DNA of 64,000 bases. Origin: Frankiales bacterium. GTDB taxonomy: Bacteria > Actinomycetota > Actinomycetes > Mycobacteriales > SCTD01. How positions within the stretch are numbered: the stretch's first letter is position 1; every line of letters begins with the position of its first letter. Below the pieces are notes generated by a model. That model saw nothing but the letters and a program-made list of their open reading frames with translations. It was not told the origin of the DNA and made no database searches. The translations under genes and the position numbers were made by a program. This document shows positions 1-64,000 of the stretch, in pieces. The DNA lies in the NCBI GenBank assembly GCA_025465465.1, contig JAODND010000091.1, positions 20,850 to 84,849 on the forward strand. Direction: 5' to 3'.

Positions 1-313
1 CCGAGCCAGCGCATGCAGTGGGTGACTCGTCGGGGGCGGCGATCCCAAGGGCGAGCGGACCGAGCAAGCTGACGCCCGCCTCCTCGAACAGCGCTGCAGC
101 CTCCACGAACTCGAAGGCCCCACCGCCCAGCTGCTTGCTCAGGTGCGGAGCCCACAGCCCCTCGGCCTTCCCGAGGGCTTGGACCTCGATGCGCATCGCG
201 TCGTCGAACGACAGGAACGCCCGGGCCTCGAGGGGCACGACCTGCTCGCGCACGAACGTCTCGATCCGCGCCCTGAACGCCTCCGCCTCAGGCGACGGGT
301 CGAATCCTGGCAC
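1..313 (-). CDS. acyl-CoA dehydrogenase, N-terminal fragment (gene continues past window start)
   Basis: Not in the ORF track because no stop lies in the window. My translation of the minus strand from GTG (313-311) gives VPGFDPSPEAEAFRARIETFVREQVVPLEARAFLSFDDAMRIEVQALGKAEGLWAPHLSKQLGGGAFEF..., which resembles an ACAD N-terminal domain. It begins 4 nt after the stop of the upstream SDR. Confidence 0.6.
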   Translation of the reverse strand, partial: MPGFDPSPEAEAFRARIETFVREQVVPLEARAFLSFDDAMRIEVQALGKAEGLWAPHLSKQLGGGAFEFVEAAALFEEAGVSLLGPLALGIAAPDESPTACAGS

Positions 314-317
314 GCGT

Positions 318-1232
318 TCAGGACGCGCCGTGCGGGACGGGACGGTCGAACGCCGCCTCGAGCACGTCGCGCTCCTGCTCGGCGCTCATCGGCACGGCGT
401 AGTCCGCTTCGGAGCAGATCGTCGCCCAGTGGTCGCGGACATCCTCGAGCGTCAGCGACGGCGAGTAGTAGCCGGGGCCTTCGGCGATGAAAACCCGGGC
501 GACCCGGCCGGCGGCCGCGGAGAGGATCTCGCCTGAGGCGTCACAGGACTCGTGGGCCAGGTACGCCACGACGGGGGACACCAGAGCCGGGTCGAGCCGC
601 CGCTCCCAGTCCTCGTCAAGCAGACCAGCGGACATGGTGGTGGCCGCGATGGGCGCGACGACGTTCGCGCGAATCCCGTATTTCGCACCCTCGAGAGCGA
701 GCACCCGCGTCATCCCGACGAGCGCCATCTTGGCCGCGCCGTAGTTGGTCTGGCCGAAGTTGCCGAACAACCCTGCCGCCGACGTCGTCGAGATGATGCG
801 TCCGTACCCCGCGTCCTTCATGTGCTCGTAGGCCGGCCGGGTCACGAAGAACGCGCCACGCAGGTGCACGTCGAGGACCGGGTCGAGCAGGTCGGCGGTC
901 ATCTTCGGGAAGGTCCGGTCGCGCACGATGCCGGCGTTGTTCACGACGATGTCGAGGCGGCCGTAGGTCGTGATCGCCGTGTCGACGATCGCCTGTCCCC
1001 CGGCGGGTGTCGCGACGGAGTTGCTGTCCACGACGGCGGAGCCGCCCGCGGCCACGATCTCATCGACGACCTGCTGGGCAGGTGCCGGCTCGCCGTCCTT
1101 GCCGGGCGCGAGGTCGTTCACCACCACGGCCGCTCCCCGGGCCGCGAGCAGCAGGGCGTGCGCACGACCGAGCCCTGCCCCCGCACCTGTGACGATGGCG
1201 ACACGATCGTCGAAGCGAAGTTCCATGCTCAT
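318..1232 (-). CDS. SDR oxidoreductase, MFE-2/Hsd4A-type (3R)-hydroxyacyl-CoA dehydrogenase-like
   Basis: Part of ORF 318..1349. Internal start MSMELRFDDRVAIVTGAGAGLGRAHALLLA at 1232 forms an ATGA overlap with the upstream stop (1229). It has the TGxxxGxG Rossmann motif and NNAG, with an extended C-terminal domain as in MFE-2 dehydrogenases. Confidence 0.8.
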   Translation of the reverse strand: MSMELRFDDRVAIVTGAGAGLGRAHALLLAARGAAVVVNDLAPGKDGEPAPAQQVVDEIVAAGGSAVVDSNSVATPAGGQAIVDTAITTYGRLDIVVNNAGIVRDRTFPKMTADLLDPVLDVHLRGAFFVTRPAYEHMKDAGYGRIISTTSAAGLFGNFGQTNYGAAKMALVGMTRVLALEGAKYGIRANVVAPIAATTMSAGLLDEDWERRLDPALVSPVVAYLAHESCDASGEILSAAAGRVARVFIAEGPGYYSPSLTLEDVRDHWATICSEADYAVPMSAEQERDVLEAAFDRPVPHGAS

Positions 1233-2389
1233 GCTCCAGGGTCGAGGGCAACGGCACCAGATGCCGCGAGCTCGCGGATCGAGTCGTGCGGGTAGCCGAG
1301 CTCCTCGAGCAGGGCCTGCGTGTGCTCGCCGAGACGCGGTGCCCTGCACCGGATCGGGCTCGCCGTGCCGTCGAAGAGAAGGGGCTGCCTCACGACCCTC
1401 GTGCCGGGCTGGTCGGGGAGCTCGACGATCATCCCGCGGGCCACGACCTGGGGGTCGCCCGCGACGGCCTGGTCGTCATGGACAGGGCCGAAACCGACGC
1501 CACCCTCGACCAGACGCCGTTCGAGCTCCGGCCAATCGGTGTCCCGGAAGCAGGACTCGAGACGTGTGGTGATCTCGGCCGCGCGCGACTCTCGCTGCAC
1601 CGTGGTGAGCGGTGCGAGATCGGGCAGCCCGAGCGCCTCGCACAGCGCGCTCCACTGGTGGTCCTCCCCCGCGATGCTGAGGGTCACCAGCTGGCCGCTC
1701 GCTGTCGTGAACACCCCGTAGCCCGGATCCACGGGGGGGTACGGAGCGGGGTCGAGTCCGTTCAGCGACGATGTCAACGCCGTGCTCCGCCAGCTCACGA
1801 GCGCATCGAGCATCGAGACGTCGAGGTAGCTCGACAGCTGGTGCCGCTCCCTGCCGAGCAGCGCGCTCACGATCCCGAGCGCCGCGAACATGCCGGAGGC
1901 GAGGTCGGCCAGCGGCAGCGGTGCGGGCGCAGGGACGTCGCCGGTGACCAGCCCCGCCAGTCCCTGCACCGAGATGTCGTGGCCCCCGCGGTCCCCCAGT
2001 GGTCCGGTCTGCCCGAAGCTCGAGATCGAGGCATAGATGACTTTCGGCAGCTGGGTCTGCACCTCTTTGGCGCCGATCCCCAGCCGGTCGACGACGCCCG
2101 GCTTGTAGCCCTCCACGATGACGTCGGCGGTGGCGGCCAGCTTCCAGAAGACCTGACGCCCCTCGGTCGACTTCAGGTCGAGCGCCATCGACCGCTTGTT
2201 GCGGTTCAGGCCCTCGAAATGCCCGGAGAACCGTCGGGTCGGGTCCCCCCCGGCGGGCCGCTCGACCAGCACGACATCGGCACCGAGATCCGCGAGCAGC
2301 ATGGTGGCGAACGGACCGGGGTACTGCTCGGCCAGGCTGAGCACGCAGATCCCGGCGAGCGGACTGTCCGACCGAGGGTCTGCTGTCAC
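1229..2389 (-). CDS. family III CoA-transferase (CaiB/BaiF type)
   Basis: 386 aa. N-terminus LAGICVLSLAEQYPGPFATMLLADLGADVVLVERP is typical of family III CoA-transferases. The GTG start overlaps the DUF35 stop (GTGA). Confidence 0.85.
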   Translation of the reverse strand: MTADPRSDSPLAGICVLSLAEQYPGPFATMLLADLGADVVLVERPAGGDPTRRFSGHFEGLNRNKRSMALDLKSTEGRQVFWKLAATADVIVEGYKPGVVDRLGIGAKEVQTQLPKVIYASISSFGQTGPLGDRGGHDISVQGLAGLVTGDVPAPAPLPLADLASGMFAALGIVSALLGRERHQLSSYLDVSMLDALVSWRSTALTSSLNGLDPAPYPPVDPGYGVFTTASGQLVTLSIAGEDHQWSALCEALGLPDLAPLTTVQRESRAAEITTRLESCFRDTDWPELERRLVEGGVGFGPVHDDQAVAGDPQVVARGMIVELPDQPGTRVVRQPLLFDGTASPIRCRAPRLGEHTQALLEELGYPHDSIRELAASGAVALDPGA

Positions 2390-2862
2390 TGGGCTGGGCT
2401 GAGCGGCTCGAACCAGAAGTCGGTGACTCTTCCCTCCGGATCGTCACGGAAGACCATCTTCACCCGCGCCTCGATGCGGAGCGCTTCGTTGAGACCGTCC
2501 TCGAGGTCGAGGTCGACCCCCTGCAGGTAGTTGCAGATCGCCGACGTTGCTCCGTCCGGTCGGACGTACGCAACTGCGTACGGCACCGGAGGCGAGCCGG
2601 CGAACGGAGCGGTCACCACGGTGACTGCCTCGATGACTCCCTCCTTGCCGACCTCGACGAGCTCCTCGACCGGGATGAAGCAGAACTCGCAGAACGACTT
2701 CGGCGGGACGGCGACCCGACCGCACTGCCCGCAGCGGCACCCGAGGATGCGCTGCTCGCGCAGAGCGTCGAAGAAGGCAGAGGCGAAGGTGCCGATCGTG
2801 TACTGGTAGGGGATGCGCCACTCGCCGGGGAGGCGGGCGGGCACGGTCGTCGGATGAGTCAT
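2386..2862 (-). CDS. DUF35 OB-fold / zinc-ribbon acyl-CoA-associated protein
   Basis: Internal ATG at 2862 (MTHPTTVPARLPGEW...). It has a CxxC...CxxC ribbon (CRCGQCGRVAVPPKSFCEFC) followed by OB-fold-like sequence. The upstream part of ORF 2386..3033 overlaps the thiolase gene and was dropped. Confidence 0.8.
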   Translation of the reverse strand: MTHPTTVPARLPGEWRIPYQYTIGTFASAFFDALREQRILGCRCGQCGRVAVPPKSFCEFCFIPVEELVEVGKEGVIEAVTVVTAPFAGSPPVPYAVAYVRPDGATSAICNYLQGVDLDLEDGLNEALRIEARVKMVFRDDPEGRVTDFWFEPLSPAQ

Positions 2863-2875
2863 GGTCCGCTCGCTC

Positions 2876-4057
2876 TCAGTCGGGTTCCGCGGCAAGCACC
2901 GCGGCTGTGTAGAACTGGTCGATGCCCCCGCAGGCGGTGGCGAGCGCCAGCCGGGCACCGTCGACCTGGTGGTCGCCGGCCCTGCCCATGACCTGCAGCG
3001 CTGCCTCCCCGAAGCGGACGAGACCGGTGGCACCGATCGGGTTCGCGGTCATGCAGCCACCTGACGGCACAACGGGGATGTCACCGTCCATCGCGGTGGC
3101 GCCGGTCTCGACGAGCTCGATGCCGCGTCCATGAGGAGCGAGCTGCAGCGACTCGTAGTAGGCGATCTCGAGGTTGGCGAACGGCGCGTAGACCTCGACG
3201 ACGTCGAGCTCCCGGCGGGGGTTGGTGATGCCGGCCTCGCGATAGGCCTCTGTCGCCGCCCAGGCTTGTGCCCGCGGGATGGCGAAGTCCGACTCGTCGT
3301 CGTGCAGCCGGTCGCCGATGCGGTAGACGTCAGCCGCACAGCCCAGGCCCTTCACATAGGCGGCGTGGGCCTTGGTCTTCGCCTTGGCCGCGGTCGTCAT
3401 CACCACGGCTGCCGAGCCGTCCGACCGGGGACAGGTGTGCAGCAGCCGCAGCGGGTGCGCCAGCGACCTCGACTCCTTGACGTCCTTCTCGGTGATCGTC
3501 TTCTGCAGGTGTGCGTATGGGTTGCGCAGCGCGTTCGTGAAGTTCTTCACCGAGATCCACGCCATGTGGTCCTCGGTCAGCCCGAAGTACTTCATCTGCC
3601 GGGACGCGACCAGCGCGATGCCGGTGATGACGTTGAGCTGCACGTCCTGCTCGTAGATCGGGTCGAAGATCGTCGTGAAGACTGCCTGTGCATCGGCCGT
3701 CTCCGACGTGCGCTGCAGGCCCACGACAAGGACGGTCTCGTACACGCCCGCACTGATGAGGCGGGCGGCAGCGAGCGGGCCCGAGCCGCCGGTGGCTCCG
3801 CCAGTGTGCACCCGGATCACGGGCTTCCCCACGCCCCCGAACGCGTCGAGACACCATCGCTCCGGCTCGTACACGCCCTCGAAGACCTCCGGGGCGGAGG
3901 CGAAGACCACGGCATCGATCTCGGACAACTCGGTGTCTGCGTCAGCCAGCGCCCGGCTGACCGCCTCGAACACCAGCTCCGGCGTACCCACGTCGAGCCG
4001 GGACGTCTTGTAGCGGGTCTGCCCAAAGCCGAGAACGGCTGCCTGCGGGCCGCTCAC
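2876..4057 (-). CDS. thiolase-fold protein (SCP-x/Ltp-like); nucleophile loop apparently lacks Cys
   Basis: 393 aa with thiolase-like motifs (LLHTCPRSDGSAAVV, GGCMTANPIGATG, ATACGG). The expected nucleophile segment reads HTGGATGGSG, with no Cys, and the GHP motif reads ANP. The GTG start overlaps the upstream stop (GTGA). Confidence 0.8.
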   Translation of the reverse strand: MSGPQAAVLGFGQTRYKTSRLDVGTPELVFEAVSRALADADTELSEIDAVVFASAPEVFEGVYEPERWCLDAFGGVGKPVIRVHTGGATGGSGPLAAARLISAGVYETVLVVGLQRTSETADAQAVFTTIFDPIYEQDVQLNVITGIALVASRQMKYFGLTEDHMAWISVKNFTNALRNPYAHLQKTITEKDVKESRSLAHPLRLLHTCPRSDGSAAVVMTTAAKAKTKAHAAYVKGLGCAADVYRIGDRLHDDESDFAIPRAQAWAATEAYREAGITNPRRELDVVEVYAPFANLEIAYYESLQLAPHGRGIELVETGATAMDGDIPVVPSGGCMTANPIGATGLVRFGEAALQVMGRAGDHQVDGARLALATACGGIDQFYTAAVLAAEPD

Positions 4058-4953
4058 GGTGTCTCCACCACGGCGGCATAGGCGGTCTCCATGCTGAGTC
4101 CTCCTCCAGCGATGACCAACGTGATCCCGCTGTCAGGCGGCTCCAGCCCGCTCAGCAGCGCGTGCAGCCCCGCCGCATAGCCGAGGTCCACGTAGCGCTC
4201 AGGTCGTCGGGCGATCAGGTCGACAGGGACGCCGACGGCGTCCGCGATGGGGGCGTCATCCAGGTGCTGCATGCCCGCGACCCGGACCCGGCTGACATCA
4301 CCGGCCTTGCGGCCCGCGCTCGTCAACGCCGCGGCTGCCGCCTTCGCGACCGGCGCGAGCACGGGGGCCCCGGGCCGCAGATAGGGCCCCGTCGAGGCGC
4401 CGATCCCGACGACGTCGGCGCGGCGGCGACGCCCCGGGGTGAGGCGCGTGAGGATGAGCGCCGTGGCGACATCGACGCTGCGCACGGCCGTCGGAGCCAA
4501 CCGGGTCGGCGCCGCTTGCTCAGCCGACGTGCGCAGTGCGAGCGCCACCCCGGGATGGAACCCCAGGCCCCGCGAGTACACCGGCTCGAGGCCCAGCGGC
4601 AGGATCGCGTCGCGGTCGGCGTCACTCAGCTTGCTCCACGTGCAGACGATGACGGCGTCGGAGACCCCCGACTCGATGTCGGCCACCGCGAGCATGAGGG
4701 CGGCGAGGCTGTCGGTGCAGACGCGCATCTCGTTGCGTCGGAACGAGCCGGTCGAACCGGTGAGGGTCATGGTCGAGATGGCTCGTCCGTCGTACAGGTC
4801 GGACGCCGCCATGAACGAGCCCGAGACGTCCGCGATGCCCAGGCCGGCGTCACGCAGCGCTCCCGACGTGGCCGTGTAGATCATCTCGTCGAGGGCCATG
4901 GGGATGTCGGGCTCGGGCGGCAGGACGTGATAGCCCGCGATGACCGCTTGCAT
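4054..4953 (-). CDS. short degenerate thiolase-fold protein (probable partner subunit)
   Basis: 299 aa. The N-terminal half aligns by eye to a thiolase N-domain (RVCTDSLAALMLAVADIESG). The C-terminus ends IAGGGLSMETA without the usual His/Cys motifs. It is tightly coupled to the downstream thiolase-fold gene. Confidence 0.65.
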   Translation of the reverse strand: MQAVIAGYHVLPPEPDIPMALDEMIYTATSGALRDAGLGIADVSGSFMAASDLYDGRAISTMTLTGSTGSFRRNEMRVCTDSLAALMLAVADIESGVSDAVIVCTWSKLSDADRDAILPLGLEPVYSRGLGFHPGVALALRTSAEQAAPTRLAPTAVRSVDVATALILTRLTPGRRRRADVVGIGASTGPYLRPGAPVLAPVAKAAAAALTSAGRKAGDVSRVRVAGMQHLDDAPIADAVGVPVDLIARRPERYVDLGYAAGLHALLSGLEPPDSGITLVIAGGGLSMETAYAAVVETP

Positions 4954-4990
4954 GTGGGTCGCACCTACTCTCTCGGCGTCAGTTGTTGCG

Positions 4991-5404
4991 TCATGCGGGC
5001 AGCTCGGCGATGGCCGTGCCTGAGAACACGAGCTGACCGTGCTGGTTCAGCGTCTGGACTTCGAAGGAGTGCAGGACTCCCGTGGCTGAGGGGGTGGTCC
5101 CTGTCAGGGTCACCGTGCCGGTGAGCGCGTCGCCCGGCACGACCGGGGCGTGGAAGCGGCCGGTGTACTCGCGCAGGCTCTCGACGCCGACCAGGTCGGT
5201 GACGAGCCTGGCGCTCAAGCCCATGGTGAACATGCCGTGCGCGATGACCGAGCCATAACCGGCGCGCTCGACCGCGTAGGGCTCGTCGTGATGGAGGGGG
5301 TTGTAGTCGCCTGAGGCGCCCGCGTACTGCACGATCGTGGCGCGGGAGATCTCTGGGTGCAGCAGCACGGTGCGCGAGCAGCCAGGCGCAAGGGTTCCGG
5401 TCAT
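4991..5404 (-). CDS. MaoC-like (R)-specific enoyl-CoA hydratase (hotdog fold)
   Basis: Internal ATG at 5404 (MTGTLAPG...) forms an ATGA overlap with the upstream gene. The motif YAGASGDYNPLHHDEPYA is the MaoC dehydratase signature. Confidence 0.8.
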   Translation of the reverse strand: MTGTLAPGCSRTVLLHPEISRATIVQYAGASGDYNPLHHDEPYAVERAGYGSVIAHGMFTMGLSARLVTDLVGVESLREYTGRFHAPVVPGDALTGTVTLTGTTPSATGVLHSFEVQTLNQHGQLVFSGTAIAELPA

Positions 5405-5856
5405 CGATCGGCACCGATCTCGACCTCGACGGCAACGGAGCTGACGATGACCGCGTCGTCGCCGTCGTGGAAGTCGGTGACGATCTCCCGGAAGCTCAGG
5501 ACGCCGCCAGCACGGCTGGGCTTCTGCCAGCTGTTGCCGGTGCGCTTCCGGGCCACGAGAACCTCTCCGACGCGCACCGGCCGGGTGTAGGTGAAGCGCT
5601 GCTCGGCATGGAGCACGACCGTGCCCGGCCGGTCGACGGTGGCCGCCTTCGCCGAGGCGGGCCAGGGCTCCCCCGGTCGCGGGCGCCACGGATAGCCCGG
5701 GATGAACTGCTGGAGGGCCTCGGTGAAGGTGGGCGGCGCGGCGACGCCGGCCTCGCCGCGGTAGGCGGGGTTGTCGTCGCAGACGGCTCGGGCAAACAGC
5801 ATCACGTGCACCGGGTCGACCGGGAAGCGGAGCTCAGCCACCAGAACGCACCGCAC
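5401..5856 (-). CDS. MaoC N-terminal-type hotdog protein (ChsH1-like hydratase subunit)
   Basis: 151 aa. FARAVCDDNPAYRGE... resembles the non-catalytic or partner hotdog subunit of heteromeric hydratases. The start is GTG at 5856, with an alternative GTG at 5841. Confidence 0.75.
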   Translation of the reverse strand: MRCVLVAELRFPVDPVHVMLFARAVCDDNPAYRGEAGVAAPPTFTEALQQFIPGYPWRPRPGEPWPASAKAATVDRPGTVVLHAEQRFTYTRPVRVGEVLVARKRTGNSWQKPSRAGGVLSFREIVTDFHDGDDAVIVSSVAVEVEIGADR

Positions 5857-6967
5857 CAGCGAGCAGCGCGCGGCGGTGTGCCGAGGGTGACCCGAACGCG
5901 ACGCGTCCAGCGACCGCGCGCCGCAAGTACAGATGAGCCGGGTGCTCCCAGGTGTAGCCGATGCCCCCCAGCGTCTGGATCATCGTCCCCGCCGACTTGT
6001 AGGCGGCGTCCGAGGCGGCGGCCTTGGCGACATGCGACATGCTCACGGCCTCAGAGCTCGACATGGCCAGCTCCCGAAGGGCGTAGGACGTCACGCACTT
6101 CGCGGCCTCGTTGTCCATGTAGGCGTTGACGAGCTGGTGCTTCACGGCCTGGAAGCTGCCGATCTGGCGACCGAACTGCTCCCGCTGCAGGGCATACCGG
6201 ACGGCGACATCGACGCAGTGCTCGGCGATGCCCACGAGCTCAGCGGCCAGGCACGTGGGCACGAGGACGCGCAGGCGGTCCAGGACCCGTTGGCCGGCGT
6301 CGAAGGCGCCCAGTGGTCGGGCAGGTGCGCCTGCGAAGTCGATCTGCGCCGAGCTACGGGTCAGGTCCATCCCACCGGTCGCCGTGCGGACCTGCCCTTG
6401 GGCATCCCGGTCCACGGCGAAGCACATCGTCCCGTCGTCCGCCGCGGCGAGGACGACGAGCAGGTCCGCCTCGCAGCCGTCCCACACGTCCTCGGCCCGG
6501 CCGTCGAGCTGCCAGCCGTCGGGGCCCCGGGTGGCACGGACCCCCTGCGCGGCCATCAGGCCGTCGGTGCCCAGTGCCAGCCCTGCCAGGCTGGCCGTCA
6601 GCTTCCCCTGCACGATCCGCGGCAGCAGGTCCTGTTGCGCGACCTGGTCGCCCGACGCGAGCAGCGCCTGCCCGGCGAGCACGACGGTCGAGAAGTATGG
6701 ACCGGAGTAGAGGGCGCGCCCGAGCTCGGTGAGGACGACCCCGAGGAACGACAGGGGGGCGCCCGTGCCTCCGAGCTCGACGGGTGTGGCGACCCCCAGC
6801 ACGTCGACCTCGGTCGACAGCCTCGTCCAGAGTTCCGCGTCCGTCGGCGCGCACTGGTCGACGGCGGCGAGCTGACGCGACGCACTGGTGCTGGGCGCAA
6901 GGACCAGACGCAGGGTCTGCTGCAGCTGCCGGTGCTCTTCGTCGTGGTGCCGGCCGGAGCTGCTCAT
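5834..6967 (-). CDS. acyl-CoA dehydrogenase family protein (second subunit of a probable heteromeric pair)
   Basis: Internal ATG at 6967 (MSSSGRHHDEEHRQLQQTL...) forms an ATGA overlap with the upstream ACAD. The C-terminal TLGGIGYTWEHPAHLYLRRA is ACAD C-domain-like. Confidence 0.8.
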   Translation of the reverse strand: MSSSGRHHDEEHRQLQQTLRLVLAPSTSASRQLAAVDQCAPTDAELWTRLSTEVDVLGVATPVELGGTGAPLSFLGVVLTELGRALYSGPYFSTVVLAGQALLASGDQVAQQDLLPRIVQGKLTASLAGLALGTDGLMAAQGVRATRGPDGWQLDGRAEDVWDGCEADLLVVLAAADDGTMCFAVDRDAQGQVRTATGGMDLTRSSAQIDFAGAPARPLGAFDAGQRVLDRLRVLVPTCLAAELVGIAEHCVDVAVRYALQREQFGRQIGSFQAVKHQLVNAYMDNEAAKCVTSYALRELAMSSSEAVSMSHVAKAAASDAAYKSAGTMIQTLGGIGYTWEHPAHLYLRRAVAGRVAFGSPSAHRRALLAGAVRSGG

Positions 6968-8172
6968 CTCGGCTCCTTGGGGAGGCCCAGCAGCCGCTCC
7001 CCGATGATGTTGCGCTGGATCTCGCTCGAGCCGGCGTAGATGGTCGCGGCCCGAGCCCGGAGGAAGTAGTCGGCCCACACGCTGGGCGTGTTGGCGCTGC
7101 CGGCCTCGGCCGCCGGGAAGCTGACGCCCTGCAGCCCGGTGCCGCTCGCTGTGGTGGCTGCGGATCCGAGGATGTCCATCGCGAGCTCCGTCGTCATCTG
7201 CAGCCACTCGCTCCAGAACAGCTTGTGCAGCGAGGACTCAGCGCCGATGTCCCGACCACCCAACCAGCCGTCGACGGCCTGCCGTCCGAGGCAGCGCAGC
7301 TCCTCGACGCGCTGCAGGCTGTACGCGAGCCGCTCCGCCAGCACGGGGTCGGCGAGCTGCCCGCGCTCCGCCGCGAGATCGTGCAGCCGGTCGAAGTCTC
7401 GGCGGAAGCGGGTGCCCAGGGTGGCGACGGCCTCACCTCGCTCATAGCCGAGCAGGTCCATGGCGACCGCCCAACCGCCGTTCACAGGTCCCACGACGGC
7501 ATCGAGCGGGCAGCGGGCGTCGGTGAAGAAGACCTCGTTGAACTCTTCCTCGCCGGTGAGCGTCTTCAGCGGGCGGACCTCGATGCCGGGCTGGTCGAGC
7601 TCGCAGAGCAGGAGGCTGATGCCGCTGTGCTTGCCGGCCGAGGGGTCGGTCCGGCTGAGGACGAAGATGTGCGTCGCGAGGTGCCCGTACGAGGTCCAGA
7701 TCTTCTGGCCGTTGATGGTCCAGTGGTCGTCGCTCGCGACAGCCCGTGTGCGCAGGCCGGCCAGGTCCGAGCCGGCGTCCGGCTCGGAGAACCCCTGGCA
7801 CCAGACGTCGTCGCCGGCCAGGATCCGCGGGAGGTAGTGACGGCACTGCTCCTCCGTCCCCCACCGAAGCAGGGTGGACCCCAGCATCTGGATGCCGAAG
7901 TTGTCGTTCAGTCCGCCCTGGGGAACACCTACCGCGGTGCACTCCTCGGCGACGATGAGCTGCTCCAGCGGACCGAGCCCAGCACCTCCGTACTGCGTCG
8001 GCCAGGTGAGGGCCAACAGCCCGTTGCTGTGCATCAGCGCGCGCCACTCCTCGCGGAACTGGTCCTGCGCCGCAGGCAGCAGGGCACCGATGCCCGTCCA
8101 GTCGGCCGGCAGGTGCTCGCCCAGGAACGCGCGAACGCGGTCCCGGAACACCGATCCGGCAGGTGCGCTCAC
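6964..8172 (-). CDS. acyl-CoA dehydrogenase
   Basis: The GTG at 8172 forms a GTGA overlap with the thiolase stop. ACAD motifs are present (TWPTQYGGAGL, CQGFSEPDAGSD, IYAGSSEIQRNIIGERLLGLP). Confidence 0.85.
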   Translation of the reverse strand: MSAPAGSVFRDRVRAFLGEHLPADWTGIGALLPAAQDQFREEWRALMHSNGLLALTWPTQYGGAGLGPLEQLIVAEECTAVGVPQGGLNDNFGIQMLGSTLLRWGTEEQCRHYLPRILAGDDVWCQGFSEPDAGSDLAGLRTRAVASDDHWTINGQKIWTSYGHLATHIFVLSRTDPSAGKHSGISLLLCELDQPGIEVRPLKTLTGEEEFNEVFFTDARCPLDAVVGPVNGGWAVAMDLLGYERGEAVATLGTRFRRDFDRLHDLAAERGQLADPVLAERLAYSLQRVEELRCLGRQAVDGWLGGRDIGAESSLHKLFWSEWLQMTTELAMDILGSAATTASGTGLQGVSFPAAEAGSANTPSVWADYFLRARAATIYAGSSEIQRNIIGERLLGLPKEPR

Positions 8173-9320
8173 AAGCGTTCGATGATGGTGGCGTTCGCCT
8201 GGCCGCCGCCCTCGCACATCGACTGCAAGCCGTAGCGGGCGCCCCGACGCTCGAGCTCGTGCAGCATCGAGACCATGATCCGGGCGCCACTCGCACCGAT
8301 CGGGTGCCCAAGAGCGATGGCGCCCCCGTTGACGTTGATGCGCTCGCTCTCGGCGCCGATCTCCTGCTGCCACGCCAGCACGACAGAGGCGAACGCCTCG
8401 TTGATCTCGAAGAGGTCGATGTCCCCGACCTCGAGGCCAGCACGGCTGAGGGCAGCGTGCGTTGCGGCGATGGGGGCGGTCAGCATGTAGACCGGGTCGT
8501 CACCGCAGACCGACATCGTGTGCACCCTCGCCCGCGGGGTCAGCCCCAGGTCCTTGACGGCTCGCTCGGAGCAGACCAGCAGGGCGGCAGCCCCGTCACT
8601 GATCTGGCTCGAGAGCGCCGCGGTGATGACGCCGCCCTCGATGAGCGGCGGCAAGGACGCCATGCGTTCGAGGCTCGTGTCGGGCCGGGGGCACTCGTCC
8701 TGGGAGCCGCCGCCGAACGCCACGATCTCGCGCTCGAAGTAGCCCCGGTCCCTGGCAGCTGCGGCGCGCCGGTGGCTCGCCAGGGCGAACTCCTCCATCT
8801 GAGCGCGGGTCAGCCCCCACTTGGAGGCGATCAGCTCCGCGGCGCGGAACTGGTTGATGTCCTGGCCCCCGTAGCGCCGTTGCCACTTCTTGCTGGTGGC
8901 GAACGGGTCCGCATGCAGCAGGTCCGCACCCGCCGACCAGGCGATGTTGAGGGGCACCACGCTCATGAGCTGGACGCCACCAGCGACGACGACGTCCTGC
9001 ACGCCGCTCATCACGGCCTGGGCCGCGAAGTGCACCGCCTGCTGGGACGATCCGCACTGTCGATCGATCGTGACGCCGGGCACGGACTCGGGAAGGCCGG
9101 CAGCCAGCCAGGACAGCCGTGCGATGTCGCCCGCCTGCGGTCCGACGGCGTCCGTCGCGCCGAGGATGACGTCGTCGACGCGTGCGGGGTCGATCCCGGC
9201 CCGACCGATCAGGGCACTCAGCGTGTGCGCCGCGACGTCCACCGGGTGCTCCGCGCTCAGACTGCCGCCGCGCCGTCCGACCTGCGTGCGGACCGCTTCG
9301 ACGATGAATGCCTCGGGCAT
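8169..9320 (-). CDS. acetyl-CoA C-acyltransferase (thiolase II, FadA-like)
   Basis: Internal ATG at 9320 (MPEAFIVEAVRTQVGRRGG...). It has the active-site context TIDRQCGSSQQA and the C-terminal MCEGGGQANA. Confidence 0.9.
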   Translation of the reverse strand: MPEAFIVEAVRTQVGRRGGSLSAEHPVDVAAHTLSALIGRAGIDPARVDDVILGATDAVGPQAGDIARLSWLAAGLPESVPGVTIDRQCGSSQQAVHFAAQAVMSGVQDVVVAGGVQLMSVVPLNIAWSAGADLLHADPFATSKKWQRRYGGQDINQFRAAELIASKWGLTRAQMEEFALASHRRAAAARDRGYFEREIVAFGGGSQDECPRPDTSLERMASLPPLIEGGVITAALSSQISDGAAALLVCSERAVKDLGLTPRARVHTMSVCGDDPVYMLTAPIAATHAALSRAGLEVGDIDLFEINEAFASVVLAWQQEIGAESERINVNGGAIALGHPIGASGARIMVSMLHELERRGARYGLQSMCEGGGQANATIIERL

Positions 9321-9366
9321 CGGGAGTTCCCTCTGGTGTGTCGACACTGCAACACGGACGACGTTA

Positions 9367-9786
9367 TCAACCAAACGATTGGTAGTCAACGTCTCGTGAT
9401 GGCTCGCAGAGGTCCGCGAGCCGGCCCAGGGCCCGCCCGACGGACAGCGCGAGGCCTGCCAGCAGGTCGTCGGGCTCGAGCTCGGTCGTGTAGCTGACGG
9501 AGCACCGGTCGTCGCCCTCGGCCGTCACCTCGACCGTGCCGAGGTGCAGGTCGACCGCGAGTCCTTCCGTGATCCGGTACTGCAGCAGCCGGCGCTCGGG
9601 GTCGTTGACCAGGATCTGTTCAACGATCACCGCGCCGGAGTGCAGCTCGCAGACCCGCTGCGCGCCCTCCATCCGGCAGCTCTGCACGCTCGGAAACCAC
9701 TGGGGCAGCGCGCTCGCATCGCCGACGATCGCCCAGACGGACTCCGCTGCCGCCGCGAGCTGCCTGACCTGGCGATCCACGCTCAC
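9367..9786 (-). CDS. SRPBCC (polyketide cyclase/dehydrase-like) ligand-binding protein
   Basis: The GTG at 9786 is preceded by GGAGG 4 nt upstream. The sequence VDRQVRQLAAAAESVWAIVGDASALPQWFPSV... is typical of the SRPBCC N-terminus. Confidence 0.7.
   Translation of the reverse strand: MSVDRQVRQLAAAAESVWAIVGDASALPQWFPSVQSCRMEGAQRVCELHSGAVIVEQILVNDPERRLLQYRITEGLAVDLHLGTVEVTAEGDDRCSVSYTTELEPDDLLAGLALSVGRALGRLADLCEPSRDVDYQSFG
9370..9383. promoter_or_regulatory. candidate operator, site 1: ACCAAACGATTGGT
   Basis: A 14-bp palindrome 49 nt upstream of the thiolase start (9320), with flanks ca...ta conserved across the other sites. Confidence 0.6.
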
Positions 9787-9803
9787 GATACCTCCACGAG
9801 ACA

Positions 9804-9817
9804 ACCAACCGTTTGGT
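9804..9817. promoter_or_regulatory. candidate operator, site 2: ACCAACCGTTTGGT
   Basis: Lies in the 81-bp divergent gap between the SRPBCC start (9786) and the acyl-CoA ligase start (9868). Confidence 0.6.
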
Positions 9818-9867
9818 ACGGTACGCTGGTCATGCGAAGGTGACAAGCGCGTGACCGGGATGGAGCC

Positions 9868-11400
9868 ATGACGGAGCTCTCACTAGGTGAGGTGTTCGCG
9901 GCGCGCGCCCGTGACCTCGGCGCGTCGCCCGCTCTGATCGCCGACGGCGTCGAACTGAGCTTCGCCGAGCTCGACGACCGCGCCGGACGGCTGGCCGGTG
10001 CTCTGCGCGCCGCGTCGGTGGGGACCGGCAGCAGGGTCGGTTACCTCGGCAGGAACAGCTCCGAGTACGTCGTGTCGCTCGCCGCGTGCGGCAAGCTCGG
10101 CGCCGTCATGGTCCCGCTCAACTGGCGGCTGGCGCACGCAGAGCTGGTGGCGATCCTCGCCGACGCGCAGGCTGTTCTCGTCATCGTCGACGACGAGTTC
10201 ACCGCCGCCGCCGAGACCTTGCGCGCAGATCGCGGCGTCGCGGCCGACGTTCGGCTCGTCGACACCCGCTCGCCAGCCGGCCCCCGCTGGTACGACGGCC
10301 ACGCTCCGCACCTGCCGACGTCGCTGCCGCCCGCCGAGGCGGTTGCCCTCCAGCTGTACACGTCCGGCACCACCGGACGGCCGAAGGGCGTCCTGTCGAG
10401 CCACGTCTCGGTGATCGAGTCACTCAGGCTGCTCAGCCGCGTCGCCGGGATCCAGCGGTCCTCGGTCAGCCTGTGCACGCTGCCGACGTTCCACATCGGA
10501 GGGACGTCCTGGACACTGGCCGGCATCTTCGCCGGCTGTCCGACGGTGCTCCTGCGGGAGACCGACGCCGAGGCCGTGCTCGACGCCGTGGCGGCGCAGC
10601 ACGTCACGACGATGATCGCCGTGCCCGCCGTGATCCAGCTGCTCGTCGAAGCACTGCACGACGGCGACACCCGAGGGAAGACGCTCGAGCGGCTCTACTA
10701 CGGCGGTGGCCCGATGACCGGGCCGGTGCTGGAGCGCGCGCTCGCGGCGTTCGGCTGCGAGTTCGTGCAGGGCTTCGGCATGACCGAGCTGCCCTTGATG
10801 CTCGCGCTGACCCCTGACCTGCACGTGCCCGGCTCGCCGCTGCTGCTCTCGTGCGGACAGCTGGTGCCCGAGACCGAGGCGCGCATCGTCGACCCGGCGA
10901 CCGAGGCCGAGGTGGGCCCCGGCAGCGTGGGCGAGCTGTGGGTCAGGTCGTCGCGCACGATGCTCGGCTACTGGAACCAACCCGACGAGACGGCAAAGGC
11001 TCTCGTGCCCGGCGGCTGGCTGCGCACCGGCGACGCGATGCACGTGGACGAGGACGGCTTCTACTTCCTCCACGACCGCATCAAGGACGTCATCATCTCG
11101 GGCGGCGAGAACATCTACTCAGCCGAGGTCGAGAACGTGCTCATGGCCCATCCGGCGATCCTCGAGTGTGCCGTCATCGGCGTGCCGTCTGCTCGATGGA
11201 CCGAGACGGTCAAGGCCGTCGTGGTGCTGCGGGCAGGGCACTCGGCCGCTGACAGCGAGCTCATCAGCTTCTGCAGGGAGCGACTGGCCGGCTACAAGTG
11301 CCCGACCTCCGTCGAGGTCGTCGCCGCTCTGCCCCGGACCCCTTCGGGCAAGGTGCGGAAGGCCGACCTCCGAAAGCCGTACTGGCCTGCGACCCGCTAG
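9868..11400 (+). CDS. AMP-dependent acyl-CoA synthetase/ligase (FadD-like)
   Basis: 510 aa. It has the AMP-binding motif YTSGTTGRPKGV, plus GELWVRS, TGDA and PSGKVRK. Confidence 0.9.
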   Translation: MTELSLGEVFAARARDLGASPALIADGVELSFAELDDRAGRLAGALRAASVGTGSRVGYLGRNSSEYVVSLAACGKLGAVMVPLNWRLAHAELVAILADAQAVLVIVDDEFTAAAETLRADRGVAADVRLVDTRSPAGPRWYDGHAPHLPTSLPPAEAVALQLYTSGTTGRPKGVLSSHVSVIESLRLLSRVAGIQRSSVSLCTLPTFHIGGTSWTLAGIFAGCPTVLLRETDAEAVLDAVAAQHVTTMIAVPAVIQLLVEALHDGDTRGKTLERLYYGGGPMTGPVLERALAAFGCEFVQGFGMTELPLMLALTPDLHVPGSPLLLSCGQLVPETEARIVDPATEAEVGPGSVGELWVRSSRTMLGYWNQPDETAKALVPGGWLRTGDAMHVDEDGFYFLHDRIKDVIISGGENIYSAEVENVLMAHPAILECAVIGVPSARWTETVKAVVVLRAGHSAADSELISFCRERLAGYKCPTSVEVVAALPRTPSGKVRKADLRKPYWPATR

Positions 11401-12044
11401 CGCGGACGGGCCGCCGCGGCAGGCTCCGCGACACCGAGGACGGCTGCCAGCGCGAGCTGTGCGTAGCTCTTCGCGACCTCGGCCGGGGAGTCCTTCCCAT
11501 CCGGCCGGTACCAGTCGGCCACCCAGTTGGTCCCGCCGATGACGAACGACGACACGAACCGCTGGTTGACGGTGCCCTGGAGCCCCTTGAACTTGTACGC
11601 CGCGGCGATCAGGTCTCGCAGGTAGCGGTCGTACTGACGGCGGCGCTCCACCAGCTTCGCGCGCCGCTCACCTGTGAGATAGCGCCAGTCCCTGAAGTAC
11701 AGCGACTGCAGCTCCAGGTTCTGCAGGGTGTTGGCCACACCGCGCTCGAGGTAGGCCCGCAGCCGCTCGACGGGGTCGACGTCGAGCGCCTCGAGCTCTC
11801 GCATCATCAGCTCGGCGTCGCCATGCGCGTTCTCGAAGATCTGGAAGAGCAGGTCTTCCTTGGAGTCGATGTAGTGGTAGACGCTGCCCTTCAGCACGCC
11901 CACGGCATCCGCCACGTCCTGGATGCTGGCTGCCGCATAGCCCTTCTCCGCGAAGATGGCCAGAGCAGCCTGCAGGATCTCCGCTTCGCGGTTGCGGCGA
12001 CCGGCCGGCGCAGCACCGGACTTCCGCGCGTTCGACTTCATCAC
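11397..12044 (-). CDS. TetR/AcrR family transcriptional regulator
   Basis: 215 aa. The N-terminal HTH reads ILQAALAIFAEKGYAAASIQDVADAVGVLKGSVYHYIDSKEDLL. It converges on the ligase gene with a 4-nt overlap. Confidence 0.9.
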   Translation of the reverse strand: MMKSNARKSGAAPAGRRNREAEILQAALAIFAEKGYAAASIQDVADAVGVLKGSVYHYIDSKEDLLFQIFENAHGDAELMMRELEALDVDPVERLRAYLERGVANTLQNLELQSLYFRDWRYLTGERRAKLVERRRQYDRYLRDLIAAAYKFKGLQGTVNQRFVSSFVIGGTNWVADWYRPDGKDSPAEVAKSYAQLALAAVLGVAEPAAAARPR

Positions 12045-12095
12045 GCCCCCAGACGACCGTTCGTTCGGTACGCACCCTAGCCCGCGGAGCCTCGA

Positions 12096-12935
12096 TCAGA
12101 GCCCAGCTGCGTCGGCCATGACGGCAAGAGCTTCCAGGGACTTGTCGCGAGGCAGCGTCTCCAGCAGGAACACGCACACGTCCACGCCCATGGCTTCGTA
12201 GGACGCGATCTGCTCGGGGTCCGCCGCCATGCCGAACAGGTAGACGGGGACGCGCCCCCGCCCGAGCTCCTCCGACCTCCGGCGCAGTTCCGAGATCCGC
12301 TCCGGCAGGTCCGGCATCGGCGGCCAGCCTGGGTTGGGTGCCCACGCATCTGCGTACTCGAGGACCCGGTCGACGACCGTCGGCCCCATGCCACCGAGGA
12401 CGATCGGCGGGTGGGGAAGCTGCGCGGGTCTGGGCCGCACCGTGGTGGGCGCGATGGTCACGAGCTCCCCGTCGAAGCTGGCCACCTCCTCGGACCACAG
12501 CTGCGTGATGGCGCGCACCCGCTCACCGAGAAGCTTCGTGCGCGTGCGCGGATCCGTGCCGTGCTGCCGCATCTCGTCGACGTTCCAGCCCGCGCTCACG
12601 CCGAACACGAACCGCCCCCCGCTCAGCTGATCGAGGCTGGCGACCGACTTGGCGGTGTGGATCGGGTCACGCTGGACGAGCAGGCACATGCCGGTGCCCA
12701 CTCGCAGTGTCCGGGTTGCCGCGGCGGCAACCGTCAGGGCGACGAACGGGTCGTAGGTGTGGAAGTACTCGGGCGGAAGGTCTCCCCCACCGGGGTAGGG
12801 CGTCTCCCGGCTGGCAGGGATGTTGGAGTGCTCCGTCAGGAACAAGTAGTCGAACCCGTGTCCCTCCAGGCCCACGGCCAGGTCATCCGGCCGAATGCTG
12901 TCGTCGGTCGCGAACGTGACGATCCCGAACTCCAC
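12096..12935 (-). CDS. LLM-class (luciferase-like) F420-dependent oxidoreductase
   Basis: 279 aa. MEFGIVTFATDDSIRPDDLA...FDYLFLTEHSNIP...SGGRFVFGVSAGWN resembles the F420-dependent LLM subfamily. The GTG start is preceded by AAGGAG. Confidence 0.85.
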   Translation of the reverse strand: MEFGIVTFATDDSIRPDDLAVGLEGHGFDYLFLTEHSNIPASRETPYPGGGDLPPEYFHTYDPFVALTVAAAATRTLRVGTGMCLLVQRDPIHTAKSVASLDQLSGGRFVFGVSAGWNVDEMRQHGTDPRTRTKLLGERVRAITQLWSEEVASFDGELVTIAPTTVRPRPAQLPHPPIVLGGMGPTVVDRVLEYADAWAPNPGWPPMPDLPERISELRRRSEELGRGRVPVYLFGMAADPEQIASYEAMGVDVCVFLLETLPRDKSLEALAVMADAAGL

Positions 12936-12946
12936 TGCTGGCTCCT

Positions 12947-13153
12947 TCAGACGAACGCGATCGAGATGGCGGACTCAGGGCATCCGGAGGCGACGCGGCG
13001 CAGCTCTTCGAAACGGCTCTGCGGCTGCACCGCACCGAGGACCTCACCGAGACCGTCGTCGTTGTCGCCGGAGGCGAACACGTCCGGGCTGCCGAGCACG
13101 CACATCTGGTGGCCGCGGCACAGCCCCGGATCGATGGAGACCCTGAGCGTCAT
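12947..13153 (-). CDS. small ferredoxin (P450 redox partner type)
   Basis: Internal ATG at 13153 forms an ATGA overlap with the P450 stop. The 68-aa product is MTLRVSIDPGLCRGHQMCVLGSPDVF...ASGCPESAISI, a single-cluster ferredoxin pattern. Confidence 0.75.
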   Translation of the reverse strand: MTLRVSIDPGLCRGHQMCVLGSPDVFASGDNDDGLGEVLGAVQPQSRFEELRRVASGCPESAISIAFV

Positions 13154-14412
13154 GCAGCGCCCCGGGTCGACAGCCTGCGCCCAGGGGTGAAGGTGGCGGG
13201 CATCGTGACCCAGCCGTTGACGATGCCGAGGTTGGGGTACTGCCGGCTGCGCTGCTCGTCGATGGAGAAGTCCGGCATCCTGGTCAGGACCTCGCTGAGG
13301 ATGAGCTCCACCTGAGTGCGAGCCAGGTGCGACCCGAGGCACCGATGCAGCCCCAGCCCCCAGGACACGTGCTTGTTGGGCATGCGGTCCATGACGCACT
13401 CGTCCGCCCGCGGGAACGTCGCCTCATCGCGGTTCGCAGACGCGTAGGACAGCAGCACGCGCTCACCCGGCGACAGCACCTGACCGCCCAGCACCGCCGG
13501 CTTGCGCACCGTGCGAGCGAGTGCTTGGACGGGCGTGAACATGCGCATGAACTCCTCGGTGGCCACCGGCAGCCTCGACAGGTCGGAGACCAGGAACTCC
13601 CGCGCCTCCGGGTGCCGGCTGAGGTAGGCGAACGCGTTCGCCAGCAGCGTCGTGGTCGTGTCCACGCCGCCGGAGAACAGCGTGTAGACGACGCTCATCG
13701 CAGCCTCGTCGTCGATCGGCGCCCCGCCGATCTCCGCGCTCGCGACATGGCTGATCAGGTCGGCACCCGGATCACGCCGACGCCGGGCGATCAACTCGCG
13801 GATGCGCTCGACGATGCCTTGCAGGCCGGTGACAGCCTCGGCGTACTCCGGCGAGCCAGGTGGGTATCCCAGCGCGTTGTGGAACGGTTCGGAGTACGTC
13901 GCCCACTCCGCCACGTCGATACCGAGCAGCTGCAGGACCGAGCTCGCGGGGATGGCCGCAGCGATGTCGACGGCGAGGTCGCACTCACCCGCCTCGATGA
14001 CTTGGTCCACGTAGTGGGTGGTGAGCTCCGCGATCATCGGCCGGTAGTCCCAGACCGCTGTCGGCGAGAACCGCGGAGCGAGGAGCCGTCGGAAGTCCTC
14101 CCACTGCGGGTTGTCGACCTCGGTCGGGATCATCGGCACCAGCCCACGCTCGGCCGGTACGAAGATCCCGCCGCTGTAGTTGCCGGCGTCGTCGGTGGCG
14201 GCTCCGCTGGTGTACGTCACCGCGTCGCGGAGCACCTCCGACACCTCGGCATAGGACGTCACGACCCAGTAGCCGCCGTTGCTCTCCGACCAGGCCACGG
14301 GGGTGGAGTTGCGCAGCTCGCGATAGACCTCGAGCGGCCCACGAGCGGTGTGCTCGGGCGAGTTGTGGTCGAACGCGACGGGGCAGCGTGCTGTCGGCAG
14401 TTCCTGTGGCAT
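13150..14412 (-). CDS. cytochrome P450
   Basis: Internal ATG at 14412 (MPQELPTARCPVAFDH...). It has the EEFMR (ExxR) motif and the heme-thiolate loop HVSWGLGLHRCLGSHLAR. Confidence 0.9.
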   Translation of the reverse strand: MPQELPTARCPVAFDHNSPEHTARGPLEVYRELRNSTPVAWSESNGGYWVVTSYAEVSEVLRDAVTYTSGAATDDAGNYSGGIFVPAERGLVPMIPTEVDNPQWEDFRRLLAPRFSPTAVWDYRPMIAELTTHYVDQVIEAGECDLAVDIAAAIPASSVLQLLGIDVAEWATYSEPFHNALGYPPGSPEYAEAVTGLQGIVERIRELIARRRRDPGADLISHVASAEIGGAPIDDEAAMSVVYTLFSGGVDTTTTLLANAFAYLSRHPEAREFLVSDLSRLPVATEEFMRMFTPVQALARTVRKPAVLGGQVLSPGERVLLSYASANRDEATFPRADECVMDRMPNKHVSWGLGLHRCLGSHLARTQVELILSEVLTRMPDFSIDEQRSRQYPNLGIVNGWVTMPATFTPGRRLSTRGAA

Positions 14413-14444
14413 CACCACGTGTGGAGCCTCTCTGGTCGGCTCGT

Positions 14445-14798
14445 TCAGCGAGCGATGATCCCGTGCAGCTGGAGGTTCTTGCGACGCCGCTCCTGGGCGT
14501 CGGGGCTGATGAGCTCCGGGGTCCATTCCAGCCCGTGGTCCATGGAGACCGTGACGGACGCGACCCCGGGCAGCTCCGCGAGCCGCCGCTTGATCTCGAC
14601 GTCGAAGTAGCCGACGTTGTGGCACAGCGGCGCGGTCAGCCGCAGCGTGACATGGAGCCGCCCGTCGTCATCGAGGTCGACGGCCTTGACGAGGCCCATC
14701 TCCTCGATGCTCATCGGTGTGCCGGACGCGACGCTGCACGGGTCGCCTATCCCGTGCAGGATCTCGCGGACCTGGGCGTCGACTCCGGACTCAGCCAA
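14445..14798 (-). CDS. DUF59 / MIP18-family metal-sulfur cluster assembly-like protein
   Basis: 117 aa. VREILHGIGDPCSVASGTPMSIEEMGLVKAV...LTAPLCHNVGYF is the DUF59 (PaaD/SufT-like) pattern. It overlaps the upstream amidohydrolase by 8 nt. Confidence 0.75.
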   Translation of the reverse strand: MAESGVDAQVREILHGIGDPCSVASGTPMSIEEMGLVKAVDLDDDGRLHVTLRLTAPLCHNVGYFDVEIKRRLAELPGVASVTVSMDHGLEWTPELISPDAQERRRKNLQLHGIIAR

Positions 14799-15912
14799 CG
14801 CCGGCCGCCTCGGGCAGGGGCGTCATGACCGCGTCCTTGAGGGGCGTCGTCGAGTACGGGATCGGCAGAGGGCCGTGGTGCGTGAACTCGTCATCCTTGA
14901 TGCCTGCGGCGAGCTTGTCGACGTCGAAGCCGTGCAGGCGCGCGATGTTGCCGCTGAGGATGGCCTTCTTGTGCTCCCGGGTGAGCTGCGGGATGGGGAA
15001 GAAGATGCCCTTGCGAGCCATCTGCTCCTCGGTGAACTGGAAGTCCATGAAGGCCTCCAGCCCGGGCCGCGGGTGCGAGTTCATCGCCCCGGTCGCCCAG
15101 TAGATGCGCTCCAGGGCGGCCTCGCCAGCGACGCTCAACAGGCCCGCGAGCTGCTCGCCGAAGACGCTGGGCCGCATGGTCAGGACGAGGTTCATCGTCT
15201 CGAAGTTGACCCAGATGTTCGGGAAGCGGGCGAGCAGCCAGGCAGTCTCCTCGACGAAGGACAGGCCACCATGGACGATCGAGAAGTTGAGGTCCGGGAA
15301 GGCCGCTGCGGCACCCTCGACATCGACCGGGTTGAACGCATTGCCGCCCGACGGCGATGGTCCCATGGGCAGCGACTTGTGGATGGCGACGGACCGCAAG
15401 CCGAGCTCGCGGGCCTTCTCGTAGAGCGGGAACCCGATCTTCGGGTCGTCCATCCGCCACGGGGTGACCGTGCCCTCGTTGTAGCTGACCGGGTAGAGCT
15501 TGAGACCGACAGGGTTGTTCATCATCTCGACCTGCCGCTCCATCTCGCCCAGGGGGTCGGGGCGCAGCGGGTCGATGGACACGTAGGAGCCGATGAAGCG
15601 GTTCGGCCAGCGCTTGGTCGCCTCGAGCGCCTTGGCCACGCTGGAGTAGCCGTCCTTGAAGAAGTAGATGGGCACCGGGTGGAAGATCGCGACGTCGGTG
15701 TTCGACTCGCGGAACATGATGTCCGCCGTCTCCTCGACGCTCCAGTCGCGCAGCGTCTTCTCCCCCTCGAGGTCGTAGCCGGCCGGCTGCCCCGCAAAGA
15801 AGCTCGCCTGGAGCTGGCGCAGTGACTCCGCGTACTCCGGGGAGGCCATGTTGCCCTCGGTCATGTCGAACGCATGGGCCACGCCATCGATGACAAACAG
15901 TCCGTCCTGCAT
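14791..15912 (-). CDS. amidohydrolase-2 family protein (metal-dependent decarboxylase/lactonase superfamily)
   Basis: 373 aa. The N-terminal FVIDGVAHAF and the later IHKSLPMG, VHGG and WATGAM patterns fit a TIM-barrel amidohydrolase_2 protein. Confidence 0.8.
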   Translation of the reverse strand: MQDGLFVIDGVAHAFDMTEGNMASPEYAESLRQLQASFFAGQPAGYDLEGEKTLRDWSVEETADIMFRESNTDVAIFHPVPIYFFKDGYSSVAKALEATKRWPNRFIGSYVSIDPLRPDPLGEMERQVEMMNNPVGLKLYPVSYNEGTVTPWRMDDPKIGFPLYEKARELGLRSVAIHKSLPMGPSPSGGNAFNPVDVEGAAAAFPDLNFSIVHGGLSFVEETAWLLARFPNIWVNFETMNLVLTMRPSVFGEQLAGLLSVAGEAALERIYWATGAMNSHPRPGLEAFMDFQFTEEQMARKGIFFPIPQLTREHKKAILSGNIARLHGFDVDKLAAGIKDDEFTHHGPLPIPYSTTPLKDAVMTPLPEAAGVG

Positions 15913-15945
15913 GAGCGGGTCCCTTTCGAGGGTGACGAGTTACCA

Positions 15946-15959
15946 ACCAACCGTTTGGC
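15946..15959. promoter_or_regulatory. candidate operator, site 3: ACCAACCGTTTGGC
   Basis: Lies 33 nt upstream of the amidohydrolase start (15912), in the 113-bp gap after the SDR gene. Confidence 0.55.
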
Positions 15960-16025
15960 TGGACGCTATCCGTGCAACACACCTGGGTCAAGCCGTTCAC
16001 GCGTCGGACTCGCCGTCGCCTCGCG

Positions 16026-16862
16026 CTAGGCGATCAAGGCACCCGCGTCCACCGGAAGGGCGACGCCGGTGATGTAGCGGGCCTCGTCCGAGGCGAGGAA
16101 CAGCAGCGCGTTGCTGACGTCCCGCGACTCGACCCAGGGGATCGGCAGCGCGTTCATGGCCTGCGACGCCGGGGCGAAGTCCTCGCGCGTCGGATGTTCC
16201 AGGTCCGGGCGGAACAGCGCATAGGTGGACTCGTTCATGATCATCGGCGTGTCGACCTGCGTGGGGTGCAGGCTGTTCACGCGAATGTTCTGGGGCGCGA
16301 GCTCGAGGGCGAGGGTCCGCATGAGCCCGACCAGGCCGTGCTTGGCCGACACGTAGTGCGCCACGTTGGCATAGGCCTGCATCCCAGCGGCCGAGCTGGT
16401 GAGGACGATTGATCCTCCCTGGCCACCCGCCAGCAGGTGCGGGATCGCCGCTTTGCAGGTGCGCCAGACACCGCTGAGATTGATGTCGAGCATGGTGGTC
16501 CAGACGTCCTCGGGGATGTCCTGGGCGGGGTACGGTGCCGAGCTGATGCCCGCGTTCGCCGCCACGATGTCGAGACGGCCGAGGTGGGCCATGCCCTGCT
16601 CGACGGCCCCGTCGAGCGCCCGCTGGTCGCGCACATCGGCCTCGATGGCGACGATGCGGCGGCCCAGGTTCTTCACCTCATCGACCGTGCGCGCAAGATC
16701 GTCTGAGGTCGGCCCCGGATAGGGCACCCCCTTGATGTCCTTGCAGATGTCGACGGCGATCACGTCGGCGCCTTCCTCGGCAAGCCGAAGGGCGTGCGCC
16801 CGACCCTGACCTCGGGCCGCCCCGGTGATGAGAGCCACCTTGCCCTCGACTCGACCTGTCAT
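16026..16862 (-). CDS. mycofactocin-coupled / carveol-dehydrogenase-type SDR oxidoreductase
   Basis: 278 aa. The N-terminus GKVALITGAARGQGRAHALRLAEEGADVIAVDIC plus the long insertion before the second strand are hallmarks of this SDR subfamily. Confidence 0.8.
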   Translation of the reverse strand: MTGRVEGKVALITGAARGQGRAHALRLAEEGADVIAVDICKDIKGVPYPGPTSDDLARTVDEVKNLGRRIVAIEADVRDQRALDGAVEQGMAHLGRLDIVAANAGISSAPYPAQDIPEDVWTTMLDINLSGVWRTCKAAIPHLLAGGQGGSIVLTSSAAGMQAYANVAHYVSAKHGLVGLMRTLALELAPQNIRVNSLHPTQVDTPMIMNESTYALFRPDLEHPTREDFAPASQAMNALPIPWVESRDVSNALLFLASDEARYITGVALPVDAGALIA

Positions 16863-16889
16863 GTGCCGTCCACCGTTCTGTCCGGAGTG

Positions 16890-17963
16890 CTACTGGCTGA
16901 TGGGATGCGCCGCGGCGCCGACCGAGTTGTCGGGGCCCGCGCCAGGGGGCTCGGGATTCACCTCGGCGGGTTCGGCAGGTGTCACGCGAGCGGCACCGAC
17001 GCCACGTCGGCGAAGCGAACCGGCGTACAGCCCGAACCCGACACCGAGGATGAGGGCGGCGCCGTCGAAGAACTGGTTGACCCACGGAGAGGCGCCCCAC
17101 AGCGTGAGCCCGTTGACGCTGACGGCCAGGAAGAAGACGGCGGCGACGGTTCCCCAGACGTTGTAGCGGCCCGGTTGGATGGTCGTCGCACCCAGGAAGG
17201 CAGCGGCGATGGCCGGCAGCGTGTAGTTGGGTCCGAGCTGCGGCGTACCGGATCCGACGTTCGCGACCAGCAGGATGCCGGCACCGCCCGCGATGCCCCC
17301 AGCGATGACGTGCGCGCTGAAGACCCGACGCGGGACCCGGATGCCGACGAGCAGCGCCGCCCGCGGGTTCGAGCCCAGGGCGTACAGGTCCTTGCCCGCA
17401 GGTGTCCGCTCCAGCCCGTACCAGACCGCGATGGCACAGAGGACGAAGAAGTAGAAGAGCTTCGGCAGGCCGATCCACTTTCCCGCGCCGAGCCCGATCA
17501 GCTTGGGGCTGATGCCAGTGGTGATCGAGAGTCCCTTGGAATAGGCAAGGACCAGCGCGCTGATGACGCTCGCGATGCCGAGGGTGGCGATGATGGAGGG
17601 GATGCCGGCCTTGGCGACCAGGAGTCCGTTGACCACGCCGACTGCCAGTCCCAGCGCAATGGCCGCGACGACGGCTGCCCCGAGCGACCACCCGGACTTC
17701 GACATCAACCCGGCGCACACCACTCCGCTGAAGCCCGCGGTGGGACCGATCGACAGGTCGATCTGACCCGCGACCAGGGGTATCACCGTCGCGATCGCGA
17801 GGATGCCCAGTAGCGACTGGTCGGTGAGGATGTTGGTGATGTTGGCCGACGACCCGAACTGCGGCGTGGCGGAGTTGAACTTGAAGAAGATGCCGATCGC
17901 GACGAGCAGGCCGACGAGCCCGTAGCGCTCGACGAGCTCGATGACCTTCGACGTGTACCTCAT
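16890..17963 (-). CDS. ABC transporter permease, CUT2 (ribose/xylose-type) family
   Basis: 357 aa, polytopic, with RbsC-like sequence. Its start overlaps the ATPase stop. Confidence 0.9.
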   Translation of the reverse strand: MRYTSKVIELVERYGLVGLLVAIGIFFKFNSATPQFGSSANITNILTDQSLLGILAIATVIPLVAGQIDLSIGPTAGFSGVVCAGLMSKSGWSLGAAVVAAIALGLAVGVVNGLLVAKAGIPSIIATLGIASVISALVLAYSKGLSITTGISPKLIGLGAGKWIGLPKLFYFFVLCAIAVWYGLERTPAGKDLYALGSNPRAALLVGIRVPRRVFSAHVIAGGIAGGAGILLVANVGSGTPQLGPNYTLPAIAAAFLGATTIQPGRYNVWGTVAAVFFLAVSVNGLTLWGASPWVNQFFDGAALILGVGFGLYAGSLRRRGVGAARVTPAEPAEVNPEPPGAGPDNSVGAAAHPISQ

Positions 17964-19501
17964 CGCGTCAACCTCTGGTTCTCGAGAACGATTTCAAGCA
18001 GCTCATGTGCGGTGGTCTGGTCATGCACTTCCTGGGTCACCTGACCACGACACAGGACGAGGATCCGGTCACTGAGGCGGGTGAGCTCCTCGAACTCAGA
18101 GCTCGCCAGCACCACGGCCATGCCTTTCCTGCTCGCTTCCGCGATCAGCCCGAGGATGGCCTCGCGAGCACCCACGTCGATGCCTTGCGTCGGTTCGTCG
18201 AGGAGCAGGATCGCCGGGTCGGTGCGCAGCCAACGACCCAGTACGACCTTTTGCTGGTTCCCGCCCGACAGGGTCTCGATGCCGGCTTGCGCGCCGGGCG
18301 CCTTGACCGAGTAGCGCGTGAGGTCGCGCGTGACCTCGGCGACCATCAGCCTGCGCCGGAACCAGCCCCGACGGAAGTAGCGTCGGCTCTGCCCGACGGT
18401 CATGTTGGTCGCGACGCTGTGCTCCGGGAAGACGCCACCTGTGCCGCGATCCTCGGGCACGAACGCGACGCCGTGTGACTTCATGCGGGCGGACGTCGGA
18501 AAGCGAACGGCCTCGCCGCGCACGAGCAGGTCACCGCTGTTGATCCTCCGCACCCCGAAGATGGCCTCGAGCAGCTCGGTGCGGCCACTGCCCAGCAGGC
18601 CGGCGATCCCGACGATCTCACCGGGGCGGAGCGTGAAGCTGACGTCCCGCACCGGTCCAGCGCTCACGTGCCGGAGCTCCAGCACAGGGGCCTCGGACCG
18701 GGCGATCCGCCCGGCACCCGTCGTCACGTTGATCTTGCCGCCGAGGATCAGCTCGACCAGCTTGGGCTCGGTGAGATCCGCGGCGTCCAAGGTGCCCGCG
18801 TTCCTGCCGTCACGCAGGCACGTGACCCGATCAGCTGCCTGCCGCACCTCGTCCAGCCGATGACTCACCAGAACCACGCTGTGCCCCGCGTCGGCAAGCC
18901 TCCGCAAGGTCCGGAGCAGCTCGCCCGCCTCCTCGGCGGGCAGGGCTGCAGTGGGCTCGTCGAGGACGAGGATCGCTCGGTGCTGCTCGTCGACGTCCTG
19001 CAGCGCCCGGCCGATCGCGAGCAGCGCACGCTGCGGCATGGAGAGCGTCGACGCCAGGGCTTGCGGGTCCACGTCCAGGTCGAGCCGTCGCAAGACCTCG
19101 CGCACTCGCTCGCGGCTCGCCCGTGCCCTGATGCTGCCCGTAGGCCCCGTGACGAACTGACCACCGAGCCCGAGGTTGTCGGCCACGCTCAGGATCGGGA
19201 ACACCCCCAGGTCCTGGTGCACGAACCGGAAGCCCGCCCGTGCGGCCTCCTCCGGGCGATGTCCTGTGAGGTCCGTCGTCACGTCATCGATGTCGAGCGA
19301 GCCCTCGTCGGCGGACAGCACCCCCGCGAGGATCTTGATGAGCGTCGACTTGCCCGATCCGTTGCCACCGACCAGGGCATGGACCTCGCCCCAGGTCAGC
19401 TGGAGGTCGACGTTGTCGAGTGCCTGGGTGTTGCCGAAGCGCTTCGACAGTCCGCGCACCGCAACTGCGGTGCGCGGACCGTCGATCGTGGCGGGCTTCA
19501 T
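17960..19501 (-). CDS. ABC transporter ATP-binding protein, fused double ATPase (RbsA-like)
   Basis: Internal ATG at 19501 (MKPATIDGPRTAVAVRGLSKRFG...) forms a TGATG overlap with the substrate-binding protein (SBP) stop. It has Walker A GGNGSGKST and the signatures LSMPQR and LSGGNQQKV. Confidence 0.9.
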   Translation of the reverse strand: MKPATIDGPRTAVAVRGLSKRFGNTQALDNVDLQLTWGEVHALVGGNGSGKSTLIKILAGVLSADEGSLDIDDVTTDLTGHRPEEAARAGFRFVHQDLGVFPILSVADNLGLGGQFVTGPTGSIRARASRERVREVLRRLDLDVDPQALASTLSMPQRALLAIGRALQDVDEQHRAILVLDEPTAALPAEEAGELLRTLRRLADAGHSVVLVSHRLDEVRQAADRVTCLRDGRNAGTLDAADLTEPKLVELILGGKINVTTGAGRIARSEAPVLELRHVSAGPVRDVSFTLRPGEIVGIAGLLGSGRTELLEAIFGVRRINSGDLLVRGEAVRFPTSARMKSHGVAFVPEDRGTGGVFPEHSVATNMTVGQSRRYFRRGWFRRRLMVAEVTRDLTRYSVKAPGAQAGIETLSGGNQQKVVLGRWLRTDPAILLLDEPTQGIDVGAREAILGLIAEASRKGMAVVLASSEFEELTRLSDRILVLCRGQVTQEVHDQTTAHELLEIVLENQRLTR

Positions 19502-20670
19502 CAGCCCGTGACACCCCAGGACTTGGCGTACGCGGCGGGGACGTCGAAGGAGGGCTTGAAGTCCTGGCCCTTCGGCGGGAGGTCGGTCGTCGCGTCGACG
19601 ATCTGGAAGCCCAGGCCCTCGTCCCTGGCCGGCGTCTTGTTGAAGTAGCTGTTGAGGGTGTCCACGGCGCCATAGGCCCACCACTCGAGCGGCCACGAGT
19701 TGACGGCATCCAGGCCCTGGCCGGACCGCACCGTGTCGTAGTCGGCGGCGACGCCGAAGCCACCGATCATCTTCACCTTGCCGACCAGGCCGCCCTGGAC
19801 AACAGCCTGGGTGATGCCCAGGGTCGGGTTGGTGGCTCCGTGTGCAGCAACAGCGTCAGGGTTCTGGAGGAAGGAGGCCTTGGCCTTCGAGGTGAGCGTC
19901 GGGCCGAAGTCGGCCGCGAGCCAGTCGACCTTCACGCGCTTGCAGTCGGGGCAGACGGAACTGACCTGTGCCGCGTAGCCCTGCTCGAGCAGCTTGAGGG
20001 TCGTGTACTCATTGTTGGCGAAGTCGATGATGGTGCCCTTGCAGTTCGCCTGCTTGATGTCCCACGCCGCAGACGTCGCGCCGTAGGCGCGGACCGCATC
20101 GGCGAAGTCCTTGTAGCGGGACCCGAAGCTGATGTGGGTCGCGAAGACCGGTGCTTGCCCGGACGTCGAGGGGTCGTCGTTGAGGTCCCAGCCCTGCACG
20201 GAGATGGTCGGGATCCCGGCAGCGGTCGCCTGCTGGACAGCAGCCTTGACGAGCGGCGCGTCCAGGCCGACGCCGACGATGCCGTCGACCTTCGACGCCA
20301 CGGCCTCCTTCACCAGCACCGGGAACTGCGCGGGATCGAGCTTGGCGTCGTAGAGCTTGGACTGCCAGCCGATCGCCGCAGCGGCCTTCTGGACCCCAGC
20401 GGCACCGACGGCGACGGTGGGTGACGCCATCCCGACCGCGACGATGGCAATCTTCTTGCCCTTCGCCGCGGGGTTCGCCTCAGTGGGCGGCGTCGTGTAG
20501 GTCTTGGCCGCCGCTGTCTGCGTCACGGCTGCGATGCAGTCGGTGGACGAGGACGCGGACGTGCCCGTGCTCGGCGAGGCTGTGGCCCCCGTCCCCGACG
20601 ACGATGAGCAGCCGGCGAGGGCCGTGGCAATGGCAGTGACAGACATGGCGAGCTGCGCGCTTCTTCGCAC
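19501..20670 (-). CDS. ABC transporter substrate-binding lipoprotein (PBP type I, sugar-binding-like)
   Basis: The GTG at 20670 is preceded by AAGGGG. The signal peptide VRRSAQLAMSVTAIATALAGCSSS includes a lipobox. The ORF-track 5' extension to 20799 was dropped. Confidence 0.85.
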   Translation of the reverse strand: MRRSAQLAMSVTAIATALAGCSSSSGTGATASPSTGTSASSSTDCIAAVTQTAAAKTYTTPPTEANPAAKGKKIAIVAVGMASPTVAVGAAGVQKAAAAIGWQSKLYDAKLDPAQFPVLVKEAVASKVDGIVGVGLDAPLVKAAVQQATAAGIPTISVQGWDLNDDPSTSGQAPVFATHISFGSRYKDFADAVRAYGATSAAWDIKQANCKGTIIDFANNEYTTLKLLEQGYAAQVSSVCPDCKRVKVDWLAADFGPTLTSKAKASFLQNPDAVAAHGATNPTLGITQAVVQGGLVGKVKMIGGFGVAADYDTVRSGQGLDAVNSWPLEWWAYGAVDTLNSYFNKTPARDEGLGFQIVDATTDLPPKGQDFKPSFDVPAAYAKSWGVTG

Positions 20671-20724
20671 GTCGACCCCTTCGCGAATGAGCTGTGACCC
20701 ACGCCACAGGCAGTACCACTGTCT

Positions 20725-20742
20725 ACCAATCGGTCGTTTGGT
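20725..20742. promoter_or_regulatory. candidate operator, site 4 (variant spacing): ACCAATCGGTCGTTTGGT
   Basis: Lies 54 nt upstream of the SBP start (20670). It has the same ACCAA/TTGGT arms and ct..tg flanks, but 8 nt rather than 4 nt between the arms. Confidence 0.4.
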
Positions 20743-20868
20743 TGTCAACAGCTCCGCAACGTCCGCGAGCCCTACCTCGACCTCGTCGAGGTAGGGCAAC
20801 GGGCGTGCTTGTGCTCGTCGTCCGAGCTCCCGTGCGCGAAGGCTCTGGTTGCGGCGACGAGCCGGCTA

Positions 20869-21699
20869 TCAGGTGGCGTGTACCCCATTCGCGGTCGGCG
20901 CCGGAACCACTCGCCCGCTGGGGCCGGCCGCGGCCGATTCGCGCGCCATGAAGGCACCGAGCTCGGCAATGGTCGTCATGATCGGTGCCGGGAAGACGAC
21001 GGTGGTGTTCTTGTCCACGCCGATCTCGACCAGGCTCTGCAGGTTGCGCAGCTGAAGCGCCAGGGGGTGGGCCATCATGATGTCGGACGCGTCTCCCAGC
21101 GCCGCCGCTGCCATCGACTCGCCCTCGGCGTTGATGATCTTGGCGCGCTTCTCGCGCTCTGCTTCCGCTTGCCTGGCCATGGCTCGTTTCATGCTGTCCG
21201 GGAGCTGGATGTCCTTGAGCTCGACCAAGGTCACGAGCACGCCCCAGTCGACCGTGGTGACGTCGAGGATCTCCCTGATGTCGAGGTTGATCCGGTCGGT
21301 CTCGGACAAGGTCTCGTCGAGCGTGTGCTGCCCGACGACCTTGCGCAGCGTGGTCTGGGCGATCTGGTCGATGGCCGCGGTGATGTTCTCGATGGCCACC
21401 ACCGACCTGACCGGGTCGACGACCCGGAAGTAGGCGACCGCCGAGACGTCCACACTCACGTTGTCGCGGGTGATGATGCCCTGCGACTGGATCGGCATCG
21501 TGACCACGCGCAGCGAGACCCGGTGCAGCACGTCCACGAACGGGATGATGAGCGTCAGCCCGGGCTTGCGGGTCCCTTGCACCCGACCCAGCCGGAACAG
21601 GACGCCTTCCTCGTACTGCTTGATGATCCGCACCGACATCAGCGCCGCCAGCAGCAGGACGACGCCGAGGACGACCACGACGGTGATCAGCACGTTCAC
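20869..21699 (-). CDS. SPFH/band-7 (stomatin/slipin-like) membrane protein
   Basis: 276 aa with an N-terminal TM helix. IIKQYEEGVLFRLGRV...IIPFVD...ITRDNVSVDVSAVAYFRV is classic SPFH sequence. The GTG start overlaps the ADH stop (GTGA). Confidence 0.9.
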   Translation of the reverse strand: MNVLITVVVVLGVVLLLAALMSVRIIKQYEEGVLFRLGRVQGTRKPGLTLIIPFVDVLHRVSLRVVTMPIQSQGIITRDNVSVDVSAVAYFRVVDPVRSVVAIENITAAIDQIAQTTLRKVVGQHTLDETLSETDRINLDIREILDVTTVDWGVLVTLVELKDIQLPDSMKRAMARQAEAEREKRAKIINAEGESMAAAALGDASDIMMAHPLALQLRNLQSLVEIGVDKNTTVVFPAPIMTTIAELGAFMARESAAAGPSGRVVPAPTANGVHAT

Positions 21700-22742
21700 G
21701 AGGTCCTCGTCAGCACGACCTTGAGGGCTCCGGTGTCACCGGCACGCGAGAACACGTCGTACGCGGTGTCGAACTCGCTGAAGCCGAAGTGGTGGGTGAC
21801 GAACCTGGCCGCGTCGATCTGCCGGCCGGCCAGGAGCCGGAGCAGCGTCGGGGTCGAGTAGGTGTCGACGAGACCTGTCGTGATCGTCAGGTTTCGGTCC
21901 CAGATGCGCTCGAGGTGCAGGGTCGCGGACGTGCCGTGGACGCCGATGTTGGCCACGTGGCCTCCCGGCCGCACGAGGTCGACCGCGAGCTCGAACGTGG
22001 CAGGGACGCCAACCGCCTCGATGGCGACATCGGCTCCCAAACCTGCCGTGAGCTCGTGAACAGCGCTCACCGCGTCCTGCTGCGAGTTGTTGATGACGAC
22101 GTCGGCACCGAAGAACTTCGCCGCCTCGAGCCTGCTGGAGACCTTGTCCACGGCCACGACGAGGCTCGGGCTGAACAGCTGAGCACCAGCGATCGCGGAG
22201 AGGCCGATCGGCCCTGCGCCCACGACCACGACGACGTCCCCGGGGCGCACCTGGCCGTTGAGGACTCCGACCTCGTAGGCGGTGGGCAGGATGTCGGCGA
22301 GCATCAGGAGCTCGTCGTCGCTGACGCCGGCGGGCACGGGATAGGTGGAGTTGTCGGCGAAGGGCACTCGGACGTACTCGGCCTGAGTGCCGTCGATCTC
22401 GTTGCCGAGGATCCATCCGCCGCCACCAAGGCACTGCCCGAAGCTGCCGGCTCGGCAGTAGCGGCACGTCCCGCACGCCGTGACGCACGAGACCAGGACC
22501 CGGTCACCAACGGCGAGCGTCTTCACTCCCGTGCCGATCTCCGTGACAGTCCCGACGGCCTCGTGGCCGATGACGCGGCCGTCCGTCATGGCTGGGACAT
22601 CTCCCTTCAGGATGTGAAGGTCGGTCCCGCAGATCGTGGTGGTGTCCACCTGCACGATCGCGTCCGTGTCGGCCAGCAGGGTCGGCATCGGGAAGTCCTC
22701 CCAGGCCTTGGCGCCGGGACCGTGATACACGAGTGCCTTCAT
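21696..22742 (-). CDS. zinc-dependent alcohol dehydrogenase (MDR family)
   Basis: Internal ATG at 22742 (MKALVYHGPGAKAWEDFPMP) is preceded by GGAGG. It has the GHEAVG zinc motif, the structural-zinc cysteines CGTCRYC, and GAGPIGL. Confidence 0.9.
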   Translation of the reverse strand: MKALVYHGPGAKAWEDFPMPTLLADTDAIVQVDTTTICGTDLHILKGDVPAMTDGRVIGHEAVGTVTEIGTGVKTLAVGDRVLVSCVTACGTCRYCRAGSFGQCLGGGGWILGNEIDGTQAEYVRVPFADNSTYPVPAGVSDDELLMLADILPTAYEVGVLNGQVRPGDVVVVVGAGPIGLSAIAGAQLFSPSLVVAVDKVSSRLEAAKFFGADVVINNSQQDAVSAVHELTAGLGADVAIEAVGVPATFELAVDLVRPGGHVANIGVHGTSATLHLERIWDRNLTITTGLVDTYSTPTLLRLLAGRQIDAARFVTHHFGFSEFDTAYDVFSRAGDTGALKVVLTRTS

Positions 22743-22939
22743 GACTGCTCCTCCAGGGATGCGTCGGTGGGTTGAGTGGCGTTGCGGTGGTGCCGGCCCC
22801 GACCGGCAGAGGCGGCGGGTGGCGAGGTCCGCCACAGGAACACGGCCACACCGGCCAGCAGGCTGATGACGGCCAGCATCATGAGTGACATCACGAGCCA
22901 GGCTCCGAACCCGAAAGAGGCGGAGTGGTAGCCCATCAT
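22739..22939 (-). CDS. small single-TM membrane protein (hypothetical)
   Basis: Last 66 codons of ORF 22739..23317: MMGYHSASFGFGAWLVMSLMMLAVISLLAGVAVFLWRTS.... There is an ATGA overlap with the ADH start, but the Shine-Dalgarno sequence is weak. Confidence 0.35.
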   Translation of the reverse strand: MMGYHSASFGFGAWLVMSLMMLAVISLLAGVAVFLWRTSPPAASAGRGRHHRNATQPTDASLEEQS

Positions 22940-23116
22940 CGGAACCACGCGTTCTGGAGGTGCCGTGTCGCTGTCGTCATAGGTCCACGCCCTCGCTGCT
23001 CCGTGGTGTCCTTTCAGTGTCGAGACGACCCGTATCCGCAGACAGGGCCGAAGGTCACAGTCGGGTAGGGCCTTGCCGCCCTGTCCCGTTCGTGGCTCGC
23101 GCGATGAGATCTTGAG

Positions 23117-23704
23117 GTGAACCCCGCCTCGCTCCGCCTTCCTGTGCAGGCACTCGGATCCGCGGACAGGTGGCGCCGTGGACACCTCGGATCGGTCGCG
23201 GGTGTCACGCGCCGCATCGTCGGCAGTGCCGCCGGCAACGCGAGCCGCGCTCTCGAGGAGATCGCCGGCGCGATCGACGACCGCCGCCACCTGCTGCCCG
23301 CTCCCGAGCTGGCACAACAGGGCGACCTCGTCGTGCTGTCACCGGAGGAGTGCATGAAGCTCCTCATGACGCGGAGCACAGGTCGGCTGGCCTACATCGC
23401 GCGGGCGGGGGTGCCCGACATCGTCCCGGTGAACTACCTGGTGCACCAGCGAGAGATCCTCATCAGGTCGGGTCCGGGACCCAAGCTGCAGGCGGCGCAG
23501 CGGCGTGACATGGTCGCGTTCGAGGTCGATGACATCGACGAGGTGTCGCACAACGGCTGGAGCGTGGTGGTCATCGGCCGCGCCGCGCAGCTGGTGCCGC
23601 AGCGGGCCGCCCTGATGGAGCTGCCTGAGTCGTGGGCGAGCGGCCCCCGATGGCACACCCTGAGCATCAGCCCGACCCGGATCGCCGGCCGCCGCCTGCT
23701 GTGA
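23117..23704 (+). CDS. pyridoxamine 5'-phosphate oxidase (PPOX)-fold family protein
   Basis: The C-terminal 125 aa (LSPEECMKLLMTRSTGRLAYIARAGVPDIVPVNY...) match the Pyridox_ox_2 pattern. The start is uncertain: GTG 23117, GTG 23144 or GTG 23333. Confidence 0.6.
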   Translation: MNPASLRLPVQALGSADRWRRGHLGSVAGVTRRIVGSAAGNASRALEEIAGAIDDRRHLLPAPELAQQGDLVVLSPEECMKLLMTRSTGRLAYIARAGVPDIVPVNYLVHQREILIRSGPGPKLQAAQRRDMVAFEVDDIDEVSHNGWSVVVIGRAAQLVPQRAALMELPESWASGPRWHTLSISPTRIAGRRLL

Positions 23705-23705
23705 G

Positions 23706-24494
23706 TCAGCCCGGCACCTGGCGCAGCTGGAACGGGGGCGTGCCTGCGAGCTTGCCGCCGTCGAGCACCAGCGTGGTGCCGGTGATGAACGCGGACTGGT
23801 CCGAGCACAGCCACACCACGGCGGCCGCGACCTCGTCCGGCCGGCCGACTCGGCGCATCGGCATCGCCGCAGCCGCCGCCTGCTGTGCGGCGTCGCCGGC
23901 ACGCAACAGGTTGTCGGTCAGGATCGGCCCCGGAGCGACTGAGTTGACGCGGATCCCCTGCGCCGCATAGTCGAGCGCCGCCACCTTCGTGAGCCCTTCC
24001 AGGCCGTGCTTGGCGGTCACGTAGGCCGCGAGACCTCCCACGCCTTGCAGTCCCGCCGTCGAGGACATGTTCACGATGGCGCCACCGCCCAACGCGAGCA
24101 TGGCGGGGAGCTCATACTTCATCGCGAGAAAGACCCCGCGCAGACTGACTGCCAGGCCCGCGTCGAAGTCCGCGACGGACACGTCGCTGAGCGGGGTCGG
24201 TGGGTGGCCGCCGCCGGCCGCGTTGTTGCACGCGAAGTCGAGCCGGCCGAACTCGGTCAGCACCTGGTCGACCATCCCGGCCACAGCGTGCTCGTCGGTG
24301 ACGTCGGTGGGGACCGCGACCGCCCGTCCGCCCTTGTCTCGGAGCTCCATGGCGAGGGCGGCCAGTGCCGGTTCGTCTCGGGCCGCCAGGCCGACCGCGC
24401 AGCCGGCGTCGCAGAACGCGCGCGCGGTCGCTGCTCCGATGCCCCGGCTGGCGCCGGTGACGATGGCTACCTTGCCGGTGAGAGCACCTGTCAC
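23706..24494 (-). CDS. SDR family oxidoreductase
   Basis: 262 aa. It has GKVAIVTGASRGIG, NNAA and YVTAKHG motifs. The GTG start overlaps the MarR stop. Confidence 0.9.
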   Translation of the reverse strand: MTGALTGKVAIVTGASRGIGAATARAFCDAGCAVGLAARDEPALAALAMELRDKGGRAVAVPTDVTDEHAVAGMVDQVLTEFGRLDFACNNAAGGGHPPTPLSDVSVADFDAGLAVSLRGVFLAMKYELPAMLALGGGAIVNMSSTAGLQGVGGLAAYVTAKHGLEGLTKVAALDYAAQGIRVNSVAPGPILTDNLLRAGDAAQQAAAAAMPMRRVGRPDEVAAAVVWLCSDQSAFITGTTLVLDGGKLAGTPPFQLRQVPG

Positions 24495-24937
24495 GACGTT
24501 CCCTCCTTGACGACCTCGACGTTGTGCCGGAGCCGTGCCAGCAGCCCCTCGAGAGCTGTCACCTCGGGTTGCCGCAGTCCGGCGCGCAGCCGACGGTCAA
24601 AGGCCTGGACGCCGGCGAGCATCTGGAAGAACGCTGCGTCACCGGCCTCCGTCAGCTCGACGCGTTGCACACGCCGGTTGTCGGGCTCCCTCGTCCGCGT
24701 GATCAATCCGGCACTCTCCAACCGATGGAGGTGGTGGGTCAGGGTGGGCCCTTCGATCCCGACAGCCTGGGCGATCTCTCGCTGGGTGCCATGCCGTTCG
24801 CTCTTCACCGAGAGCAGGATCAGCCAGGTCGGCAGTGATCCGCCGACTGCTCCGAGTCCGTCGTCGAACGCGCGGCTCACCACCTTTGCCGTGCGCGCCA
24901 GCTGCAGTCCGATCGGCTCTCGAGCAGGAGCTCCCAT
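24491..24937 (-). CDS. MarR family transcriptional regulator
   Basis: 148 aa with a winged-helix region GTQREIAQAVGIEGPTLTHHLHRLESAGLITRTREPDNRRV. Confidence 0.9.
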   Translation of the reverse strand: MGAPAREPIGLQLARTAKVVSRAFDDGLGAVGGSLPTWLILLSVKSERHGTQREIAQAVGIEGPTLTHHLHRLESAGLITRTREPDNRRVQRVELTEAGDAAFFQMLAGVQAFDRRLRAGLRQPEVTALEGLLARLRHNVEVVKEGTS

Positions 24938-24947
24938 GTGGACAACG

Positions 24948-24974
24948 TTAGATGACTAATGGTTAGACGTCTAG
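24948..24974. promoter_or_regulatory. two tandem 12-bp pseudo-palindromic boxes (candidate MarR operator)
   Basis: TTAGATGACTAA (24948-24959) and TTAGACGTCTAG (24963-24974, with a perfect 10-bp core TAGACGTCTA). They lie 11-37 nt upstream of the MarR start, in a locally AT-richer gap. Confidence 0.45.
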
Positions 24975-25076
24975 CGCTGCAGCTGGTCGGGATCCGTCTC
25001 TTTCGCCAAAGACCCCCCGTGCGGGTCCATCGGGTGTTGGCTGCTGATAACCGAACACCGAGCAAGAGGAGCAGTT

Positions 25077-25385
25077 GTGGCCGTCATCCTGAAGCAGGTC
25101 ATGCCCGCGGGAGTGTCGATCGACATGGTCGACGCCGTCACTGAGGAGATGGGCGTCGACAGCTCACCTCCCGCGGGAATGGTCGCCCACACCCACTACG
25201 AGCAGGACGGCCGCGTCCACATCCTCGACGTGTGGGAGTCGGTCGAGGCGCACGAGAGCTTCGCAGGCTCCCGCCTGCTGCCTGCCATGGGCAAGGTGGC
25301 CGCTGCACGAGGCTTCGACATCGCCGCCGCCGGCCCGCCCGAGGTGAGCTACACCGAGGTGCACCGCCTCGTACGAGGGCAGTAG
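25077..25385 (+). CDS. small ferredoxin-fold (ABM/Dabb-like) protein
   Basis: 102 aa. The GTG start is preceded by AGAGGAG. The pattern HILDVWESVEAHESF resembles ABM-domain proteins. The family assignment is tentative. Confidence 0.5.
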   Translation: MAVILKQVMPAGVSIDMVDAVTEEMGVDSSPPAGMVAHTHYEQDGRVHILDVWESVEAHESFAGSRLLPAMGKVAAARGFDIAAAGPPEVSYTEVHRLVRGQ

Positions 25386-25403
25386 CGGACGCCGGACGTT
25401 GGG

Positions 25404-27038
25404 CTAGGGAGCGGGGCTCGGCCCTGACTCGTGGGCGGTTTTCCCATGGTGCTCCAGGGAGATCTCGTCCGAGGAGGACACGCCAGCAGGCAGGTCGACC
25501 GTCATCCTCGGGCCGGTGAACCACTTCTTGGCCGACAGGTGCCAGCCGATCCAGAGCACCAGCAATGCGCCACCGACCACGATGGGGGTGTAGTTGACGT
25601 ACTTCATGCTCGACCAGCCGAAGCCCTTGTACCAGGGGGCTCCTGCAGCCGACGTCGGCAGCAGCGCGATCACCGAGGTCACCACGATCTCGGCGACCGC
25701 CACCAGGCTCATCCATCGGTACTTCCGCCCCAGGTTCCAGGAGCCCGGCGTGAAGCTGTCACCGGCCTTCCAGCGCAGGAAGATCGGAATGGCGAAGGCG
25801 ACGTAGAGGCCTACGACCCCGATCGACACCACGGCGAAGAACGCGACCGGGACGGGCGCTCCGTTGATGTCGACCTTGACCAGCGCCGGGGCGGTCAGCA
25901 GGACGGCGATCACGGCCGAGACCACCACGCCGTAGACCGGCACTCTGTTCTTGTTGAGCTTCGACCAGTACTTCGCGCCAGGCACCGCTCCGTCGCGGCT
26001 GAAGGCGAAGAGCATGCGCGTGGTGCTGGTCATGCACGCGACCGTGCAGAAGAACTGCCCTGCTGTCGAGATGAACAGCACGAGGGTCGCCCAGTTGGGC
26101 GAGAGCGCCTGGCTGAAGATGACACCGACGCCGCCACCTCCGGCTGTCACCCCCTTCTCGTCCTGCACGGCGAACAGGAACGCCAGCAGCAGGATCCAGC
26201 CGCCGATGCCGGAGTAGAAGATGGACCTCCAGATGCCCTTGGCCGCCGAGTCGGCGGCGCTGTGGGTCTCCTCCGAGAGGTGCGCCGACGCGTCGTAGCC
26301 GGTGATCGTGTACTGCGTCAGGATCACCGACAACGGGATGATGCCGAAGAGGAAGCCGACACCGCTGGCGTGACCGCCGAAGAACCCGGTGTTGTTGACC
26401 GTGTCGCTGAAGACCGAGGACGCGCTGGCGTGGTGGCTCGGGACGAACAGCAGGACCAGCACCACCACGGAGGCGCCGACGACGTGCCACCACACCGAGA
26501 TGTTGTTGAGCATCGCCAGCAGGTTGCTGGAGAAGATGTTCACCAGGGACACGAGGAACAGCACGATCAGGAAGATGATGAAGACCCGGTTGAGGCTGTA
26601 GCCGTTGGCCCACGACTTGCTGTACGTGTCGAGCGTGAGGTCGAAGAACGTGGCGCATCCGTAGGCGACCGAGGCATCGATGGCGAGCAGCCCGATCAGG
26701 TTCAGCCAGCCTGTGTAGTAGCCGGCCTTGGCGCCACCGAGCTTGGACGCCCACCAGTAGATCCCTCCCGAGGTCGGAAAGGCGGAGACGAGCTCCGACA
26801 TGCACAAGCCGATCACCAGGATGAATCCCGCCGCGATCGGCCAGCCCCAGGCAATTGCCGCCGGACCGCCGTTGTTCCATCCGACGCCGAACGTCGTGAA
26901 GCAACCGGCGAGGATCGAGATGATCGAGAAGGAGATGGCGAAGTTGGAGAAGCCGGACCAGGATCGGTTCAGCTCCTGCTTGTAGCCAAGCTCGGCAAGC
27001 CGCTTCTCGTCATCGTTGAGCTCGACCGTGTCCGTCAC
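25404..27038 (-). CDS. APC-family amino acid/polyamine/ethanolamine permease
   Basis: The GTG at 27038 is preceded by AGGGAG (VTDTVELNDDEKRLAELGYKQELNRSWSGFSNFAISFSIIS...). The protein has about 12 TM segments. The ORF-track 5' extension was dropped. Confidence 0.9.
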   Translation of the reverse strand: MTDTVELNDDEKRLAELGYKQELNRSWSGFSNFAISFSIISILAGCFTTFGVGWNNGGPAAIAWGWPIAAGFILVIGLCMSELVSAFPTSGGIYWWASKLGGAKAGYYTGWLNLIGLLAIDASVAYGCATFFDLTLDTYSKSWANGYSLNRVFIIFLIVLFLVSLVNIFSSNLLAMLNNISVWWHVVGASVVVLVLLFVPSHHASASSVFSDTVNNTGFFGGHASGVGFLFGIIPLSVILTQYTITGYDASAHLSEETHSAADSAAKGIWRSIFYSGIGGWILLLAFLFAVQDEKGVTAGGGGVGVIFSQALSPNWATLVLFISTAGQFFCTVACMTSTTRMLFAFSRDGAVPGAKYWSKLNKNRVPVYGVVVSAVIAVLLTAPALVKVDINGAPVPVAFFAVVSIGVVGLYVAFAIPIFLRWKAGDSFTPGSWNLGRKYRWMSLVAVAEIVVTSVIALLPTSAAGAPWYKGFGWSSMKYVNYTPIVVGGALLVLWIGWHLSAKKWFTGPRMTVDLPAGVSSSDEISLEHHGKTAHESGPSPAP

Positions 27039-27167
27039 TGCGTTCTCCCTCGCGGTTGGTGAACCAGCTGCGCGTCCTCGATGAGGACCTACGCGATCGC
27101 GTCGGGATCGTAGGCCCGCCCCGGCGCTACGGTCTAGTCCCCAGACCTTTGTTTCGTACGCGCCGCC

Positions 27168-27950
27168 GTGCACCGACAGACGTACGATGCGCGCGTGACC
27201 CCGAGTCCTTCGCCTCCCACCCCGCGGATCGGCCTCACGACCTACCGCGAGTCGGCCGCCTGGGGCGTGTGGAACGAGTCGGCAGATCTGCTCCCGACGA
27301 GCTATGCGCAGGCAGTCGCAAATGCCGGTGGTGTCCCGTTCCTGCTGCCACCGACCAGCACAGATCTGGAGCACGCCGCGGCCACTTCGCTGGATGGTCT
27401 GCACGGGCTAGTCCTGACGGGGGGCCCAGACGTGGACCCTTCCCGATACGCTGCCGCGCCCCATGAGCAGACGGGCGCACCACGCACAGAGCGCGACGAC
27501 TGGGAGACCTGTCTGGCTCATGCAGCCCTCGGGCGCGCCATGCCGGTGCTGGCCATCTGCAGGGGGATGCAGGTCCTCAATGTCGCCCTCGGCGGTGACC
27601 TTGTGCAGCACTTGCCCGACGTCGTCGGCACCGACGAGCACCGTCCGACGGTCGGCCGGCACGGGACGCATGACGTGCGGCTGGCGACCGGCAGCCGGGT
27701 TGGAGAGCTGCTCGGTGACGACAAGTCGGTCCCGACCTATCACCACCAAGCCGTGCATAACCTCGGCGCGGGCCTGGTCGCGACGGCGTGGGCGGCCGAC
27801 GGCACCATCGAGGCGCTCGAGCATTCCGGCTCCGACTGGGTCGTCGCCGTGCAATGGCATCCGGAGGTCCGCGACGGCGCACCGCTGTTCGCTGGATTCG
27901 TGGCAGCTGCCGCCAGCTATGGGATCCGTGCCTCGGCCGCGAGCCCGTGA
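27168..27950 (+). CDS. gamma-glutamyl-amide hydrolase (class I glutamine amidotransferase, peptidase C26, PuuD-like)
   Basis: 260 aa with LVLTGGPDVDP, AICRGMQVLNVALGG and VQWHPE motifs. An alternative start is GTG 27195. Confidence 0.85.
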   Translation: MHRQTYDARVTPSPSPPTPRIGLTTYRESAAWGVWNESADLLPTSYAQAVANAGGVPFLLPPTSTDLEHAAATSLDGLHGLVLTGGPDVDPSRYAAAPHEQTGAPRTERDDWETCLAHAALGRAMPVLAICRGMQVLNVALGGDLVQHLPDVVGTDEHRPTVGRHGTHDVRLATGSRVGELLGDDKSVPTYHHQAVHNLGAGLVATAWAADGTIEALEHSGSDWVVAVQWHPEVRDGAPLFAGFVAAAASYGIRASAASP

Positions 27951-28681
27951 TGGCTGTCGGCAACGTCGAGGCCTTGTGGGCCCGCACCGTCTTCTCACCC
28001 GTCCCCGTGCGCAATGCCTTTGAGGTCACCGTCGAACGGCTGGCGCAGAGCATCCGCCTGGGCGTCCTGGTCGACGCCGAGCGACTGCCGCCGGAACGGG
28101 AGCTGGCCGAGACCTTCGGCGTCAGCCGCGTCACCCTTCGTGAGGCGATCAAGGCGCTTCGCGAGGTGGGCCTCGTGGAGTCCAGACGAGGCAGGGGTGG
28201 CGGCACGTTCGTCGTCTCACCCAAGGTCTCCCGGCCTCGTCCAGCGGAGCAGATCAGTCGCTCCTTCGAGCACTCTTTGGAGGATGCGCTGGCTCTGCGG
28301 CGCGTCGTCGAGCCCGGGGCGGCTGCGCTGGCGGCGACCGGCACGCTGACCGCCACTGACCGGGCAGGCCTGCACCGCTATCTGGCCGAGGCCACCAACT
28401 GCGTGCCCGCGGGCCGGCGGCTCGCTGACTCCCGCCTTCACCTCGCGATCGCAGCGCTGGGCGGCAGCGCTTCGGTCACGGCCGTCGTGGCAGACACCCA
28501 GATGCGGCTCGACGAGTTGCTTCGCGCGATCCCAGTGATACCCGCCAACATCGCGCACTCCAACCGCCAGCACTCGGCGATCGTCGACGCCATCCTCGCT
28601 GGTAAGCCAGACCAGGCACGGACCGAGATGGAAGAGCACGTCGACGGGACCGCTGCGCTGCTGCGTGGCTTCCTGAGCTGA
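27950..28681 (+). CDS. GntR/FadR-family (FCD domain) transcriptional regulator
   Basis: The ATG at 27950 forms a TGATG overlap with the hydrolase stop. The HTH reads LPPERELAETFGVSRVTLREAIKALREVGLVESRRGRGGGTFV. Confidence 0.85.
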   Translation: MAVGNVEALWARTVFSPVPVRNAFEVTVERLAQSIRLGVLVDAERLPPERELAETFGVSRVTLREAIKALREVGLVESRRGRGGGTFVVSPKVSRPRPAEQISRSFEHSLEDALALRRVVEPGAAALAATGTLTATDRAGLHRYLAEATNCVPAGRRLADSRLHLAIAALGGSASVTAVVADTQMRLDELLRAIPVIPANIAHSNRQHSAIVDAILAGKPDQARTEMEEHVDGTAALLRGFLS

Positions 28682-28748
28682 CGCGGGCCTTCGCGTCGCT
28701 GGGGCGTGAAGGTATGGTCATCGGACCTTCGCACGAGAGGTTGCAGGT

Positions 28749-30107
28749 ATGACAGCAGCACCCATGAGCCTCGAGGAGCTACGGGCCCAGGTATCGGACG
28801 ACGCGATCGACACCGTCGTCGTGGCGATCACCGACATGCAGGGACGGCTGCAGGGCAAGCGCATCGACGCGAGCCACTTCCTCGATGACGTGCTCGGTCA
28901 CGGCACGGAGGGCTGCAACTACCTGCTCGCCGTCGACATCGAGATGAATACCGTTGACGGCTACAGCATCTCCTCATGGGACCGCGGTTACGGTGACCTC
29001 GCGATGGCACCTGACCTCGCCACCCTGCGGCGAGTGCCCTGGCAGCCGGGTACGGCGTTGGTGCTCGCCGACGTCGGGTGGCTTGACGGCACCCGTGTTG
29101 CCGAGTCGCCGCGACAGATCCTGCAGCGGCAGGTCGACCGCCTCGCCGAGCGCGGCTGGCTTGCGTACGTGGGGACCGAACTCGAGTTCATCCTCTTCGA
29201 CGACAGCTACGAGGCCGCGTGGGACAAGCACTACGACGACCTGACACCGAGCAGCCAGTACAACATCGACTACTCGATCCTGGGCACGAGTCGCGTCGAG
29301 CCGCTGCTCCGGGCCATCCGGCTCGGGATGCGCGATGCAGGGCTGCAGGTCGAGTCGGCCAAGGGTGAGTGCAACCGCGGACAGCACGAGATCGCCTTCA
29401 AGTACGCGCAGGCGATGACCACCTGCGACAACCACGTGTTCTACAAGAACGGCGCCAAGGAGATCGCCGCTCAGCAGGGCCGGGCTCTCACCTTCATGGC
29501 GAAGTACGACCAGCACGAGGGCAACTCGTGCCACATCCACCTGTCACTGCGGACACCTGAGGGAGAACCGGTGTTCGCCGGCAAGAAGTCGGGTGGCGTG
29601 TCGCCGCTCTATGAGCACTTCGTCGCCGGGCAGCTGGCCGCGATGCGTGAGCTGAGCTTCTGGTTCGCTCCGAACATCAACTCCTACAAGCGGTTCCAGC
29701 CGGGCTCCTTTGCGCCCACTGCTGTGATGTGGGGCTTCGACAACCGGACCTGCGCCGTACGCACCGTCGGGCAGGGCTCCGCCCTGCGCTTCGAGAACCG
29801 GGTGCCCGGCGGTGACGTCAACCCCTATCTCGCCGTTGCCGCGATGATCGCTGCGGGACTGCACGGGGTCGACCACGAACTCGAGCTCGAGCCCGCCTTC
29901 GGCGGCAACGCCTATGTCAGCGACGCGCCGCGGGTGCCGGCCACGCTGCGCGACGCGGCAGAGCTCTGGGGCAACAGCGCCGTCGCCCGCGAGGCGTTCG
30001 GAGACGCGGTTGTCGACCACTACGCCAACGCCGCCAGGGTCGAGATGACCGCGTTCGACGCGGCCGTGACGGACTGGGAACGCGTGCGCAGCTTCGAACG
30101 GATGTAG
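28749..30107 (+). CDS. glnA4: glutamine synthetase-like gamma-glutamyl-amine (ethanolamide/polyamine) synthetase
   Basis: 452 aa of the GS catalytic family (GTELEFILFD, NSCHIHLSL, NSYKR, RFENRVPGGDVNPYL). The gene context (amidotransferase, GS-like enzyme, aldehyde dehydrogenase, SDR) matches the glnA4 loci of Mycobacterium and Streptomyces. Confidence 0.85.
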   Translation: MTAAPMSLEELRAQVSDDAIDTVVVAITDMQGRLQGKRIDASHFLDDVLGHGTEGCNYLLAVDIEMNTVDGYSISSWDRGYGDLAMAPDLATLRRVPWQPGTALVLADVGWLDGTRVAESPRQILQRQVDRLAERGWLAYVGTELEFILFDDSYEAAWDKHYDDLTPSSQYNIDYSILGTSRVEPLLRAIRLGMRDAGLQVESAKGECNRGQHEIAFKYAQAMTTCDNHVFYKNGAKEIAAQQGRALTFMAKYDQHEGNSCHIHLSLRTPEGEPVFAGKKSGGVSPLYEHFVAGQLAAMRELSFWFAPNINSYKRFQPGSFAPTAVMWGFDNRTCAVRTVGQGSALRFENRVPGGDVNPYLAVAAMIAAGLHGVDHELELEPAFGGNAYVSDAPRVPATLRDAAELWGNSAVAREAFGDAVVDHYANAARVEMTAFDAAVTDWERVRSFERM

Positions 30108-30109
30108 CG

Positions 30110-31483
30110 ATGACCGCGAGCTATGACGTCATCAACCCCGCCACCGAGCGGGTCGTGGCCACCGTCGACCAGCTGGACCGCGATGCCACCGACGAGGCGA
30201 TCGCCCGCGCCCGGGCAGCCTTCGTCAGCTGGCGGTCAGTGGCACCTGGCGACCGCGCCCGCCTGCTGCGTCGCTTCGCAGAGGCGGTGGATGCCGACAG
30301 CGAGAACCTCGCCCAGCTGGAGGTGACGAACTCTGGCCACACCCTGAGCAACGCCCGGTGGGAGGCAGGCAACGTCCGCGACGTGATCGCCTACTACTCC
30401 GGCGCGCCGGAGCGCCTGATCGGGCAGCAGATTCCCGTCGCCGACGGGGTGGACGTGACCTTCCACGAGCCACTGGGAGTGGTCGGCGCGATCGTGCCGT
30501 GGAACTTCCCCATGCCGATCGCCTCGTGGGCATTTGCTCCTGCGCTGGCTGCCGGCAACACAGTGGTGCTCAAGCCGGCCGAGCTGACCCCGCTCACGGC
30601 CCTGCGGCTCGCCGAGCTCGCACTCGACGCGGGCATCCCCGAGGACGTGTTCCAGGTGCTGCCAGGCAAGGGCAGCGTCGTCGGCCAGCGCTTCGTCGAC
30701 CATCCCGACGTCGCCAAGATCGTGTTCACCGGGTCGACCGACGTGGGTCGCCTGGTCATGGCGGGCTGCGCACAGCACATCAAGCCGGTCACGTTGGAGC
30801 TCGGAGGCAAGAGCGCCAACGTCGTGTTCGCCGACTCCGACCTCGAGCTCGCCGCGGCCACCGCTCCGTACGCGGTTTTCGACAACGCCGGCCAGGACTG
30901 CTGCGCACGCTCCCGGATCCTCGTCGAGCGCAGCGTCTACGACCGCTTCATGGAGCTGCTCGAGACCGCGGTCAAGGGCATGGTCGTCGGCGATCCGTCG
31001 GACGCCACCTCCGAGATGGGACCGCTGATCAGCGCCTCTCAGCGCGAGCGCGTCGCGGCCTACGTGCCGAACGACGACCAGGTCGCCTTCCGCGGCAGCC
31101 AGCCGTCCGGTCCTGGCTTCTGGTTTGCCCCCACCGTCCTGGCCCCCACCGACCTCACCGACCGGGTCCTGCACGAGGAGATCTTCGGTCCGGTAGCCGC
31201 CGTGGTGCCGTTCGACGACGAGGCAGCGGCGATCCGCATCGCCAACGACAGCGAGTTCGGGTTGTCAGGCTCGATCTGGACGCGCGACGTCGGACGCGCC
31301 CTTCGGGTCAGTCGCGCCATCGAGGCCGGCAACCTCTCGGTGAACTCGCACTCGTCGGTCCGCTACTGGACGCCGTTCGGCGGGTTCAAGTCCTCCGGAC
31401 TGGGCCGCGAGCTCGGTCCCGACGCGCCCTTCGCGTTCACCGAGACCAAGAACGTCTTCATCTCGACCAAGGAGAGCTCATGA
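30110..31483 (+). CDS. NAD(P)-dependent aldehyde dehydrogenase
   Basis: 457 aa with VTLELGGKSANVVF and FDNAGQDCCARSR (catalytic Cys) motifs. Confidence 0.9.
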   Translation: MTASYDVINPATERVVATVDQLDRDATDEAIARARAAFVSWRSVAPGDRARLLRRFAEAVDADSENLAQLEVTNSGHTLSNARWEAGNVRDVIAYYSGAPERLIGQQIPVADGVDVTFHEPLGVVGAIVPWNFPMPIASWAFAPALAAGNTVVLKPAELTPLTALRLAELALDAGIPEDVFQVLPGKGSVVGQRFVDHPDVAKIVFTGSTDVGRLVMAGCAQHIKPVTLELGGKSANVVFADSDLELAAATAPYAVFDNAGQDCCARSRILVERSVYDRFMELLETAVKGMVVGDPSDATSEMGPLISASQRERVAAYVPNDDQVAFRGSQPSGPGFWFAPTVLAPTDLTDRVLHEEIFGPVAAVVPFDDEAAAIRIANDSEFGLSGSIWTRDVGRALRVSRAIEAGNLSVNSHSSVRYWTPFGGFKSSGLGRELGPDAPFAFTETKNVFISTKESS

Positions 31484-32256
31484 GCACACCCGCGGGAAGG
31501 CTCGACGGCAAGGTCGCCGTCGTCACCGGTGCCGGTAGCGGCATCGGACTCGCGACCGCCCGTCGGTTCGCCGCCGAGGGCGCGCGCGTCGTGTGCGTCG
31601 ACATCGACCCCGAGAGCGGCCAGCAGGCAGCAGCGGAGGTCGGCGGGACTTTCGTACGTGCGGATGTCACCTCTGAAGACGACGTCCGGTCGTTGTTCCA
31701 GGGAGTGGTGGACGACTTCGGGCACCTCGACGTCGTGTTCAACAACGCGGGGATCTCACCGCCCGACGACGACTCGATCCTCGACACCGGACTGGAGGCC
31801 TGGCGCCGGGTTCAAGAGGTCAACCTGACGTCGGTCTACCTCTGCTGCAAGTTCGCGATCGAGCACATGCTGGCGGGCGGTGGCGGCTCCATCATCAACA
31901 CCGCGTCCTTCGTCGCCGTCATGGGGTCCGCCACCTCGCAGATCTCCTACACAGCGAGCAAGGGCGGGGTCCTCGCGATGAGTCGCGAGCTCGGGGTGCA
32001 GTTCGCGCGCCAGGGCATCAGGGTCAACGCACTGTGCCCGGGACCGGTGAACACCCCCCTGCTACGGGAGCTCTTCGCCAAGGATCCGGAGCGCGCAGCC
32101 CGACGGCTCGTGCACATCCCGGCCGGTCGCTTCGCCGAGGCGGACGAGATCGCCGCGGCGGTGGCCTTCCTGGCCAGCGACGACGCCTCGTTCATCACCG
32201 CCTCGACCTTCCTGGTCGACGGCGGCATCAGCGGCGCCTACGTCACCCCGATGTAG
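31480..32256 (+). CDS. SDR family oxidoreductase
   Basis: The ATG at 31480 forms an ATGA overlap with the aldehyde dehydrogenase stop. It has GKVAVVTGAGSGIG, NNAG and YTASKGG motifs. The upstream part of ORF 30358..32256 is a frame shadow. Confidence 0.9.
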   Translation: MSTPAGRLDGKVAVVTGAGSGIGLATARRFAAEGARVVCVDIDPESGQQAAAEVGGTFVRADVTSEDDVRSLFQGVVDDFGHLDVVFNNAGISPPDDDSILDTGLEAWRRVQEVNLTSVYLCCKFAIEHMLAGGGGSIINTASFVAVMGSATSQISYTASKGGVLAMSRELGVQFARQGIRVNALCPGPVNTPLLRELFAKDPERAARRLVHIPAGRFAEADEIAAAVAFLASDDASFITASTFLVDGGISGAYVTPM

Positions 32257-32310
32257 CCGGCGCCTGCATCCGGGTGACTGGATCGGTCAGGCGGGAAGCG
32301 GGTGCGATAT

Positions 32311-32988
32311 TCAGGACGTGAATCGATAGCCCATTCCAGGTTCGGTGAGCAGGTGCTTGGGACGTGCGGGGTCGGGCTCGAGTTTCTTGCGAAGCTGTGC
32401 CATGTAGATGCGCAGGTAGCTGGGGTCGGTGTGGTCCGGCTGGCCGCGAAGCGCGATGAGCAGCTGTCGGCTGGTGATGAGCTTCTCGGGGTTGTGCAGC
32501 AGGAGTTCGAGCAGGTGCCACTCGGTCCTGGTCAGGTGGACCGGTTCGCCGGCGACGAGGACCTGCTTGCTGTCCAGGTCGACGGTCACGTCGGCGAAAG
32601 CCACCACCTTGCGTCGCCCGGCATCAGGTGAGCCGCGTCGGGTGGCGGCGCGGAGCCGGGCGAGGAGTTCGTTCATGTCGAACGGCTTGGTGACATAGTC
32701 GTCGGCGCCGAGATCGAGCGCCGCAACCTTGTCGTTGCTGCCGACCCGCGCGGACAGCACCAGGATCGGCACCTGCGAACCGGTTCGGATGGCTCGGATC
32801 ACGTCCAGACCGTCGATGTCGGGGAGCCCGAGGTCGAGCACGACCACCGCAGGTTCATGCAACCCGAACTTGTTGAGGGCGCTCGTCCCGTCCTCAGCGG
32901 TGATCACCTGGTATCCGCGGGCCGTGAGGTTGAGGTGCAGGGCACGCAGCATGGACGGTTCGTCGTCGACGACGAGGACCTCTGTCAT
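32311..32988 (-). CDS. kdpE: OmpR-family response regulator KdpE
   Basis: 225 aa. It has a receiver domain (VVDDEPSM...LDLGLPDIDG) and a winged-helix domain, and sits directly downstream of kdpD with an overlap. Confidence 0.9.
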   Translation of the reverse strand: MTEVLVVDDEPSMLRALHLNLTARGYQVITAEDGTSALNKFGLHEPAVVVLDLGLPDIDGLDVIRAIRTGSQVPILVLSARVGSNDKVAALDLGADDYVTKPFDMNELLARLRAATRRGSPDAGRRKVVAFADVTVDLDSKQVLVAGEPVHLTRTEWHLLELLLHNPEKLITSRQLLIALRGQPDHTDPSYLRIYMAQLRKKLEPDPARPKHLLTEPGMGYRFTS

Positions 32989-35528
32989 ACCGGGCTGCTC
33001 TCACTGGGTTGGGCGGTGGGGACCTGGACGACCATCGTGAGCCCACCCCCGGGTGTGTCCTCCATGGTCAGCACACCGGACATTGCTTCGGTGAAGCCGC
33101 GGGCAATGGCCAACCCAAGACCGACCCCGGCCTCGTCGCTGCTGGCGTGGTCGTGGAGGCGTTGGAACGGCTCGAAGGCGCGCGCCTGGCCAACCTGCGG
33201 GATCCCCGGTCCGCGGTCGATGACGCGAAGCTCGACGACCTCACCATGGCTGCTACCTGCGACGCGAACAGCCACGTTCGGCGGGGAGTGGCGCACAGCG
33301 TTCTGCACAAGGTTGGCGATGACGCGCTCGAGCAGCCCTGGATCGGCAAGCACCTCGGGGAGGTCGGGGGGCACGTGAAGGTCGAGGTTGCTGTCAGCCG
33401 CAACATGAGCGAGAGCCTGACTGACGATGTCGTCGAGTGCGACAGCGCGGGGGAACACGGAGAGCACGCCCGCTTGGAGCCGGGACAGGTCGAGCAGGTT
33501 GGTGACGAGCTCGGTGAGCCGGTCAAGAGCGGCACCCGCACTGCTGAGCAATTCGCCCCTGTCGTCCGCGGACCAGGTGACGTGGGCGTCAGCCAAGCCG
33601 GAGATGGCGGCCTTGGCGACGGCCAGTGGGGTGCGGAGGTCGTGGCTGACAGCATTCAGCAGCGCGGTGCGCATCCGGTCGGCCTCGGCCAAGGGAGCGG
33701 CGGCCTGTGCTGCCTGCATGAGCTGGCGCTGCTGGTAGGCGACGGCAGCCTGGGCGGCGAAGGCGGAGAGCACTCTGCGGTCCTCAGGGGGCAGCGATCG
33801 TCCGGTGAGGGCGAGCGTGAGGTCGTCACCGAGCGGTACCTCGGTGTCGGCCGTCTCAGGTTGGGTGCACGCGCTGCTACCGGTCGTCGCGACGACACTC
33901 CATCGGCCTCGGGCGGCGGCGCCGCTGCTAGCGGGTGCGGTGGTATCGCGGCGGAGCAGGGTGACGTTGGTGACGGCGAAGGTCTCCCGCACCCTTTCGA
34001 GCAAGGCGGGAAGCGCCGTTTCGCCGCGAAGCAGACTGCCGGCGAGGGTGGACAGGGTCTCGGCCTCCGCGCTGGACCGGGCTGCCTGGCTGCTGCGGGA
34101 GGCAGCGAGGTCGACGACGCGACTGACCAGGACCGCGATGAGCACGAACACCGCAAGCGACAAGGCGTTCTCCGGCTCGCTGATGGTGAAGGTGTGAACC
34201 GGAGCAACGAAGTAGTAGTTGAGCAGCAGGCTGGCCACGACCGCAGCGGCGAGCGCGGGCCAGAAGCCTCCAACGAGGCAGACCACGACCACGGCGAGGA
34301 GGTAGAGCAGCAGGTCCGTGCCGATGGTGAGGTCGTGCCGGGTGGCCGTCCCCAGCATCGTCAGGCCGGTCAGCAGCACCGTTGCGGTGAGCGCGCCGAA
34401 CAGGCGACGTCGACGGTTGAGTCCACTGGTCAGCGCCGGAAGCGAGCGTCCCTTTCCGGCGTAGTCGTGGCTGACGACGTGGACGTCGATGGGGCCGGAG
34501 TTCCGGACGGTGGTCGCGCCGGTGCCAGGTCCGACGAGGTAGCGGCGTCGGCGGCTCGCGCCGATCACGATCTGGGTGGCGTTGTTGGCTCGGGCGAACT
34601 CGAGGAGGGCGGCGGAGACGTTGTCACCGACCAGGGAGTGGTAGGACCCGCCCAGCGACTCGACGAGCAGCCGCTGGCTCGTCAGGGTGGCGGGGCTGGC
34701 ACCGGACAGGCCGTCGCTGCGGGCAACGTGGACGGCGAGCAGGTCGCCGCCGACGGCGCGGGCGGCGATCCGGGCTGCCCGGCGAATGAGAGTGTCCCCT
34801 TCTAGCCCGCCGGTCAGGGCGACGACGACGCGTTCTCGCGTCTCCCACGCGTCGGCGATGCCGTGCTGCGCGCGATACCTCTGGAGTCCCTCTTCGACGC
34901 TGTCGGCCAGCCACAGCAGGGCGAGCTCACGCAGTGCGGTGAGGTTGCCGACGCGGAAGTAGTTGCCGAGTGCGGCGTCGACCTTTTCCGGGGCGTAGAT
35001 GTTGCCGTGAGCCATCCGACGGCGCAGGGCTTCGGGAGTCATGTCGACGAGCTCGACCTGGTCGGCGGCGCGGACCACGGAGTCCGGGACCGTCTCTCGC
35101 TGCGCCACGCCGGTGATCTGCTCGACGACGTCGTTGAGGCTGTCGAGGTGCTGGACATTGACGGTGCTGATGACATCGATGCCGGCTTCGAGCAGCGCCT
35201 CGACGTCCTGCCAGCGCTTGCCATGTGTCGTACCTGGAACGTTGGTGTGGGCGAGCTCGTCGATCAGCGCGACGTCGGGGGCTCGTGCCAGGACCGCGTC
35301 GAGGTCCAGCTCGGTGAAGCTGGCCCCGCGGTGTTGAACAGTGCGCCGCGGGACCTGCTCGAGGCCGTCCACCTTGGCCGCGGTGTGCGGGCGGCCGTGG
35401 GTTTCGATGTAGCCGATCACGACGTCGGTGCCGCGACCGGCGCGGCGATGGCCCTCGTCGAGCATCGCGTAGGTCTTCCCGACCCCGGGCGCGGCGCCGA
35501 GGTAGACGCGTAGCACTCCTCGGGACAC
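32985..35528 (-). CDS. kdpD: sensor histidine kinase KdpD
   Basis: 847 aa. The N-terminal KdpD domain reads LRVYLGAAPGVGKTYAML. It also has a Usp-like region, 4 TM segments, an H-box (NAVSHDLRTPL) and an ATPase domain. Confidence 0.95.
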   Translation of the reverse strand: MSRGVLRVYLGAAPGVGKTYAMLDEGHRRAGRGTDVVIGYIETHGRPHTAAKVDGLEQVPRRTVQHRGASFTELDLDAVLARAPDVALIDELAHTNVPGTTHGKRWQDVEALLEAGIDVISTVNVQHLDSLNDVVEQITGVAQRETVPDSVVRAADQVELVDMTPEALRRRMAHGNIYAPEKVDAALGNYFRVGNLTALRELALLWLADSVEEGLQRYRAQHGIADAWETRERVVVALTGGLEGDTLIRRAARIAARAVGGDLLAVHVARSDGLSGASPATLTSQRLLVESLGGSYHSLVGDNVSAALLEFARANNATQIVIGASRRRRYLVGPGTGATTVRNSGPIDVHVVSHDYAGKGRSLPALTSGLNRRRRLFGALTATVLLTGLTMLGTATRHDLTIGTDLLLYLLAVVVVCLVGGFWPALAAAVVASLLLNYYFVAPVHTFTISEPENALSLAVFVLIAVLVSRVVDLAASRSSQAARSSAEAETLSTLAGSLLRGETALPALLERVRETFAVTNVTLLRRDTTAPASSGAAARGRWSVVATTGSSACTQPETADTEVPLGDDLTLALTGRSLPPEDRRVLSAFAAQAAVAYQQRQLMQAAQAAAPLAEADRMRTALLNAVSHDLRTPLAVAKAAISGLADAHVTWSADDRGELLSSAGAALDRLTELVTNLLDLSRLQAGVLSVFPRAVALDDIVSQALAHVAADSNLDLHVPPDLPEVLADPGLLERVIANLVQNAVRHSPPNVAVRVAGSSHGEVVELRVIDRGPGIPQVGQARAFEPFQRLHDHASSDEAGVGLGLAIARGFTEAMSGVLTMEDTPGGGLTMVVQVPTAQPSESSPV

Positions 35529-35542
35529 GTGCTGATCCTGCT

Positions 35543-36433
35543 CTAGTGGCCGCGGTACGGGTATCGGTGATCAAGGTCGAGATCGAGGTCGAGCACGTTG
35601 ACTGCGGGTTCGCCGAGGAACCCGAGGCCGCGGCCGGTGGTGTGCTTCGCCACCAGGCTGCGGACCTGCTCATCGGTGATGCCGCGCACCCTGGCGACGC
35701 GGGCAACCTGCAGCGCTGCGTACTCGGGGCTGATCTGAGGGTCGAGCCCTGAGCCGCTTGCCGTGACAGCGTCCGCCGGCACCGCGGGTGTGCCGTGGAG
35801 GCTGCCGCGGATCGCGACAAGCTGTCCGCGGGAGTAGTCGTCGCCGAAGACTCCGCACTCGACGGCGACTCCTTGGTAGGTGCGCAGGAACGGCGCCGCG
35901 GGGCAGGCTTGGTTGACACTCACGACGCGCGTGACGGTTCCTGCGTACCCAGGCCCGGCGTGGAAGACGGCGAGGACGGCGCCGACCCCACTGGGGGTGC
36001 AGTAGGGGCGGGCGCCGCTCACGCCCTCGAGCTCGCCGACGGCCTTGCTGCGAGAGCACACCAGCGTGAGCAGATGCTGGGTGCCGCTGTCGTCCTTGTT
36101 CTTCGGGTCGGGAAGCACATCGACGATGCTCTCCGGACCAAGGTTGCTGGCGCTGGAGGCGGTCGGATCGTAGCCCGCACCGGCGGCCGAGGGTCGGCTC
36201 TGGAAGTACTGCCGGAGCGGGTTGCCGTCCTTGTCGGTGAAGCTCTGCCCGATCAGCGTCGAACCGATCAGCGTGCCGTCGGCGTTGTAGACCAGCGACC
36301 CGTTGGCGCGGTCCTTCAGGCCCGGAATCTGCGCGACGGCGGTGACGGCCAGGGGATAGACGACGCCGGTGATGACGGTCATCACCAGGAGCAGTCGCAG
36401 GGCGGCGGAGTACTGCCGGACGGTGGCGCGCAT
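35543..36433 (-). CDS. kdpC: K+-transporting ATPase subunit C, with a large Cys-containing insertion
   Basis: 296 aa. The N-terminal TM segment, GSTLIGQSF and VTASGSGLDPQISP motifs are KdpC-like. It is about 85-100 aa longer than the roughly 190-aa E. coli KdpC. Confidence 0.9.
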   Translation of the reverse strand: MRATVRQYSAALRLLLVMTVITGVVYPLAVTAVAQIPGLKDRANGSLVYNADGTLIGSTLIGQSFTDKDGNPLRQYFQSRPSAAGAGYDPTASSASNLGPESIVDVLPDPKNKDDSGTQHLLTLVCSRSKAVGELEGVSGARPYCTPSGVGAVLAVFHAGPGYAGTVTRVVSVNQACPAAPFLRTYQGVAVECGVFGDDYSRGQLVAIRGSLHGTPAVPADAVTASGSGLDPQISPEYAALQVARVARVRGITDEQVRSLVAKHTTGRGLGFLGEPAVNVLDLDLDLDHRYPYRGH

Positions 36434-36434
36434 G

Positions 36435-38545
<2,111 letters not shown>

Positions 38546-38546
<1 letters not shown>

Positions 38547-40210
38547 CAGCGCAGCCCTTCGGCGAGCGGACCCAGCGCGAGGGCTGGAAAGTAGGTGAGG
38601 GCGACGACGATGACCGTGACGCCGGTGAGGAAGCCCACGAACTGCAGCCGATGGGTCGGCAAGGTCCCGTCAGAGACGGGTACGTGGTGTTGGCGGGCCA
38701 GCGAGCCGGCGAGGCCGAGGACGAAGAGCATCGGCAGGAACCGGCCGAACAGCATGGCCAGGCCGAGGGCGGTGTTGTACCAGGTGGTGTTGACGCTGAT
38801 GCCAGCGAAAGCACTGCCGTTGTTGTTGCCGGCCGAGGTGAACGCGTAGAGCACCTCGGAGAAGCCGTGTGCGCCGCTGTTGAGCATCGAGGCGCGTTCC
38901 TTCGCGAACGACATCGCCAATGCCGTCCCGGTGAGGACGATCGCGGGGGTGCTCAGGATGTACAGCGACGCGAAGGTGACTTCGCGACGGCCGACCTTCT
39001 TGCCGAGATACTCCGGTGTGCGACCGACCATGAGGCCGGCGATGAACACCGAGAGGACCGCGAGCACGAGCATCCCGTACAGGCCCGAGCCGGTGCCGCC
39101 GGGCGCGACCTCGCCGAGCATCATGTTGAACAGGGTCACAGCGCCGCCGAGGCTGGTGTAGCTGTCATGGAAGCTGTTCACCGCGCCCGTTGATGTCGCC
39201 GTGGTCGTGCTCGCGAAGATGGCGGAGTCCGGGACACCGAAGCGGGTCTCCACGCCCTCGGTAGCTGCGCCGACGGCCGTCGGGACGGTCCCGTGGTGGG
39301 CGAGTTGGGCACCCGCCAGCAGCCCTGTGGTCGTGACGAGCAGCAGCCCCATCACGGCCGCGATGGCCAGGCCCTGGCGCTTGTCGTTCACCATCTTGCC
39401 GAAGGTGCGGCACAGCGCGAACGGGATGACGATCTCGAGGAAGGTCGAGAGCCAGTTGGTGTAGGTCGTGGGGTTCTCGAAAGGGTGGGCGCTGTTGGCG
39501 TTGAAGAACCCGCCGCCGTTGGTGCCGAGCTGCTTGATGGCTTCCTGGCTCGCGACCGGGCCGCCAGGCAGGGTCTGCGCTCCGCCGGCGAGGCCGGTGG
39601 CGCTGCGGTAGGCGTGCAGGTTCTGGATCTCGCCGGAGGCGACGAAGATCACGGCGACCAGGAAGGACAGGGGCAGCAGCAGCCGGAGTGTGCAGCGGGT
39701 CAGGTCGACCCAGAAGTTGCCGAGCCGGTCGGTGCGGGAGCGCGCGAAGCCTCGGACGAGTGCGATCGCGACGGCGATGCCAACGGCGGCGGACAGGAAG
39801 TTCTGCACGGCGAGGCCGAGGAACTGCGCGGTGTAGCCCAGGCCGCTCTCGCCGGAGTAGCTCTGCCAGTTGGTGTTCGTGGTGAAGCTGACCGCGGTGT
39901 TGAACGACTGCGCCGGCGGCATCTGCGGGACCGCGTACGGGTGCCCGAAGTGATGCTGCAGCCGTAGCAGCCCGTAGAGCGCAAGGATGGAGACCGCGCT
40001 GAAAGCCAGGACCGAGCGCAGGTAGGTAGCCCAGGTCTGGTCGGCCTCCGGGTCGACACCGACGGTGCGGTAGACGGCCTTCTCGACCCGGGTGTGCGAC
40101 GGGCTGGTGAAGATCCGGGCCATGTAGTCGCCCAACGGCCGGAAGGACACCGAGACAGCGACGACGATGCTGACGGCGAAGGCGAGCCCTGCGACGGTGG
40201 TCGCGCTCAT
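38546..40210 (-). CDS. kdpA: K+-transporting ATPase subunit A
   Basis: 554 aa, polytopic, with KdpA sequence features ([25 protein letters not shown]). Confidence 0.95.
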
Positions 40211-40299
40211 CAGAAGCGCTCCGGGAACAGCAGCGCGACCAGCAGGAAGACCGTGAGGACGACGGCAAGGATGAGGCCCACGACGTTCTCCGCGCTCAC
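40210..40299 (-). CDS. kdpF: K+-transporting ATPase subunit F
   Basis: Not in the ORF track because it is under 60 aa. My translation gives [29 protein letters not shown], with the typical KdpF C-terminus LLxPExF. There is a TGATG overlap with the kdpA start. Confidence 0.8.
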
Positions 40300-40379
40300 A
40301 GCCGCTCGACCCCCTTGGCGATCAGGCCCAGCAGCGCGAAGCTGGCCAGGACCACCACGACGAACACGACATCGGCCAC
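40296..40379 (-). CDS. 27-aa hydrophobic micro-ORF upstream of kdpF
   Basis: My translation gives [27 protein letters not shown]. The GTG at 40379 is preceded by AGGGAGAA 5 nt upstream. Its stop overlaps the kdpF GTG (GTGA). Confidence 0.45.
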
Positions 40380-40586
40380 GACGTTCTCCCTGCCCTTGTC
40401 CGCCGGCAGCAGCGCCGGCCCCCTCACCTCAGCGCCCCACGAGGCTCGGCAGGCCGATCCATACGGCTTCCTCGCGCGCTCCTCACGACTTCCTCACGGC
40501 ACCCGCGAACAACGTGGCTGCGGTAGCCGGCGGCGGTCTCGGTGAGCAGGCCCTTGTCCTTCTGGTCCCTCTGACGGGACTTTTGT

Positions 40587-40602
40587 TCGAACAAAGGTTC
40601 GA
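40587..40602. promoter_or_regulatory. LexA SOS box TCGAAC-N4-GTTCGA
   Basis: TCGAACAAAGGTTCGA is a perfect match to the actinobacterial SOS box. It lies 14 nt upstream of the imuA' start and overlaps a second perfect palindrome, TTTGTTCGAACAAA (40582-40595). Confidence 0.8.
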
Positions 40603-40616
40603 GTACCGTTCCAGGA

Positions 40617-41228
40617 GTGTCCGTCGCGCCACTGCTGCACCGGGTCCTGCCGGAGTCACCGGTCCCTGGGTTCCGGCCGCGGGACGACGTCTTCCCGGTG
40701 CTGTCCCCGCTCGATGAGCTCTTCCCCTACGGTGGCCTGGCCCGCGGCAGCGTCGTGGCCGTCGACTCCCCCGCACTTGCGCTTGCCGTCGTCGCCGCGG
40801 CGAGCGGCGGCGGGGCGTGGTGTGCAGTTGCCGGGCTGCCAGTGCTCGGGCCAGCGGCGGCCGGTGAGATCGGGGTCGACCTGACCCGCCTCGTCGTCGT
40901 GCCCGCGCCGGGTGAGGTGTGGGCGACGGCGACCGCGACGTTGCTGGACGGGATCGAGATCGTGCTCGTCGTCGCACCGAAGCACGCCCGGAGCGCCGAG
41001 ATGCGCAAGCTCGCCGGCCGGGTGCGTGAGCGGCGCGGCGTGCTCATCCCGGTCGGCGGCTGGCCGGAGCAGGTCGATCTGCGGCTGCGCATCGAGAGCA
41101 GTGAGTGGATCGGGGCCGACGCGGGCTACGGGCGGCTGACCGGGCGGCGCTGCGCGATCAGCGCGAGCGGTCGCGGTGCAGCCGCCCGGGAGCGACGGGT
41201 GACGACGTGGCTACCACTCGGGTCGTGA
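40617..41228 (+). CDS. imuA': ImuA' (RecA/SulA-like mutasome accessory protein)
   Basis: 203 aa. It is the first gene of a cassette with imuB and dnaE2, sits directly behind the SOS box, and has a degenerate RecA-like core (GGLARGSVVAV). Confidence 0.75.
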   Translation: MSVAPLLHRVLPESPVPGFRPRDDVFPVLSPLDELFPYGGLARGSVVAVDSPALALAVVAAASGGGAWCAVAGLPVLGPAAAGEIGVDLTRLVVVPAPGEVWATATATLLDGIEIVLVVAPKHARSAEMRKLAGRVRERRGVLIPVGGWPEQVDLRLRIESSEWIGADAGYGRLTGRRCAISASGRGAAARERRVTTWLPLGS

Positions 41229-42766
41229 CGCTGTGGTGCCCTGACTGGCCCCTTGTCGCGCTTGAGGTCGACGCGGACGAGCAGGCTGCGGTGCTCGTGG
41301 GCGACGAGGTACTCGCCTGCACCGCGACTGCGCGCGCCGACGGCGTACGACGTGGGTTGCGTCGGCGTGAGGCGCAGCGGCGCTGTCCCGCACTGCGGCT
41401 GCTGGACCGCGACGAGCTGCGGGAGGCGCGCGTCTTCGAGCCGGTGCTCACCGCGCTCGATGCCGTGAGCCCCTCGGTCGAGGTCGTGCGACCCGGCCTG
41501 TGTGTGTTCACGACGAAGGGTCCGTCGCGGTACTTCGGGGGTGACGTGATCCTCGCCCGACTTTCTGCCGAGACGGTGCGCGACGTCATCCCGGCGACCG
41601 CCTTCGCGGGCATCGCGGACGGCCGCTTCGCCTCGCTGCTGGCTGCGCGCACGGCCGATCCCGAGGGCGTGGTCATCCCCCCGGGAGGCAGCGCGGCGTT
41701 CCTCGCGCCCTTGCCCGTCGCACTGCTGGACAGGACTGGCGAGCCGGGCCTGGCCGACCTGCTGGTCCGGCTCGGGCTGCGCACGCTCGGCGCGGTGGCG
41801 GCGCTGCCGACCCGAAACGTCGCCTCGCGGTTCGGTGCGCAGGGCACCCTCGCGCATCGGCTCGCACGTGGCTTGGACGAGCTGCCCGTGACCGCACGCG
41901 TCGCGCCGCCAGACCTCACCGTGCAGCAGGAGCTGGACCCGCCGGAAGAGACGCTGGAGCCGTTGGCGTTCGTGGCGAAGATGCTCGCCGACACGCTGCA
42001 GGCGGAGCTGGCCGTGCGGGGTCTCGGCTGCACGCGCGTGCTTGTCGAGGCGCAGACCGAGCATGGCGAGCAACGCGCCCGGCTCTGGCGGCAGGACGGC
42101 GCCCTGTCCGCCGCGGCGATCGCGCAGCGGGTGCGGTGGCAGCTCGCCGGCTGGCTCACCGGCGCCGCCTCGGAGCGACCGACCGGAGGGATCTCGCTGC
42201 TGCGGCTGACCCCGGACGAGGTGCACCGCGACGACGGCCGGCAGCTGCAGCTGTTCGGTGAGGCGACGGACGCGGACGAGCGGGCAGCCGTCGTGCTCTC
42301 GCGGCTGCAGGGGTTGCTCGGGTTCGATGCGGTGCTCGTACCGGTGCCCGCGGGTGGGCGGGACCCGGCCGACTACACCCGGCTCGTGCCGTGGGGCGAG
42401 CCGAAGCCGCCGGCCTGGACCGGCGAGCCGCCGTGGCCGGGGCGGCTGCCGGCACCCACCCCGACCGTGCTCTACCCAGAAACGCTGCCGGCCGTTGTCG
42501 TCGATGCGATGGACAAGCCCGTCTCGCTCGACGCGCAGGGCGCGGTCTCTGCTGCGCCGCAGGGGCTCTCGATCCGTGGTGGCACGCGGCTGCGCATCAC
42601 GTCGTGGGCCGGGCCGTGGCCGGTGAACGAGCGCTGGTGGGACCGCACTGAGTCACCGGTCGACGGCAACCAGCTGGCGCGCTTCCAGGTCGTCACCGAC
42701 GACGGCACAGCACGGCTGCTCATGACGACCGCGACCGGCTGGTACGTCGAAGGCGCGTACGTATGA
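41207..42766 (+). CDS. imuB: ImuB (catalytically inactive Y-family polymerase-like mutasome subunit)
   Basis: GTG at 41207 (VATTRVVTLWCPDWPLVALEV...), a typical ImuB N-terminus. It overlaps the end of imuA'. Confidence 0.85.
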   Translation: MATTRVVTLWCPDWPLVALEVDADEQAAVLVGDEVLACTATARADGVRRGLRRREAQRRCPALRLLDRDELREARVFEPVLTALDAVSPSVEVVRPGLCVFTTKGPSRYFGGDVILARLSAETVRDVIPATAFAGIADGRFASLLAARTADPEGVVIPPGGSAAFLAPLPVALLDRTGEPGLADLLVRLGLRTLGAVAALPTRNVASRFGAQGTLAHRLARGLDELPVTARVAPPDLTVQQELDPPEETLEPLAFVAKMLADTLQAELAVRGLGCTRVLVEAQTEHGEQRARLWRQDGALSAAAIAQRVRWQLAGWLTGAASERPTGGISLLRLTPDEVHRDDGRQLQLFGEATDADERAAVVLSRLQGLLGFDAVLVPVPAGGRDPADYTRLVPWGEPKPPAWTGEPPWPGRLPAPTPTVLYPETLPAVVVDAMDKPVSLDAQGAVSAAPQGLSIRGGTRLRITSWAGPWPVNERWWDRTESPVDGNQLARFQVVTDDGTARLLMTTATGWYVEGAYV

Positions 42767-42779
42767 GGAGCTGTCCCCG

Positions 42780-45700
42780 ATGAGCTTCAACAACAACCCG
42801 GCGATGAGCTGGGCCGAGCTTGAGCAACGGCTGTCCGACGGGCGTCCGAGCAACCAGCCGCCGCGCGCCGACGGAGGTGACAGCCCGGCGTGGTCACGCA
42901 AGCGACAGCCTTACGAGGCGATGCTTCATCGCACCCCTGGGCGCGTGCCCTATGCGGAGCTGCACTGCCACTCCAACTTCAGCTTCCTCGACGGCGCGTC
43001 CCATCCGGAGGAGCTCGCGGAGGAGGCCGCGCGACTCGGGCTCGAAGCGATCGCACTCACCGATCACGACGGCTTCTACGGCGTCGTGCGGTTCGCCGAG
43101 GCCGCGAAGGCCGTGGGGATACCGACGATCTTCGGCGCCGAGCTCGACCTCGCTCTTCCGCACACACGGCAAGGGCCGGCCGACCCGGGTGGCACCCATC
43201 TGCTCGTACTCGCACGAGACCCGGAGGGCTACGCGCGGCTCGCCCGCGCGATCAGCCTCGGCCAGCGCCGCGGTGAGAAGGGCCGACCGGCCTATGACCT
43301 CGGTCATCTCGCGGACGCACACGACGGTCACTGGCTCGTCCTCACCGGCTGCCGCAAGGGACTCGTACCCGGATCCCTGCCGCGCGATGAGCTCGGCACG
43401 CTCGTCGACGCGTTCGGCGCGGACAACGTCGCGGTCGAGCTCTGGGACCACGGCCGGCCCGACGACTCCGAGCGCAACGACTCACTCGCCGCGCTGGCGG
43501 CCGTGCATGGGCTGCCGACCGTCGCGACCAACAACGTGCACTACGCGACCCCCACGCGCTGGAAGCTCGCGACCGCGCTCGCCGCGGTGCGCGCACGGCG
43601 CAGCCTCGACGAGATCGACGGCTGGCTGCCGGCAGCACCTGTCGCGCACCTGCGCTCCGGCGCGGAGCAGGCGCAGCGCTTCGCACGCTGGCCGGGCGCC
43701 GTGCAACGCGCAGCGGAGCTGGGGCTCGCGTGCGCGTTCGACCTCGCGCTCGTCGCGCCGCGGCTGCCGAAGTGGGACGTGCCGGCAGGCCACACCGAGG
43801 CGACGTGGCTGCGCCACCTCACCCGGGAGGGTGCTCTCGTCCGCTACGGGCCGCGGCGTCCGGAGAGCGAGAACGCATACCGGCAGATCGAGAAGGAGCT
43901 CGACGTCATCGAGCAGCTCGACTTCCCCGGCTACTTCCTCATCGTGCACGACATCATGGGCTTCTGCGAGCACGCCGACATCCTCTGCCAGGGACGCGGC
44001 TCCGCGGCGAACAGTGCGGTCTGTTATGCGCTGGGCATCACCCAGGTCGACTCGGTCGGGCTCGGGCTGCTCTTCGAGCGGTTCCTCTCTCCTTACCGCG
44101 ACGGGCCGCCCGATATCGACCTCGACATCGAGAGCGATCGACGCGAGGAGGTCATCCAGTACGTCTACGGCAAGTACGGGCGCGACCACACCGCCCAGGT
44201 GGCCAACGTCATCAGCTACCGCCCGAAGTCCGCGATCCGCGACATCGGCCGCGCGCTCGGCTATGCGCCCGGCCAGCTCGACGCCTGGACGAAGCAGATC
44301 GAGCACTGGGGGCCGCTGCCCGCGGAGGCCGACACCGACACCCCGGACACCCTCGTCACCCTTGCCGGTGAGCTGATGGGGTTCCCCCGCCACCTCGGCA
44401 TCCACTCCGGTGGCATGGTGATCTGCGACCGGCCGGTGATCGAGGTGTGCCCGGTCGAGTGGGCGCGGATGGAGAACCGCACCGTCCTGCAGTGGGACAA
44501 GGACGACTGCGCGGCGACCGGGCTGGTGAAGTTCGACCTGCTCGGGCTCGGGATGCTCTCCGCGATCCACGTCGCGTTCGACCTCATCGAGGAGACCACG
44601 GGCGAGCGGCTAAGGCTCGCGACGCTGCCGCAGGAGGACCCGGCCGTCTACGACATGCTCTGCGCGGCCGACACGGTCGGCGTCTTCCAGGTGGAGTCGC
44701 GCGCACAGATGGCGACGCTGCCGCGGCTGCTGCCGCGGTGCTTCTCCGACATCGTCGTCGAGGTCGCCATCATCCGGCCCGGTCCGATCCAGGGCGGCTC
44801 GGTCCACCCCTACATCCGGCGTCGGCACGGCACAGAGCCCGAGACCTACCTGCACCCGCTGCTCGAACCCGCGCTGAAGAAGACGCTCGGCGTGCCACTG
44901 TTCCAGGAACAGCTCATGCAGATCGCGATCGATGTCGCGGGCTTCTCCCCTGCAGAGGCTGACCAGCTGCGTGTCGCGATGGGTTCCAAGCGGTCCGCCG
45001 AGCGGATGGAGCGGCTGCACGCCCTGCTGATCGAAGGCATGGCCGCCAAGGGCATCGACTCCGACATCTCCGAGCAGATCTACGACAAGATGCTCGCGTT
45101 CGCAAACTTCGGCTTCCCCGAATCGCACGCTGTGAGCTTCGCCTACCTCGTCTATGCCAGCGCATGGCTGAAACTGCGCCACCCGGGACCCTTCCTCGCG
45201 GCCTTGCTCAACTCCCAACCGATGGGCTTCTACTCACCGCAGTCGCTCGTCGCGGACGCGCGCCGACATGGCGTCACCGTGCGCGGACCGGACATCAACG
45301 CCTCGCGTCAGATGGCGCACATCGAGACCGATGGTGCGGTGCGGCTCGGGCTGCACTCGGTGCGCAGCATCGGCGACGACCTCGCCGCCGAGCTCACTGC
45401 CGGCGTGCCCTACACCTCGATCGGCGACGTCTCGCACCGGGTCGCGCTCACCGCGCACCAGCTCGAGGCTCTCGCAACAGCGGGGGCCTTCGGGTGCTTC
45501 GGGATCCCCCGCAGGTCGGCGCTGTGGACCGCGGGAGCGGCAGCCGGTTCGGGCCCGAACTCACTCGACGGTGTGCTGGTCGGCGCGGATGCACCGCACC
45601 TGCCCGAGATGACCGACCTCGAGCAGGCCGGCGCGGACCTCTGGGCCATGTCGATGTCACCGACCTTCGACCCCGTCCGGTTCTCACGGTCCCGGCTCGA

Positions 45701-46022
45701 CGCACTCGGCGTCGTCACCGCCGCCGCGCTGAAGGAGGTGGAGACCGGCACCCGCGTGCTCGTCGGCGGTGCGGTCGTGCACCGCCAGCGCCCAGCGACT
45801 GCGGGCGGAACGACCTTCGTCAACCTCGAAGACGAGACCGGCTTCGTGAACGTCATCTGCTCACGGACGCTCTGGGAGCGGCACCGACGGATCGCGCGCA
45901 CCGCCCCAGGGCTGCTGATCCGCGGCCGCGTCGAAAACGTGGAAAACGTCGTCAACGTCATTGCCGACAAGATCCAGCCCCTCCCCCTCGCCACCTCCAG
46001 CACCTCGCGTGACTTCCGTTGA
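42780..46022 (+). CDS. dnaE2: error-prone DNA polymerase III alpha subunit DnaE2
   Basis: 1080 aa with a PHP domain (YAELHCHSNFSFLDGAS), the polymerase core and a C-terminal OB-fold. It has the DnaE2-type N-terminus (PAMSWAELEQRLS). Confidence 0.95.
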   Translation: MSFNNNPAMSWAELEQRLSDGRPSNQPPRADGGDSPAWSRKRQPYEAMLHRTPGRVPYAELHCHSNFSFLDGASHPEELAEEAARLGLEAIALTDHDGFYGVVRFAEAAKAVGIPTIFGAELDLALPHTRQGPADPGGTHLLVLARDPEGYARLARAISLGQRRGEKGRPAYDLGHLADAHDGHWLVLTGCRKGLVPGSLPRDELGTLVDAFGADNVAVELWDHGRPDDSERNDSLAALAAVHGLPTVATNNVHYATPTRWKLATALAAVRARRSLDEIDGWLPAAPVAHLRSGAEQAQRFARWPGAVQRAAELGLACAFDLALVAPRLPKWDVPAGHTEATWLRHLTREGALVRYGPRRPESENAYRQIEKELDVIEQLDFPGYFLIVHDIMGFCEHADILCQGRGSAANSAVCYALGITQVDSVGLGLLFERFLSPYRDGPPDIDLDIESDRREEVIQYVYGKYGRDHTAQVANVISYRPKSAIRDIGRALGYAPGQLDAWTKQIEHWGPLPAEADTDTPDTLVTLAGELMGFPRHLGIHSGGMVICDRPVIEVCPVEWARMENRTVLQWDKDDCAATGLVKFDLLGLGMLSAIHVAFDLIEETTGERLRLATLPQEDPAVYDMLCAADTVGVFQVESRAQMATLPRLLPRCFSDIVVEVAIIRPGPIQGGSVHPYIRRRHGTEPETYLHPLLEPALKKTLGVPLFQEQLMQIAIDVAGFSPAEADQLRVAMGSKRSAERMERLHALLIEGMAAKGIDSDISEQIYDKMLAFANFGFPESHAVSFAYLVYASAWLKLRHPGPFLAALLNSQPMGFYSPQSLVADARRHGVTVRGPDINASRQMAHIETDGAVRLGLHSVRSIGDDLAAELTAGVPYTSIGDVSHRVALTAHQLEALATAGAFGCFGIPRRSALWTAGAAAGSGPNSLDGVLVGADAPHLPEMTDLEQAGADLWAMSMSPTFDPVRFSRSRLDALGVVTAAALKEVETGTRVLVGGAVVHRQRPATAGGTTFVNLEDETGFVNVICSRTLWERHRRIARTAPGLLIRGRVENVENVVNVIADKIQPLPLATSSTSRDFR

Positions 46023-46075
46023 CGGCGCTGCCTTGGTGAGCCCCTGGGAGGCGGACGCGCGGAAGGGCTGCGTCG

Positions 46076-46906
46076 TCACTGGTCGCCGAGATCGACGAGG
46101 TAGTGGCCAAAGCGAAGTTCGAATTCACGTCCAACTTCAGCGGCCCGTCGCCGCAGCCGGCCTCCGCGCTCTCGAAGAGAGGGCCACGAGAAGGCTGCGA
46201 GAAAGCTGTCCTGGGTCTCGATGAGGTCCTCGGCTCGAGGGAGAGTCCGCCGATTCACGAGACGTTTGGCCTCGGCGAGAGCAGCTTTGTCGAATGAGGC
46301 AATTCGACGAGCGAGTGCATCGACGAAGTCGTCCAGTTCATCGTCGGGCAGGGCACGGTTGATCCAGCCATATTGCGCCGCCGTCTCAGCATCGAAGTCG
46401 TCGCTCCCGAGGATGATCTCCAATGCCCGGGCCCGTCCCACGAGGAGCGGGAGTCGCTCGAGTGCACCGCCGCCGGGGAACATGCCTGCGCCGACCTCTG
46501 GTTGGCCGAACACGGCCTTCTCTCGGCTCGCGAATCGCAGGTCCAAGGCGAGGGCTGCCTCGCTTCCGCCTCCTCGGTTGCGGCCACGGATCTTGGCGAT
46601 CGTCACGACCGGTGTCGTCGCGAGGCGCACGGTTGTGTCGATGAACGTCGGGAGGCCCGTCGGACCTGGCGCGACGGGTGTCTCGGCAGCCCGCGAGACG
46701 TCATAGTGATTGATGAAGAAATCTGGATCAGCGCTCTCGATCACCACGACGCGCAGCGCATCGTCGATCTCAAACCGACTGACCAGCTCCTGGAGTTCGA
46801 GGATCGTGTCTGGGTCTTGGAGGTTGAGGGGAGGGTTGCTGAAGCTGACCTGCCAGTAGGCCGGCGTCACTTCGGTGATGGTGAACTGGGTCAGTTCGGT
46901 AGTCAT
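46076..46906 (-). CDS. enoyl-CoA hydratase/isomerase (crotonase) family protein
   Basis: 276 aa. WQVSFSNPPLNL...VVVIESADPDFFINHYD...GGGSEAALALDLRFAS is a crotonase-fold pattern. Confidence 0.85.
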   Translation of the reverse strand: MTTELTQFTITEVTPAYWQVSFSNPPLNLQDPDTILELQELVSRFEIDDALRVVVIESADPDFFINHYDVSRAAETPVAPGPTGLPTFIDTTVRLATTPVVTIAKIRGRNRGGGSEAALALDLRFASREKAVFGQPEVGAGMFPGGGALERLPLLVGRARALEIILGSDDFDAETAAQYGWINRALPDDELDDFVDALARRIASFDKAALAEAKRLVNRRTLPRAEDLIETQDSFLAAFSWPSLRERGGRLRRRAAEVGREFELRFGHYLVDLGDQ

Positions 46907-46996
46907 GCGTTCCCTTCCGATTCTGGGAATGTCAAAGCCGCGTGCTCTGCGGGACGCGGCAGGGCGTCGCGCGACGGACTCACCACGGCGCGCGCC

Positions 46997-47449
46997 TCAC
47001 GCCTGGTCGGCCTCCGCGCCCTTGGCGGCAGCTGCAGCGAGTTCCTTTCTCGCAGCCTGAACGATGTCCGGGCCCGTGTTCGCATGCCCGCCGATCCCCC
47101 ATCCCCCCTCCGGGGACTCGGTGATCAGGACCCACGTACGTTCGGCGAGAGTCGGGTCTCCGGCGGAGCTGGCAACGATGTCCGTCAGCTCTCGTACAAC
47201 TCCGAGTTGCTTCTCCCGATCCAGGACTCCAGCCGGGGTCAGAACCTGAACCCGTACATAGTTTTCGTCCCCATCCACGTTCGAGATCGAGCCGGCCGGA
47301 AGGTCGTGGACGAAGGCTGCGGTGTTGCTCCTGAACAGGGCCAGGTCAGGCACCTTCTCCCACCGCATGACGGCCGCGGCCAGGCTTCTGGCCAGATCGT
47401 GCTTGTTGGCAAAGGTCCCTTGGGCCGAATAGACGTCGATCATGGGCAC
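46997..47449 (-). CDS. tautomerase-superfamily protein (4-OT-like, Pro-1)
   Basis: 150 aa. The N-terminal MPMIDVY leaves a catalytic Pro after Met removal. The length fits the long tautomerase_3-type proteins. Confidence 0.65.
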   Translation of the reverse strand: MPMIDVYSAQGTFANKHDLARSLAAAVMRWEKVPDLALFRSNTAAFVHDLPAGSISNVDGDENYVRVQVLTPAGVLDREKQLGVVRELTDIVASSAGDPTLAERTWVLITESPEGGWGIGGHANTGPDIVQAARKELAAAAAKGAEADQA

Positions 47450-47554
47450 AGTGGGTCCTCCTGTAGCGCGCGTGGGTTGCCAGAAACGGTGGAGCTTTGC
47501 GGTTGGTCGCGTCGGGGCTCCGTCGCTCCGTCGACCGTTGCAAGATGATGCTCG

Positions 47555-47575
47555 TCATCCTCAGAATGAGGATGA
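47555..47575. promoter_or_regulatory. perfect 9-3-9 inverted repeat TCATCCTCA-GAA-TGAGGATGA (candidate TetR operator)
   Basis: Lies in the 170-bp divergent gap between the tautomerase (start 47449) and the TetR gene (start 47620). It is nested inside the outer arms CAAGAT/ATCTTG (47541-47546 and 47584-47589), which share the same centre. Confidence 0.5.
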
Positions 47576-47619
47576 TCGATGTAATCTTGTTCGTCAAGGG
47601 CACGTCAGAAGGAGGGCCA

Positions 47620-48201
47620 GTGGGCGCATCGAAAGCGGCGAAGGCAGCGACGCACGAGCGGATCCTCGACATCGCCGCGGCGCGGATCCGCAGCGACGGC
47701 ATCGAGGGCCTGGCCGTGGCGGACCTCATGAAGGAGGCCGGGCTGACACACGGTGGCTTCTACCGCCACTTCGACTCACAAGAGCAACTCGTCGCAGAAG
47801 CAGCACAGCGCGCCCTCGTCCAAGGCAGCGAATGGACCGTCGCAGCCGGACGGCACGGTGGTCGTCAGGGCTATGCCAACCTGGTCGACGCCTACCTCAG
47901 CGCAACGCATCGCGACCATCCTGAGTCCGGCTGCGGAATCGCCGGCATCGCAGCCGACGTCGCCCGTACGAGCGGACCGGCCCGCACCAGCTACACCCGG
48001 CAGGTCCGAGAATGCCTTCGCATCGTCGCCGATCTCCTCGGCGAACTGGACGAGGACGACGCTGAACGCGAGGCCGCCCTCACGGTCAGCGCCCTCGTCG
48101 GCGCCATCACCATCACCCGCGCGCTCGGCGACAGCGACATCTCCCGCCGACTGCTCACCGATGTCAGGGCCGCCCTCAAAGAGCGCCCTTCAAAGGACTG
48201 A
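47620..48201 (+). CDS. TetR/AcrR family transcriptional regulator
   Basis: The GTG at 47620 is preceded by GAAGGAGGG. The HTH reads ILDIAAARIRSDGIEGLAVADLMKEAGLTHGGFYRHF. Confidence 0.85.
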   Translation: MGASKAAKAATHERILDIAAARIRSDGIEGLAVADLMKEAGLTHGGFYRHFDSQEQLVAEAAQRALVQGSEWTVAAGRHGGRQGYANLVDAYLSATHRDHPESGCGIAGIAADVARTSGPARTSYTRQVRECLRIVADLLGELDEDDAEREAALTVSALVGAITITRALGDSDISRRLLTDVRAALKERPSKD

Positions 48202-48268
48202 GCCAGAAGCTCGCAGGGAGTGACTGCGTGGGTGACGTCACCGCGGCGTCGAGAGGCGGAAACCAGAC

Positions 48269-48496
48269 ATGACCCGCCGCACTACCCTTCCTGTCGTGGC
48301 CGCCACCATCACTCTGACCGCCGGCGGGATCCTCTCGGCCAACCAGGCCCAGTCGGTTGCCGCACACCCGACTCGATGCGTTCACGCCCCTTCGCGCAAA
48401 GCGGTGCTCGCGGCACTGACGCAAAGGTCCTTCGGGCTCGTCCCTGACGAAGCCCACCATGCCGCCAAGAGCAATGACACCGCGACCGGACAGTGA
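48269..48496 (+). CDS. small putative secreted protein (hypothetical)
   Basis: 75 aa with a signal-like N-terminus, MTRRTTLPVVAATITLTAGGILSANQAQS. Its stop overlaps the GTG of the epoxide hydrolase (GTGA). GC3 is only about 76%, lower than in neighbouring genes. Confidence 0.3.
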   Translation: MTRRTTLPVVAATITLTAGGILSANQAQSVAAHPTRCVHAPSRKAVLAALTQRSFGLVPDEAHHAAKSNDTATGQ

Positions 48497-49608
48497 CGAA
48501 CGAACTCGACGTCGCCGACTTCCAGATCGCTGTTCCTGACGCCGATCTGGACGATCTGCACCGACGCCTCAGCGCCACTCGTTGGCCACGCCGGTGGCCC
48601 GAACCACGCTGGGCTGCCGGCACCGACCAGGACATCCTTGAGCGCCTCGTCACCTACTGGCGGGACGGGTTCGACTGGCGCGCTCACGAGGCGCGCCTGA
48701 ACGCTGAGCCACAGAGGATGGCCGCCCTCAGCGGGCAAGGAGTCCACTTCGTCCACGTGCGAGCGGGAGCACCAACAGGGCTACCGGTCGTGACCACGAA
48801 CGGCTGGCCGAGCACCTTCGCCGAGATGATCCCGCTCGCCCATCGACTCGCCGACCTCGGCCATGACGTCGTCGTGCCGTCGTTGCCCGGGTTCACGTTC
48901 TCCGACCAGCAGGCCACGGCGCCCGGCGAGATCCCGACCTCCGAGCTGTGGCACCGCCTCATGACCGGCCTCGGTTACGACCGTTATGTCGCGCACGGCG
49001 GCGACCTCGGTGCCGGCATCACCTCGCGCTTGGGCGCTGCACATCCCGAAACTGTGGCCGGGATCCACCTCATGGCCGTGATGGGCGCAAACAGCCACGA
49101 CAACCTCACGGACGATGAAGTTGCCTACCTTGACGGAATGACCGAATGGGATGACGACGGCGGCGCCTACCAACACCAGCAGCAGACGCGACCCATGACG
49201 CTCGCCTATGGCCTCACCGACTCACCGGCGGGACTGTTGGCGTGGATCACCGAGAAGTACCGCGCCTGGAGCGACTGCGACGGCGACCTGGCCCGCCGCT
49301 GGAGCGACGACGACATCCTCGTGCAGGCGTCGCTCTACTGGTTCACCAACACGATCGGCACCTCGTTCCGCCCCTATTACGACTACCGCGCCCACCGCAA
49401 GCCCGAGAGCACAGTTGCGATGGGCGACGTGCCGACCGCGATCGCTGCCTTCCCACACGACATCGCAACGCCACCACGGGAGTACGCCGAGCGCACCTAC
49501 AACGTCGTGCAGTACACACGCTTCGACCGCGGTGGGCACTTCGCACCACACGAGGAGCCCGATCTCCTTGCAGCCGACATCCACGCATTTGCCGAGACAC
49601 TCGATTGA
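48493..49608 (+). CDS. epoxide hydrolase (alpha/beta hydrolase with EHN N-terminal domain)
   Basis: 371 aa. FQIAVPDADLDDLHRRLSATRWP...GVHFVHVRAG...TNGWPSTF is the microsomal-type EH N-domain plus core. Confidence 0.85.
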   Translation: MTNELDVADFQIAVPDADLDDLHRRLSATRWPRRWPEPRWAAGTDQDILERLVTYWRDGFDWRAHEARLNAEPQRMAALSGQGVHFVHVRAGAPTGLPVVTTNGWPSTFAEMIPLAHRLADLGHDVVVPSLPGFTFSDQQATAPGEIPTSELWHRLMTGLGYDRYVAHGGDLGAGITSRLGAAHPETVAGIHLMAVMGANSHDNLTDDEVAYLDGMTEWDDDGGAYQHQQQTRPMTLAYGLTDSPAGLLAWITEKYRAWSDCDGDLARRWSDDDILVQASLYWFTNTIGTSFRPYYDYRAHRKPESTVAMGDVPTAIAAFPHDIATPPREYAERTYNVVQYTRFDRGGHFAPHEEPDLLAADIHAFAETLD

Positions 49609-49674
49609 TCGTCTCGACCTCGCATCAGCGACGCGGTGACGAAGGTTTCGTGGGACGCCTGCTGACAGCAGTGC

Positions 49675-50877
49675 TCATCGGCTGGTCGAACCGAAGCAGG
49701 CCTGCCAGCCGCCGCTCTCGTACCGCGCTTTGGAGCAGTAGACCGCCTTCGGGTAGTACCGCCCCATCACGGACCGCGCCGACTGGCCGGGAGAGGTGAT
49801 GCGCTGCGCGGCGAAGCGGAAACCCGGGTTCGGCAGCATGTTGCGGAAGACGACCTGCGCCGTCGCCTGCGTACCGCCCCACGGCAGCCAGGTCACGCCG
49901 TGCGCGGCGTCGGCGTTGCTCGGCCGCTGACCTGGATCAGAGACGACGTAGGTATAGGCGCCATCGCGAAGGGACGAGGTGTAGTCGGCGGCGCAGCCGA
50001 AGCCCGCTTCGCCCTGGGAGTCGTAGACGCAGAACGACCAGTAGCGCAGCTGTGTGGCCTTGGACGGAGAGACGCCACGTCGGTTGTCTGGGAAGGTCGG
50101 GGCCGTCGCGTGGATGACCACGATGTCGCCGTACTGCCGGTCGATCTGCGCAGCCAGGTAGGCGTTCTGCTGGTTGCCCAGCGCGCTGCCGAACTGTCGT
50201 TCCCACACCGGCTTCGTCGCGTCGCCGCCGCTCTGCCGGAGGGCCGAGGGATAGTCCGACTCGGCTGCCACCGACCACAGTGCTGACCCGAACGGCGGCG
50301 GCGTGGTCGAGCACGACGTCTCGCGCACATCGGCACCGGAGACCGGGTGCAGCGTGATCTGCGGGAACGCAACGCCGCCCTGCGGGCTCGCTGGGTCGGT
50401 CGGCACATACACCCGGTAGACGAGCAGCGCGATCCCCGGCGCACCGACCGGGGCGTAGAGGGTGTTGATCGCGCGCTGCTTCGGCGCCGCGGCGAAGCGG
50501 ATCGTCAGGGAGTACGACCCGTGCCCGAGCCGTCCGTTGCCGGGCCGGAACGGGCTGGTGCTGCCCTTCGCCGGTGTGAGCTGGGCGTCGTAGAGCGAGT
50601 CGAGCGGCTGACCGGTGCGGTCGTAGACGTGGAAGGAGAAGTAGCGGGCAGACGGGTAGGTGCCGTCGAGCGTGACCGTCTCGCCGCTCGTCACCGCGAT
50701 CGGGTTCGCCCAGTAGTGGGCATCCAGGTCAGGGGCCCCGATGTTCACGTCCCTCTGGTCGGTCTCGCCGTACCAGGAGCAGGCCGGCGCCGGGATCGGC
50801 GCCGCACCAACGGCCGGGGCGACGAGTCCAGTGGTGAGGAGCAGACCGAGCAGCAGCATCAGGCGAGGCACACGCAT
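49675..50877 (-). CDS. secreted protein of unknown function with two DUF1254/DUF1214-like motif repeats
   Basis: 400 aa with signal peptide MRVPRLMLLLGLLLTTGLVAPAVGAAP. It has the repeated motifs ARYFSFHVYD and LRYWSFCVYD, and 8 cysteines. Confidence 0.75.
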   Translation of the reverse strand: MRVPRLMLLLGLLLTTGLVAPAVGAAPIPAPACSWYGETDQRDVNIGAPDLDAHYWANPIAVTSGETVTLDGTYPSARYFSFHVYDRTGQPLDSLYDAQLTPAKGSTSPFRPGNGRLGHGSYSLTIRFAAAPKQRAINTLYAPVGAPGIALLVYRVYVPTDPASPQGGVAFPQITLHPVSGADVRETSCSTTPPPFGSALWSVAAESDYPSALRQSGGDATKPVWERQFGSALGNQQNAYLAAQIDRQYGDIVVIHATAPTFPDNRRGVSPSKATQLRYWSFCVYDSQGEAGFGCAADYTSSLRDGAYTYVVSDPGQRPSNADAAHGVTWLPWGGTQATAQVVFRNMLPNPGFRFAAQRITSPGQSARSVMGRYYPKAVYCSKARYESGGWQACFGSTSR

Positions 50878-51033
50878 GACGCAGTCCTTCGCGGCGGCGA
50901 AGAGATTTCCTACCGAAGTAGTAGATTAAGGCCGGTGGTGCTGGTCACACCCCGCCTTTCGCCGAAGGCTCAAGGCTCTGAGCCCAGCCCTAGACTCGTC
51001 GTCGCCCAGCCCACCCGGCGAGAGGAGTTGGGG

Positions 51034-51897
51034 ATGACCGCCGAGGAGCCCCGGGGCTGTTGTGCCCCGACGCGCCCCGCGTCTGCGGGCAGGGTCACCA
51101 TGGCGACGGGCGGTCGAGCGCCAAGCCTCGTCGCTGTGCCCGCAGGATCGTTCGTCATGGGGTATGAGGGTCTGCTCGCCAACCCGGGCGAGGGCGAAGG
51201 GCCCGTCCGCAGCGTCGAACTGCCGTCCTACGAGGTCGGTGCGACCACGGTCACGAACCAGCAGTTCGCCGCGTTCGTGAAGGCCACGGGGCATGTCACC
51301 GCAGCCGAGCTCGACGGCTGGTCGTTCGTCTTCGCCGCCCTGGTGACCGATCCGGCCGCGGTGACGGGCCGGGTGGCCGGGGCGGAGTGGTGGTGCGCCG
51401 TGAGGGGGGCGAGCTGGCGCGCGCCGCACGGGCCGGGGTCGTCGTCCGTCCAGCTCGCGAACCACCCCGTCGTACACGTATCCGCCGAGGACGCCGAGGC
51501 GTACTGCACCTGGACCGGTACCCGGCTCCCGACCGAGAGCGAGTGGGAGCGCGCGGCGCGCGGCGGTCTCGAGGGGGCCGTGTACCCCTGGGGCGATGAG
51601 CTGCAGCCCGAGGGCCAGCCCCGCTGCAACATCTGGCAGGGCGCGTTCCCCCACCAGCACACCGGAGCGGTCGGGACGGCACGAGTGAAGAGCTACCGCC
51701 CGAACGGCTTCGGTCTGTGGCAGTGCGTGGGCAACGTGTGGGAGTGGACCGCGTCGGAGCAGGACGGCAAGCGGGTACGCAGGGGCGGGTCCTACCTGTG
51801 TCACGACTCCTACTGCAACCGCTATCGCGTCGCCGCCCGCGACAGCAGCCTCGCTGGCGACTCCACCGGCAACATCGGCTTCCGTGTGGCGCGCTGA
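51034..51897 (+). CDS. formylglycine-generating enzyme (FGE/SUMF1 family)
   Basis: The ATG at 51034 is preceded by GAGAGGAG. It has VTNQQFAAFVKATGHVT, HPVVHVS, RLPTESEWERAARGG, NIWQGAFP and the active-site GGSYLCHDSYCNRYR. The upstream 229 codons of ORF 50347..51897 were dropped. Confidence 0.9.
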   Translation: MTAEEPRGCCAPTRPASAGRVTMATGGRAPSLVAVPAGSFVMGYEGLLANPGEGEGPVRSVELPSYEVGATTVTNQQFAAFVKATGHVTAAELDGWSFVFAALVTDPAAVTGRVAGAEWWCAVRGASWRAPHGPGSSSVQLANHPVVHVSAEDAEAYCTWTGTRLPTESEWERAARGGLEGAVYPWGDELQPEGQPRCNIWQGAFPHQHTGAVGTARVKSYRPNGFGLWQCVGNVWEWTASEQDGKRVRRGGSYLCHDSYCNRYRVAARDSSLAGDSTGNIGFRVAR

Positions 51898-51993
51898 ACA
51901 GCAGCCAGACCGCATCTTCCGGCTCGGTTTGATCGCTCAACAGACTAAATCGGTAGGGTTTGTCGCCTACTCCCAGCCAGAAGGACCTTTCAC

Positions 51994-52098
51994 GTGCTCT
52001 CCCGCCGCCGCCTGCTGCAGGCGACCGCTCTCGCCGCCGCCGGATGCCTCGGCGCTGTCCCCACCACCCTGATCGCCTCGCACGTGGACCCGACATGA
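51994..52098 (+). CDS. 34-aa upstream ORF encoding only a Tat/lipoprotein-like signal peptide
   Basis: Not in the ORF track. My translation gives VLSRRRLLQATALAAAGCLGAVPTTLIASHVDPT. The GTG is preceded by AGAAGGA 8 nt upstream. The TGA overlaps the ATG of the next gene (ATGA). Confidence 0.3.
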   Translation: MLSRRRLLQATALAAAGCLGAVPTTLIASHVDPT

Positions 52099-53657
52099 GA
52101 CGTGGGAGAACCGCGCGGGCGCTGTTGGCAGCCGGTGCCTTCGCCTCGCTCCTCAGCGCGGGGCCCGGGCACGCCGCTGCACCGAACCGTCCCGCTCTGT
52201 TGCCGGCCTGCGCCTACGGGACCTCAGCACCGGGTGTCAGCGGTTTCGCGGCCCGCGTCGAGCGCGACGCGTGGAGCTATGCCGACCGGCAGCCAGGTGA
52301 CGCGCCAACCCGTTCGACGACTGCGCGTGCGTTCGCCGCTGCCGAGGTCGCCTACGTCTACGGTCTTCCGCTGGTCGAGGTCCACGACACGATCCGTCAG
52401 TTCCGCTTCCGCAACACCACCGTCAGCATCGCCGAGCTCACGACGGCCGCGTCACGACGAGTCGTGTCACCCAACGTCGACACCCTGTACACCGTCGGCT
52501 GGCTGAGCCTCGCCCAGCAGCCCCTCGTGCTCGACGTCCCCGACACCGGCGGCCGCTTCTACACCTTCCAGCTCATGGACGGCTGGACCAACTCCTTCGC
52601 CTACCTCGGCTCCGGCTCCACCGGCACGCGAGCCGGGTCGTACCTGCTGACACCGCCCGGCTGGCGCGGCACCGTCCCGCCCGGCGTCCACTTGGTACGC
52701 AGCCCGACCCGCACCGTCTGGCTGCTCGGACGCACCCTCGTCGACGGCGCCGCCGACCTGCCGAAGGCCCGCCCGGTGCTTCAGCACTACACCGCCACGC
52801 CACTGGCAGCCTGGGTGGCCGGCGTCCGGGGCCGGCCCGTCGTGTTCGACAAGGCACCGCCTGCGCAAGCGAAGCCGGCAACACCCGCCGGCGGCGACTT
52901 CATCAGCACGCTGAACCGGCAACTCGTCCTCGACCCGCCGCCAGCGGATCAGACGTGCGTCCTGGACGCGCTCGCGCCGGCCGGCGTCCAGCGGCCCAGC
53001 TCGTCGGCCCTTGCCGTCCAAGCCGCAGATGCCGCCGACGTCGCGGGAGACCCGTCCGCGTCGCCGCTGCCAGCTCCTGACCCAGCCGTGACAGCGGGCA
53101 CGGCCGCGGCCGTGCGCCTCATCGCGGACGCGGCACGCACCTACCGGGCAACCACTTCCACCGGCCGGGCCGGCTGGAGCGTCATGACCGACCCGTGGAT
53201 CGGGGACTTCGGCCGGCAGTACCTCGGCCGCGCCATCATCGCCACCGACCTGCTCGGCGCCAACGTGCCACGCATCGCCGTCTACCCGACCAGCTACGCC
53301 GACCGAAGCGGACGGCCGCTCACCGGCCGGAGCCGCTACACGATCACCTTCCCGAAGGGGCAACTACCGCCGGTCAAGGCGTTCTGGTCGTTGACCATGT
53401 ACCAGAGCGACAACTTCCTCTACGCCAACAACAGCAACCGGTACGCCGTGGGCGACCGCACAGGCGGACTCCGCTATGGCAAGGACGGATCACTCACGCT
53501 GTACGTCCAGCACGACCCGCCCGCATCCGTCGCGCAGCGGGCCAACTGGCTACCCGCCCCGGTCGACGCGTTCCACCTCATCCTGAGGCTGTACCTGCCA
53601 AAGTCGACGGCTCTCAATGGCGCCTACCGCATCCCGCCGCTCGTCCGCGCTGACTGA
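52095..53657 (+). CDS. secreted DUF1254/DUF1214 domain-containing protein
   Basis: The ATG at 52095 begins signal peptide MRRGRTARALLAAGAFASLLSAGPGHAAAP. It has the DUF1254 motifs SPNVDTLYTVGW and GRFYTFQLMDGWTN, and the DUF1214 motif FWSLTMYQ. Confidence 0.85.
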   Translation: MRRGRTARALLAAGAFASLLSAGPGHAAAPNRPALLPACAYGTSAPGVSGFAARVERDAWSYADRQPGDAPTRSTTARAFAAAEVAYVYGLPLVEVHDTIRQFRFRNTTVSIAELTTAASRRVVSPNVDTLYTVGWLSLAQQPLVLDVPDTGGRFYTFQLMDGWTNSFAYLGSGSTGTRAGSYLLTPPGWRGTVPPGVHLVRSPTRTVWLLGRTLVDGAADLPKARPVLQHYTATPLAAWVAGVRGRPVVFDKAPPAQAKPATPAGGDFISTLNRQLVLDPPPADQTCVLDALAPAGVQRPSSSALAVQAADAADVAGDPSASPLPAPDPAVTAGTAAAVRLIADAARTYRATTSTGRAGWSVMTDPWIGDFGRQYLGRAIIATDLLGANVPRIAVYPTSYADRSGRPLTGRSRYTITFPKGQLPPVKAFWSLTMYQSDNFLYANNSNRYAVGDRTGGLRYGKDGSLTLYVQHDPPASVAQRANWLPAPVDAFHLILRLYLPKSTALNGAYRIPPLVRAD

Positions 53658-53704
53658 GACATCACCTCTGGACCCAGCAAGCGCGGATCCGCCAGCGGCT
53701 GGCA

Positions 53705-54286
53705 CTAGCCTCGCCGCAGGGGTTCGAGCATGAGGTCAAGTCCATCCTCAAGCTCACGAGTGCTGCCGGTCGCGAGCAGCAGCGAAACGCCTCCCTGGAC
53801 CGTCGCGATGATGGCGCCGGCGTAGCGGTCGGGATCGAGGGTCGCCGTGGTGCCTTGCATCGCCGCGACCCCGGCGGCTAGCTCGCGTCGCCACCGGATG
53901 AACAGGCTGCGCGTCACCTCCTGCGCCGCCGGATCACTACGGCCGAGCTCGGTCATCAACACAGCCAGCGGACACGTGCGGCCCTGTCGTCGATATCGCC
54001 GCACGACGGCTGTGCGCCATCGCTGCCAGTCGTCCCAGGTCGTAAGTGCTGACAAGTGGGGCTGCTGGTCGGACAGCACTCGATCGGCCTCGTGGTGCGC
54101 GACGGCGAGCAGCAACTCTTGACGCCCGCCCGGGAAGTAGTGGAAGAGCTGACTCTTGCTGGTCGCAGTCCGCGCACGGATCGCGTCGAGGGTTGCCTCC
54201 GGCACCCCGAGCTCACGGATGGTTGCCGCAGCGCCTTCGATGATCCGCTCGCGCGTTGCAAGACCCTTTGCCGTGATGCCTGTCAT
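53705..54286 (-). CDS. TetR/AcrR family transcriptional regulator
   Basis: 193 aa. The HTH reads IIEGAAATIRELGVPEATLDAIRARTATSKSQLFHYF. There is an ATGA overlap with the upstream SDR. Confidence 0.9.
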   Translation of the reverse strand: MTGITAKGLATRERIIEGAAATIRELGVPEATLDAIRARTATSKSQLFHYFPGGRQELLLAVAHHEADRVLSDQQPHLSALTTWDDWQRWRTAVVRRYRRQGRTCPLAVLMTELGRSDPAAQEVTRSLFIRWRRELAAGVAAMQGTTATLDPDRYAGAIIATVQGGVSLLLATGSTRELEDGLDLMLEPLRRG

Positions 54287-55044
54287 CGGGCGGCGGTCAG
54301 CACCGAGACCCGCCCTCCATCGACGTCAACGACGGTGCCGTTCATGTATGCGGCATCGTCGCTGGCGAGAAACGCGGCCGCGGCGCCGACGGCCGCCGGA
54401 TCCACCACCCGTCCGAGCGGCGTCGACTCCATCAACGGACCGGCGATCGCGATGACATCACTTCCATCCTCGAACGTGACGCCCGGTGAGATCGCGTTGA
54501 CGCGGACGCCGTACGCGCCGAACTCGGCGGCCCACGCGCGCGTGAGCGTCTCGACCGCGCCCTTCGAGGACGCGTATGCCGCGCCGCTCGGCATACCGAG
54601 CCGTGCGACCCACGAGCCCAAATTGATCACGACGCCACTGCCGGCGGCAACCATCGCAGGGACGAGCGCAGCGGTCAGAAAGAACGGCGCCTTCACGTTG
54701 ACGCCGAAGATGCGATCGAACGTCGCGTCGTCGAGCGCCAACGTCCCGCCGGGCGGGTAGACCCCTGCGTTGTTGACGAGGACGTCGATCGGTCCGTACA
54801 CCGCGGTCGCCTTGGTTGCGAGATCACGCGACGCGCGTGCGGATCCGTCGAGCTCCGCCGCGATGAAACTCGCCTCACCCCCCTTGCGCCGGATGCGCTC
54901 GACGACGGTGGCACCACGTTCAAGGTCCCGACCGGAGACGATGACCCGCGCACCGTCGGCGGCCAGCGCGATCGCGATCGACTTGCCGATGTTGCTGGTC
55001 GAACCAGTCACCAGAGCTGTGCGCCCGACGAGTCGTCTTGTCAT
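54283..55044 (-). CDS. SDR family oxidoreductase
   Basis: Internal ATG at 55044 (MTRRLVGRTALVTGSTSNIGKSIA...). It has NNAG and YASSKGA motifs. The longer ORF to 55374 runs through the tRNA and was rejected. Confidence 0.9.
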   Translation of the reverse strand: MTRRLVGRTALVTGSTSNIGKSIAIALAADGARVIVSGRDLERGATVVERIRRKGGEASFIAAELDGSARASRDLATKATAVYGPIDVLVNNAGVYPPGGTLALDDATFDRIFGVNVKAPFFLTAALVPAMVAAGSGVVINLGSWVARLGMPSGAAYASSKGAVETLTRAWAAEFGAYGVRVNAISPGVTFEDGSDVIAIAGPLMESTPLGRVVDPAAVGAAAAFLASDDAAYMNGTVVDVDGGRVSVLTAAR

Positions 55045-55059
55045 GCGATCGACGCTAGG

Positions 55060-55080
55060 TTGCAGAGATTGGACCTGCAA
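55060..55080. promoter_or_regulatory. inverted repeat TTGCAG-N9-CTGCAA upstream of the SDR-TetR operon (candidate operator)
   Basis: Lies 15 nt upstream of the SDR start and overlaps GGAC-CTGCAA-GTCC (55071-55084). Confidence 0.3.
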
Positions 55081-55151
55081 GTCCAGAGTCCTCCACCCGG
55101 CGACGGCGGGAGCGCCAGGACTACCAACCCACCGGATCCTGACCCGGCCCC

Positions 55152-55188
55152 ACAAAAAGTAGACCGAACCTGCAGATTGCAGGTCCGG
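55152..55188 (-). terminator. intrinsic terminator downstream of tRNA-fMet
   Basis: On the minus strand, CCGGACCTGCA-AUC-UGCAGGUUCGG forms an 11-bp stem with one G-U pair and a 3-nt loop. A U5 tract follows 5 nt later. The structure lies about 33 nt after the tRNA 3' end. Confidence 0.6.
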
Positions 55189-55220
55189 CCCATTCCGATG
55201 TCCTGAGACATCACATTTTG

Positions 55221-55294
55221 TAGCGGGGGCAGGATTTGAACCTGCGACCTCTGGGTTATGAGCCCAGCGAGCTACCGAGCTGCTCCACCCCGCG
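55221..55294 (-). tRNA. initiator tRNA-Met (CAT anticodon)
   Basis: Minus-strand sequence CGCGGGGTGGAGCAGCTCGGTAGCTCGCTGGGCTCATAACCCAGAGGTCGCAGGTTCAAATCCTGCCCCCGCTA. It has a 1:72 mismatch (C:T) and three G-C pairs in the anticodon stem, as in initiator tRNAs. The CCA end is not encoded. Confidence 0.9.
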
Positions 55295-55508
55295 TCGGTA
55301 CAGATCACGATACACCAGCAAGAATCGGCAGGTGACCCTCGTTCTCTGAACCAACGATCGCGCGGCCGTCGCAATCCTCGGCGACCGGGCCATCGTGGCC
55401 CGGCCGCCGGAGCAGGTGCTGGACCAGCTTCCCTGCTCAGGTATGACCTGAGCTCCCGGCCTTGAGCGTGGGCCGACGGGCGGTGGTTCAGAAAGGAGCA
55501 GGGAAGGT

Positions 55509-58406
55509 CTAGGGGGAGGGGGTGGGTGAGGGGCTGGCGTGGGTCGCGAGCTGGTCGAGGTCCCTCTTGAGCTGCGCCTGCGCGTCGCCGTAGCCCGTGA
55601 AGTCGCCCCTCTTCAGCGCCGCTTGCCCGTCGTCATAGGCCTTCTGGGCGTCGCTGATGAGCTGCGCCACGGTCGCGTCCGTGGGCGGTGCCGTCCCGGG
55701 GGACGGCGTGGGCCCGACGGTGGTGCCGGCACCGAAGAGGTCGTTCAGGGCATCGGCCAAGGTGTCCTTGTAGGAGATCTTGTTGCCGAAGCTCACGATC
55801 ACCTTGGTGAGGATCGGGAAGCTGGGCGACTTCTTGCCCTGGGTGTACACGGGCTCGACATAGAGCAGGCCCTTGCCGACGGGAAGCGTCAGCAGGTTTC
55901 CGAGCACGACCTCGGAGCCGCCCTGCCTGAGCAGCGACAGCGCGGAGGACACGGTCGGGTTGCTCTCAAAGGTGTTGGCCACCTGTTCAGGTCCTTCGAT
56001 GACCTTGTTCTTGGGCAAGGTGAGGATCTCGATCTTCCCGTAGGTGCCCGCGTCCGAGGACACCGCTGCGAAGGCGGTGAGCGGCGTGGCGTTGCGGGCG
56101 ACGAAGGTCGTTGTCAGCGAGAAGGCCGGCGCTGCGGCACCTGGCATCTGCAGCAGCACGTAGTAGGGCGGCTGGGCAGGCCCGGACGACGTCCCCGCCG
56201 TCGGAGCCGGCGTCGCGCCACTGTTGATGATGCGGGTGGCGTCCTGCGTCGGGTCGCTCGGGATGTCCCACTGGTCGGTGCCCTGGAAGAACGTCTGGAC
56301 ATCGGAGACGTGGTACTTCGCGAGCAGGTCCCGCTGCACCTTGAACAGGTCCTCGGGGTAGCGCATGTGGCTCCTCAGCTCGTCACTGATAGCGCTGTTG
56401 TCCTGCACCAGGTTGGGAAAGACCTTGCGCCAGGTCTTGAGCACCGGGTCCTGCTCGTCCCAGGCATAGAGGTTGACCTTGCCGGAGTAGGCGTCGACGG
56501 TGGCCTTCACCGAGTTGCGGATGTAGTTGACCTGGCTGCTGTTGGTGCGCGTCCCCTGGCTGTCGGTGGTGACCTTGCCGAAGCTGCTGCTCTGCGAGTA
56601 GGGGTAGCCGCTGCTCGTCGTGTATCCGTCGACGATCCAGAGGATCTTGCCGTCGACCACGGCCGGGTACGGGTCGCCGTCGAGGGTCAGGAACGGTGCC
56701 ACCTTCTGCACGCGGTCGGCCGGCGAGCGGTCGTACATGATCTTGCTGTTGCTGGTCAGCGAGCCCGACAGCAGGATGTTCTTGTCCCGGAACTTCAGCG
56801 CATACAGCAGCTTGCGGAACCCGGTGTCGAGCTTGATGCCGCCCGTCCCGGCGTACCGGCTGGTCGCCTGGTCGGACGCGGCGTCCGCACCCGGCCCGTC
56901 GATCTCCGGCTGCTTGGTGTTGACGATCGAGTACTCCGGTGACTGCTCGCCGTAGTAGATCTGGGAGTTGGCGACCGTGAAGACCTTGCTGCTGCTGCTG
57001 TCTGTCTGCGGCACGTCGCCGGCCGTGTAGCTCGGCTGCCCCGGGTTCAGGCTGTCGGTCTTGTTCGCCGGGGCCGCGACGAACCCGTTGCCGTGGGTGT
57101 AGGCGAGGTGCAGGTTGACCCAGTTCTGCTGCTGCGCAGGGACGCGGTTGACGTCGAGCTCGCGCACCGCGACGACGTAGTCCTCGGTCTTGCCCGCGTC
57201 GGTGTAGCGGTCGATGTCGAGTGACTGGTTGAAGGCGAAGTAGGTCCGCAGCCCCTGGTTCTGCTTGTACGTCGGGCCGAGGATGTTCGGGTCGAGCAGC
57301 CGGATGTTGGGGATCGTCCCCGTGTCGTTGCGCAGCGTTGCCTTCGTCGCCGTCGAGACCCCTGGGTAGGTCGTGACGGAGACGTCATTGATCCCGTAGG
57401 CCTGCTTGGTGGCGGTCATGTTGCGCTGGATGTACTGGCGCTCGCGCTGCAGCTGGTTGGGACCGACCGTCGTCTGCTGCACGACGTACGGGTAGATGCC
57501 GCCCACCGCGATCGAGCTCACGACGAGCAGCGCGAGCGCACCGGCGGGCAGCAGGACGTTGCGCACGACGACGTTTGCGAAGAACAGCAGCGCGCAGATG
57601 GCGGCGATGAGCATGAGCATCGTCTTCGCCGGCAGCACCGCGTGCACGTCGGTGTAGGAAGCGCCCTCGACCACACCGCGGTTGCTGAAGACGAGGCCGA
57701 ACCGGTCGAGGTAGTAGGACACCGCCTTCGCGAAGACGATGAGCCCGATCATCACCGAGATGTGCACGCGGGCCGCGACGCTGACCTTCTCCCCTGCCGT
57801 CTGCAGCCGGATGCCGCCGAACAGGTAGTGGGTCACCAGCGCCGCGATCAGCGACAGCACCAGCACGACCAGCGCGAACCCGAGCAGGAAGCGCTGGAAC
57901 GGGTAGGTGAACGTGAAGTAGGAGATGTCCTTGCCGAACTGCGCGTCCTTCTGTCCGAACGACGTGCCGTTCGCGAAGAGCAGCCAGGTGCGCCAGCGCG
58001 AGGCGGCGGACAACCCGGCGAAGACCCCGAACAGCAGGCTCAGCACGATGAGGACCGGGGTGAGGTACGGCTCGAGCGCGACCCGGTAGCGCTCGAGGTT
58101 CTGCTGCTCGAGCGACACCGGCTGGAAGGGCGGCCGGTTGCGGTAGGCCAGCGCGATGTTGATGCCGATGACCACGGCCATCAGCAGGCCGAAGACGAAG
58201 AACAGCACGAGCTTGGTCTTCAGGACCGTCGAGAACACGTTGGTGTGCCCGGCCTCCTGGAACCAGAGGTAGTCGGTGTACTGGGAGACGAAGACGCCGC
58301 CGAGCACGAGCAGCAGCAGGACGACGACGGCGGTGGGGGCGAACAGGCGCGAGCGGCCCGGGAAGGCAGCTCCACGAGGACGGACGGCCACGGCTGGGGC
58401 ACTCAC
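55509..58406 (-). CDS. UPF0182 family membrane protein
   Basis: 965 aa. The N-terminal polytopic region includes YTDYLWFQEAGHTNVF and is followed by a large extracytoplasmic domain, typical of the actinobacterial UPF0182 family. Confidence 0.9.
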   Translation of the reverse strand: MSAPAVAVRPRGAAFPGRSRLFAPTAVVVLLLLVLGGVFVSQYTDYLWFQEAGHTNVFSTVLKTKLVLFFVFGLLMAVVIGINIALAYRNRPPFQPVSLEQQNLERYRVALEPYLTPVLIVLSLLFGVFAGLSAASRWRTWLLFANGTSFGQKDAQFGKDISYFTFTYPFQRFLLGFALVVLVLSLIAALVTHYLFGGIRLQTAGEKVSVAARVHISVMIGLIVFAKAVSYYLDRFGLVFSNRGVVEGASYTDVHAVLPAKTMLMLIAAICALLFFANVVVRNVLLPAGALALLVVSSIAVGGIYPYVVQQTTVGPNQLQRERQYIQRNMTATKQAYGINDVSVTTYPGVSTATKATLRNDTGTIPNIRLLDPNILGPTYKQNQGLRTYFAFNQSLDIDRYTDAGKTEDYVVAVRELDVNRVPAQQQNWVNLHLAYTHGNGFVAAPANKTDSLNPGQPSYTAGDVPQTDSSSSKVFTVANSQIYYGEQSPEYSIVNTKQPEIDGPGADAASDQATSRYAGTGGIKLDTGFRKLLYALKFRDKNILLSGSLTSNSKIMYDRSPADRVQKVAPFLTLDGDPYPAVVDGKILWIVDGYTTSSGYPYSQSSSFGKVTTDSQGTRTNSSQVNYIRNSVKATVDAYSGKVNLYAWDEQDPVLKTWRKVFPNLVQDNSAISDELRSHMRYPEDLFKVQRDLLAKYHVSDVQTFFQGTDQWDIPSDPTQDATRIINSGATPAPTAGTSSGPAQPPYYVLLQMPGAAAPAFSLTTTFVARNATPLTAFAAVSSDAGTYGKIEILTLPKNKVIEGPEQVANTFESNPTVSSALSLLRQGGSEVVLGNLLTLPVGKGLLYVEPVYTQGKKSPSFPILTKVIVSFGNKISYKDTLADALNDLFGAGTTVGPTPSPGTAPPTDATVAQLISDAQKAYDDGQAALKRGDFTGYGDAQAQLKRDLDQLATHASPSPTPSP

Positions 58407-58466
58407 CTTCGTCAGGACTGGACTGGCACCTCGAACCTAACCACAGCCATCCGCAAGGATGGCCCC

Positions 58467-58985
58467 ATGCCGGCACCGCCCAGCCCCGTTCTGCTCGCCG
58501 TCGTGGCCGAGGTCGAGGGGCACCTCGCCGAGGCCGGCTGGGACCAGCCGCCGCAGCTCTTCGCCCTCGTCGACACCGAGGAGCTGCTGCGCGCCGAGCC
58601 CCAGCTCGCCGAGTCGATGGGCCTGGTCGTCTCCCGGCCGGGGTCGCTCACCCCGATCGCGCAGGACCCGCTGACCGAGGCACCTCTCGACGAGCAGCTG
58701 GCCGGCCTGATGTTCGGTACGGAGGTGCTCGGCGTCGTGCTGGCCCATGAGGTCCTCGTCCTCCCGCCGTCCGCGGAGGCCGACCTGCAGCAGGACGCGG
58801 CAGCCGTCGCCGCAGAGCATCCTGCGCGGCGCGAGGTGCGGATGACGGTGGGTGTGCTGCGCGACGGCAGCCGCGAGTCGGTGCTGCGGCTGCGCGGCAA
58901 GGACGTCGAGCCGGACGAGCTCGTGACCGGCGGGGACCTCGCCCCCGGGCTCAGCGAGGCCTTGCTCGCGACCCTCGACGCGTAG
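58467..58985 (+). CDS. PPA1309-family conserved actinobacterial protein
   Basis: The ATG at 58467 begins a 172-aa protein, divergent from the UPF0182 gene. The motif GWDQPPQLFALVDTEELLRAEPQLA is typical of this family. Confidence 0.7.
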   Translation: MPAPPSPVLLAVVAEVEGHLAEAGWDQPPQLFALVDTEELLRAEPQLAESMGLVVSRPGSLTPIAQDPLTEAPLDEQLAGLMFGTEVLGVVLAHEVLVLPPSAEADLQQDAAAVAAEHPARREVRMTVGVLRDGSRESVLRLRGKDVEPDELVTGGDLAPGLSEALLATLDA

Positions 58986-61689
58986 CCGTCGCAGGCACGT
59001 CCGACACGGGCAGGTCGAGGCTGAACTCCGCGCCCTTGCCGACGCGGGAGCTCACTGTCAGCGGCAGGCCGGCGTCCTCCGCCAGCCGGCGCACGAAGGA
59101 CAGCCCGAGTCCCAGGCCACCGACCTTGCGCGTCGCCGATCCGTCGACCTGCTCGAAGGAGGTGAACAGCCCGGGCTGCTCCTCTTCGGAGATCCCGGGG
59201 CCCGCGTCCTTCACCGTCACCCGCACCCGGGTGCCGTCCGGGGAGAGCGCCGCGATCAGCGTGATCGGCGTCCCGGGCGGGGTGTACTTCACGGCGTTGT
59301 CGATCAGCTCGTCGAGCGCCTTGCCGACCCAGGTCGGGTCGACGTGCAGCGCCGGCAGACCGGCGGCGATCCGTCGCTTCAGGTCTGAGCTGCGCGCTGG
59401 TGCCCGGCGCTGCCAGTGGTCGAGCCGCAGACCGAGCAGCTCACGCGCCGTGATGGTCTGCGGGGTCACCGACACCCGGCCCGCCTCGAGCGCGGCGACG
59501 TCGACCAGCAGGTCCACGACGCGGTTCATCTTCAGCGCCTCGTCGCGGATCGTCGTCGCGAACGTCGCGACCTGGCTGTCGTCGAGGCCTGGCTTGCCGA
59601 CGAGGATCTCGGCATAGCCCCGGATCGGCGTCAGCGGAGTCCGCAGCTCGTGGCTGACATTGGAGAGGAACTCGGTCTTCATCCGCTCGACCTCGCGCTC
59701 GCGCGTCGTGTCGCGCAGCACCATCACCACGCCCTCGACGCCCTGCAGCGGGCTGAGGGCGACCCGCACCGGCACCCGCACGCCGTCCGGCCGGACCACC
59801 TCGGCCGCATCGTCCCGCAGCCGCAGCGAGGGGTCGGCGAGCTGGTTGTCGTTGAGGTCGCGCACGTCCGCCACGATCCCGAGCGGCTCACCGATCACGT
59901 CCGCCTCCTCGAGCCCGAGCATCTCGAGGGCCGCCCGGTTGACCGACGTCACGACCCCGTCGGCATCGGTCGCCAGTAGGCCGTCGGTCATCGAGGCCAG
60001 CACCGTCGACAGCCGCGCAGCCGAGTCCCGCAGGTCGCCCGTCAGTCGGCCGAGTGAGGTCGTCATCGCGTCGAACTGCCGAGCCAGGGTCCCGACCTCG
60101 TCGCGGGTCGTGACGTCAGTCCTGACCAACAGGTCACCGCCGGCGATCCGCTCCGCGGCGAGGGTCAGCTGCCGCACCGGATCCACCGTCCGTCTCCCGA
60201 GGACGATGGCAAGCACCGCGACGAGCAGCAGGGCGGCGAGTGAGGTGATCACCAGCAACCGCAGGGCATCTCGCTCCGCCTGCAGCGCCTCGGTCGCGTC
60301 CCGGCTGACGGCGAGATAGGCAACCGGCGTCCCGCTCGCATCGAGCAGCGGCCGGAACGCCACCGTCGGTTCGACCCCCTGCGACCCGATCGTGAGACCG
60401 CTCACCGGGATGCCGCTGCCGACGTGGGCGCGGTCGGCGATGGCGAGCACCTCGGCGGCGGTGCGCGCGCTGCGGCTCGAGGCCACCACACCGAGCGGGC
60501 TGCCGGCCAGGATGTGCAGCCCGTAGCCGCCTACGTCGAAGGACTGACGGGCATACGCCGAGTCGAGCACGACCCCGTACATGTAGACCTTGGAGGGCCG
60601 TGTGCGCAGTCCCGTGTCGGCGTACTCGCCGACGATGCCGGCCACAGCGACGGCGTTGGACGAGCCGGGCAGCCGCAGGTAGGTGGTCACGGGATCCACG
60701 TTGCGCTGGGCATTGGCGTTGGTGGCGGCGAAGACAGCGCGCACCACAGGCTGGCTCGACAGCGCGAGCAACGTGCCGGGCCCGAGGACCACTCCGCGGG
60801 CACCCACCCTGGTGGTCGTGCCGGCCGGCGTGATCGTGACGAGGAAGTCGTGCAGCCCGGGAGGCACGAACGACCTGGAGGGGTCGGGGCTCTCGACCAG
60901 CTGACGGCAGCCGTCGGGGCTGAGCGTCTTGCAGAACTCGGCCAGGTGCGTGGTCGTGGTCGACACGACGGCGCCCCTCAGGTCGCCGATCGAGACCAGG
61001 CGGGCGGCGAGGGTCTCCTGGACGGTCTGGCGCGCCTCGGTCTCGTAGGAGTTGACGACGACGTTGCCGACGATGCCGACTGCGGCCACAGCCATGGCCA
61101 GCACTCCGGCGAGGATCGCCGCCACGACCTTGGACAGCAGCGAGGAACGGGCGAGCAGCGCCAGCCCGAGCAGCACCGCTGCCGCGCCTGCGCCGCGCAG
61201 GACGAGCACGGTGGCCGGAGTGCCGCTGCCCTGATCGGCGCCGATCGAGACGAACGACGCGACGCCCCACAGCGCCAGGCCGGCACCGGTGGCCAGGCCG
61301 ACCGGGTCGCGGCGGCTGCGAAGGGCGGCCAGCGCTGCCAGCACCGAGGCCACACCGGCGAACGACGACGGGCCGGCCGTGGCCGCAAGCGGCACCACGA
61401 CGCCGTACAGGGAGGCGGGGACGTCCCGACGGCCGAGCCCGCCCGTCCAGATCCCGACAGCCAGCAGCAGACCAGCCGCGCCACGAGCGAGCGCGAGTCC
61501 GTCGGAGGCGGTGTCCCCGAGCCGGAGGGCGGTGGCGATCTCGGCCCCGGCGAGGACGAGCGCGCCGGCCGCGAGCACGAGCCCGGCGGCGCTGCGGCGC
61601 AGGGCAGCCGCGGCAGCGAGGCCGACGGACGCGGAGATGGCCAGCAGCTGGACGGCACCCAGGAGCGCAAAGGGGACGCCGGGCTCCAT
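58951..61689 (-). CDS. membrane sensor histidine kinase (polytopic N-terminus, extracytoplasmic domain, HAMP, PAS, HisKA, HATPase)
   Basis: 912 aa. The H-box is FLSNVSHELRTPLTPIRGYAEIL, with a HAMP region around RTVDPVRQLTLAAERIAGGDL and the G-boxes DAGPGI and GGLGLGLSF. Confidence 0.9.
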   Translation of the reverse strand: MEPGVPFALLGAVQLLAISASVGLAAAAALRRSAAGLVLAAGALVLAGAEIATALRLGDTASDGLALARGAAGLLLAVGIWTGGLGRRDVPASLYGVVVPLAATAGPSSFAGVASVLAALAALRSRRDPVGLATGAGLALWGVASFVSIGADQGSGTPATVLVLRGAGAAAVLLGLALLARSSLLSKVVAAILAGVLAMAVAAVGIVGNVVVNSYETEARQTVQETLAARLVSIGDLRGAVVSTTTTHLAEFCKTLSPDGCRQLVESPDPSRSFVPPGLHDFLVTITPAGTTTRVGARGVVLGPGTLLALSSQPVVRAVFAATNANAQRNVDPVTTYLRLPGSSNAVAVAGIVGEYADTGLRTRPSKVYMYGVVLDSAYARQSFDVGGYGLHILAGSPLGVVASSRSARTAAEVLAIADRAHVGSGIPVSGLTIGSQGVEPTVAFRPLLDASGTPVAYLAVSRDATEALQAERDALRLLVITSLAALLLVAVLAIVLGRRTVDPVRQLTLAAERIAGGDLLVRTDVTTRDEVGTLARQFDAMTTSLGRLTGDLRDSAARLSTVLASMTDGLLATDADGVVTSVNRAALEMLGLEEADVIGEPLGIVADVRDLNDNQLADPSLRLRDDAAEVVRPDGVRVPVRVALSPLQGVEGVVMVLRDTTREREVERMKTEFLSNVSHELRTPLTPIRGYAEILVGKPGLDDSQVATFATTIRDEALKMNRVVDLLVDVAALEAGRVSVTPQTITARELLGLRLDHWQRRAPARSSDLKRRIAAGLPALHVDPTWVGKALDELIDNAVKYTPPGTPITLIAALSPDGTRVRVTVKDAGPGISEEEQPGLFTSFEQVDGSATRKVGGLGLGLSFVRRLAEDAGLPLTVSSRVGKGAEFSLDLPVSDVPATATRRGSRARPR

Positions 61690-61730
61690 GGGCGCGAGTC
61701 TAGGAGCGGAGGTGCGGCGTCAGCGGCCGA

Positions 61731-62759
61731 TCAGCACGACGGCGGCGCGCCGTGAGCGCGCAGCGTCGCGAGCGCGTCGAGGGCCGACGTCAAGGTCGTG
61801 ACCTTGACGAGGGTGATGCCGCTCGGCTTCGTCTGCTTCGCCTCCGCGCAGTTGTCCGCGGGCGAGAGGAACACGGTGGCGCCCTGCGCCCTGGCGCCGC
61901 GCATCTTCTGGGCGATGCCACCGATCGCACCGACCTTGCCGTCAGGGGTGATCTCGCCGGTGCCCGCGATGTTGAGGCCGTTGGTGAGGTCGGTGGGACC
62001 GAGCTTGTCGACGATGCCGAGGGCAAACATCAGCCCCGCAGACGGACCCCCCACGTCGCGCAGCTTGATGTCGACCTTGACGGAGAACTCCGTGCGGATC
62101 CCCGGGGTGATGCCCACGATGGCGCGGGTCGGGTCGTCGCTCGCGGCTGTGGTCGTGATGGTCACGCTCCCCCGCTTGCCGCCTCGCAGGAAGCCGATCG
62201 CCACGGCCTCGCCGACCTTGCGATTGCTGATGAGCGCGCGGAGCTGGTCGGCGGTTGTCACCTTCGCGCCATCGACGGTCACGATCCGGTCGCCCGCCTT
62301 GAGCTTGCCGTCGGCCGGGGCACCGGCCGTCACGTCGGAGACGTACAGCGTGACGGTGCCCTTGTAGCCGAGGTAGGTCAGGGCGGCCGCGGTCGCCGCG
62401 TCCTGGGAGTCGACCATCTCCTGGGCGGTCTGCGCGTTGTTCTGCTGCTGCGTCTGGTCGGGCGAGAAGACCACCTCGCGGGGCAGCACCGCGTCGTTGG
62501 GCGACACCCAGCCGGCGAGCGCCTCGAACAGCGTGAGGTGGTCCTGCACGGAGACCGTCGTCAGCTGCAGCTTGCCCGTGCGGGCCTTGGCCACGTTGGG
62601 GCTGAACGACAGCACCTGCGTGCCGTAGCAGGTCGAGAGCGTGTCGCATGCGGGGCCGGGCTTGAGCGCGACGTACGGCACGATGGCGAACGACCCCGCC
62701 GCTGCGAGACCGAGCGCGAGGACAGTCGCGAGCAGAAGGGTCAGGCTCCGGCGCGTCAC
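61731..62759 (-). CDS. PDZ domain-containing Lon-like (YlbL/SepM-type) protease
   Basis: 342 aa with an N-terminal TM segment, a PDZ domain (GKLKAGDRIVTVDG) and a Lon-protease C-terminal-like domain (GPSAGLMFALGIVDKL, IAGTGEI). Confidence 0.85.
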   Translation of the reverse strand: MTRRSLTLLLATVLALGLAAAGSFAIVPYVALKPGPACDTLSTCYGTQVLSFSPNVAKARTGKLQLTTVSVQDHLTLFEALAGWVSPNDAVLPREVVFSPDQTQQQNNAQTAQEMVDSQDAATAAALTYLGYKGTVTLYVSDVTAGAPADGKLKAGDRIVTVDGAKVTTADQLRALISNRKVGEAVAIGFLRGGKRGSVTITTTAASDDPTRAIVGITPGIRTEFSVKVDIKLRDVGGPSAGLMFALGIVDKLGPTDLTNGLNIAGTGEITPDGKVGAIGGIAQKMRGARAQGATVFLSPADNCAEAKQTKPSGITLVKVTTLTSALDALATLRAHGAPPSC

Positions 62760-62815
62760 CGCATGAGCCTAACTGCGCCGTCCGAGACGGCGCTGAAATC
62801 GGTCAGGCGCCCGGT

Positions 62816-63214
62816 TCAGCTGGCGAAGAAGCCGAGGCTGCTGGGCGCGTCCTCGCTGTGGCCATTGCTGACCAGGTTGCTGACGAGGGCCGGGACCGGC
62901 AGGTCGACGGGCGCCTCCAGCGGGGCGTCGAACGGCGGCGCGACGACCGGGCCGTCGGCGACCGGGAGCGGCGGCGGCAGCTGCTGGCTGGGGACCTCGA
63001 GGGCCACCGGGTCGGCGACCTCGCCGGCAGGGACCTCGACGCGGTAGATGGCCTTGAAGGCCAGCGGGATCTCGGTGAGCGAGTGCACGCTCAGCTCCGT
63101 GACGCCCTCGACGTTGCGCAGGTGCTCCACCAGGCGCACGGCCTCCTCGAGGCTCGAGACGCGACGGAACGCAGGGGTCCCGTCGTGGGCGGGAAAGAAG
63201 ACGACGTGCTCCAT
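62816..63214 (-). CDS. hypothetical protein with proline-rich C-terminal half
   Basis: 132 aa, MEHVVFFPAHDGTPAFRRVSSLEEAVRLVEHLRNVEG.... The codon bias is good, but I recognised no family. Confidence 0.55.
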   Translation of the reverse strand: MEHVVFFPAHDGTPAFRRVSSLEEAVRLVEHLRNVEGVTELSVHSLTEIPLAFKAIYRVEVPAGEVADPVALEVPSQQLPPPLPVADGPVVAPPFDAPLEAPVDLPVPALVSNLVSNGHSEDAPSSLGFFAS

Positions 63215-63385
63215 CTGGGTTGCTCCTCAGCGCTCGACGGGTTTCGACGGCTTCGGACCCGTGTCCTTTAGCGCTTCGGCACGTTGACCACACTGTCTTG
63301 AGTCTGTGTTGAGCCGCCGGGCCTCCTGCTCCCGGCGCGGCAAAAGACAGCACTTGCAAGTACTTGACCGGTTCTGGCAATCTAT

Positions 63386-63409
63386 GTCCGGAAACTGATC
63401 TTTCCGGAC
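63386..63409. repeat. inverted repeat GTCCGGAAA-N6-TTTCCGGAC
   Basis: Perfect 9-bp arms, 69 nt upstream of the ECF sigma start, in a locally AT-richer gap. Confidence 0.4.
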
Positions 63410-63477
63410 GCGAGGTTCTCGGCACTTCTCCGTTGTCGAAGTGTCGGGCCCCCAGCTCCCGACGGAAGAGGACCCTC

Positions 63478-64000
63478 GTGTCGACGGCGCAAGACCTACC
63501 CGGTCTGTACGGCGAGCCCCTGGCCGCTCCTGTCGCGGCACCGCGCTCGTTGCGCCTGGTCCCTGCTGAGCCGCTCGACTTCGACGACGCGGTGCGCAGG
63601 GTGCGCCCGCGCCTCCACCGCTACGCCATCCGCCGCCTCGGCGACGTGCACGAGGCGGAGGAGCTGGTCCAGGAGGCACTGCTCCGCGCCTACACCCACC
63701 GCGACCAGCTCTCCACCGAGGAAGACCTGTCGGCGTGGTCCACCGTCGTCACCGGCCGCCTGGTCATCGACCGGCTCCGCGTGCGCGGCCGCTCCACCTC
63801 CGTCGCCGAGGTCCCTGAAGGCACCCGGGTCGGCCGCGACACTGCCGACGTCGTGGTCGCCCGCGACGAGGCCCGCACGGCGCTCGACGCGCTCGACGCG
63901 ATGCCCACCCGGCAGGCCAGCCTGCTCTGGGCTCGCGAGGTCGAGGGCAGGTCCTACGAGGAGCTGTGCGAGCGGTTCAGCATGACCGAGCCGGCCGTCC
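63478..64000 (+). CDS. ECF-type sigma-70 family sigma factor (partial, runs off window end)
   Basis: Not in the ORF track because no stop lies in the window. The GTG at 63478 is preceded by GGAAGAGGA. My translation gives ...RPRLHRYAIRRLGDVHEAEELVQEALLRAY (region 2) ...LDAMPTRQASLLWAREVEGRSYEELCERFSMTEPAV (region 4). Confidence 0.8.
   Translation, partial: MSTAQDLPGLYGEPLAAPVAAPRSLRLVPAEPLDFDDAVRRVRPRLHRYAIRRLGDVHEAEELVQEALLRAYTHRDQLSTEEDLSAWSTVVTGRLVIDRLRVRGRSTSVAEVPEGTRVGRDTADVVVARDEARTALDALDAMPTRQASLLWAREVEGRSYEELCERFSMTEPAV

Follow-up and report, generated by a model that had tools for sequence, protein, structure and literature searches.

The window, by which we mean the whole 64,000-nt stretch of Frankiales DNA analysed here, encodes an importer of CUT2 architecture that is co-transcribed with a nicotinoprotein SDR of the TIGR03971 family. 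The spacer of the transporter promoter is predicted to hold an operator common to the P450 operon and the beta-oxidation/acyl-CoA synthetase operons. Because the operator is common to these operons, the importer probably takes up a non-sugar alcohol and not a sugar. At roughly even odds (a probability of about 0.5), we read the operon as serving uptake and the first oxidation within a TetR-controlled island that breaks down an oxygenated non-sugar, the likeliest substrate being a secondary alcohol or diol that contains a ring and is of terpenoid or alicyclic type. Our best guess for the ligand is a ring-bearing alcohol or diol; the three classes put forward in an earlier note made from the sequence (a cyclic polyol, a terpenoid alcohol or a sugar-like acid) are guesses as well.

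The operon consists of four genes on the minus strand (20670..16026), encoding a substrate-binding protein (SBP), an ABC ATPase, a permease and the SDR, and the third-position GC of their frames was high (0.79-0.88). Reading of the sequence indicated that the SBP stop and the ATPase start share 1 nt (TGATG), that the ATPase stop and the permease start share 4 nt (ATGA), and that 27 nt separate the permease from the SDR. The transport protein is labelled 'ribose transport' in public sources. The ATPase (17960..19501, minus strand, 513 aa), whose gene is translationally coupled to that of the SBP, is a fused double-NBD protein of CUT2 type with two ABC_tran (PF00005) stretches, and its translation contains the Walker A motifs GGNGSGKST and GLLGSGRTE and the signature LSGGNQQKV. 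It aligned full length to the AraG, XylG and RbsA models, and its best NCBIfam models (AraG, YtfR, XylG and RbsA) gave 344-390 bits, all under the equivalog cutoffs. The single permease gene (16890..17963, minus strand) encodes an RbsC/AraH-like protein of 357 aa, in which BPD_transp_2 (PF02653, 120.8 bits) spans residues 41-306 and which was closest to the GguB, AraH and RbsC models, with scores under the cutoffs.

The SBP lipoprotein (19501..20670, minus strand, 389 aa) starts with GTG and has an n-region, MRR...LAGC, that includes the lipobox LAGC; its M-R-[RK] start is kept among homologues. Peripla_BP_4 (PF13407) matched at 43.7 bits against a cutoff of 35.1. When the AF2 model (pLDDT 88.5) was searched with Foldseek, the best matches were the sugar SBPs 5DKV, 2IOY and RbsB (target-normalised TM-score 0.80-0.87, identity 14-22%), and E-values against RbsB-like SBPs ranged from 1e-14 to 1e-18. 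The protein is therefore modelled as a type I (cluster B, RbsB-like) binding protein with the ribose-binding-protein fold, in a divergent long subfamily. Its identity to solved SBPs was at most 22%, and the closest PDB sequence match stood at only 2.8e-5. A rather unlikely alternative is that the operon encodes an ordinary polyol, cyclitol or monosaccharide importer with a first dehydrogenase, adjoining the island but functionally separate from it, much like the actinobacterial threitol, erythritol, xylitol and inositol systems. The RbsB fold fits this alternative, as do the structural neighbours found by Foldseek, every one of which binds a sugar or polyol (inositol-binding 4RU1 and the M. 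smegmatis polyol SBPs are among the top matches), the closeness of the ATPase and permease to AraG, XylG, RbsA and AraH, and the invariant Asp162 and several Asn and Ser kept among SBP homologues. However, none of the NCBIfam equivalogs searched with the SBP, sugar models included, was passed. In an HMM alignment with ribose-binding protein (RBP) 2IOY, a comparison at 17% identity made without model coordinates, D215 was paired with F305, Q235 with the invariant W330, N190 with Thr, and F15/F16 with T85/V86; these RBP residues we take to be sugar contacts. The apparent replacement of several polar sugar contacts of RBP in the SBP pocket is a lead only.

The SDR (16026..16862, minus strand, 278 aa) scored 409.1 bits with TIGR03971 (cutoff 300) and 343.8 with NF009467 (cutoff 269), and carveol dehydrogenase 5EJ2 matched it over the full length (E = 7.5e-114). 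A classical paralogue (23706-24494) has a 12-residue gap opposite residues 32-51 (ADVIAVDICKDIKGVPYPGP), marking an insertion at the NAD site that is also present in the L003 and L066 orthologues; a second insertion relative to this paralogue lies in the C-terminal loop. Asp38, Ser157, Tyr170 and Lys174 are all retained. An insertion loop at the NAD-binding site characterises TIGR03971 SDRs (Haft 2017, PMC5264612), and the criterion for the family is that Ser-Tyr-Lys and Asp38 are kept (Haft 2011, PMC3023750). The clade was found only in mft-positive genomes, Frankia alni and EAN1pec included, with up to 26 paralogues of mycofactocin-coupled SDRs per genome (Haft 2011, PMC3023750). Based on family membership and on these studies (PMC3023750, PMC5264612), we infer that the SDR depends on mycofactocin; from membership, its NAD would be expected to be non-exchangeable and re-oxidised by an external carrier. 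No mycofactocin biosynthesis genes were found among the Pfam matches in GC3-supported ORFs of the 64-kb window, a screen of ORFs longer than mftA (~30 residues). The earlier note had placed the genes at 16026-20670 with the SDR 27 nt past the transporter, described a CUT2 architecture of type I SBP, fused ATPase and lone permease, put the SDR in the carveol-dehydrogenase/mycofactocin subfamily and reported mft as absent from the window; the coordinates and the Pfam, NCBIfam and Foldseek results agreed with it on all these points. Mycofactocin-coupled SDRs are plentiful in actinobacteria, and to our knowledge the physiological substrate is known for almost none of them.

The transporter promoter (20720..20748, minus strand), located by reading the sequence and by pattern matches, has a -35 box TTGACA (20748..20743) and a -10 box TAGACA (20725..20720) separated by 17 nt, and was left uncalled in the consensus promoter scan because the -10 box has no final T. 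Its spacer contains ACCAAACGACCGATTGG, a degenerate copy of the candidate operator ACCAAnCGnTTGGT, whose right half CGATTGGT touches the -10 box. With at most one mismatch, ACCAAnCGnTTGGT occurred at 9370, 9804 and 15946, three sites versus 0.05 expected in 64 kb, and none of 100 shuffles gave three. All three canonical sites precede operons of the island, and the 64 kb is otherwise free of them. The first, ACCAAACGATTGGT (9370..9383), lies at the end of the cyclase2 gene, ~50 nt 5' of the thiolase start; the second, ACCAACCGTTTGGT (9804..9817), lies between the divergent cyclase2-thiolase-ACAD operon and acyl-CoA synthetase gene. The third, GCCAAACGGTTGGT (15959..15946), is 3' of an internal promoter on the minus strand (TTGACC at 15991..15986, 17 nt, TAGCGT at 15968..15963; promoter and operator together 15946..15991), with an extra TTGG 4 bp beyond it, and has counterparts at 13404 in L003 and 8070 in L065. 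The site 5' of the SBP had been described in the earlier note as a variant of the operator at the P450 and beta-oxidation operons. The link to these operons proved real. The same half-sites spaced 4 bp wider (20742..20725, ACCAAACGACCGATTGGT) were expected 0.09 times, the site at canonical spacing has two mismatches to ACCAAnCGnTTGGT, and a better description is that of a canonically spaced site whose left half is degenerate and fused to the -10 box.

The downstream operon of six genes (11397..15912, minus strand), assigned by Pfam and NCBIfam, encodes an Amidohydro_2 protein (15912..14791), a DUF59 protein (14798..14445), a P450 (about 14439..13150), a small ferredoxin (13146..12947), an F420-type LLM of the TIGR03619 family (12935..12096) and a TetR with a TetR_C_24 domain (12044..11397). 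Comparisons of the amidohydrolase-family protein fitted neither a decarboxylase, a hydratase nor a lactonase decisively. The P450 was nearest to cineole, camphor and steroid side-chain hydroxylases, its best PDB matches being P450cin (2e-57), CYP125 (1e-55), CYP142 and P450cam. By sequence, the TetR comes closest to the KstR2/PfmR group of acyl-CoA sensors; no NCBIfam model matched it, its nearest PDB entries were 3DCF and 3VPR, and KstR2 4W97 was found at E = 1.3e-17. The acyl-CoA part of the regulon (318..11400, both strands), also assigned by Pfam and NCBIfam, comprises an SRPBCC cyclase2, a thiolase, two ACADs, MaoC-type hydratases, an Ltp-like thiolase, a free DUF35, a CoA-transferase III and an Hsd4A-like SDR (NCBIfam PRK07791-like) on the minus strand, and an acyl-CoA synthetase (about 9850..11400) on the plus strand.

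Nine independent loci from Frankiales, Frankia, Subtercola and metagenomes, with SBPs at least 58% identical, made up the close clade. A TIGR03971 SDR (310-414 bits) adjoins the transporter in eight of them (the window, L065, L003/L008, L066, L004, L006/L021, the relative of L007, and L067), L068 being the sole exception. Four loci have the amidohydrolase-DUF59 pair, four have the LLM and three have the P450, and the gene order downstream of the transporter is kept in L065 and, minus the P450, in L003. Seven of eight orthologous loci (L003, L006, L007 and L065-L068) carry the operator in the spacer of the transporter promoter: the layout is TTGAC[AT]-17/18 nt-TA[GA]A.A in L003, L006, L007, L065, L066 and L067, and the operator comes straight after the -35 box in L068. 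In L004, a perfect copy lies ~60 nt downstream of a candidate -35 box. A small number of soil actinobacteria have thus kept the transporter-SDR operon and its predicted operator wiring. The gene contexts of more distant SBP relatives (26-51% identity) are quite different, so context is uninformative on the wider family. Two distinct TIGR03971 SDR subtypes recur beside the transporter, which would suit stepwise oxidation of a polyol. However, no kinase, isomerase, aldolase or dehydratase of a sugar or polyol route was found in the nine close loci, where the transporter neighbours are oxygenases and acyl-CoA enzymes; the operator common to the P450 and beta-oxidation operons is kept across orthologous loci, and the amidohydrolase-DUF59-LLM-TetR genes travel with the transporter. 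The view of the earlier note that the ligand is no ordinary sugar is favoured by these counts.

Some of the loci bear on another possibility, which we hold to be improbable, namely that the ligand is acidic and not a neutral ring alcohol: a hydroxy acid or lactone (such as a 4-/5-hydroxy acid from lactones or terpenoids) would be imported, oxidised and then handled as a CoA thioester. In L004, L066 and L068, the transporter has as neighbours modules of an APH-type kinase, an ACAD and an SDR (with a CoA ligase in one), which by Pfam composition presumably correspond to the LvaABCDE / ACAD10-11 route for 4-hydroxyacyl-CoAs. Moreover, in L067 an acyl-CoA thioesterase gene comes after the transporter, acyl-CoA and carboxylase clusters enclose the Group B relatives, and the basic K226 is paired with RBP Arg141 in the HMM alignment at 17% identity. 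The APH-ACAD module is absent from the window, however, the SDR conserved alongside the transporter oxidises alcohols and would act ahead of any CoA ligase step, and Peripla_BP_4 SBPs seldom bind carboxylates. Far less probable still is a role of the SBP and transporter in sensing or taking up an AI-2-like signal or a cofactor-related glycoside, not a carbon source. LsrB-type AI-2 binders fall into this SBP class too, 6DSP being a weak match (E = 4e-4), and mycofactocin is reported to bear a glucan chain (PMC7491314), but Lsr kinase and processing genes are absent, no mft genes lie nearby, and the operon is embedded in, and apparently co-regulated with, catabolic oxygenase and beta-oxidation genes.

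If the operon serves uptake and first oxidation of a ring-bearing alcohol, the TetR specified by the last gene of the second operon would bind ACCAAnCGnTTGGT and, at the transporter promoter, would block RNA polymerase because the operator fills the spacer between the -35 and -10 boxes and abuts the latter. A CoA-thioester intermediate would lift the repression, as with KstR2-type regulators. The SBP would catch the extracellular substrate for import by the ABC system, after which the SDR would turn a hydroxyl of the substrate into a ketone with tightly bound NAD; mycofactocin produced from another part of the genome would re-oxidise this NAD. Functionalisation or opening of the ring would then fall to the P450 with its ferredoxin, to the LLM and to the enzyme of the amidohydrolase family, the acyl-CoA synthetase would activate the product, and igr-like enzymes would shorten it. 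Against this reading, no CUT2 importer of a terpenoid is known to us, an SBP-dependent importer is usually unnecessary for hydrophobic alcohols, and polyol catabolism is normally also laid out as a CUT2 transporter plus an SDR. Only tentatively, and with more doubt than belief, we extend it to a CUT2 clade recruited for a non-carbohydrate ring alcohol, hydroxy acid or lactone, which would be passed directly to mycofactocin-dependent nicotinoprotein dehydrogenases.

The SBP, soluble, screenable and encoded with a mycofactocin-coupled SDR in eight of the nine loci, offers a direct handle on the SDR substrate. Should this non-carbohydrate reading of the CUT2 clade be true, it would link SBP-dependent uptake to mycofactocin metabolism for the first time and give a natural route to the physiological substrates of TIGR03971 enzymes. 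With a non-sugar ligand, the 'ribose transport' annotation of CUT2 proteins can mislead for a whole clade, which would matter when the metabolism of soil Frankiales is modelled. If the ligand is an ordinary polyol, what remains is a new operon for polyol use under an unusual regulator.

Like the known CUT2 importers (TC 3.A.1.2; E. coli RbsABC and AraFGH, and the M. smegmatis polyol transporters), the system combines a two-NBD ATPase, BPD_transp_2 and a cluster-B SBP encoded by translationally coupled genes. It differs in that the SBP exceeds RbsB by ~60-80 residues, oxygenases and acyl-CoA enzymes take the place of sugar kinases or isomerases as neighbours, and the regulator is a KstR2-like TetR instead of a LacI, RbsR or DeoR type. 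The SDR resembles LimC of Rhodococcus erythropolis and the M. avium enzymes 5EJ2 and 3UVE in score, insertion and catalytic residues, whereas it is encoded within an ABC importer operon with no mft nearby, a context not described in PMC3023750 or PMC5264612. The KstR2 motif is AnCAAGnnCTTGnT, a 14-bp palindrome (PMC3068626), and ACCAAnCGnTTGGT shares the A.CAA....TTG.T pattern, with agreement at the outer positions. Identity of the two was rejected, since the center is GnnC in KstR2 and nCGn here; ACCAAnCGnTTGGT thus appears to work like a KstR2-type operator, yet is not the KstR2 operator. Similarly, the TetR is akin to KstR2 (1e-17), though 3DCF and 3VPR are closer. The order of the ACAD pair, MaoC hydratases, Ltp-type thiolase and DUF35 matches what we take to be that of the igr operon. 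As in mycobacterial cholesterol catabolism, a CYP125/CYP142-like P450 is present, but it is slightly closer to P450cin, uptake is by CUT2 instead of Mce4, and the Kst and Hsa ring-degradation genes are absent from the window. We know of no SBP-dependent importer for monoterpenoid pathways, and the LLM, unlike that of monoterpenoid clusters, belongs to the F420-type TIGR03619. Nevertheless, the gene set follows the logic of monoterpenoid pathways, in that the P450cin/P450cam systems and the limonene/carveol clusters of R. erythropolis DCL14 likewise bring together a P450 with ferredoxin, an alcohol dehydrogenase, a luciferase-like oxygenase or oxidoreductase, a CoA ligase and beta-oxidation.

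The four genes claimed for the minus strand between 20670 and 16026 were all present and filled this interval, with third-position GC of 0.79-0.88 in a window of high-GC actinobacterial DNA (GC 0.65-0.73). The SBP gene started with GTG at 20670, and its product carried a lipobox within the n-region MRRSAQLAMSVTAIATALAGC, kept an M-R-[RK] start across homologues, and matched Pfam Peripla_BP_4 at only 43.7 bits. It was followed by an ATPase of 513 residues with two ABC domains and by a BPD_transp_2 permease, both nearest to arabinose, xylose, ribose and galactofuranose systems, with equivalog cutoffs reached by neither. The junctions were TGATG (SBP/ATPase), ATGA (ATPase/permease) and a 27-nt gap (permease/SDR). 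A consensus scan of 15700-21000 returned no terminator or promoter, and promoters were instead read by eye and from conservation; Rfam gave no RNA element near the operon. Directly upstream of the transporter promoter (20869-22835, minus strand), genes for a Zn-dependent alcohol dehydrogenase (threonine-dehydrogenase or IolM-like, scores under cutoffs) and an SPFH/band-7 protein overlapped by 4 nt, and the same pair was found on the Frankiales MAG contig L007.

The assignment of the fourth product as a mycofactocin-type SDR was upheld by a TIGR03971 score of 409 bits (cutoff 300), and the protein matched M. avium carveol dehydrogenase (5EJ2) at 7.5e-114. Judged by published criteria (PMC3023750, PMC5264612), alignment with a classical SDR that the window also encodes revealed the subfamily-defining insertion at the NAD site, and Asp38, Ser157, Tyr170 and Lys174 were all kept. 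The mft genes were absent from the window, as claimed: none was among its Pfam matches, the mftA product (~30 residues) being below the ORF length screened. TIGR03971 has been reported as confined to mft-positive genomes, two Frankia strains included (Haft 2011, PMC3023750). A literature search on mycofactocin with ABC transporters, and on non-sugar CUT2 ligands, found nothing relevant.

We found that the SBP belonged to a large family with a rare clade around the window. Exact matches to the SBP and SDR of the window, and to the Subtercola boreus SBP, were sought and none was returned; the nearest record was an 8-kb Frankiales MAG contig, L007. A word-indexed search returned 28 homologues, annotated as 'ribose transport' or nameless, and the tiny family this implied was overturned by an exhaustive HMMER search, in which long RbsB-like SBPs formed 751 clusters at E <= 1e-30. 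Only two representatives among these clusters exceeded 500 bits, which makes the clade of the window a rare one. Scanning a single genome per species yielded 58 loci; genes were called there and in metagenomic loci, and clustering of the neighbours gave four groups, A-D. Group A (SBP identity of 58% or more) comprised nine independent loci, from the window, a Frankiales MAG, Frankia sp. AiPs1, Subtercola and several metagenome contigs. In eight of the nine, a TIGR03971 SDR (310-414 bits) lay directly 3' of the permease gene or divergent before the SBP gene. The amidohydrolase-DUF59 pair and a TIGR03619-type LLM each travelled with the transporter at four loci, a P450 and a TetR each at three, and the ten-gene order of the window was exactly matched in one relative locus, L065. 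Other Group A neighbours encoded flavin reductases, further LLMs, ETF, ACADs, enoyl-CoA hydratases, an acyl-CoA thioesterase and APH-kinase/ACAD modules, and none of the nine loci held a sugar kinase, isomerase or aldolase. The observation made in the earlier note was confirmed and its interpretation partly supported. The transporter is standard in architecture and unusual in its conserved wiring.

Two TIGR03971 SDR subtypes, of 278 aa (~410 bits) and 270 aa (~312 bits), recurred beside close-clade transporters, sometimes both within one operon (L066 4795-6559; L006 8977-9789 and 13757-14590; L067 1132-1944; L004 8485-9297), which suggests two successive or stereo-specific oxidations. Modules of an APH-family kinase, an ACAD and an SDR also adjoined the transporter in L004 (1710-3577), L066 (6608-8898) and L068 (4549-9210), in L068 together with a small ORF and a gene for a PaaK-like CoA ligase; going by Pfam composition only, we take these modules to resemble the LvaABCDE or ACAD10-11 4-hydroxyacyl-CoA route. 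Group B SBPs (44-51% identity; L001 1-15536, L005 222-13681, and L009) stood in a conserved cluster encoding an acyl-CoA synthetase, a 202-aa unknown protein, a short Rv1127c-like pyruvate phosphate dikinase, PpdK (NF004531, 701 bits), BCCP, a split biotin carboxylase, a PycB-like carboxyltransferase, DUF35, thiolase, cyclase2 and ECH, followed by the transporter, BioY and an ACAD. The contexts of Groups C and D (26-39% identity) gave no clue to the ligand, the neighbours being coaE, uvrB and rpsA in Group C and a cNMP-binding protein in Group D. At 12 loci whose SBPs were 33-39% identical (L011, L013, L020, L022-L025, L028, L045, L052, L055 and L062), the gene after the permease encoded a ~750-aa, Ala/Gly-rich, repetitive protein with a signal at the N terminus and a membrane anchor at the C terminus; at least two of the housekeeping genes coaE, uvrB and rpsA adjoined it in five of them (L011, L013, L045, L055 and L062).

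The AF2 model of the SBP, built from 29 sequences, was confident (pLDDT 88.5), and its predicted RbsB-like fold is not in doubt. The top structural matches (5DKV, 2IOY, RbsB, GanP and 4RU1) were all sugar or polyol SBPs, at target-normalised TM-scores of 0.8-0.87 and 14-22% identity. The pocket was compared through an HMM alignment with the Thermoanaerobacter ribose-binding protein (RBP), in which we took N13, F15/F16, R141, F164, N190, D215 and Q235 to be the ribose contacts. N13 was replaced by S83, F15/F16 by T85/V86, N190 by Thr, D215 by F305 and Q235 by the invariant W330; R141 aligned with K226, and F164 was retained. These changes suggest a less polar and more aromatic pocket than that of RBP, a reading we treat as a lead because the alignment is of low identity and the contact residues are presumed. 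The structural neighbours would suit an ordinary polyol or sugar and the gene content of Group A would not; we consider such a ligand unlikely, and a hydroxy acid or lactone more doubtful still. A role of the transporter in signalling has little probability beside the catabolic genes around it. We put at about one in two the probability that the ligand is an island-linked alcohol that is not a sugar.

The P450 of the second operon was nearest to P450cin (2e-57), a reconstructed CYP125 (1e-55), CYP142 and P450cam, enzymes that hydroxylate cyclic monoterpenoids and the side chains of steroids. The amidohydrolase-family protein had no sequence match in the PDB. Its AF2 model was confident (pLDDT 91.4) and gave only loose matches (TM-score ~0.5-0.58) to ACMSD-type decarboxylases, the LigJ hydratase and an uncharacterised TIM barrel; it is a candidate decarboxylase, hydratase or lactonase, with no preference among the three. 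The LLM gene (12096-12935, minus strand; TIGR03619, 257 bits) belonged to a family named after Mtb Rv2161c, which presumably adjoins Rv2160A, and was followed by the TetR gene (11397-12044, minus strand). The left part of the window encoded a thiolase, two ACADs, MaoC hydratases, an Ltp-like thiolase, a free DUF35, a CoA-transferase III and an Hsd4A-like SDR; a 330-aa ORF there (4054-5046) had no Pfam or NCBIfam match.

Elsewhere, a gamma-glutamyl-amine type cluster (25404-31483) encoded an amino-acid permease, a Peptidase_C26 gamma-glutamyl hydrolase, a GntR/FCD regulator, a glutamine-synthetase-like enzyme and an aldehyde dehydrogenase. The kdpABC and kdpDE genes occupied 32311-40321, and after them came an imuA'-like gene, imuB and dnaE2 (40575-46022). 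A lower-GC patch (0.65; 46076-49608) held an enoyl-CoA hydratase-like gene, a tautomerase-like ORF and a second TetR gene, with an epoxide hydrolase gene next in line. A single tRNA-Met lay at 55220-55294.

With at most one mismatch, the palindromic operator ACCAAnCGnTTGGT occurred three times, where 0.05 sites were expected; none of the shuffled sequences reached that number. The sites lay before the thiolase-ACAD operon (9370), in the space from which the cyclase2 and acyl-CoA synthetase genes diverge (9804), and just 3' of a TTGACC-17 nt-TAGCGT promoter ahead of the amidohydrolase-DUF59-P450-ferredoxin-LLM-TetR operon (15946). The sequence 5' of the SBP gene, TTGACA-ACCAAACGACCGATTGG-TAGACA, could be read either as perfect half-sites 4 bp too far apart or as a normally spaced site with two left-half mismatches. 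Orthologous promoters carried a perfect site (L066) or one mismatch at normal spacing (L065, L003, L006, L067 and L068), between a TTGAC[AT] -35 and a TA[GA]A.A -10 element (directly after the -35 in L068). Because they settle the reading at normal spacing, the site is a real, positionally conserved operator; the earlier note's 'variant' stands as an operator of normal spacing, and a purely 4-bp expanded palindrome was rejected. As the sequence reads, the -10 element and the right half of the operator are fused, a geometry in which a bound repressor could exclude RNA polymerase. At several operators (window 15942-15959; L003 13405-13422 and 17040-17057) a third half-site was present, CCAAACGGTTGG with another TTGG 4 bp on (CCAAACGGTTGGTTGG), and the window's SBP promoter had the mirror arrangement, an extra ACCAA 4 bp leftward; two overlapping TetR dimers might account for these.

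From the gene content, operator sites and conservation observed, we infer a route in which the SBP would capture a hydroxylated non-sugar substrate for import by the ABC system, and the nicotinoprotein SDR would oxidise it, aided by mycofactocin from elsewhere in the genome. Processing of the ring would then fall to the P450, the LLM and the amidohydrolase-family enzyme, ahead of CoA activation and igr-type beta-oxidation, and a CoA-thioester intermediate would release TetR from all four promoters. The finding is of value mainly because the SBP can be screened and so opens a way to a physiological substrate of a mycofactocin-coupled SDR.

The gene set of the left part is similar to the igr side-chain operon of mycobacteria; in the igr-like operon here (318-9879, minus strand), DUF35 is free-standing, in contrast to the ChsH2-fused DUF35. 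The repressor of the operator is likely the TetR encoded last in the second operon, which has a TetR_C_24 domain and is similar to KstR2 (1e-17) and other acyl-CoA-responsive TetRs. By the title of a reference in PMC9301340, a TetR-like repressor gene of M. bovis BCG, BCG_2177c (Rv2160A), is linked to growth in cholesterol. Compared with the KstR2 motif, AnCAAGnnCTTGnT (PMC3068626), the operator here shares the outer bases and differs in the central four. Because only the outer bases of the published motif match, we call the system KstR2-like and do not equate it with KstR2.

Follow-up and report, generated by a model that had tools for sequence, protein, structure and literature searches.

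A formylglycine-generating enzyme gene beside a DUF1254/DUF1214 gene in a Frankiales bacterium: a probable remnant of a sulfatase maturation operon

Genes and features of the locus

The locus lies within the 64-kb stretch of DNA that we analyzed (the window) and comprises an FGE gene flanked by the genes for two secreted proteins, one of 400 aa (here P400) and one with DUF1254 and DUF1214 domains (here the DUF protein), with a short open reading frame (ORF) in between (Table 1). The FGE gene and both flanking genes were found where a preliminary description of this DNA had placed them; the 34-codon ORF was overlooked in that description. No sulfatase had been seen near the FGE gene, and this was confirmed across the window: tblastn with two sulfatase queries gave no match at an E value of <0.9, and a six-frame scan for the signature C/SxPxRxxxxTG gave no match resembling real coding sequence, the few matches being judged out of frame by eye, without comparison with the gene list.

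Table 1. Positions of genes and other features of the locus in the window
Feature	Position	Strand	Remarks
P400, 400-aa secreted protein	49675..50877	-	Divergent from FGE
P400/FGE divergent intergenic region, 156 bp	50878..51033		Promoters presumed here
FGE, 287 aa, intact	51034..51897	+	RBS GAGAGGAG
Relic ORF, 34 codons	51994..52098	+	GTG start; between FGE and DUF gene
Deletion junction	52069..52070		From blastn and base-level alignments against L007 and L008
DUF1254 + DUF1214 secreted protein, 520 aa, intact	52095..53657	+	ATG start

The FGE matched PF03781 over the full length of the profile (E value = 1.9e-67, profile positions 2 to 255 of 255). Its best PDB matches were true FGEs, and the solved FGEs 6S07, 6MUJ, and 2Q17 matched it at E values of about 1e-82. 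Both Cys of its LCHDSYCNRYR stretch aligned with the same two Cys in the solved enzymes, and its GGSYLCHDSYCNRYR aligned with GGSFLCHESYCNRYR of 6S07 and GGSYLCHDSYCNRYR of 6MUJ. We take the two Cys of this C-terminal C-x4-C-x-RYR stretch to be the catalytic, copper-binding pair of the FGE family. The full-length profile match and the aligned Cys pair bear out the earlier assignment as a bona fide FGE with its active-site signature, and the product appears from its sequence to be an aerobic, copper-type FGE, intact and canonical. It was 94% identical to the protein P0121 and 84% identical to the FGE of a Frankiales metagenome-assembled genome (MAG; locus L008). Its dN/dS was 0.19 against L008 and 0.30 against a second close relative, L007, the latter value resembling those of its neighbors (0.18 to 0.25).

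The FGE-like paralogues EgtB, SenA, PvdO, GldK/J, and OvoA were also considered and were rejected (NCBIfam scores of 19 to 92 bits versus cut-offs of 350 to 500). The intergenic region upstream of FGE falls within a 94%-identical block common to the window and L007, and the similarity to another locus, L002, reaches just 73 nt past the P400 start (window 50878-50950). A consensus scan of this region found no sigma-70-like site, a result that is uninformative for a high-GC actinobacterium.

Both flanking proteins had been described as DUF1254/DUF1214-like, which was right in full for the 520-aa protein and at the level of the fold only for P400. The former matched PF06863 (DUF1254; E value = 5.7e-44, 150.0 bits, cut-off 22.2) and PF06742 (DUF1214; E value = 8.4e-36, 123.3 bits, cut-off 25). 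Its PDB relatives, 3U07 (1e-27), 3VB9, and 2P3Y, are all without an assigned function. The MAG of a Frankiales bacterium encodes a protein, P0241, to which it was 100% identical, and the dN/dS of its gene was 0.17 to 0.30.

P400 has a signal-peptide-like N terminus and carries the duplicated motifs RYFSFHVYD and RYWSFCVYD that had been reported for it, and it matched no Pfam or NCBIfam model. Its family had 224 members at an E value of ≤0.001, with metagenomes as the main source, and six invariant Cys (in CSWYG, CSTTP, CVYDS, CAADY, CSKAR, and CFGST). A Foldseek search with its AF2 model (pLDDT 81.7) gave 6ANS as the best match (1.1e-13) and also retrieved 3VB9 (1.1e-9), 3U07 (2.2e-9), and 2P3Y (5.2e-9) with a probability of 1.00 and moderate TM-scores for these three (0.37 to 0.46). 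At the sequence level, 1 of 28 family members matched DUF1214 (1.2e-4), and hhalign of P400 against the DUF profile was not significant (E value = 0.043, probability 1.2%). The modeled structure points to P400 as a remote, fold-level relative of the DUF1254/DUF1214 proteins. Its position was conserved in L007, with a dN/dS of 0.18.

The deletion junction and the relic ORF

The orthologous FGE gene adjoins genes for Cys-type sulfatases in L007, L008, and L009, and those of L007 and L008 carry the motif CAPSR. In L008, FGE is followed by sulfatases of 556 aa and 515 aa (sulfatase-1 and sulfatase-2) and by a 520-aa DUF protein; all of these genes overlap by 4 nt, the overlap of sulfatase-2 with the DUF gene being ATGA. 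L007, whose FGE is 94% identical, has P400 on the minus strand, FGE, a 556-aa sulfatase, a 92-aa relic of sulfatase-2, and the DUF gene. By blastn, window 49653-52069 corresponded to L007 5623-8063 (94% identity) and window 52075-53389 to L007 9910-11218 (96%); likewise, window 51151-52068 corresponded to L008 10139-11053 and window 52070-53671 to L008 14165-15766. The window was thus collinear with both relatives except for a single gap, on which base-level alignments agreed. Relative to L007, the window lacks about 1.84 kb (most of sulfatase-1 and the 92-aa relic of sulfatase-2), and relative to L008 it lacks about 3.1 kb (both sulfatase genes).

The ORF that spans the junction translates as VLSRRRLLQATALAAAGCLGAVPTT followed by LIASHVDPT and the stop. 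Its 5′ part is the twin-arginine (TAT) signal peptide of sulfatase-1 (the first 25 codons, with the ribosome binding site AGAAGGA kept), and its 3′ part is the last approximately nine codons of sulfatase-2 (ending in SHVDPT), joined in frame; its TGA and the DUF start codon overlap as ATGA. The FGE and DUF genes on either side of the deletion are intact. In L007, two in-frame deletions left only 92 aa of sulfatase-2, an intermediate stage of the decay. As a candidate type I sulfatase (PF00884), the 34-codon ORF was rejected, since it has lost both the catalytic domain and CAPSR.

No sulfatase stands beside FGE in the window because the deletion removed both sulfatase genes, and the direct FGE-DUF adjacency is secondary. 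The missing sulfatases are here a matter of ordinary gene decay. We conclude that the locus is very probably what remains of an FGE-sulfatase maturation operon after deletion of its sulfatase genes. A lone FGE is not unusual in itself, as the FGEs of L010 (77% identity) and L097 (74%) had no sulfatase on their contigs.

Sulfatase linkage and alternative readings

The preliminary description had left a choice between a fortuitous neighborhood and a functional link of formylglycine chemistry to the flanking proteins, and neither was fully right. Sulfatase or FGE genes lay near the DUF gene, always co-directional, in 7 of 80 metagenomic loci (L021, L033, L036, L045, L046, L064, and L082, with differing gene orders). 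Among distant metagenomic loci flanked by 4 kb or more, DUF genes were co-directional with sulfatases in 7 of 39, sulfatase being their commonest neighbor family, and the other 32 had neither sulfatase nor FGE. An FGE gene was also present in three of the seven linked loci, including L036 (FGE-DUF-Sulf-Sulf) and L045 (FGE-DUF-Sulf), both confirmed by Pfam. The closer DUF homologues (61 to 77% identity; L002, L094, L095, and L096) had neither sulfatase nor FGE nearby. The GC content was 58 to 60% in six of the seven linked loci, which may belong to one lineage and so represent few independent events. No connection between DUF1254/DUF1214 proteins and sulfatases appeared in the titles and abstract openings of 10 of the 12 papers in the searchable literature that mention these domains.

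It is possible, if somewhat doubtful, that the association is purely fortuitous, the DUF gene having no functional tie to sulfatases and, in a single small Frankiales clade, just happening to lie downstream of an operon that encodes them. The contexts of the closer homologues are consistent with this: ABC-type genes in L094, an alpha-amylase/sugar ABC cluster in L096, P400 in L002, and an unrelated context in L095. So are the 73 of 80 metagenomic loci without a sulfatase and the fact that the DUF gene outlives sulfatase loss. However, all three in-frame deletions, those of L007 and that of the window, left in place the ATGA overlap of sulfatase-2 and DUF seen in L008, and the most frequent neighbor family of the DUF genes was always co-directional in varied gene orders. 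Moreover, the 528 kb of DUF flanks held about 10 sulfatase ORFs and three FGE genes; 192 kb of other fetched loci held no sulfatase. For scale, the whole genome of Mycobacterium tuberculosis, about 4.4 Mb, has six type I sulfatases. That number has been described as exceeding those of most other bacterial genomes (PMC2459300). Deletion produced the FGE-DUF adjacency of the window secondarily. The neighborhood is probably not purely fortuitous: in L008 the DUF gene closes the FGE-sulfatase-sulfatase operon, and clusters of FGE, sulfatase, and DUF genes recur in distant metagenomic contigs. Since the DUF gene stayed intact after sulfatase loss and unlinked homologues and loci exist, any link to sulfatases would be facultative. 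We regard the association of the DUF family with sulfatases as a modest lead, and a link of the family to sulfatase systems as plausible.

Formylglycine modification of the DUF protein is implausible as such a link, and it is very improbable that either flanking protein, or both, is a new, non-sulfatase client of the FGE. In favor of such clients, the genes physically adjoin in the window, FGE and DUF do so in L036 and L045 as well, and the two neighbors are apparently exported proteins with invariant Cys. Nevertheless, the absence of C/SxPxR noted earlier for P400 held, and the motif was conserved in neither family (23 DUF and 28 P400 homologues). In the alignment of the 28 P400 homologues, C/S-x-P/A-x-R reached 20% of the sequences in no column; among the 23 DUF sequences, it took the form S-x-A-x-R, at nonconserved positions and in no more than 6 of them. 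The near matches TSPFR and DAPTR were not conserved (family consensus xNPF[RQV], first residue variable), and the invariant Cys sit in other contexts, which in the DUF family are CVLDA and CAYGT. Neither neighbor is therefore a plausible canonical FGE client. Furthermore, a deletion brought the FGE and DUF genes of the window together, every other FGE-DUF cluster seen contains a sulfatase too, and P400 was absent beside FGE in L008, L010, and L097 and so is not conserved as an FGE neighbor.

We consider it highly unlikely that the contig is chimeric or collapsed and that the real genome retains the sulfatase genes. The source is indeed a metagenome-assembled genome, and Logan contigs of SRR13312977 break in the 3′ end of FGE (window 51795-51816), a hint of strain variation nearby. 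However, an independent Logan contig from a different assembly (L093), spanning the FGE end, the relic (called as a 34-aa gene), the DUF gene, and a TetR gene, was 100% identical across the junction, and a clean in-frame ORF running to the native overlapping stop is unexpected from a misjoin. The direction of change was assigned by parsimony, and the least probable reading is that the window is ancestral and its relatives gained the sulfatase genes by insertion: P400 and DUF are direct divergent neighbors in L002 with no FGE, sulfatase, or detectable relic, and mobile-element genes adjoin the L008 operon, but insertion is very unlikely because the relic holds a complete TAT signal with its own ribosome binding site and the conserved last residues of sulfatase-2, so that a tiny ORF would have to be split to create two full-length sulfatases, and L007 has independent partial deletions of sulfatase-2.

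Proposed history and comparison with known systems

The ancestral operon, kept in L008, would have been one transcription unit encoding four proteins. A cytoplasmic, copper-type FGE would have converted Cys to formylglycine in two TAT-exported, Cys-type sulfatases with CAPSR motifs before their export, and the secreted DUF protein would have been the product of the last gene, its start codon overlapping the sulfatase-2 stop. The deletion then took sulfatase-1 from its codon 26 onward and sulfatase-2 up to about nine codons before its end, leaving FGE directly upstream of the DUF gene with the 34-codon in-frame fusion between them. Translation of the DUF gene probably remains coupled through the in-frame relic; all three deletions in the two loci, L007 and the window, are in frame and keep the overlapping stop and start, which suggests selection to keep the DUF gene translated. 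The FGE may still act on sulfatases whose genes lie in other parts of the genome, or it may only recently have been orphaned. In some lineages, the DUF1254/DUF1214 protein may be an extracytoplasmic accessory of sulfatase-based scavenging rather than an FGE substrate, for instance in binding or further processing the sulfated substrate.

More generally, we put forward as a tentative proposal, with the odds leaning slightly against it, that DUF1254/DUF1214 proteins are in some lineages dedicated, extracytoplasmic partners of FGE-dependent sulfatases and that the DUF gene matters enough for decaying sulfatase operons to keep in-frame relics for translational coupling into it. Proteins of this family are widespread and have three solved structures and no known function; if the proposal is true, such partners might capture sulfated, possibly lipidic, substrates or process them downstream.

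Known systems resemble the locus in several respects. The window FGE shares PF03781 with M. tuberculosis Rv0712 and the Streptomyces coelicolor FGE (Carlson et al. 2008, PMC2459300; 2Q17, 6MUJ, and 6S07). It is about 60% identical to Streptomyces FGEs and, as in the prokaryotic aerobic FGE system, conserves the Cys pair of LCHxSYCxRYR, with no signal peptide evident by eye. In the closest relatives of the window, FGE is likewise followed directly by CAPSR sulfatases with TAT signals; unlike that system, the window has lost its client sulfatase genes, and the operon has an extra DUF1254/DUF1214 gene. The DUF protein has the same two-domain architecture as VPA0106 (3U07) and VPA0735 (3VB9 and 2P3Y) of Vibrio parahaemolyticus. 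P400 belongs to the same fold class as these proteins, from which it differs in its smaller length, its six invariant Cys, and its lack of a match to the Pfam models. Decay of operons by internal deletions that leave short relic ORFs is a general phenomenon, and the series seen here is stepwise, with L008 intact, L007 without most of sulfatase-2, and the window without both sulfatases. In contrast to operon decay in general, the deletions in L007 and the window are all in frame and keep the overlap into the DUF gene.

FGE, its surroundings, and the loci of close relatives

The gene between P400 and the DUF1254/DUF1214 gene (DUF gene) encodes a genuine FGE, as the preliminary description had it (PF03781 by Pfam, E = 1.9e-67). 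The protein matched solved FGE structures from Thermomonospora curvata and S. coelicolor (Streptomyces), entries 6S07, 6MUJ, and 2Q17, at E of about 1e-82, with the two signature cysteines of LCHDSYCNRYR in register, and it scored far under the cut-offs of models for the FGE-like paralogues EgtB, SenA, PvdO, and GldK. The motifs quoted earlier for the two flanking proteins were likewise all found in the ORF translations. The DUF protein is 100% identical to P0241 (locus tag JWL79_3378), which is encoded on a 97-kb contig of a MAG assigned to a Frankiales bacterium.

The genes around these three are ordinary chromosomal ones (see the table). Neither promoters nor terminators were detected in a scan of 49500-53900, a result that is uninformative at the GC content of the window (about 69%). 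Across the kdp region the GC skew stays positive, at about +0.10, unlike in the rest of the window, and the KdpC encoded there is unusually long (296 aa), with the profile matched in two stretches. The 203-aa ORF, the Y-family polymerase-like gene, and the DnaE2-type polymerase gene make up the usual actinobacterial imuA'-imuB-dnaE2 mutagenesis cassette.

Features of the window and its blastn alignments with the loci L007 and L008, which carry close FGE homologues
Feature	Position in window	Strand	Details
P400	49675-50877	-	400-aa ORF
FGE	ATG 51034 to stop 51897	+	RBS GAGAGGAG; start as assigned
Relic ORF	GTG 51994 to TGA 52098	+	34 codons; VLSRRRLLQATALAAAGCLGAVPTT followed by LIASHVDPT and stop
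DUF1254 + DUF1214 protein	ATG 52095 to 53657	+	520-aa ORF, both domains by Pfam
kdpABC operon + kdpD/kdpE	32311-40210	-	flank of the three genes
imuB-dnaE2	40617-46022	+	flank of the three genes; in order, 203-aa ORF without Pfam match, Y-family polymerase-like gene (IMS domain), DnaE2-type polymerase
Enoyl-CoA hydratase	46062-46926		flank of the three genes; Pfam
Epoxide hydrolase, TetR regulators, tautomerase-like gene			flank of the three genes; Pfam
UPF0182			flank of the three genes
Segment aligned to L007	49653-52069		L007 5623-8063, 94%
Segment aligned to L007	52075-53389		L007 9910-11218, 96%
Segment aligned to L008	51151-52068		L008 10139-11053
Segment aligned to L008	52070-53671		L008 14165-15766

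The earlier observation that no sulfatase stands near FGE was borne out across the 64-kb window: a search of all six frames for sulfatase signature motifs gave just chance-like matches, judged out of frame by eye, and tblastn with both L008 sulfatases gave no match. Sulfatases were also missing from 10 kb on each side of a 77% identical FGE gene (L010:10001-10882) and from 1.7 kb upstream and 8.5 kb downstream of a 74% identical one (L097:1712-2611), so it is common in this group for FGE genes to lie apart from their clients, and the lack of an adjoining sulfatase is by itself nothing unusual for an FGE. The enzyme works in trans; Mycobacterium tuberculosis, for example, has a single FGE. Six type I sulfatases are present in M. 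tuberculosis (PMC2459300).

Two loci with close FGE homologues do carry sulfatase genes. In L007 (FGE 94% identical), P400 on the minus strand is followed by FGE, a sulfatase gene (556 aa), an ORF of 92 aa, and finally an ORF truncated by the contig end. In L008 (a Frankiales MAG, FGE 84% identical), FGE is followed by genes for a 556-aa sulfatase (sulfatase-1), a 515-aa sulfatase (sulfatase-2), and a 520-aa DUF1254/DUF1214 protein, with 4-nt overlaps between consecutive genes of the operon. Both sulfatases of the relatives carry the CAPSR motif, by which they are predicted to be Cys-type FGE clients.

Mobile elements border the intact operon of L008, where genes for a phage-type integrase, an nSTAND NTPase, and Mutator-family transposases lie directly 3' of the DUF gene (L008:16016-20885). 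A search of genome contigs with the DUF protein returned two loci, a duplicate of L008 and L011 (L011:1-2590, Frankiales bacterium BP_344), whose contig starts 8 nt 5' of the DUF start codon. The enoyl-CoA hydratase gene stands 3' of the DUF gene in L011, a close relative (96% nucleotide identity) that is therefore rearranged on that side.

The deletion and its relic

We compared the window with both relatives by blastn and found it collinear with each except for one gap. Base-level alignments placed the junction at 52069/52070, where the window lacks about 1.84 kb when set against L007 and about 3.1 kb when set against L008; inspection of the alignments by eye revealed neither microhomology nor direct repeats of a convincing kind at either end of the deletion. 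Residues 1-25 of the relic ORF, together with the ribosome-binding site AGAAGGA, match the twin-arginine signal of sulfatase-1 (L008 counterpart, VLSRRRLLQATALAATGTLGTAPTT), and its C-terminal end is that of sulfatase-2, which ends in NTSHVDPT in L008. The relic stop codon (TGA) and the DUF start codon (ATG) overlap, an arrangement that is identical in L008 and L007.

The 92-aa ORF of L007 (L007:9655-9933) aligns to residues 1-21, 253-275, and 468-515 of L008 sulfatase-2, so that two in-frame internal deletions must have occurred in this gene, and the ORF retains ATGA overlaps with both adjacent genes. L007 is an intermediate stage of operon decay; L008, L007, and the window form a clean three-stage series, and none of its deletions has broken the reading frame or the stop/start overlap that leads into the last gene.

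An artifact of the MAG at the junction is ruled out by L093, a Logan contig (run SRR13312977) that spans the FGE end, the 34-aa ORF, the DUF gene, and a TetR gene and is 100% identical to window 51795-55247, junction included. Had the relatives instead gained sequence by insertion, two complete sulfatases would have had to arise from the splitting of a 34-codon ORF, which leaves deletion in the window lineage as the only reasonable direction of change. We are highly confident that a deletion in the window lineage explains why no sulfatase adjoins its FGE. L001, a second Logan contig from the same run, ends and L093 starts within the FGE 3' end, with a 22-nt overlap (window 51795-51816), and differences between strains of the sample at this point, shortly before the deletion, may account for the break.

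The three surviving genes, FGE, DUF, and P400, are intact. With dN/dS values against L007 of 0.30, 0.25, and 0.18, respectively, FGE gives no sign of decay, although at so small a divergence the values do not discriminate and allow no strong statement. In L002 (P400 80% and DUF 76% identical), P400 and the DUF gene are direct divergent neighbors with neither FGE nor sulfatase, and no relics of either were found in the region between them. L002 may represent a further, complete deletion, or it may represent the state before the FGE-sulfatase cassette arrived. The divergent pair was seen at L002:8227-11218 and in L003.

The two flanking proteins

The preliminary description had raised the possibility of a link between formylglycine chemistry and the proteins on either side of FGE, and we found no evidence in their sequences that they would be FGE clients. 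The P400 family has six invariant cysteines across 28 homologues (in CSWYG, CSTTP, CVYDS, CAADY, CSKAR, and CFGST), and its TSPFR site has the family consensus xNPF[RQV] with a variable first residue. The DUF family, across 23 homologues, has invariant or near-invariant cysteines in CAYGT and CVLDA. A motif count found no conserved C/S-x-P/A-x-R column in either family. Furthermore, P400 adjoins FGE only in the window and L007 and is absent there in L008, L010, and L097.

The same description had called both neighbors DUF1254/DUF1214-like. This holds by Pfam for the right-hand protein; P400, whether queried alone or in profile form, had no matches in Pfam, NCBIfam, or PDB, and its relation to the family emerged only through structure prediction. 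An AlphaFold2 model of P400 built with 28 homologues (pLDDT 81.7, pTM 0.79) had as its best Foldseek match 6ANS, an uncharacterized protein of Burkholderia cenocepacia (1e-13), and also matched the DUF1254/DUF1214 structures 3VB9, 3U07, and 2P3Y (about 1e-9, probability 1.0, TM-score 0.37-0.46). An hhalign comparison of P400 with the DUF profile paired the expected segments (YWSFCVYD/FWSLTMYQ, TWLPWGG/NWLPAP, and FRNMLP/LRLYLP) without reaching significance (E = 0.043), and one P400 homologue matched PF06742 at 1.2e-4. P400, whose family numbers 224 with an E ≤ 0.001 cut-off and comes for the most part from soil metagenomes, is thus DUF1254/DUF1214-like at the level of the predicted fold only. 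The two fold-related families adjoin a second time, independently, in L067 (L067:1325-3602), where a P400-like ORF (30% identity, E = 3.5e-13) comes after a distant DUF1254/DUF1214 gene (35% identity) in the same orientation.

DUF1254/DUF1214 genes and sulfatases

Within the narrow Frankiales clade, the DUF gene closes the operon and appears to be translationally coupled to it. Each of the three deletions observed, of which L007 has two and the window has one, kept the frame and the overlapping stop/start, an outcome that would have a chance of about 1 in 27 if the events were independent. When metagenome contigs were searched with a DUF profile, 80 loci were obtained (33-56% identity), and their flanks amount to 528 kb. 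One or two sulfatases were present in 7 of the 80, in every case co-directional with the DUF gene (7/39 loci flanked by 4 kb or more; 5/20 by 10 kb or more), and FGE was also present in 3 of these 7. The order by Pfam is FGE-DUF-Sulf-Sulf in L036 and FGE-DUF-Sulf in L045. All-against-all clustering of the flanking ORFs showed that sulfatase is the commonest neighbor family of DUF genes, followed by the DUF1302/DUF1329 pair (5 loci); no sulfatases were found in 192 kb of other loci examined.

We found no sulfatase or FGE near DUF homologues at 61-77% identity (L002, L094, L095, and L096), and most distant DUF loci have neither. Six of the seven sulfatase-positive loci have a GC content of 58-60% and may be one lineage, and the window DUF gene persists without the sulfatases. 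These observations argue against an obligate link; we give an even or slightly lower chance that the DUF family and sulfatases are truly associated in function, if only facultatively. Among the listed papers of the searchable literature that mention DUF1254/DUF1214, titles and abstract openings point to no function and no sulfatase tie, and no function was found in the literature on the solved structures (VPA0735, VPA0106, and 6ANS).

Most sulfatases in the 58-60% GC loci (L036:11194-14769, L045:5032-6738, L021:4190-5533, L033, and L046:6566-7741) have C-T-A-G-R, a CxAxR motif, and the FGE adjoining them in L036, L045, and L046 has both cysteines (LCAPNYCRRYR). Maturation of CxAxR sulfatases is usually ascribed to the anaerobic maturase (PMC2459300).

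Neighbor ORF families are shared by the DUF loci L028, L064, L086, L091, and L092 (e.g., L091:8215-9753 and L064:6604-8532). By Pfam, with one example each, these are DUF1329 (LolA-like; L091) and DUF1302 (L064), the latter clustering in 4 of the 5 loci. DUF1302 and DUF1329 proteins are outer-membrane proteins reportedly tied by fitness studies to hydrophobic substrates, and their presence hints that the DUF1254/DUF1214 family may deal with lipidic molecules.

These results serve mainly as a warning: a maturation enzyme that seemed to be orphaned, next to unknown proteins, looked suggestive of new formylglycine chemistry, but comparison with close relatives revealed plain gene loss with a readable scar. 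There is also a testable and modest guilt-by-association lead for DUF1254/DUF1214, a large family with crystal structures and no assigned function, because sulfatases are its most frequent neighbors in the loci sampled. The locus itself is a degraded operon of FGE and Cys-type sulfatases, a known kind of system.
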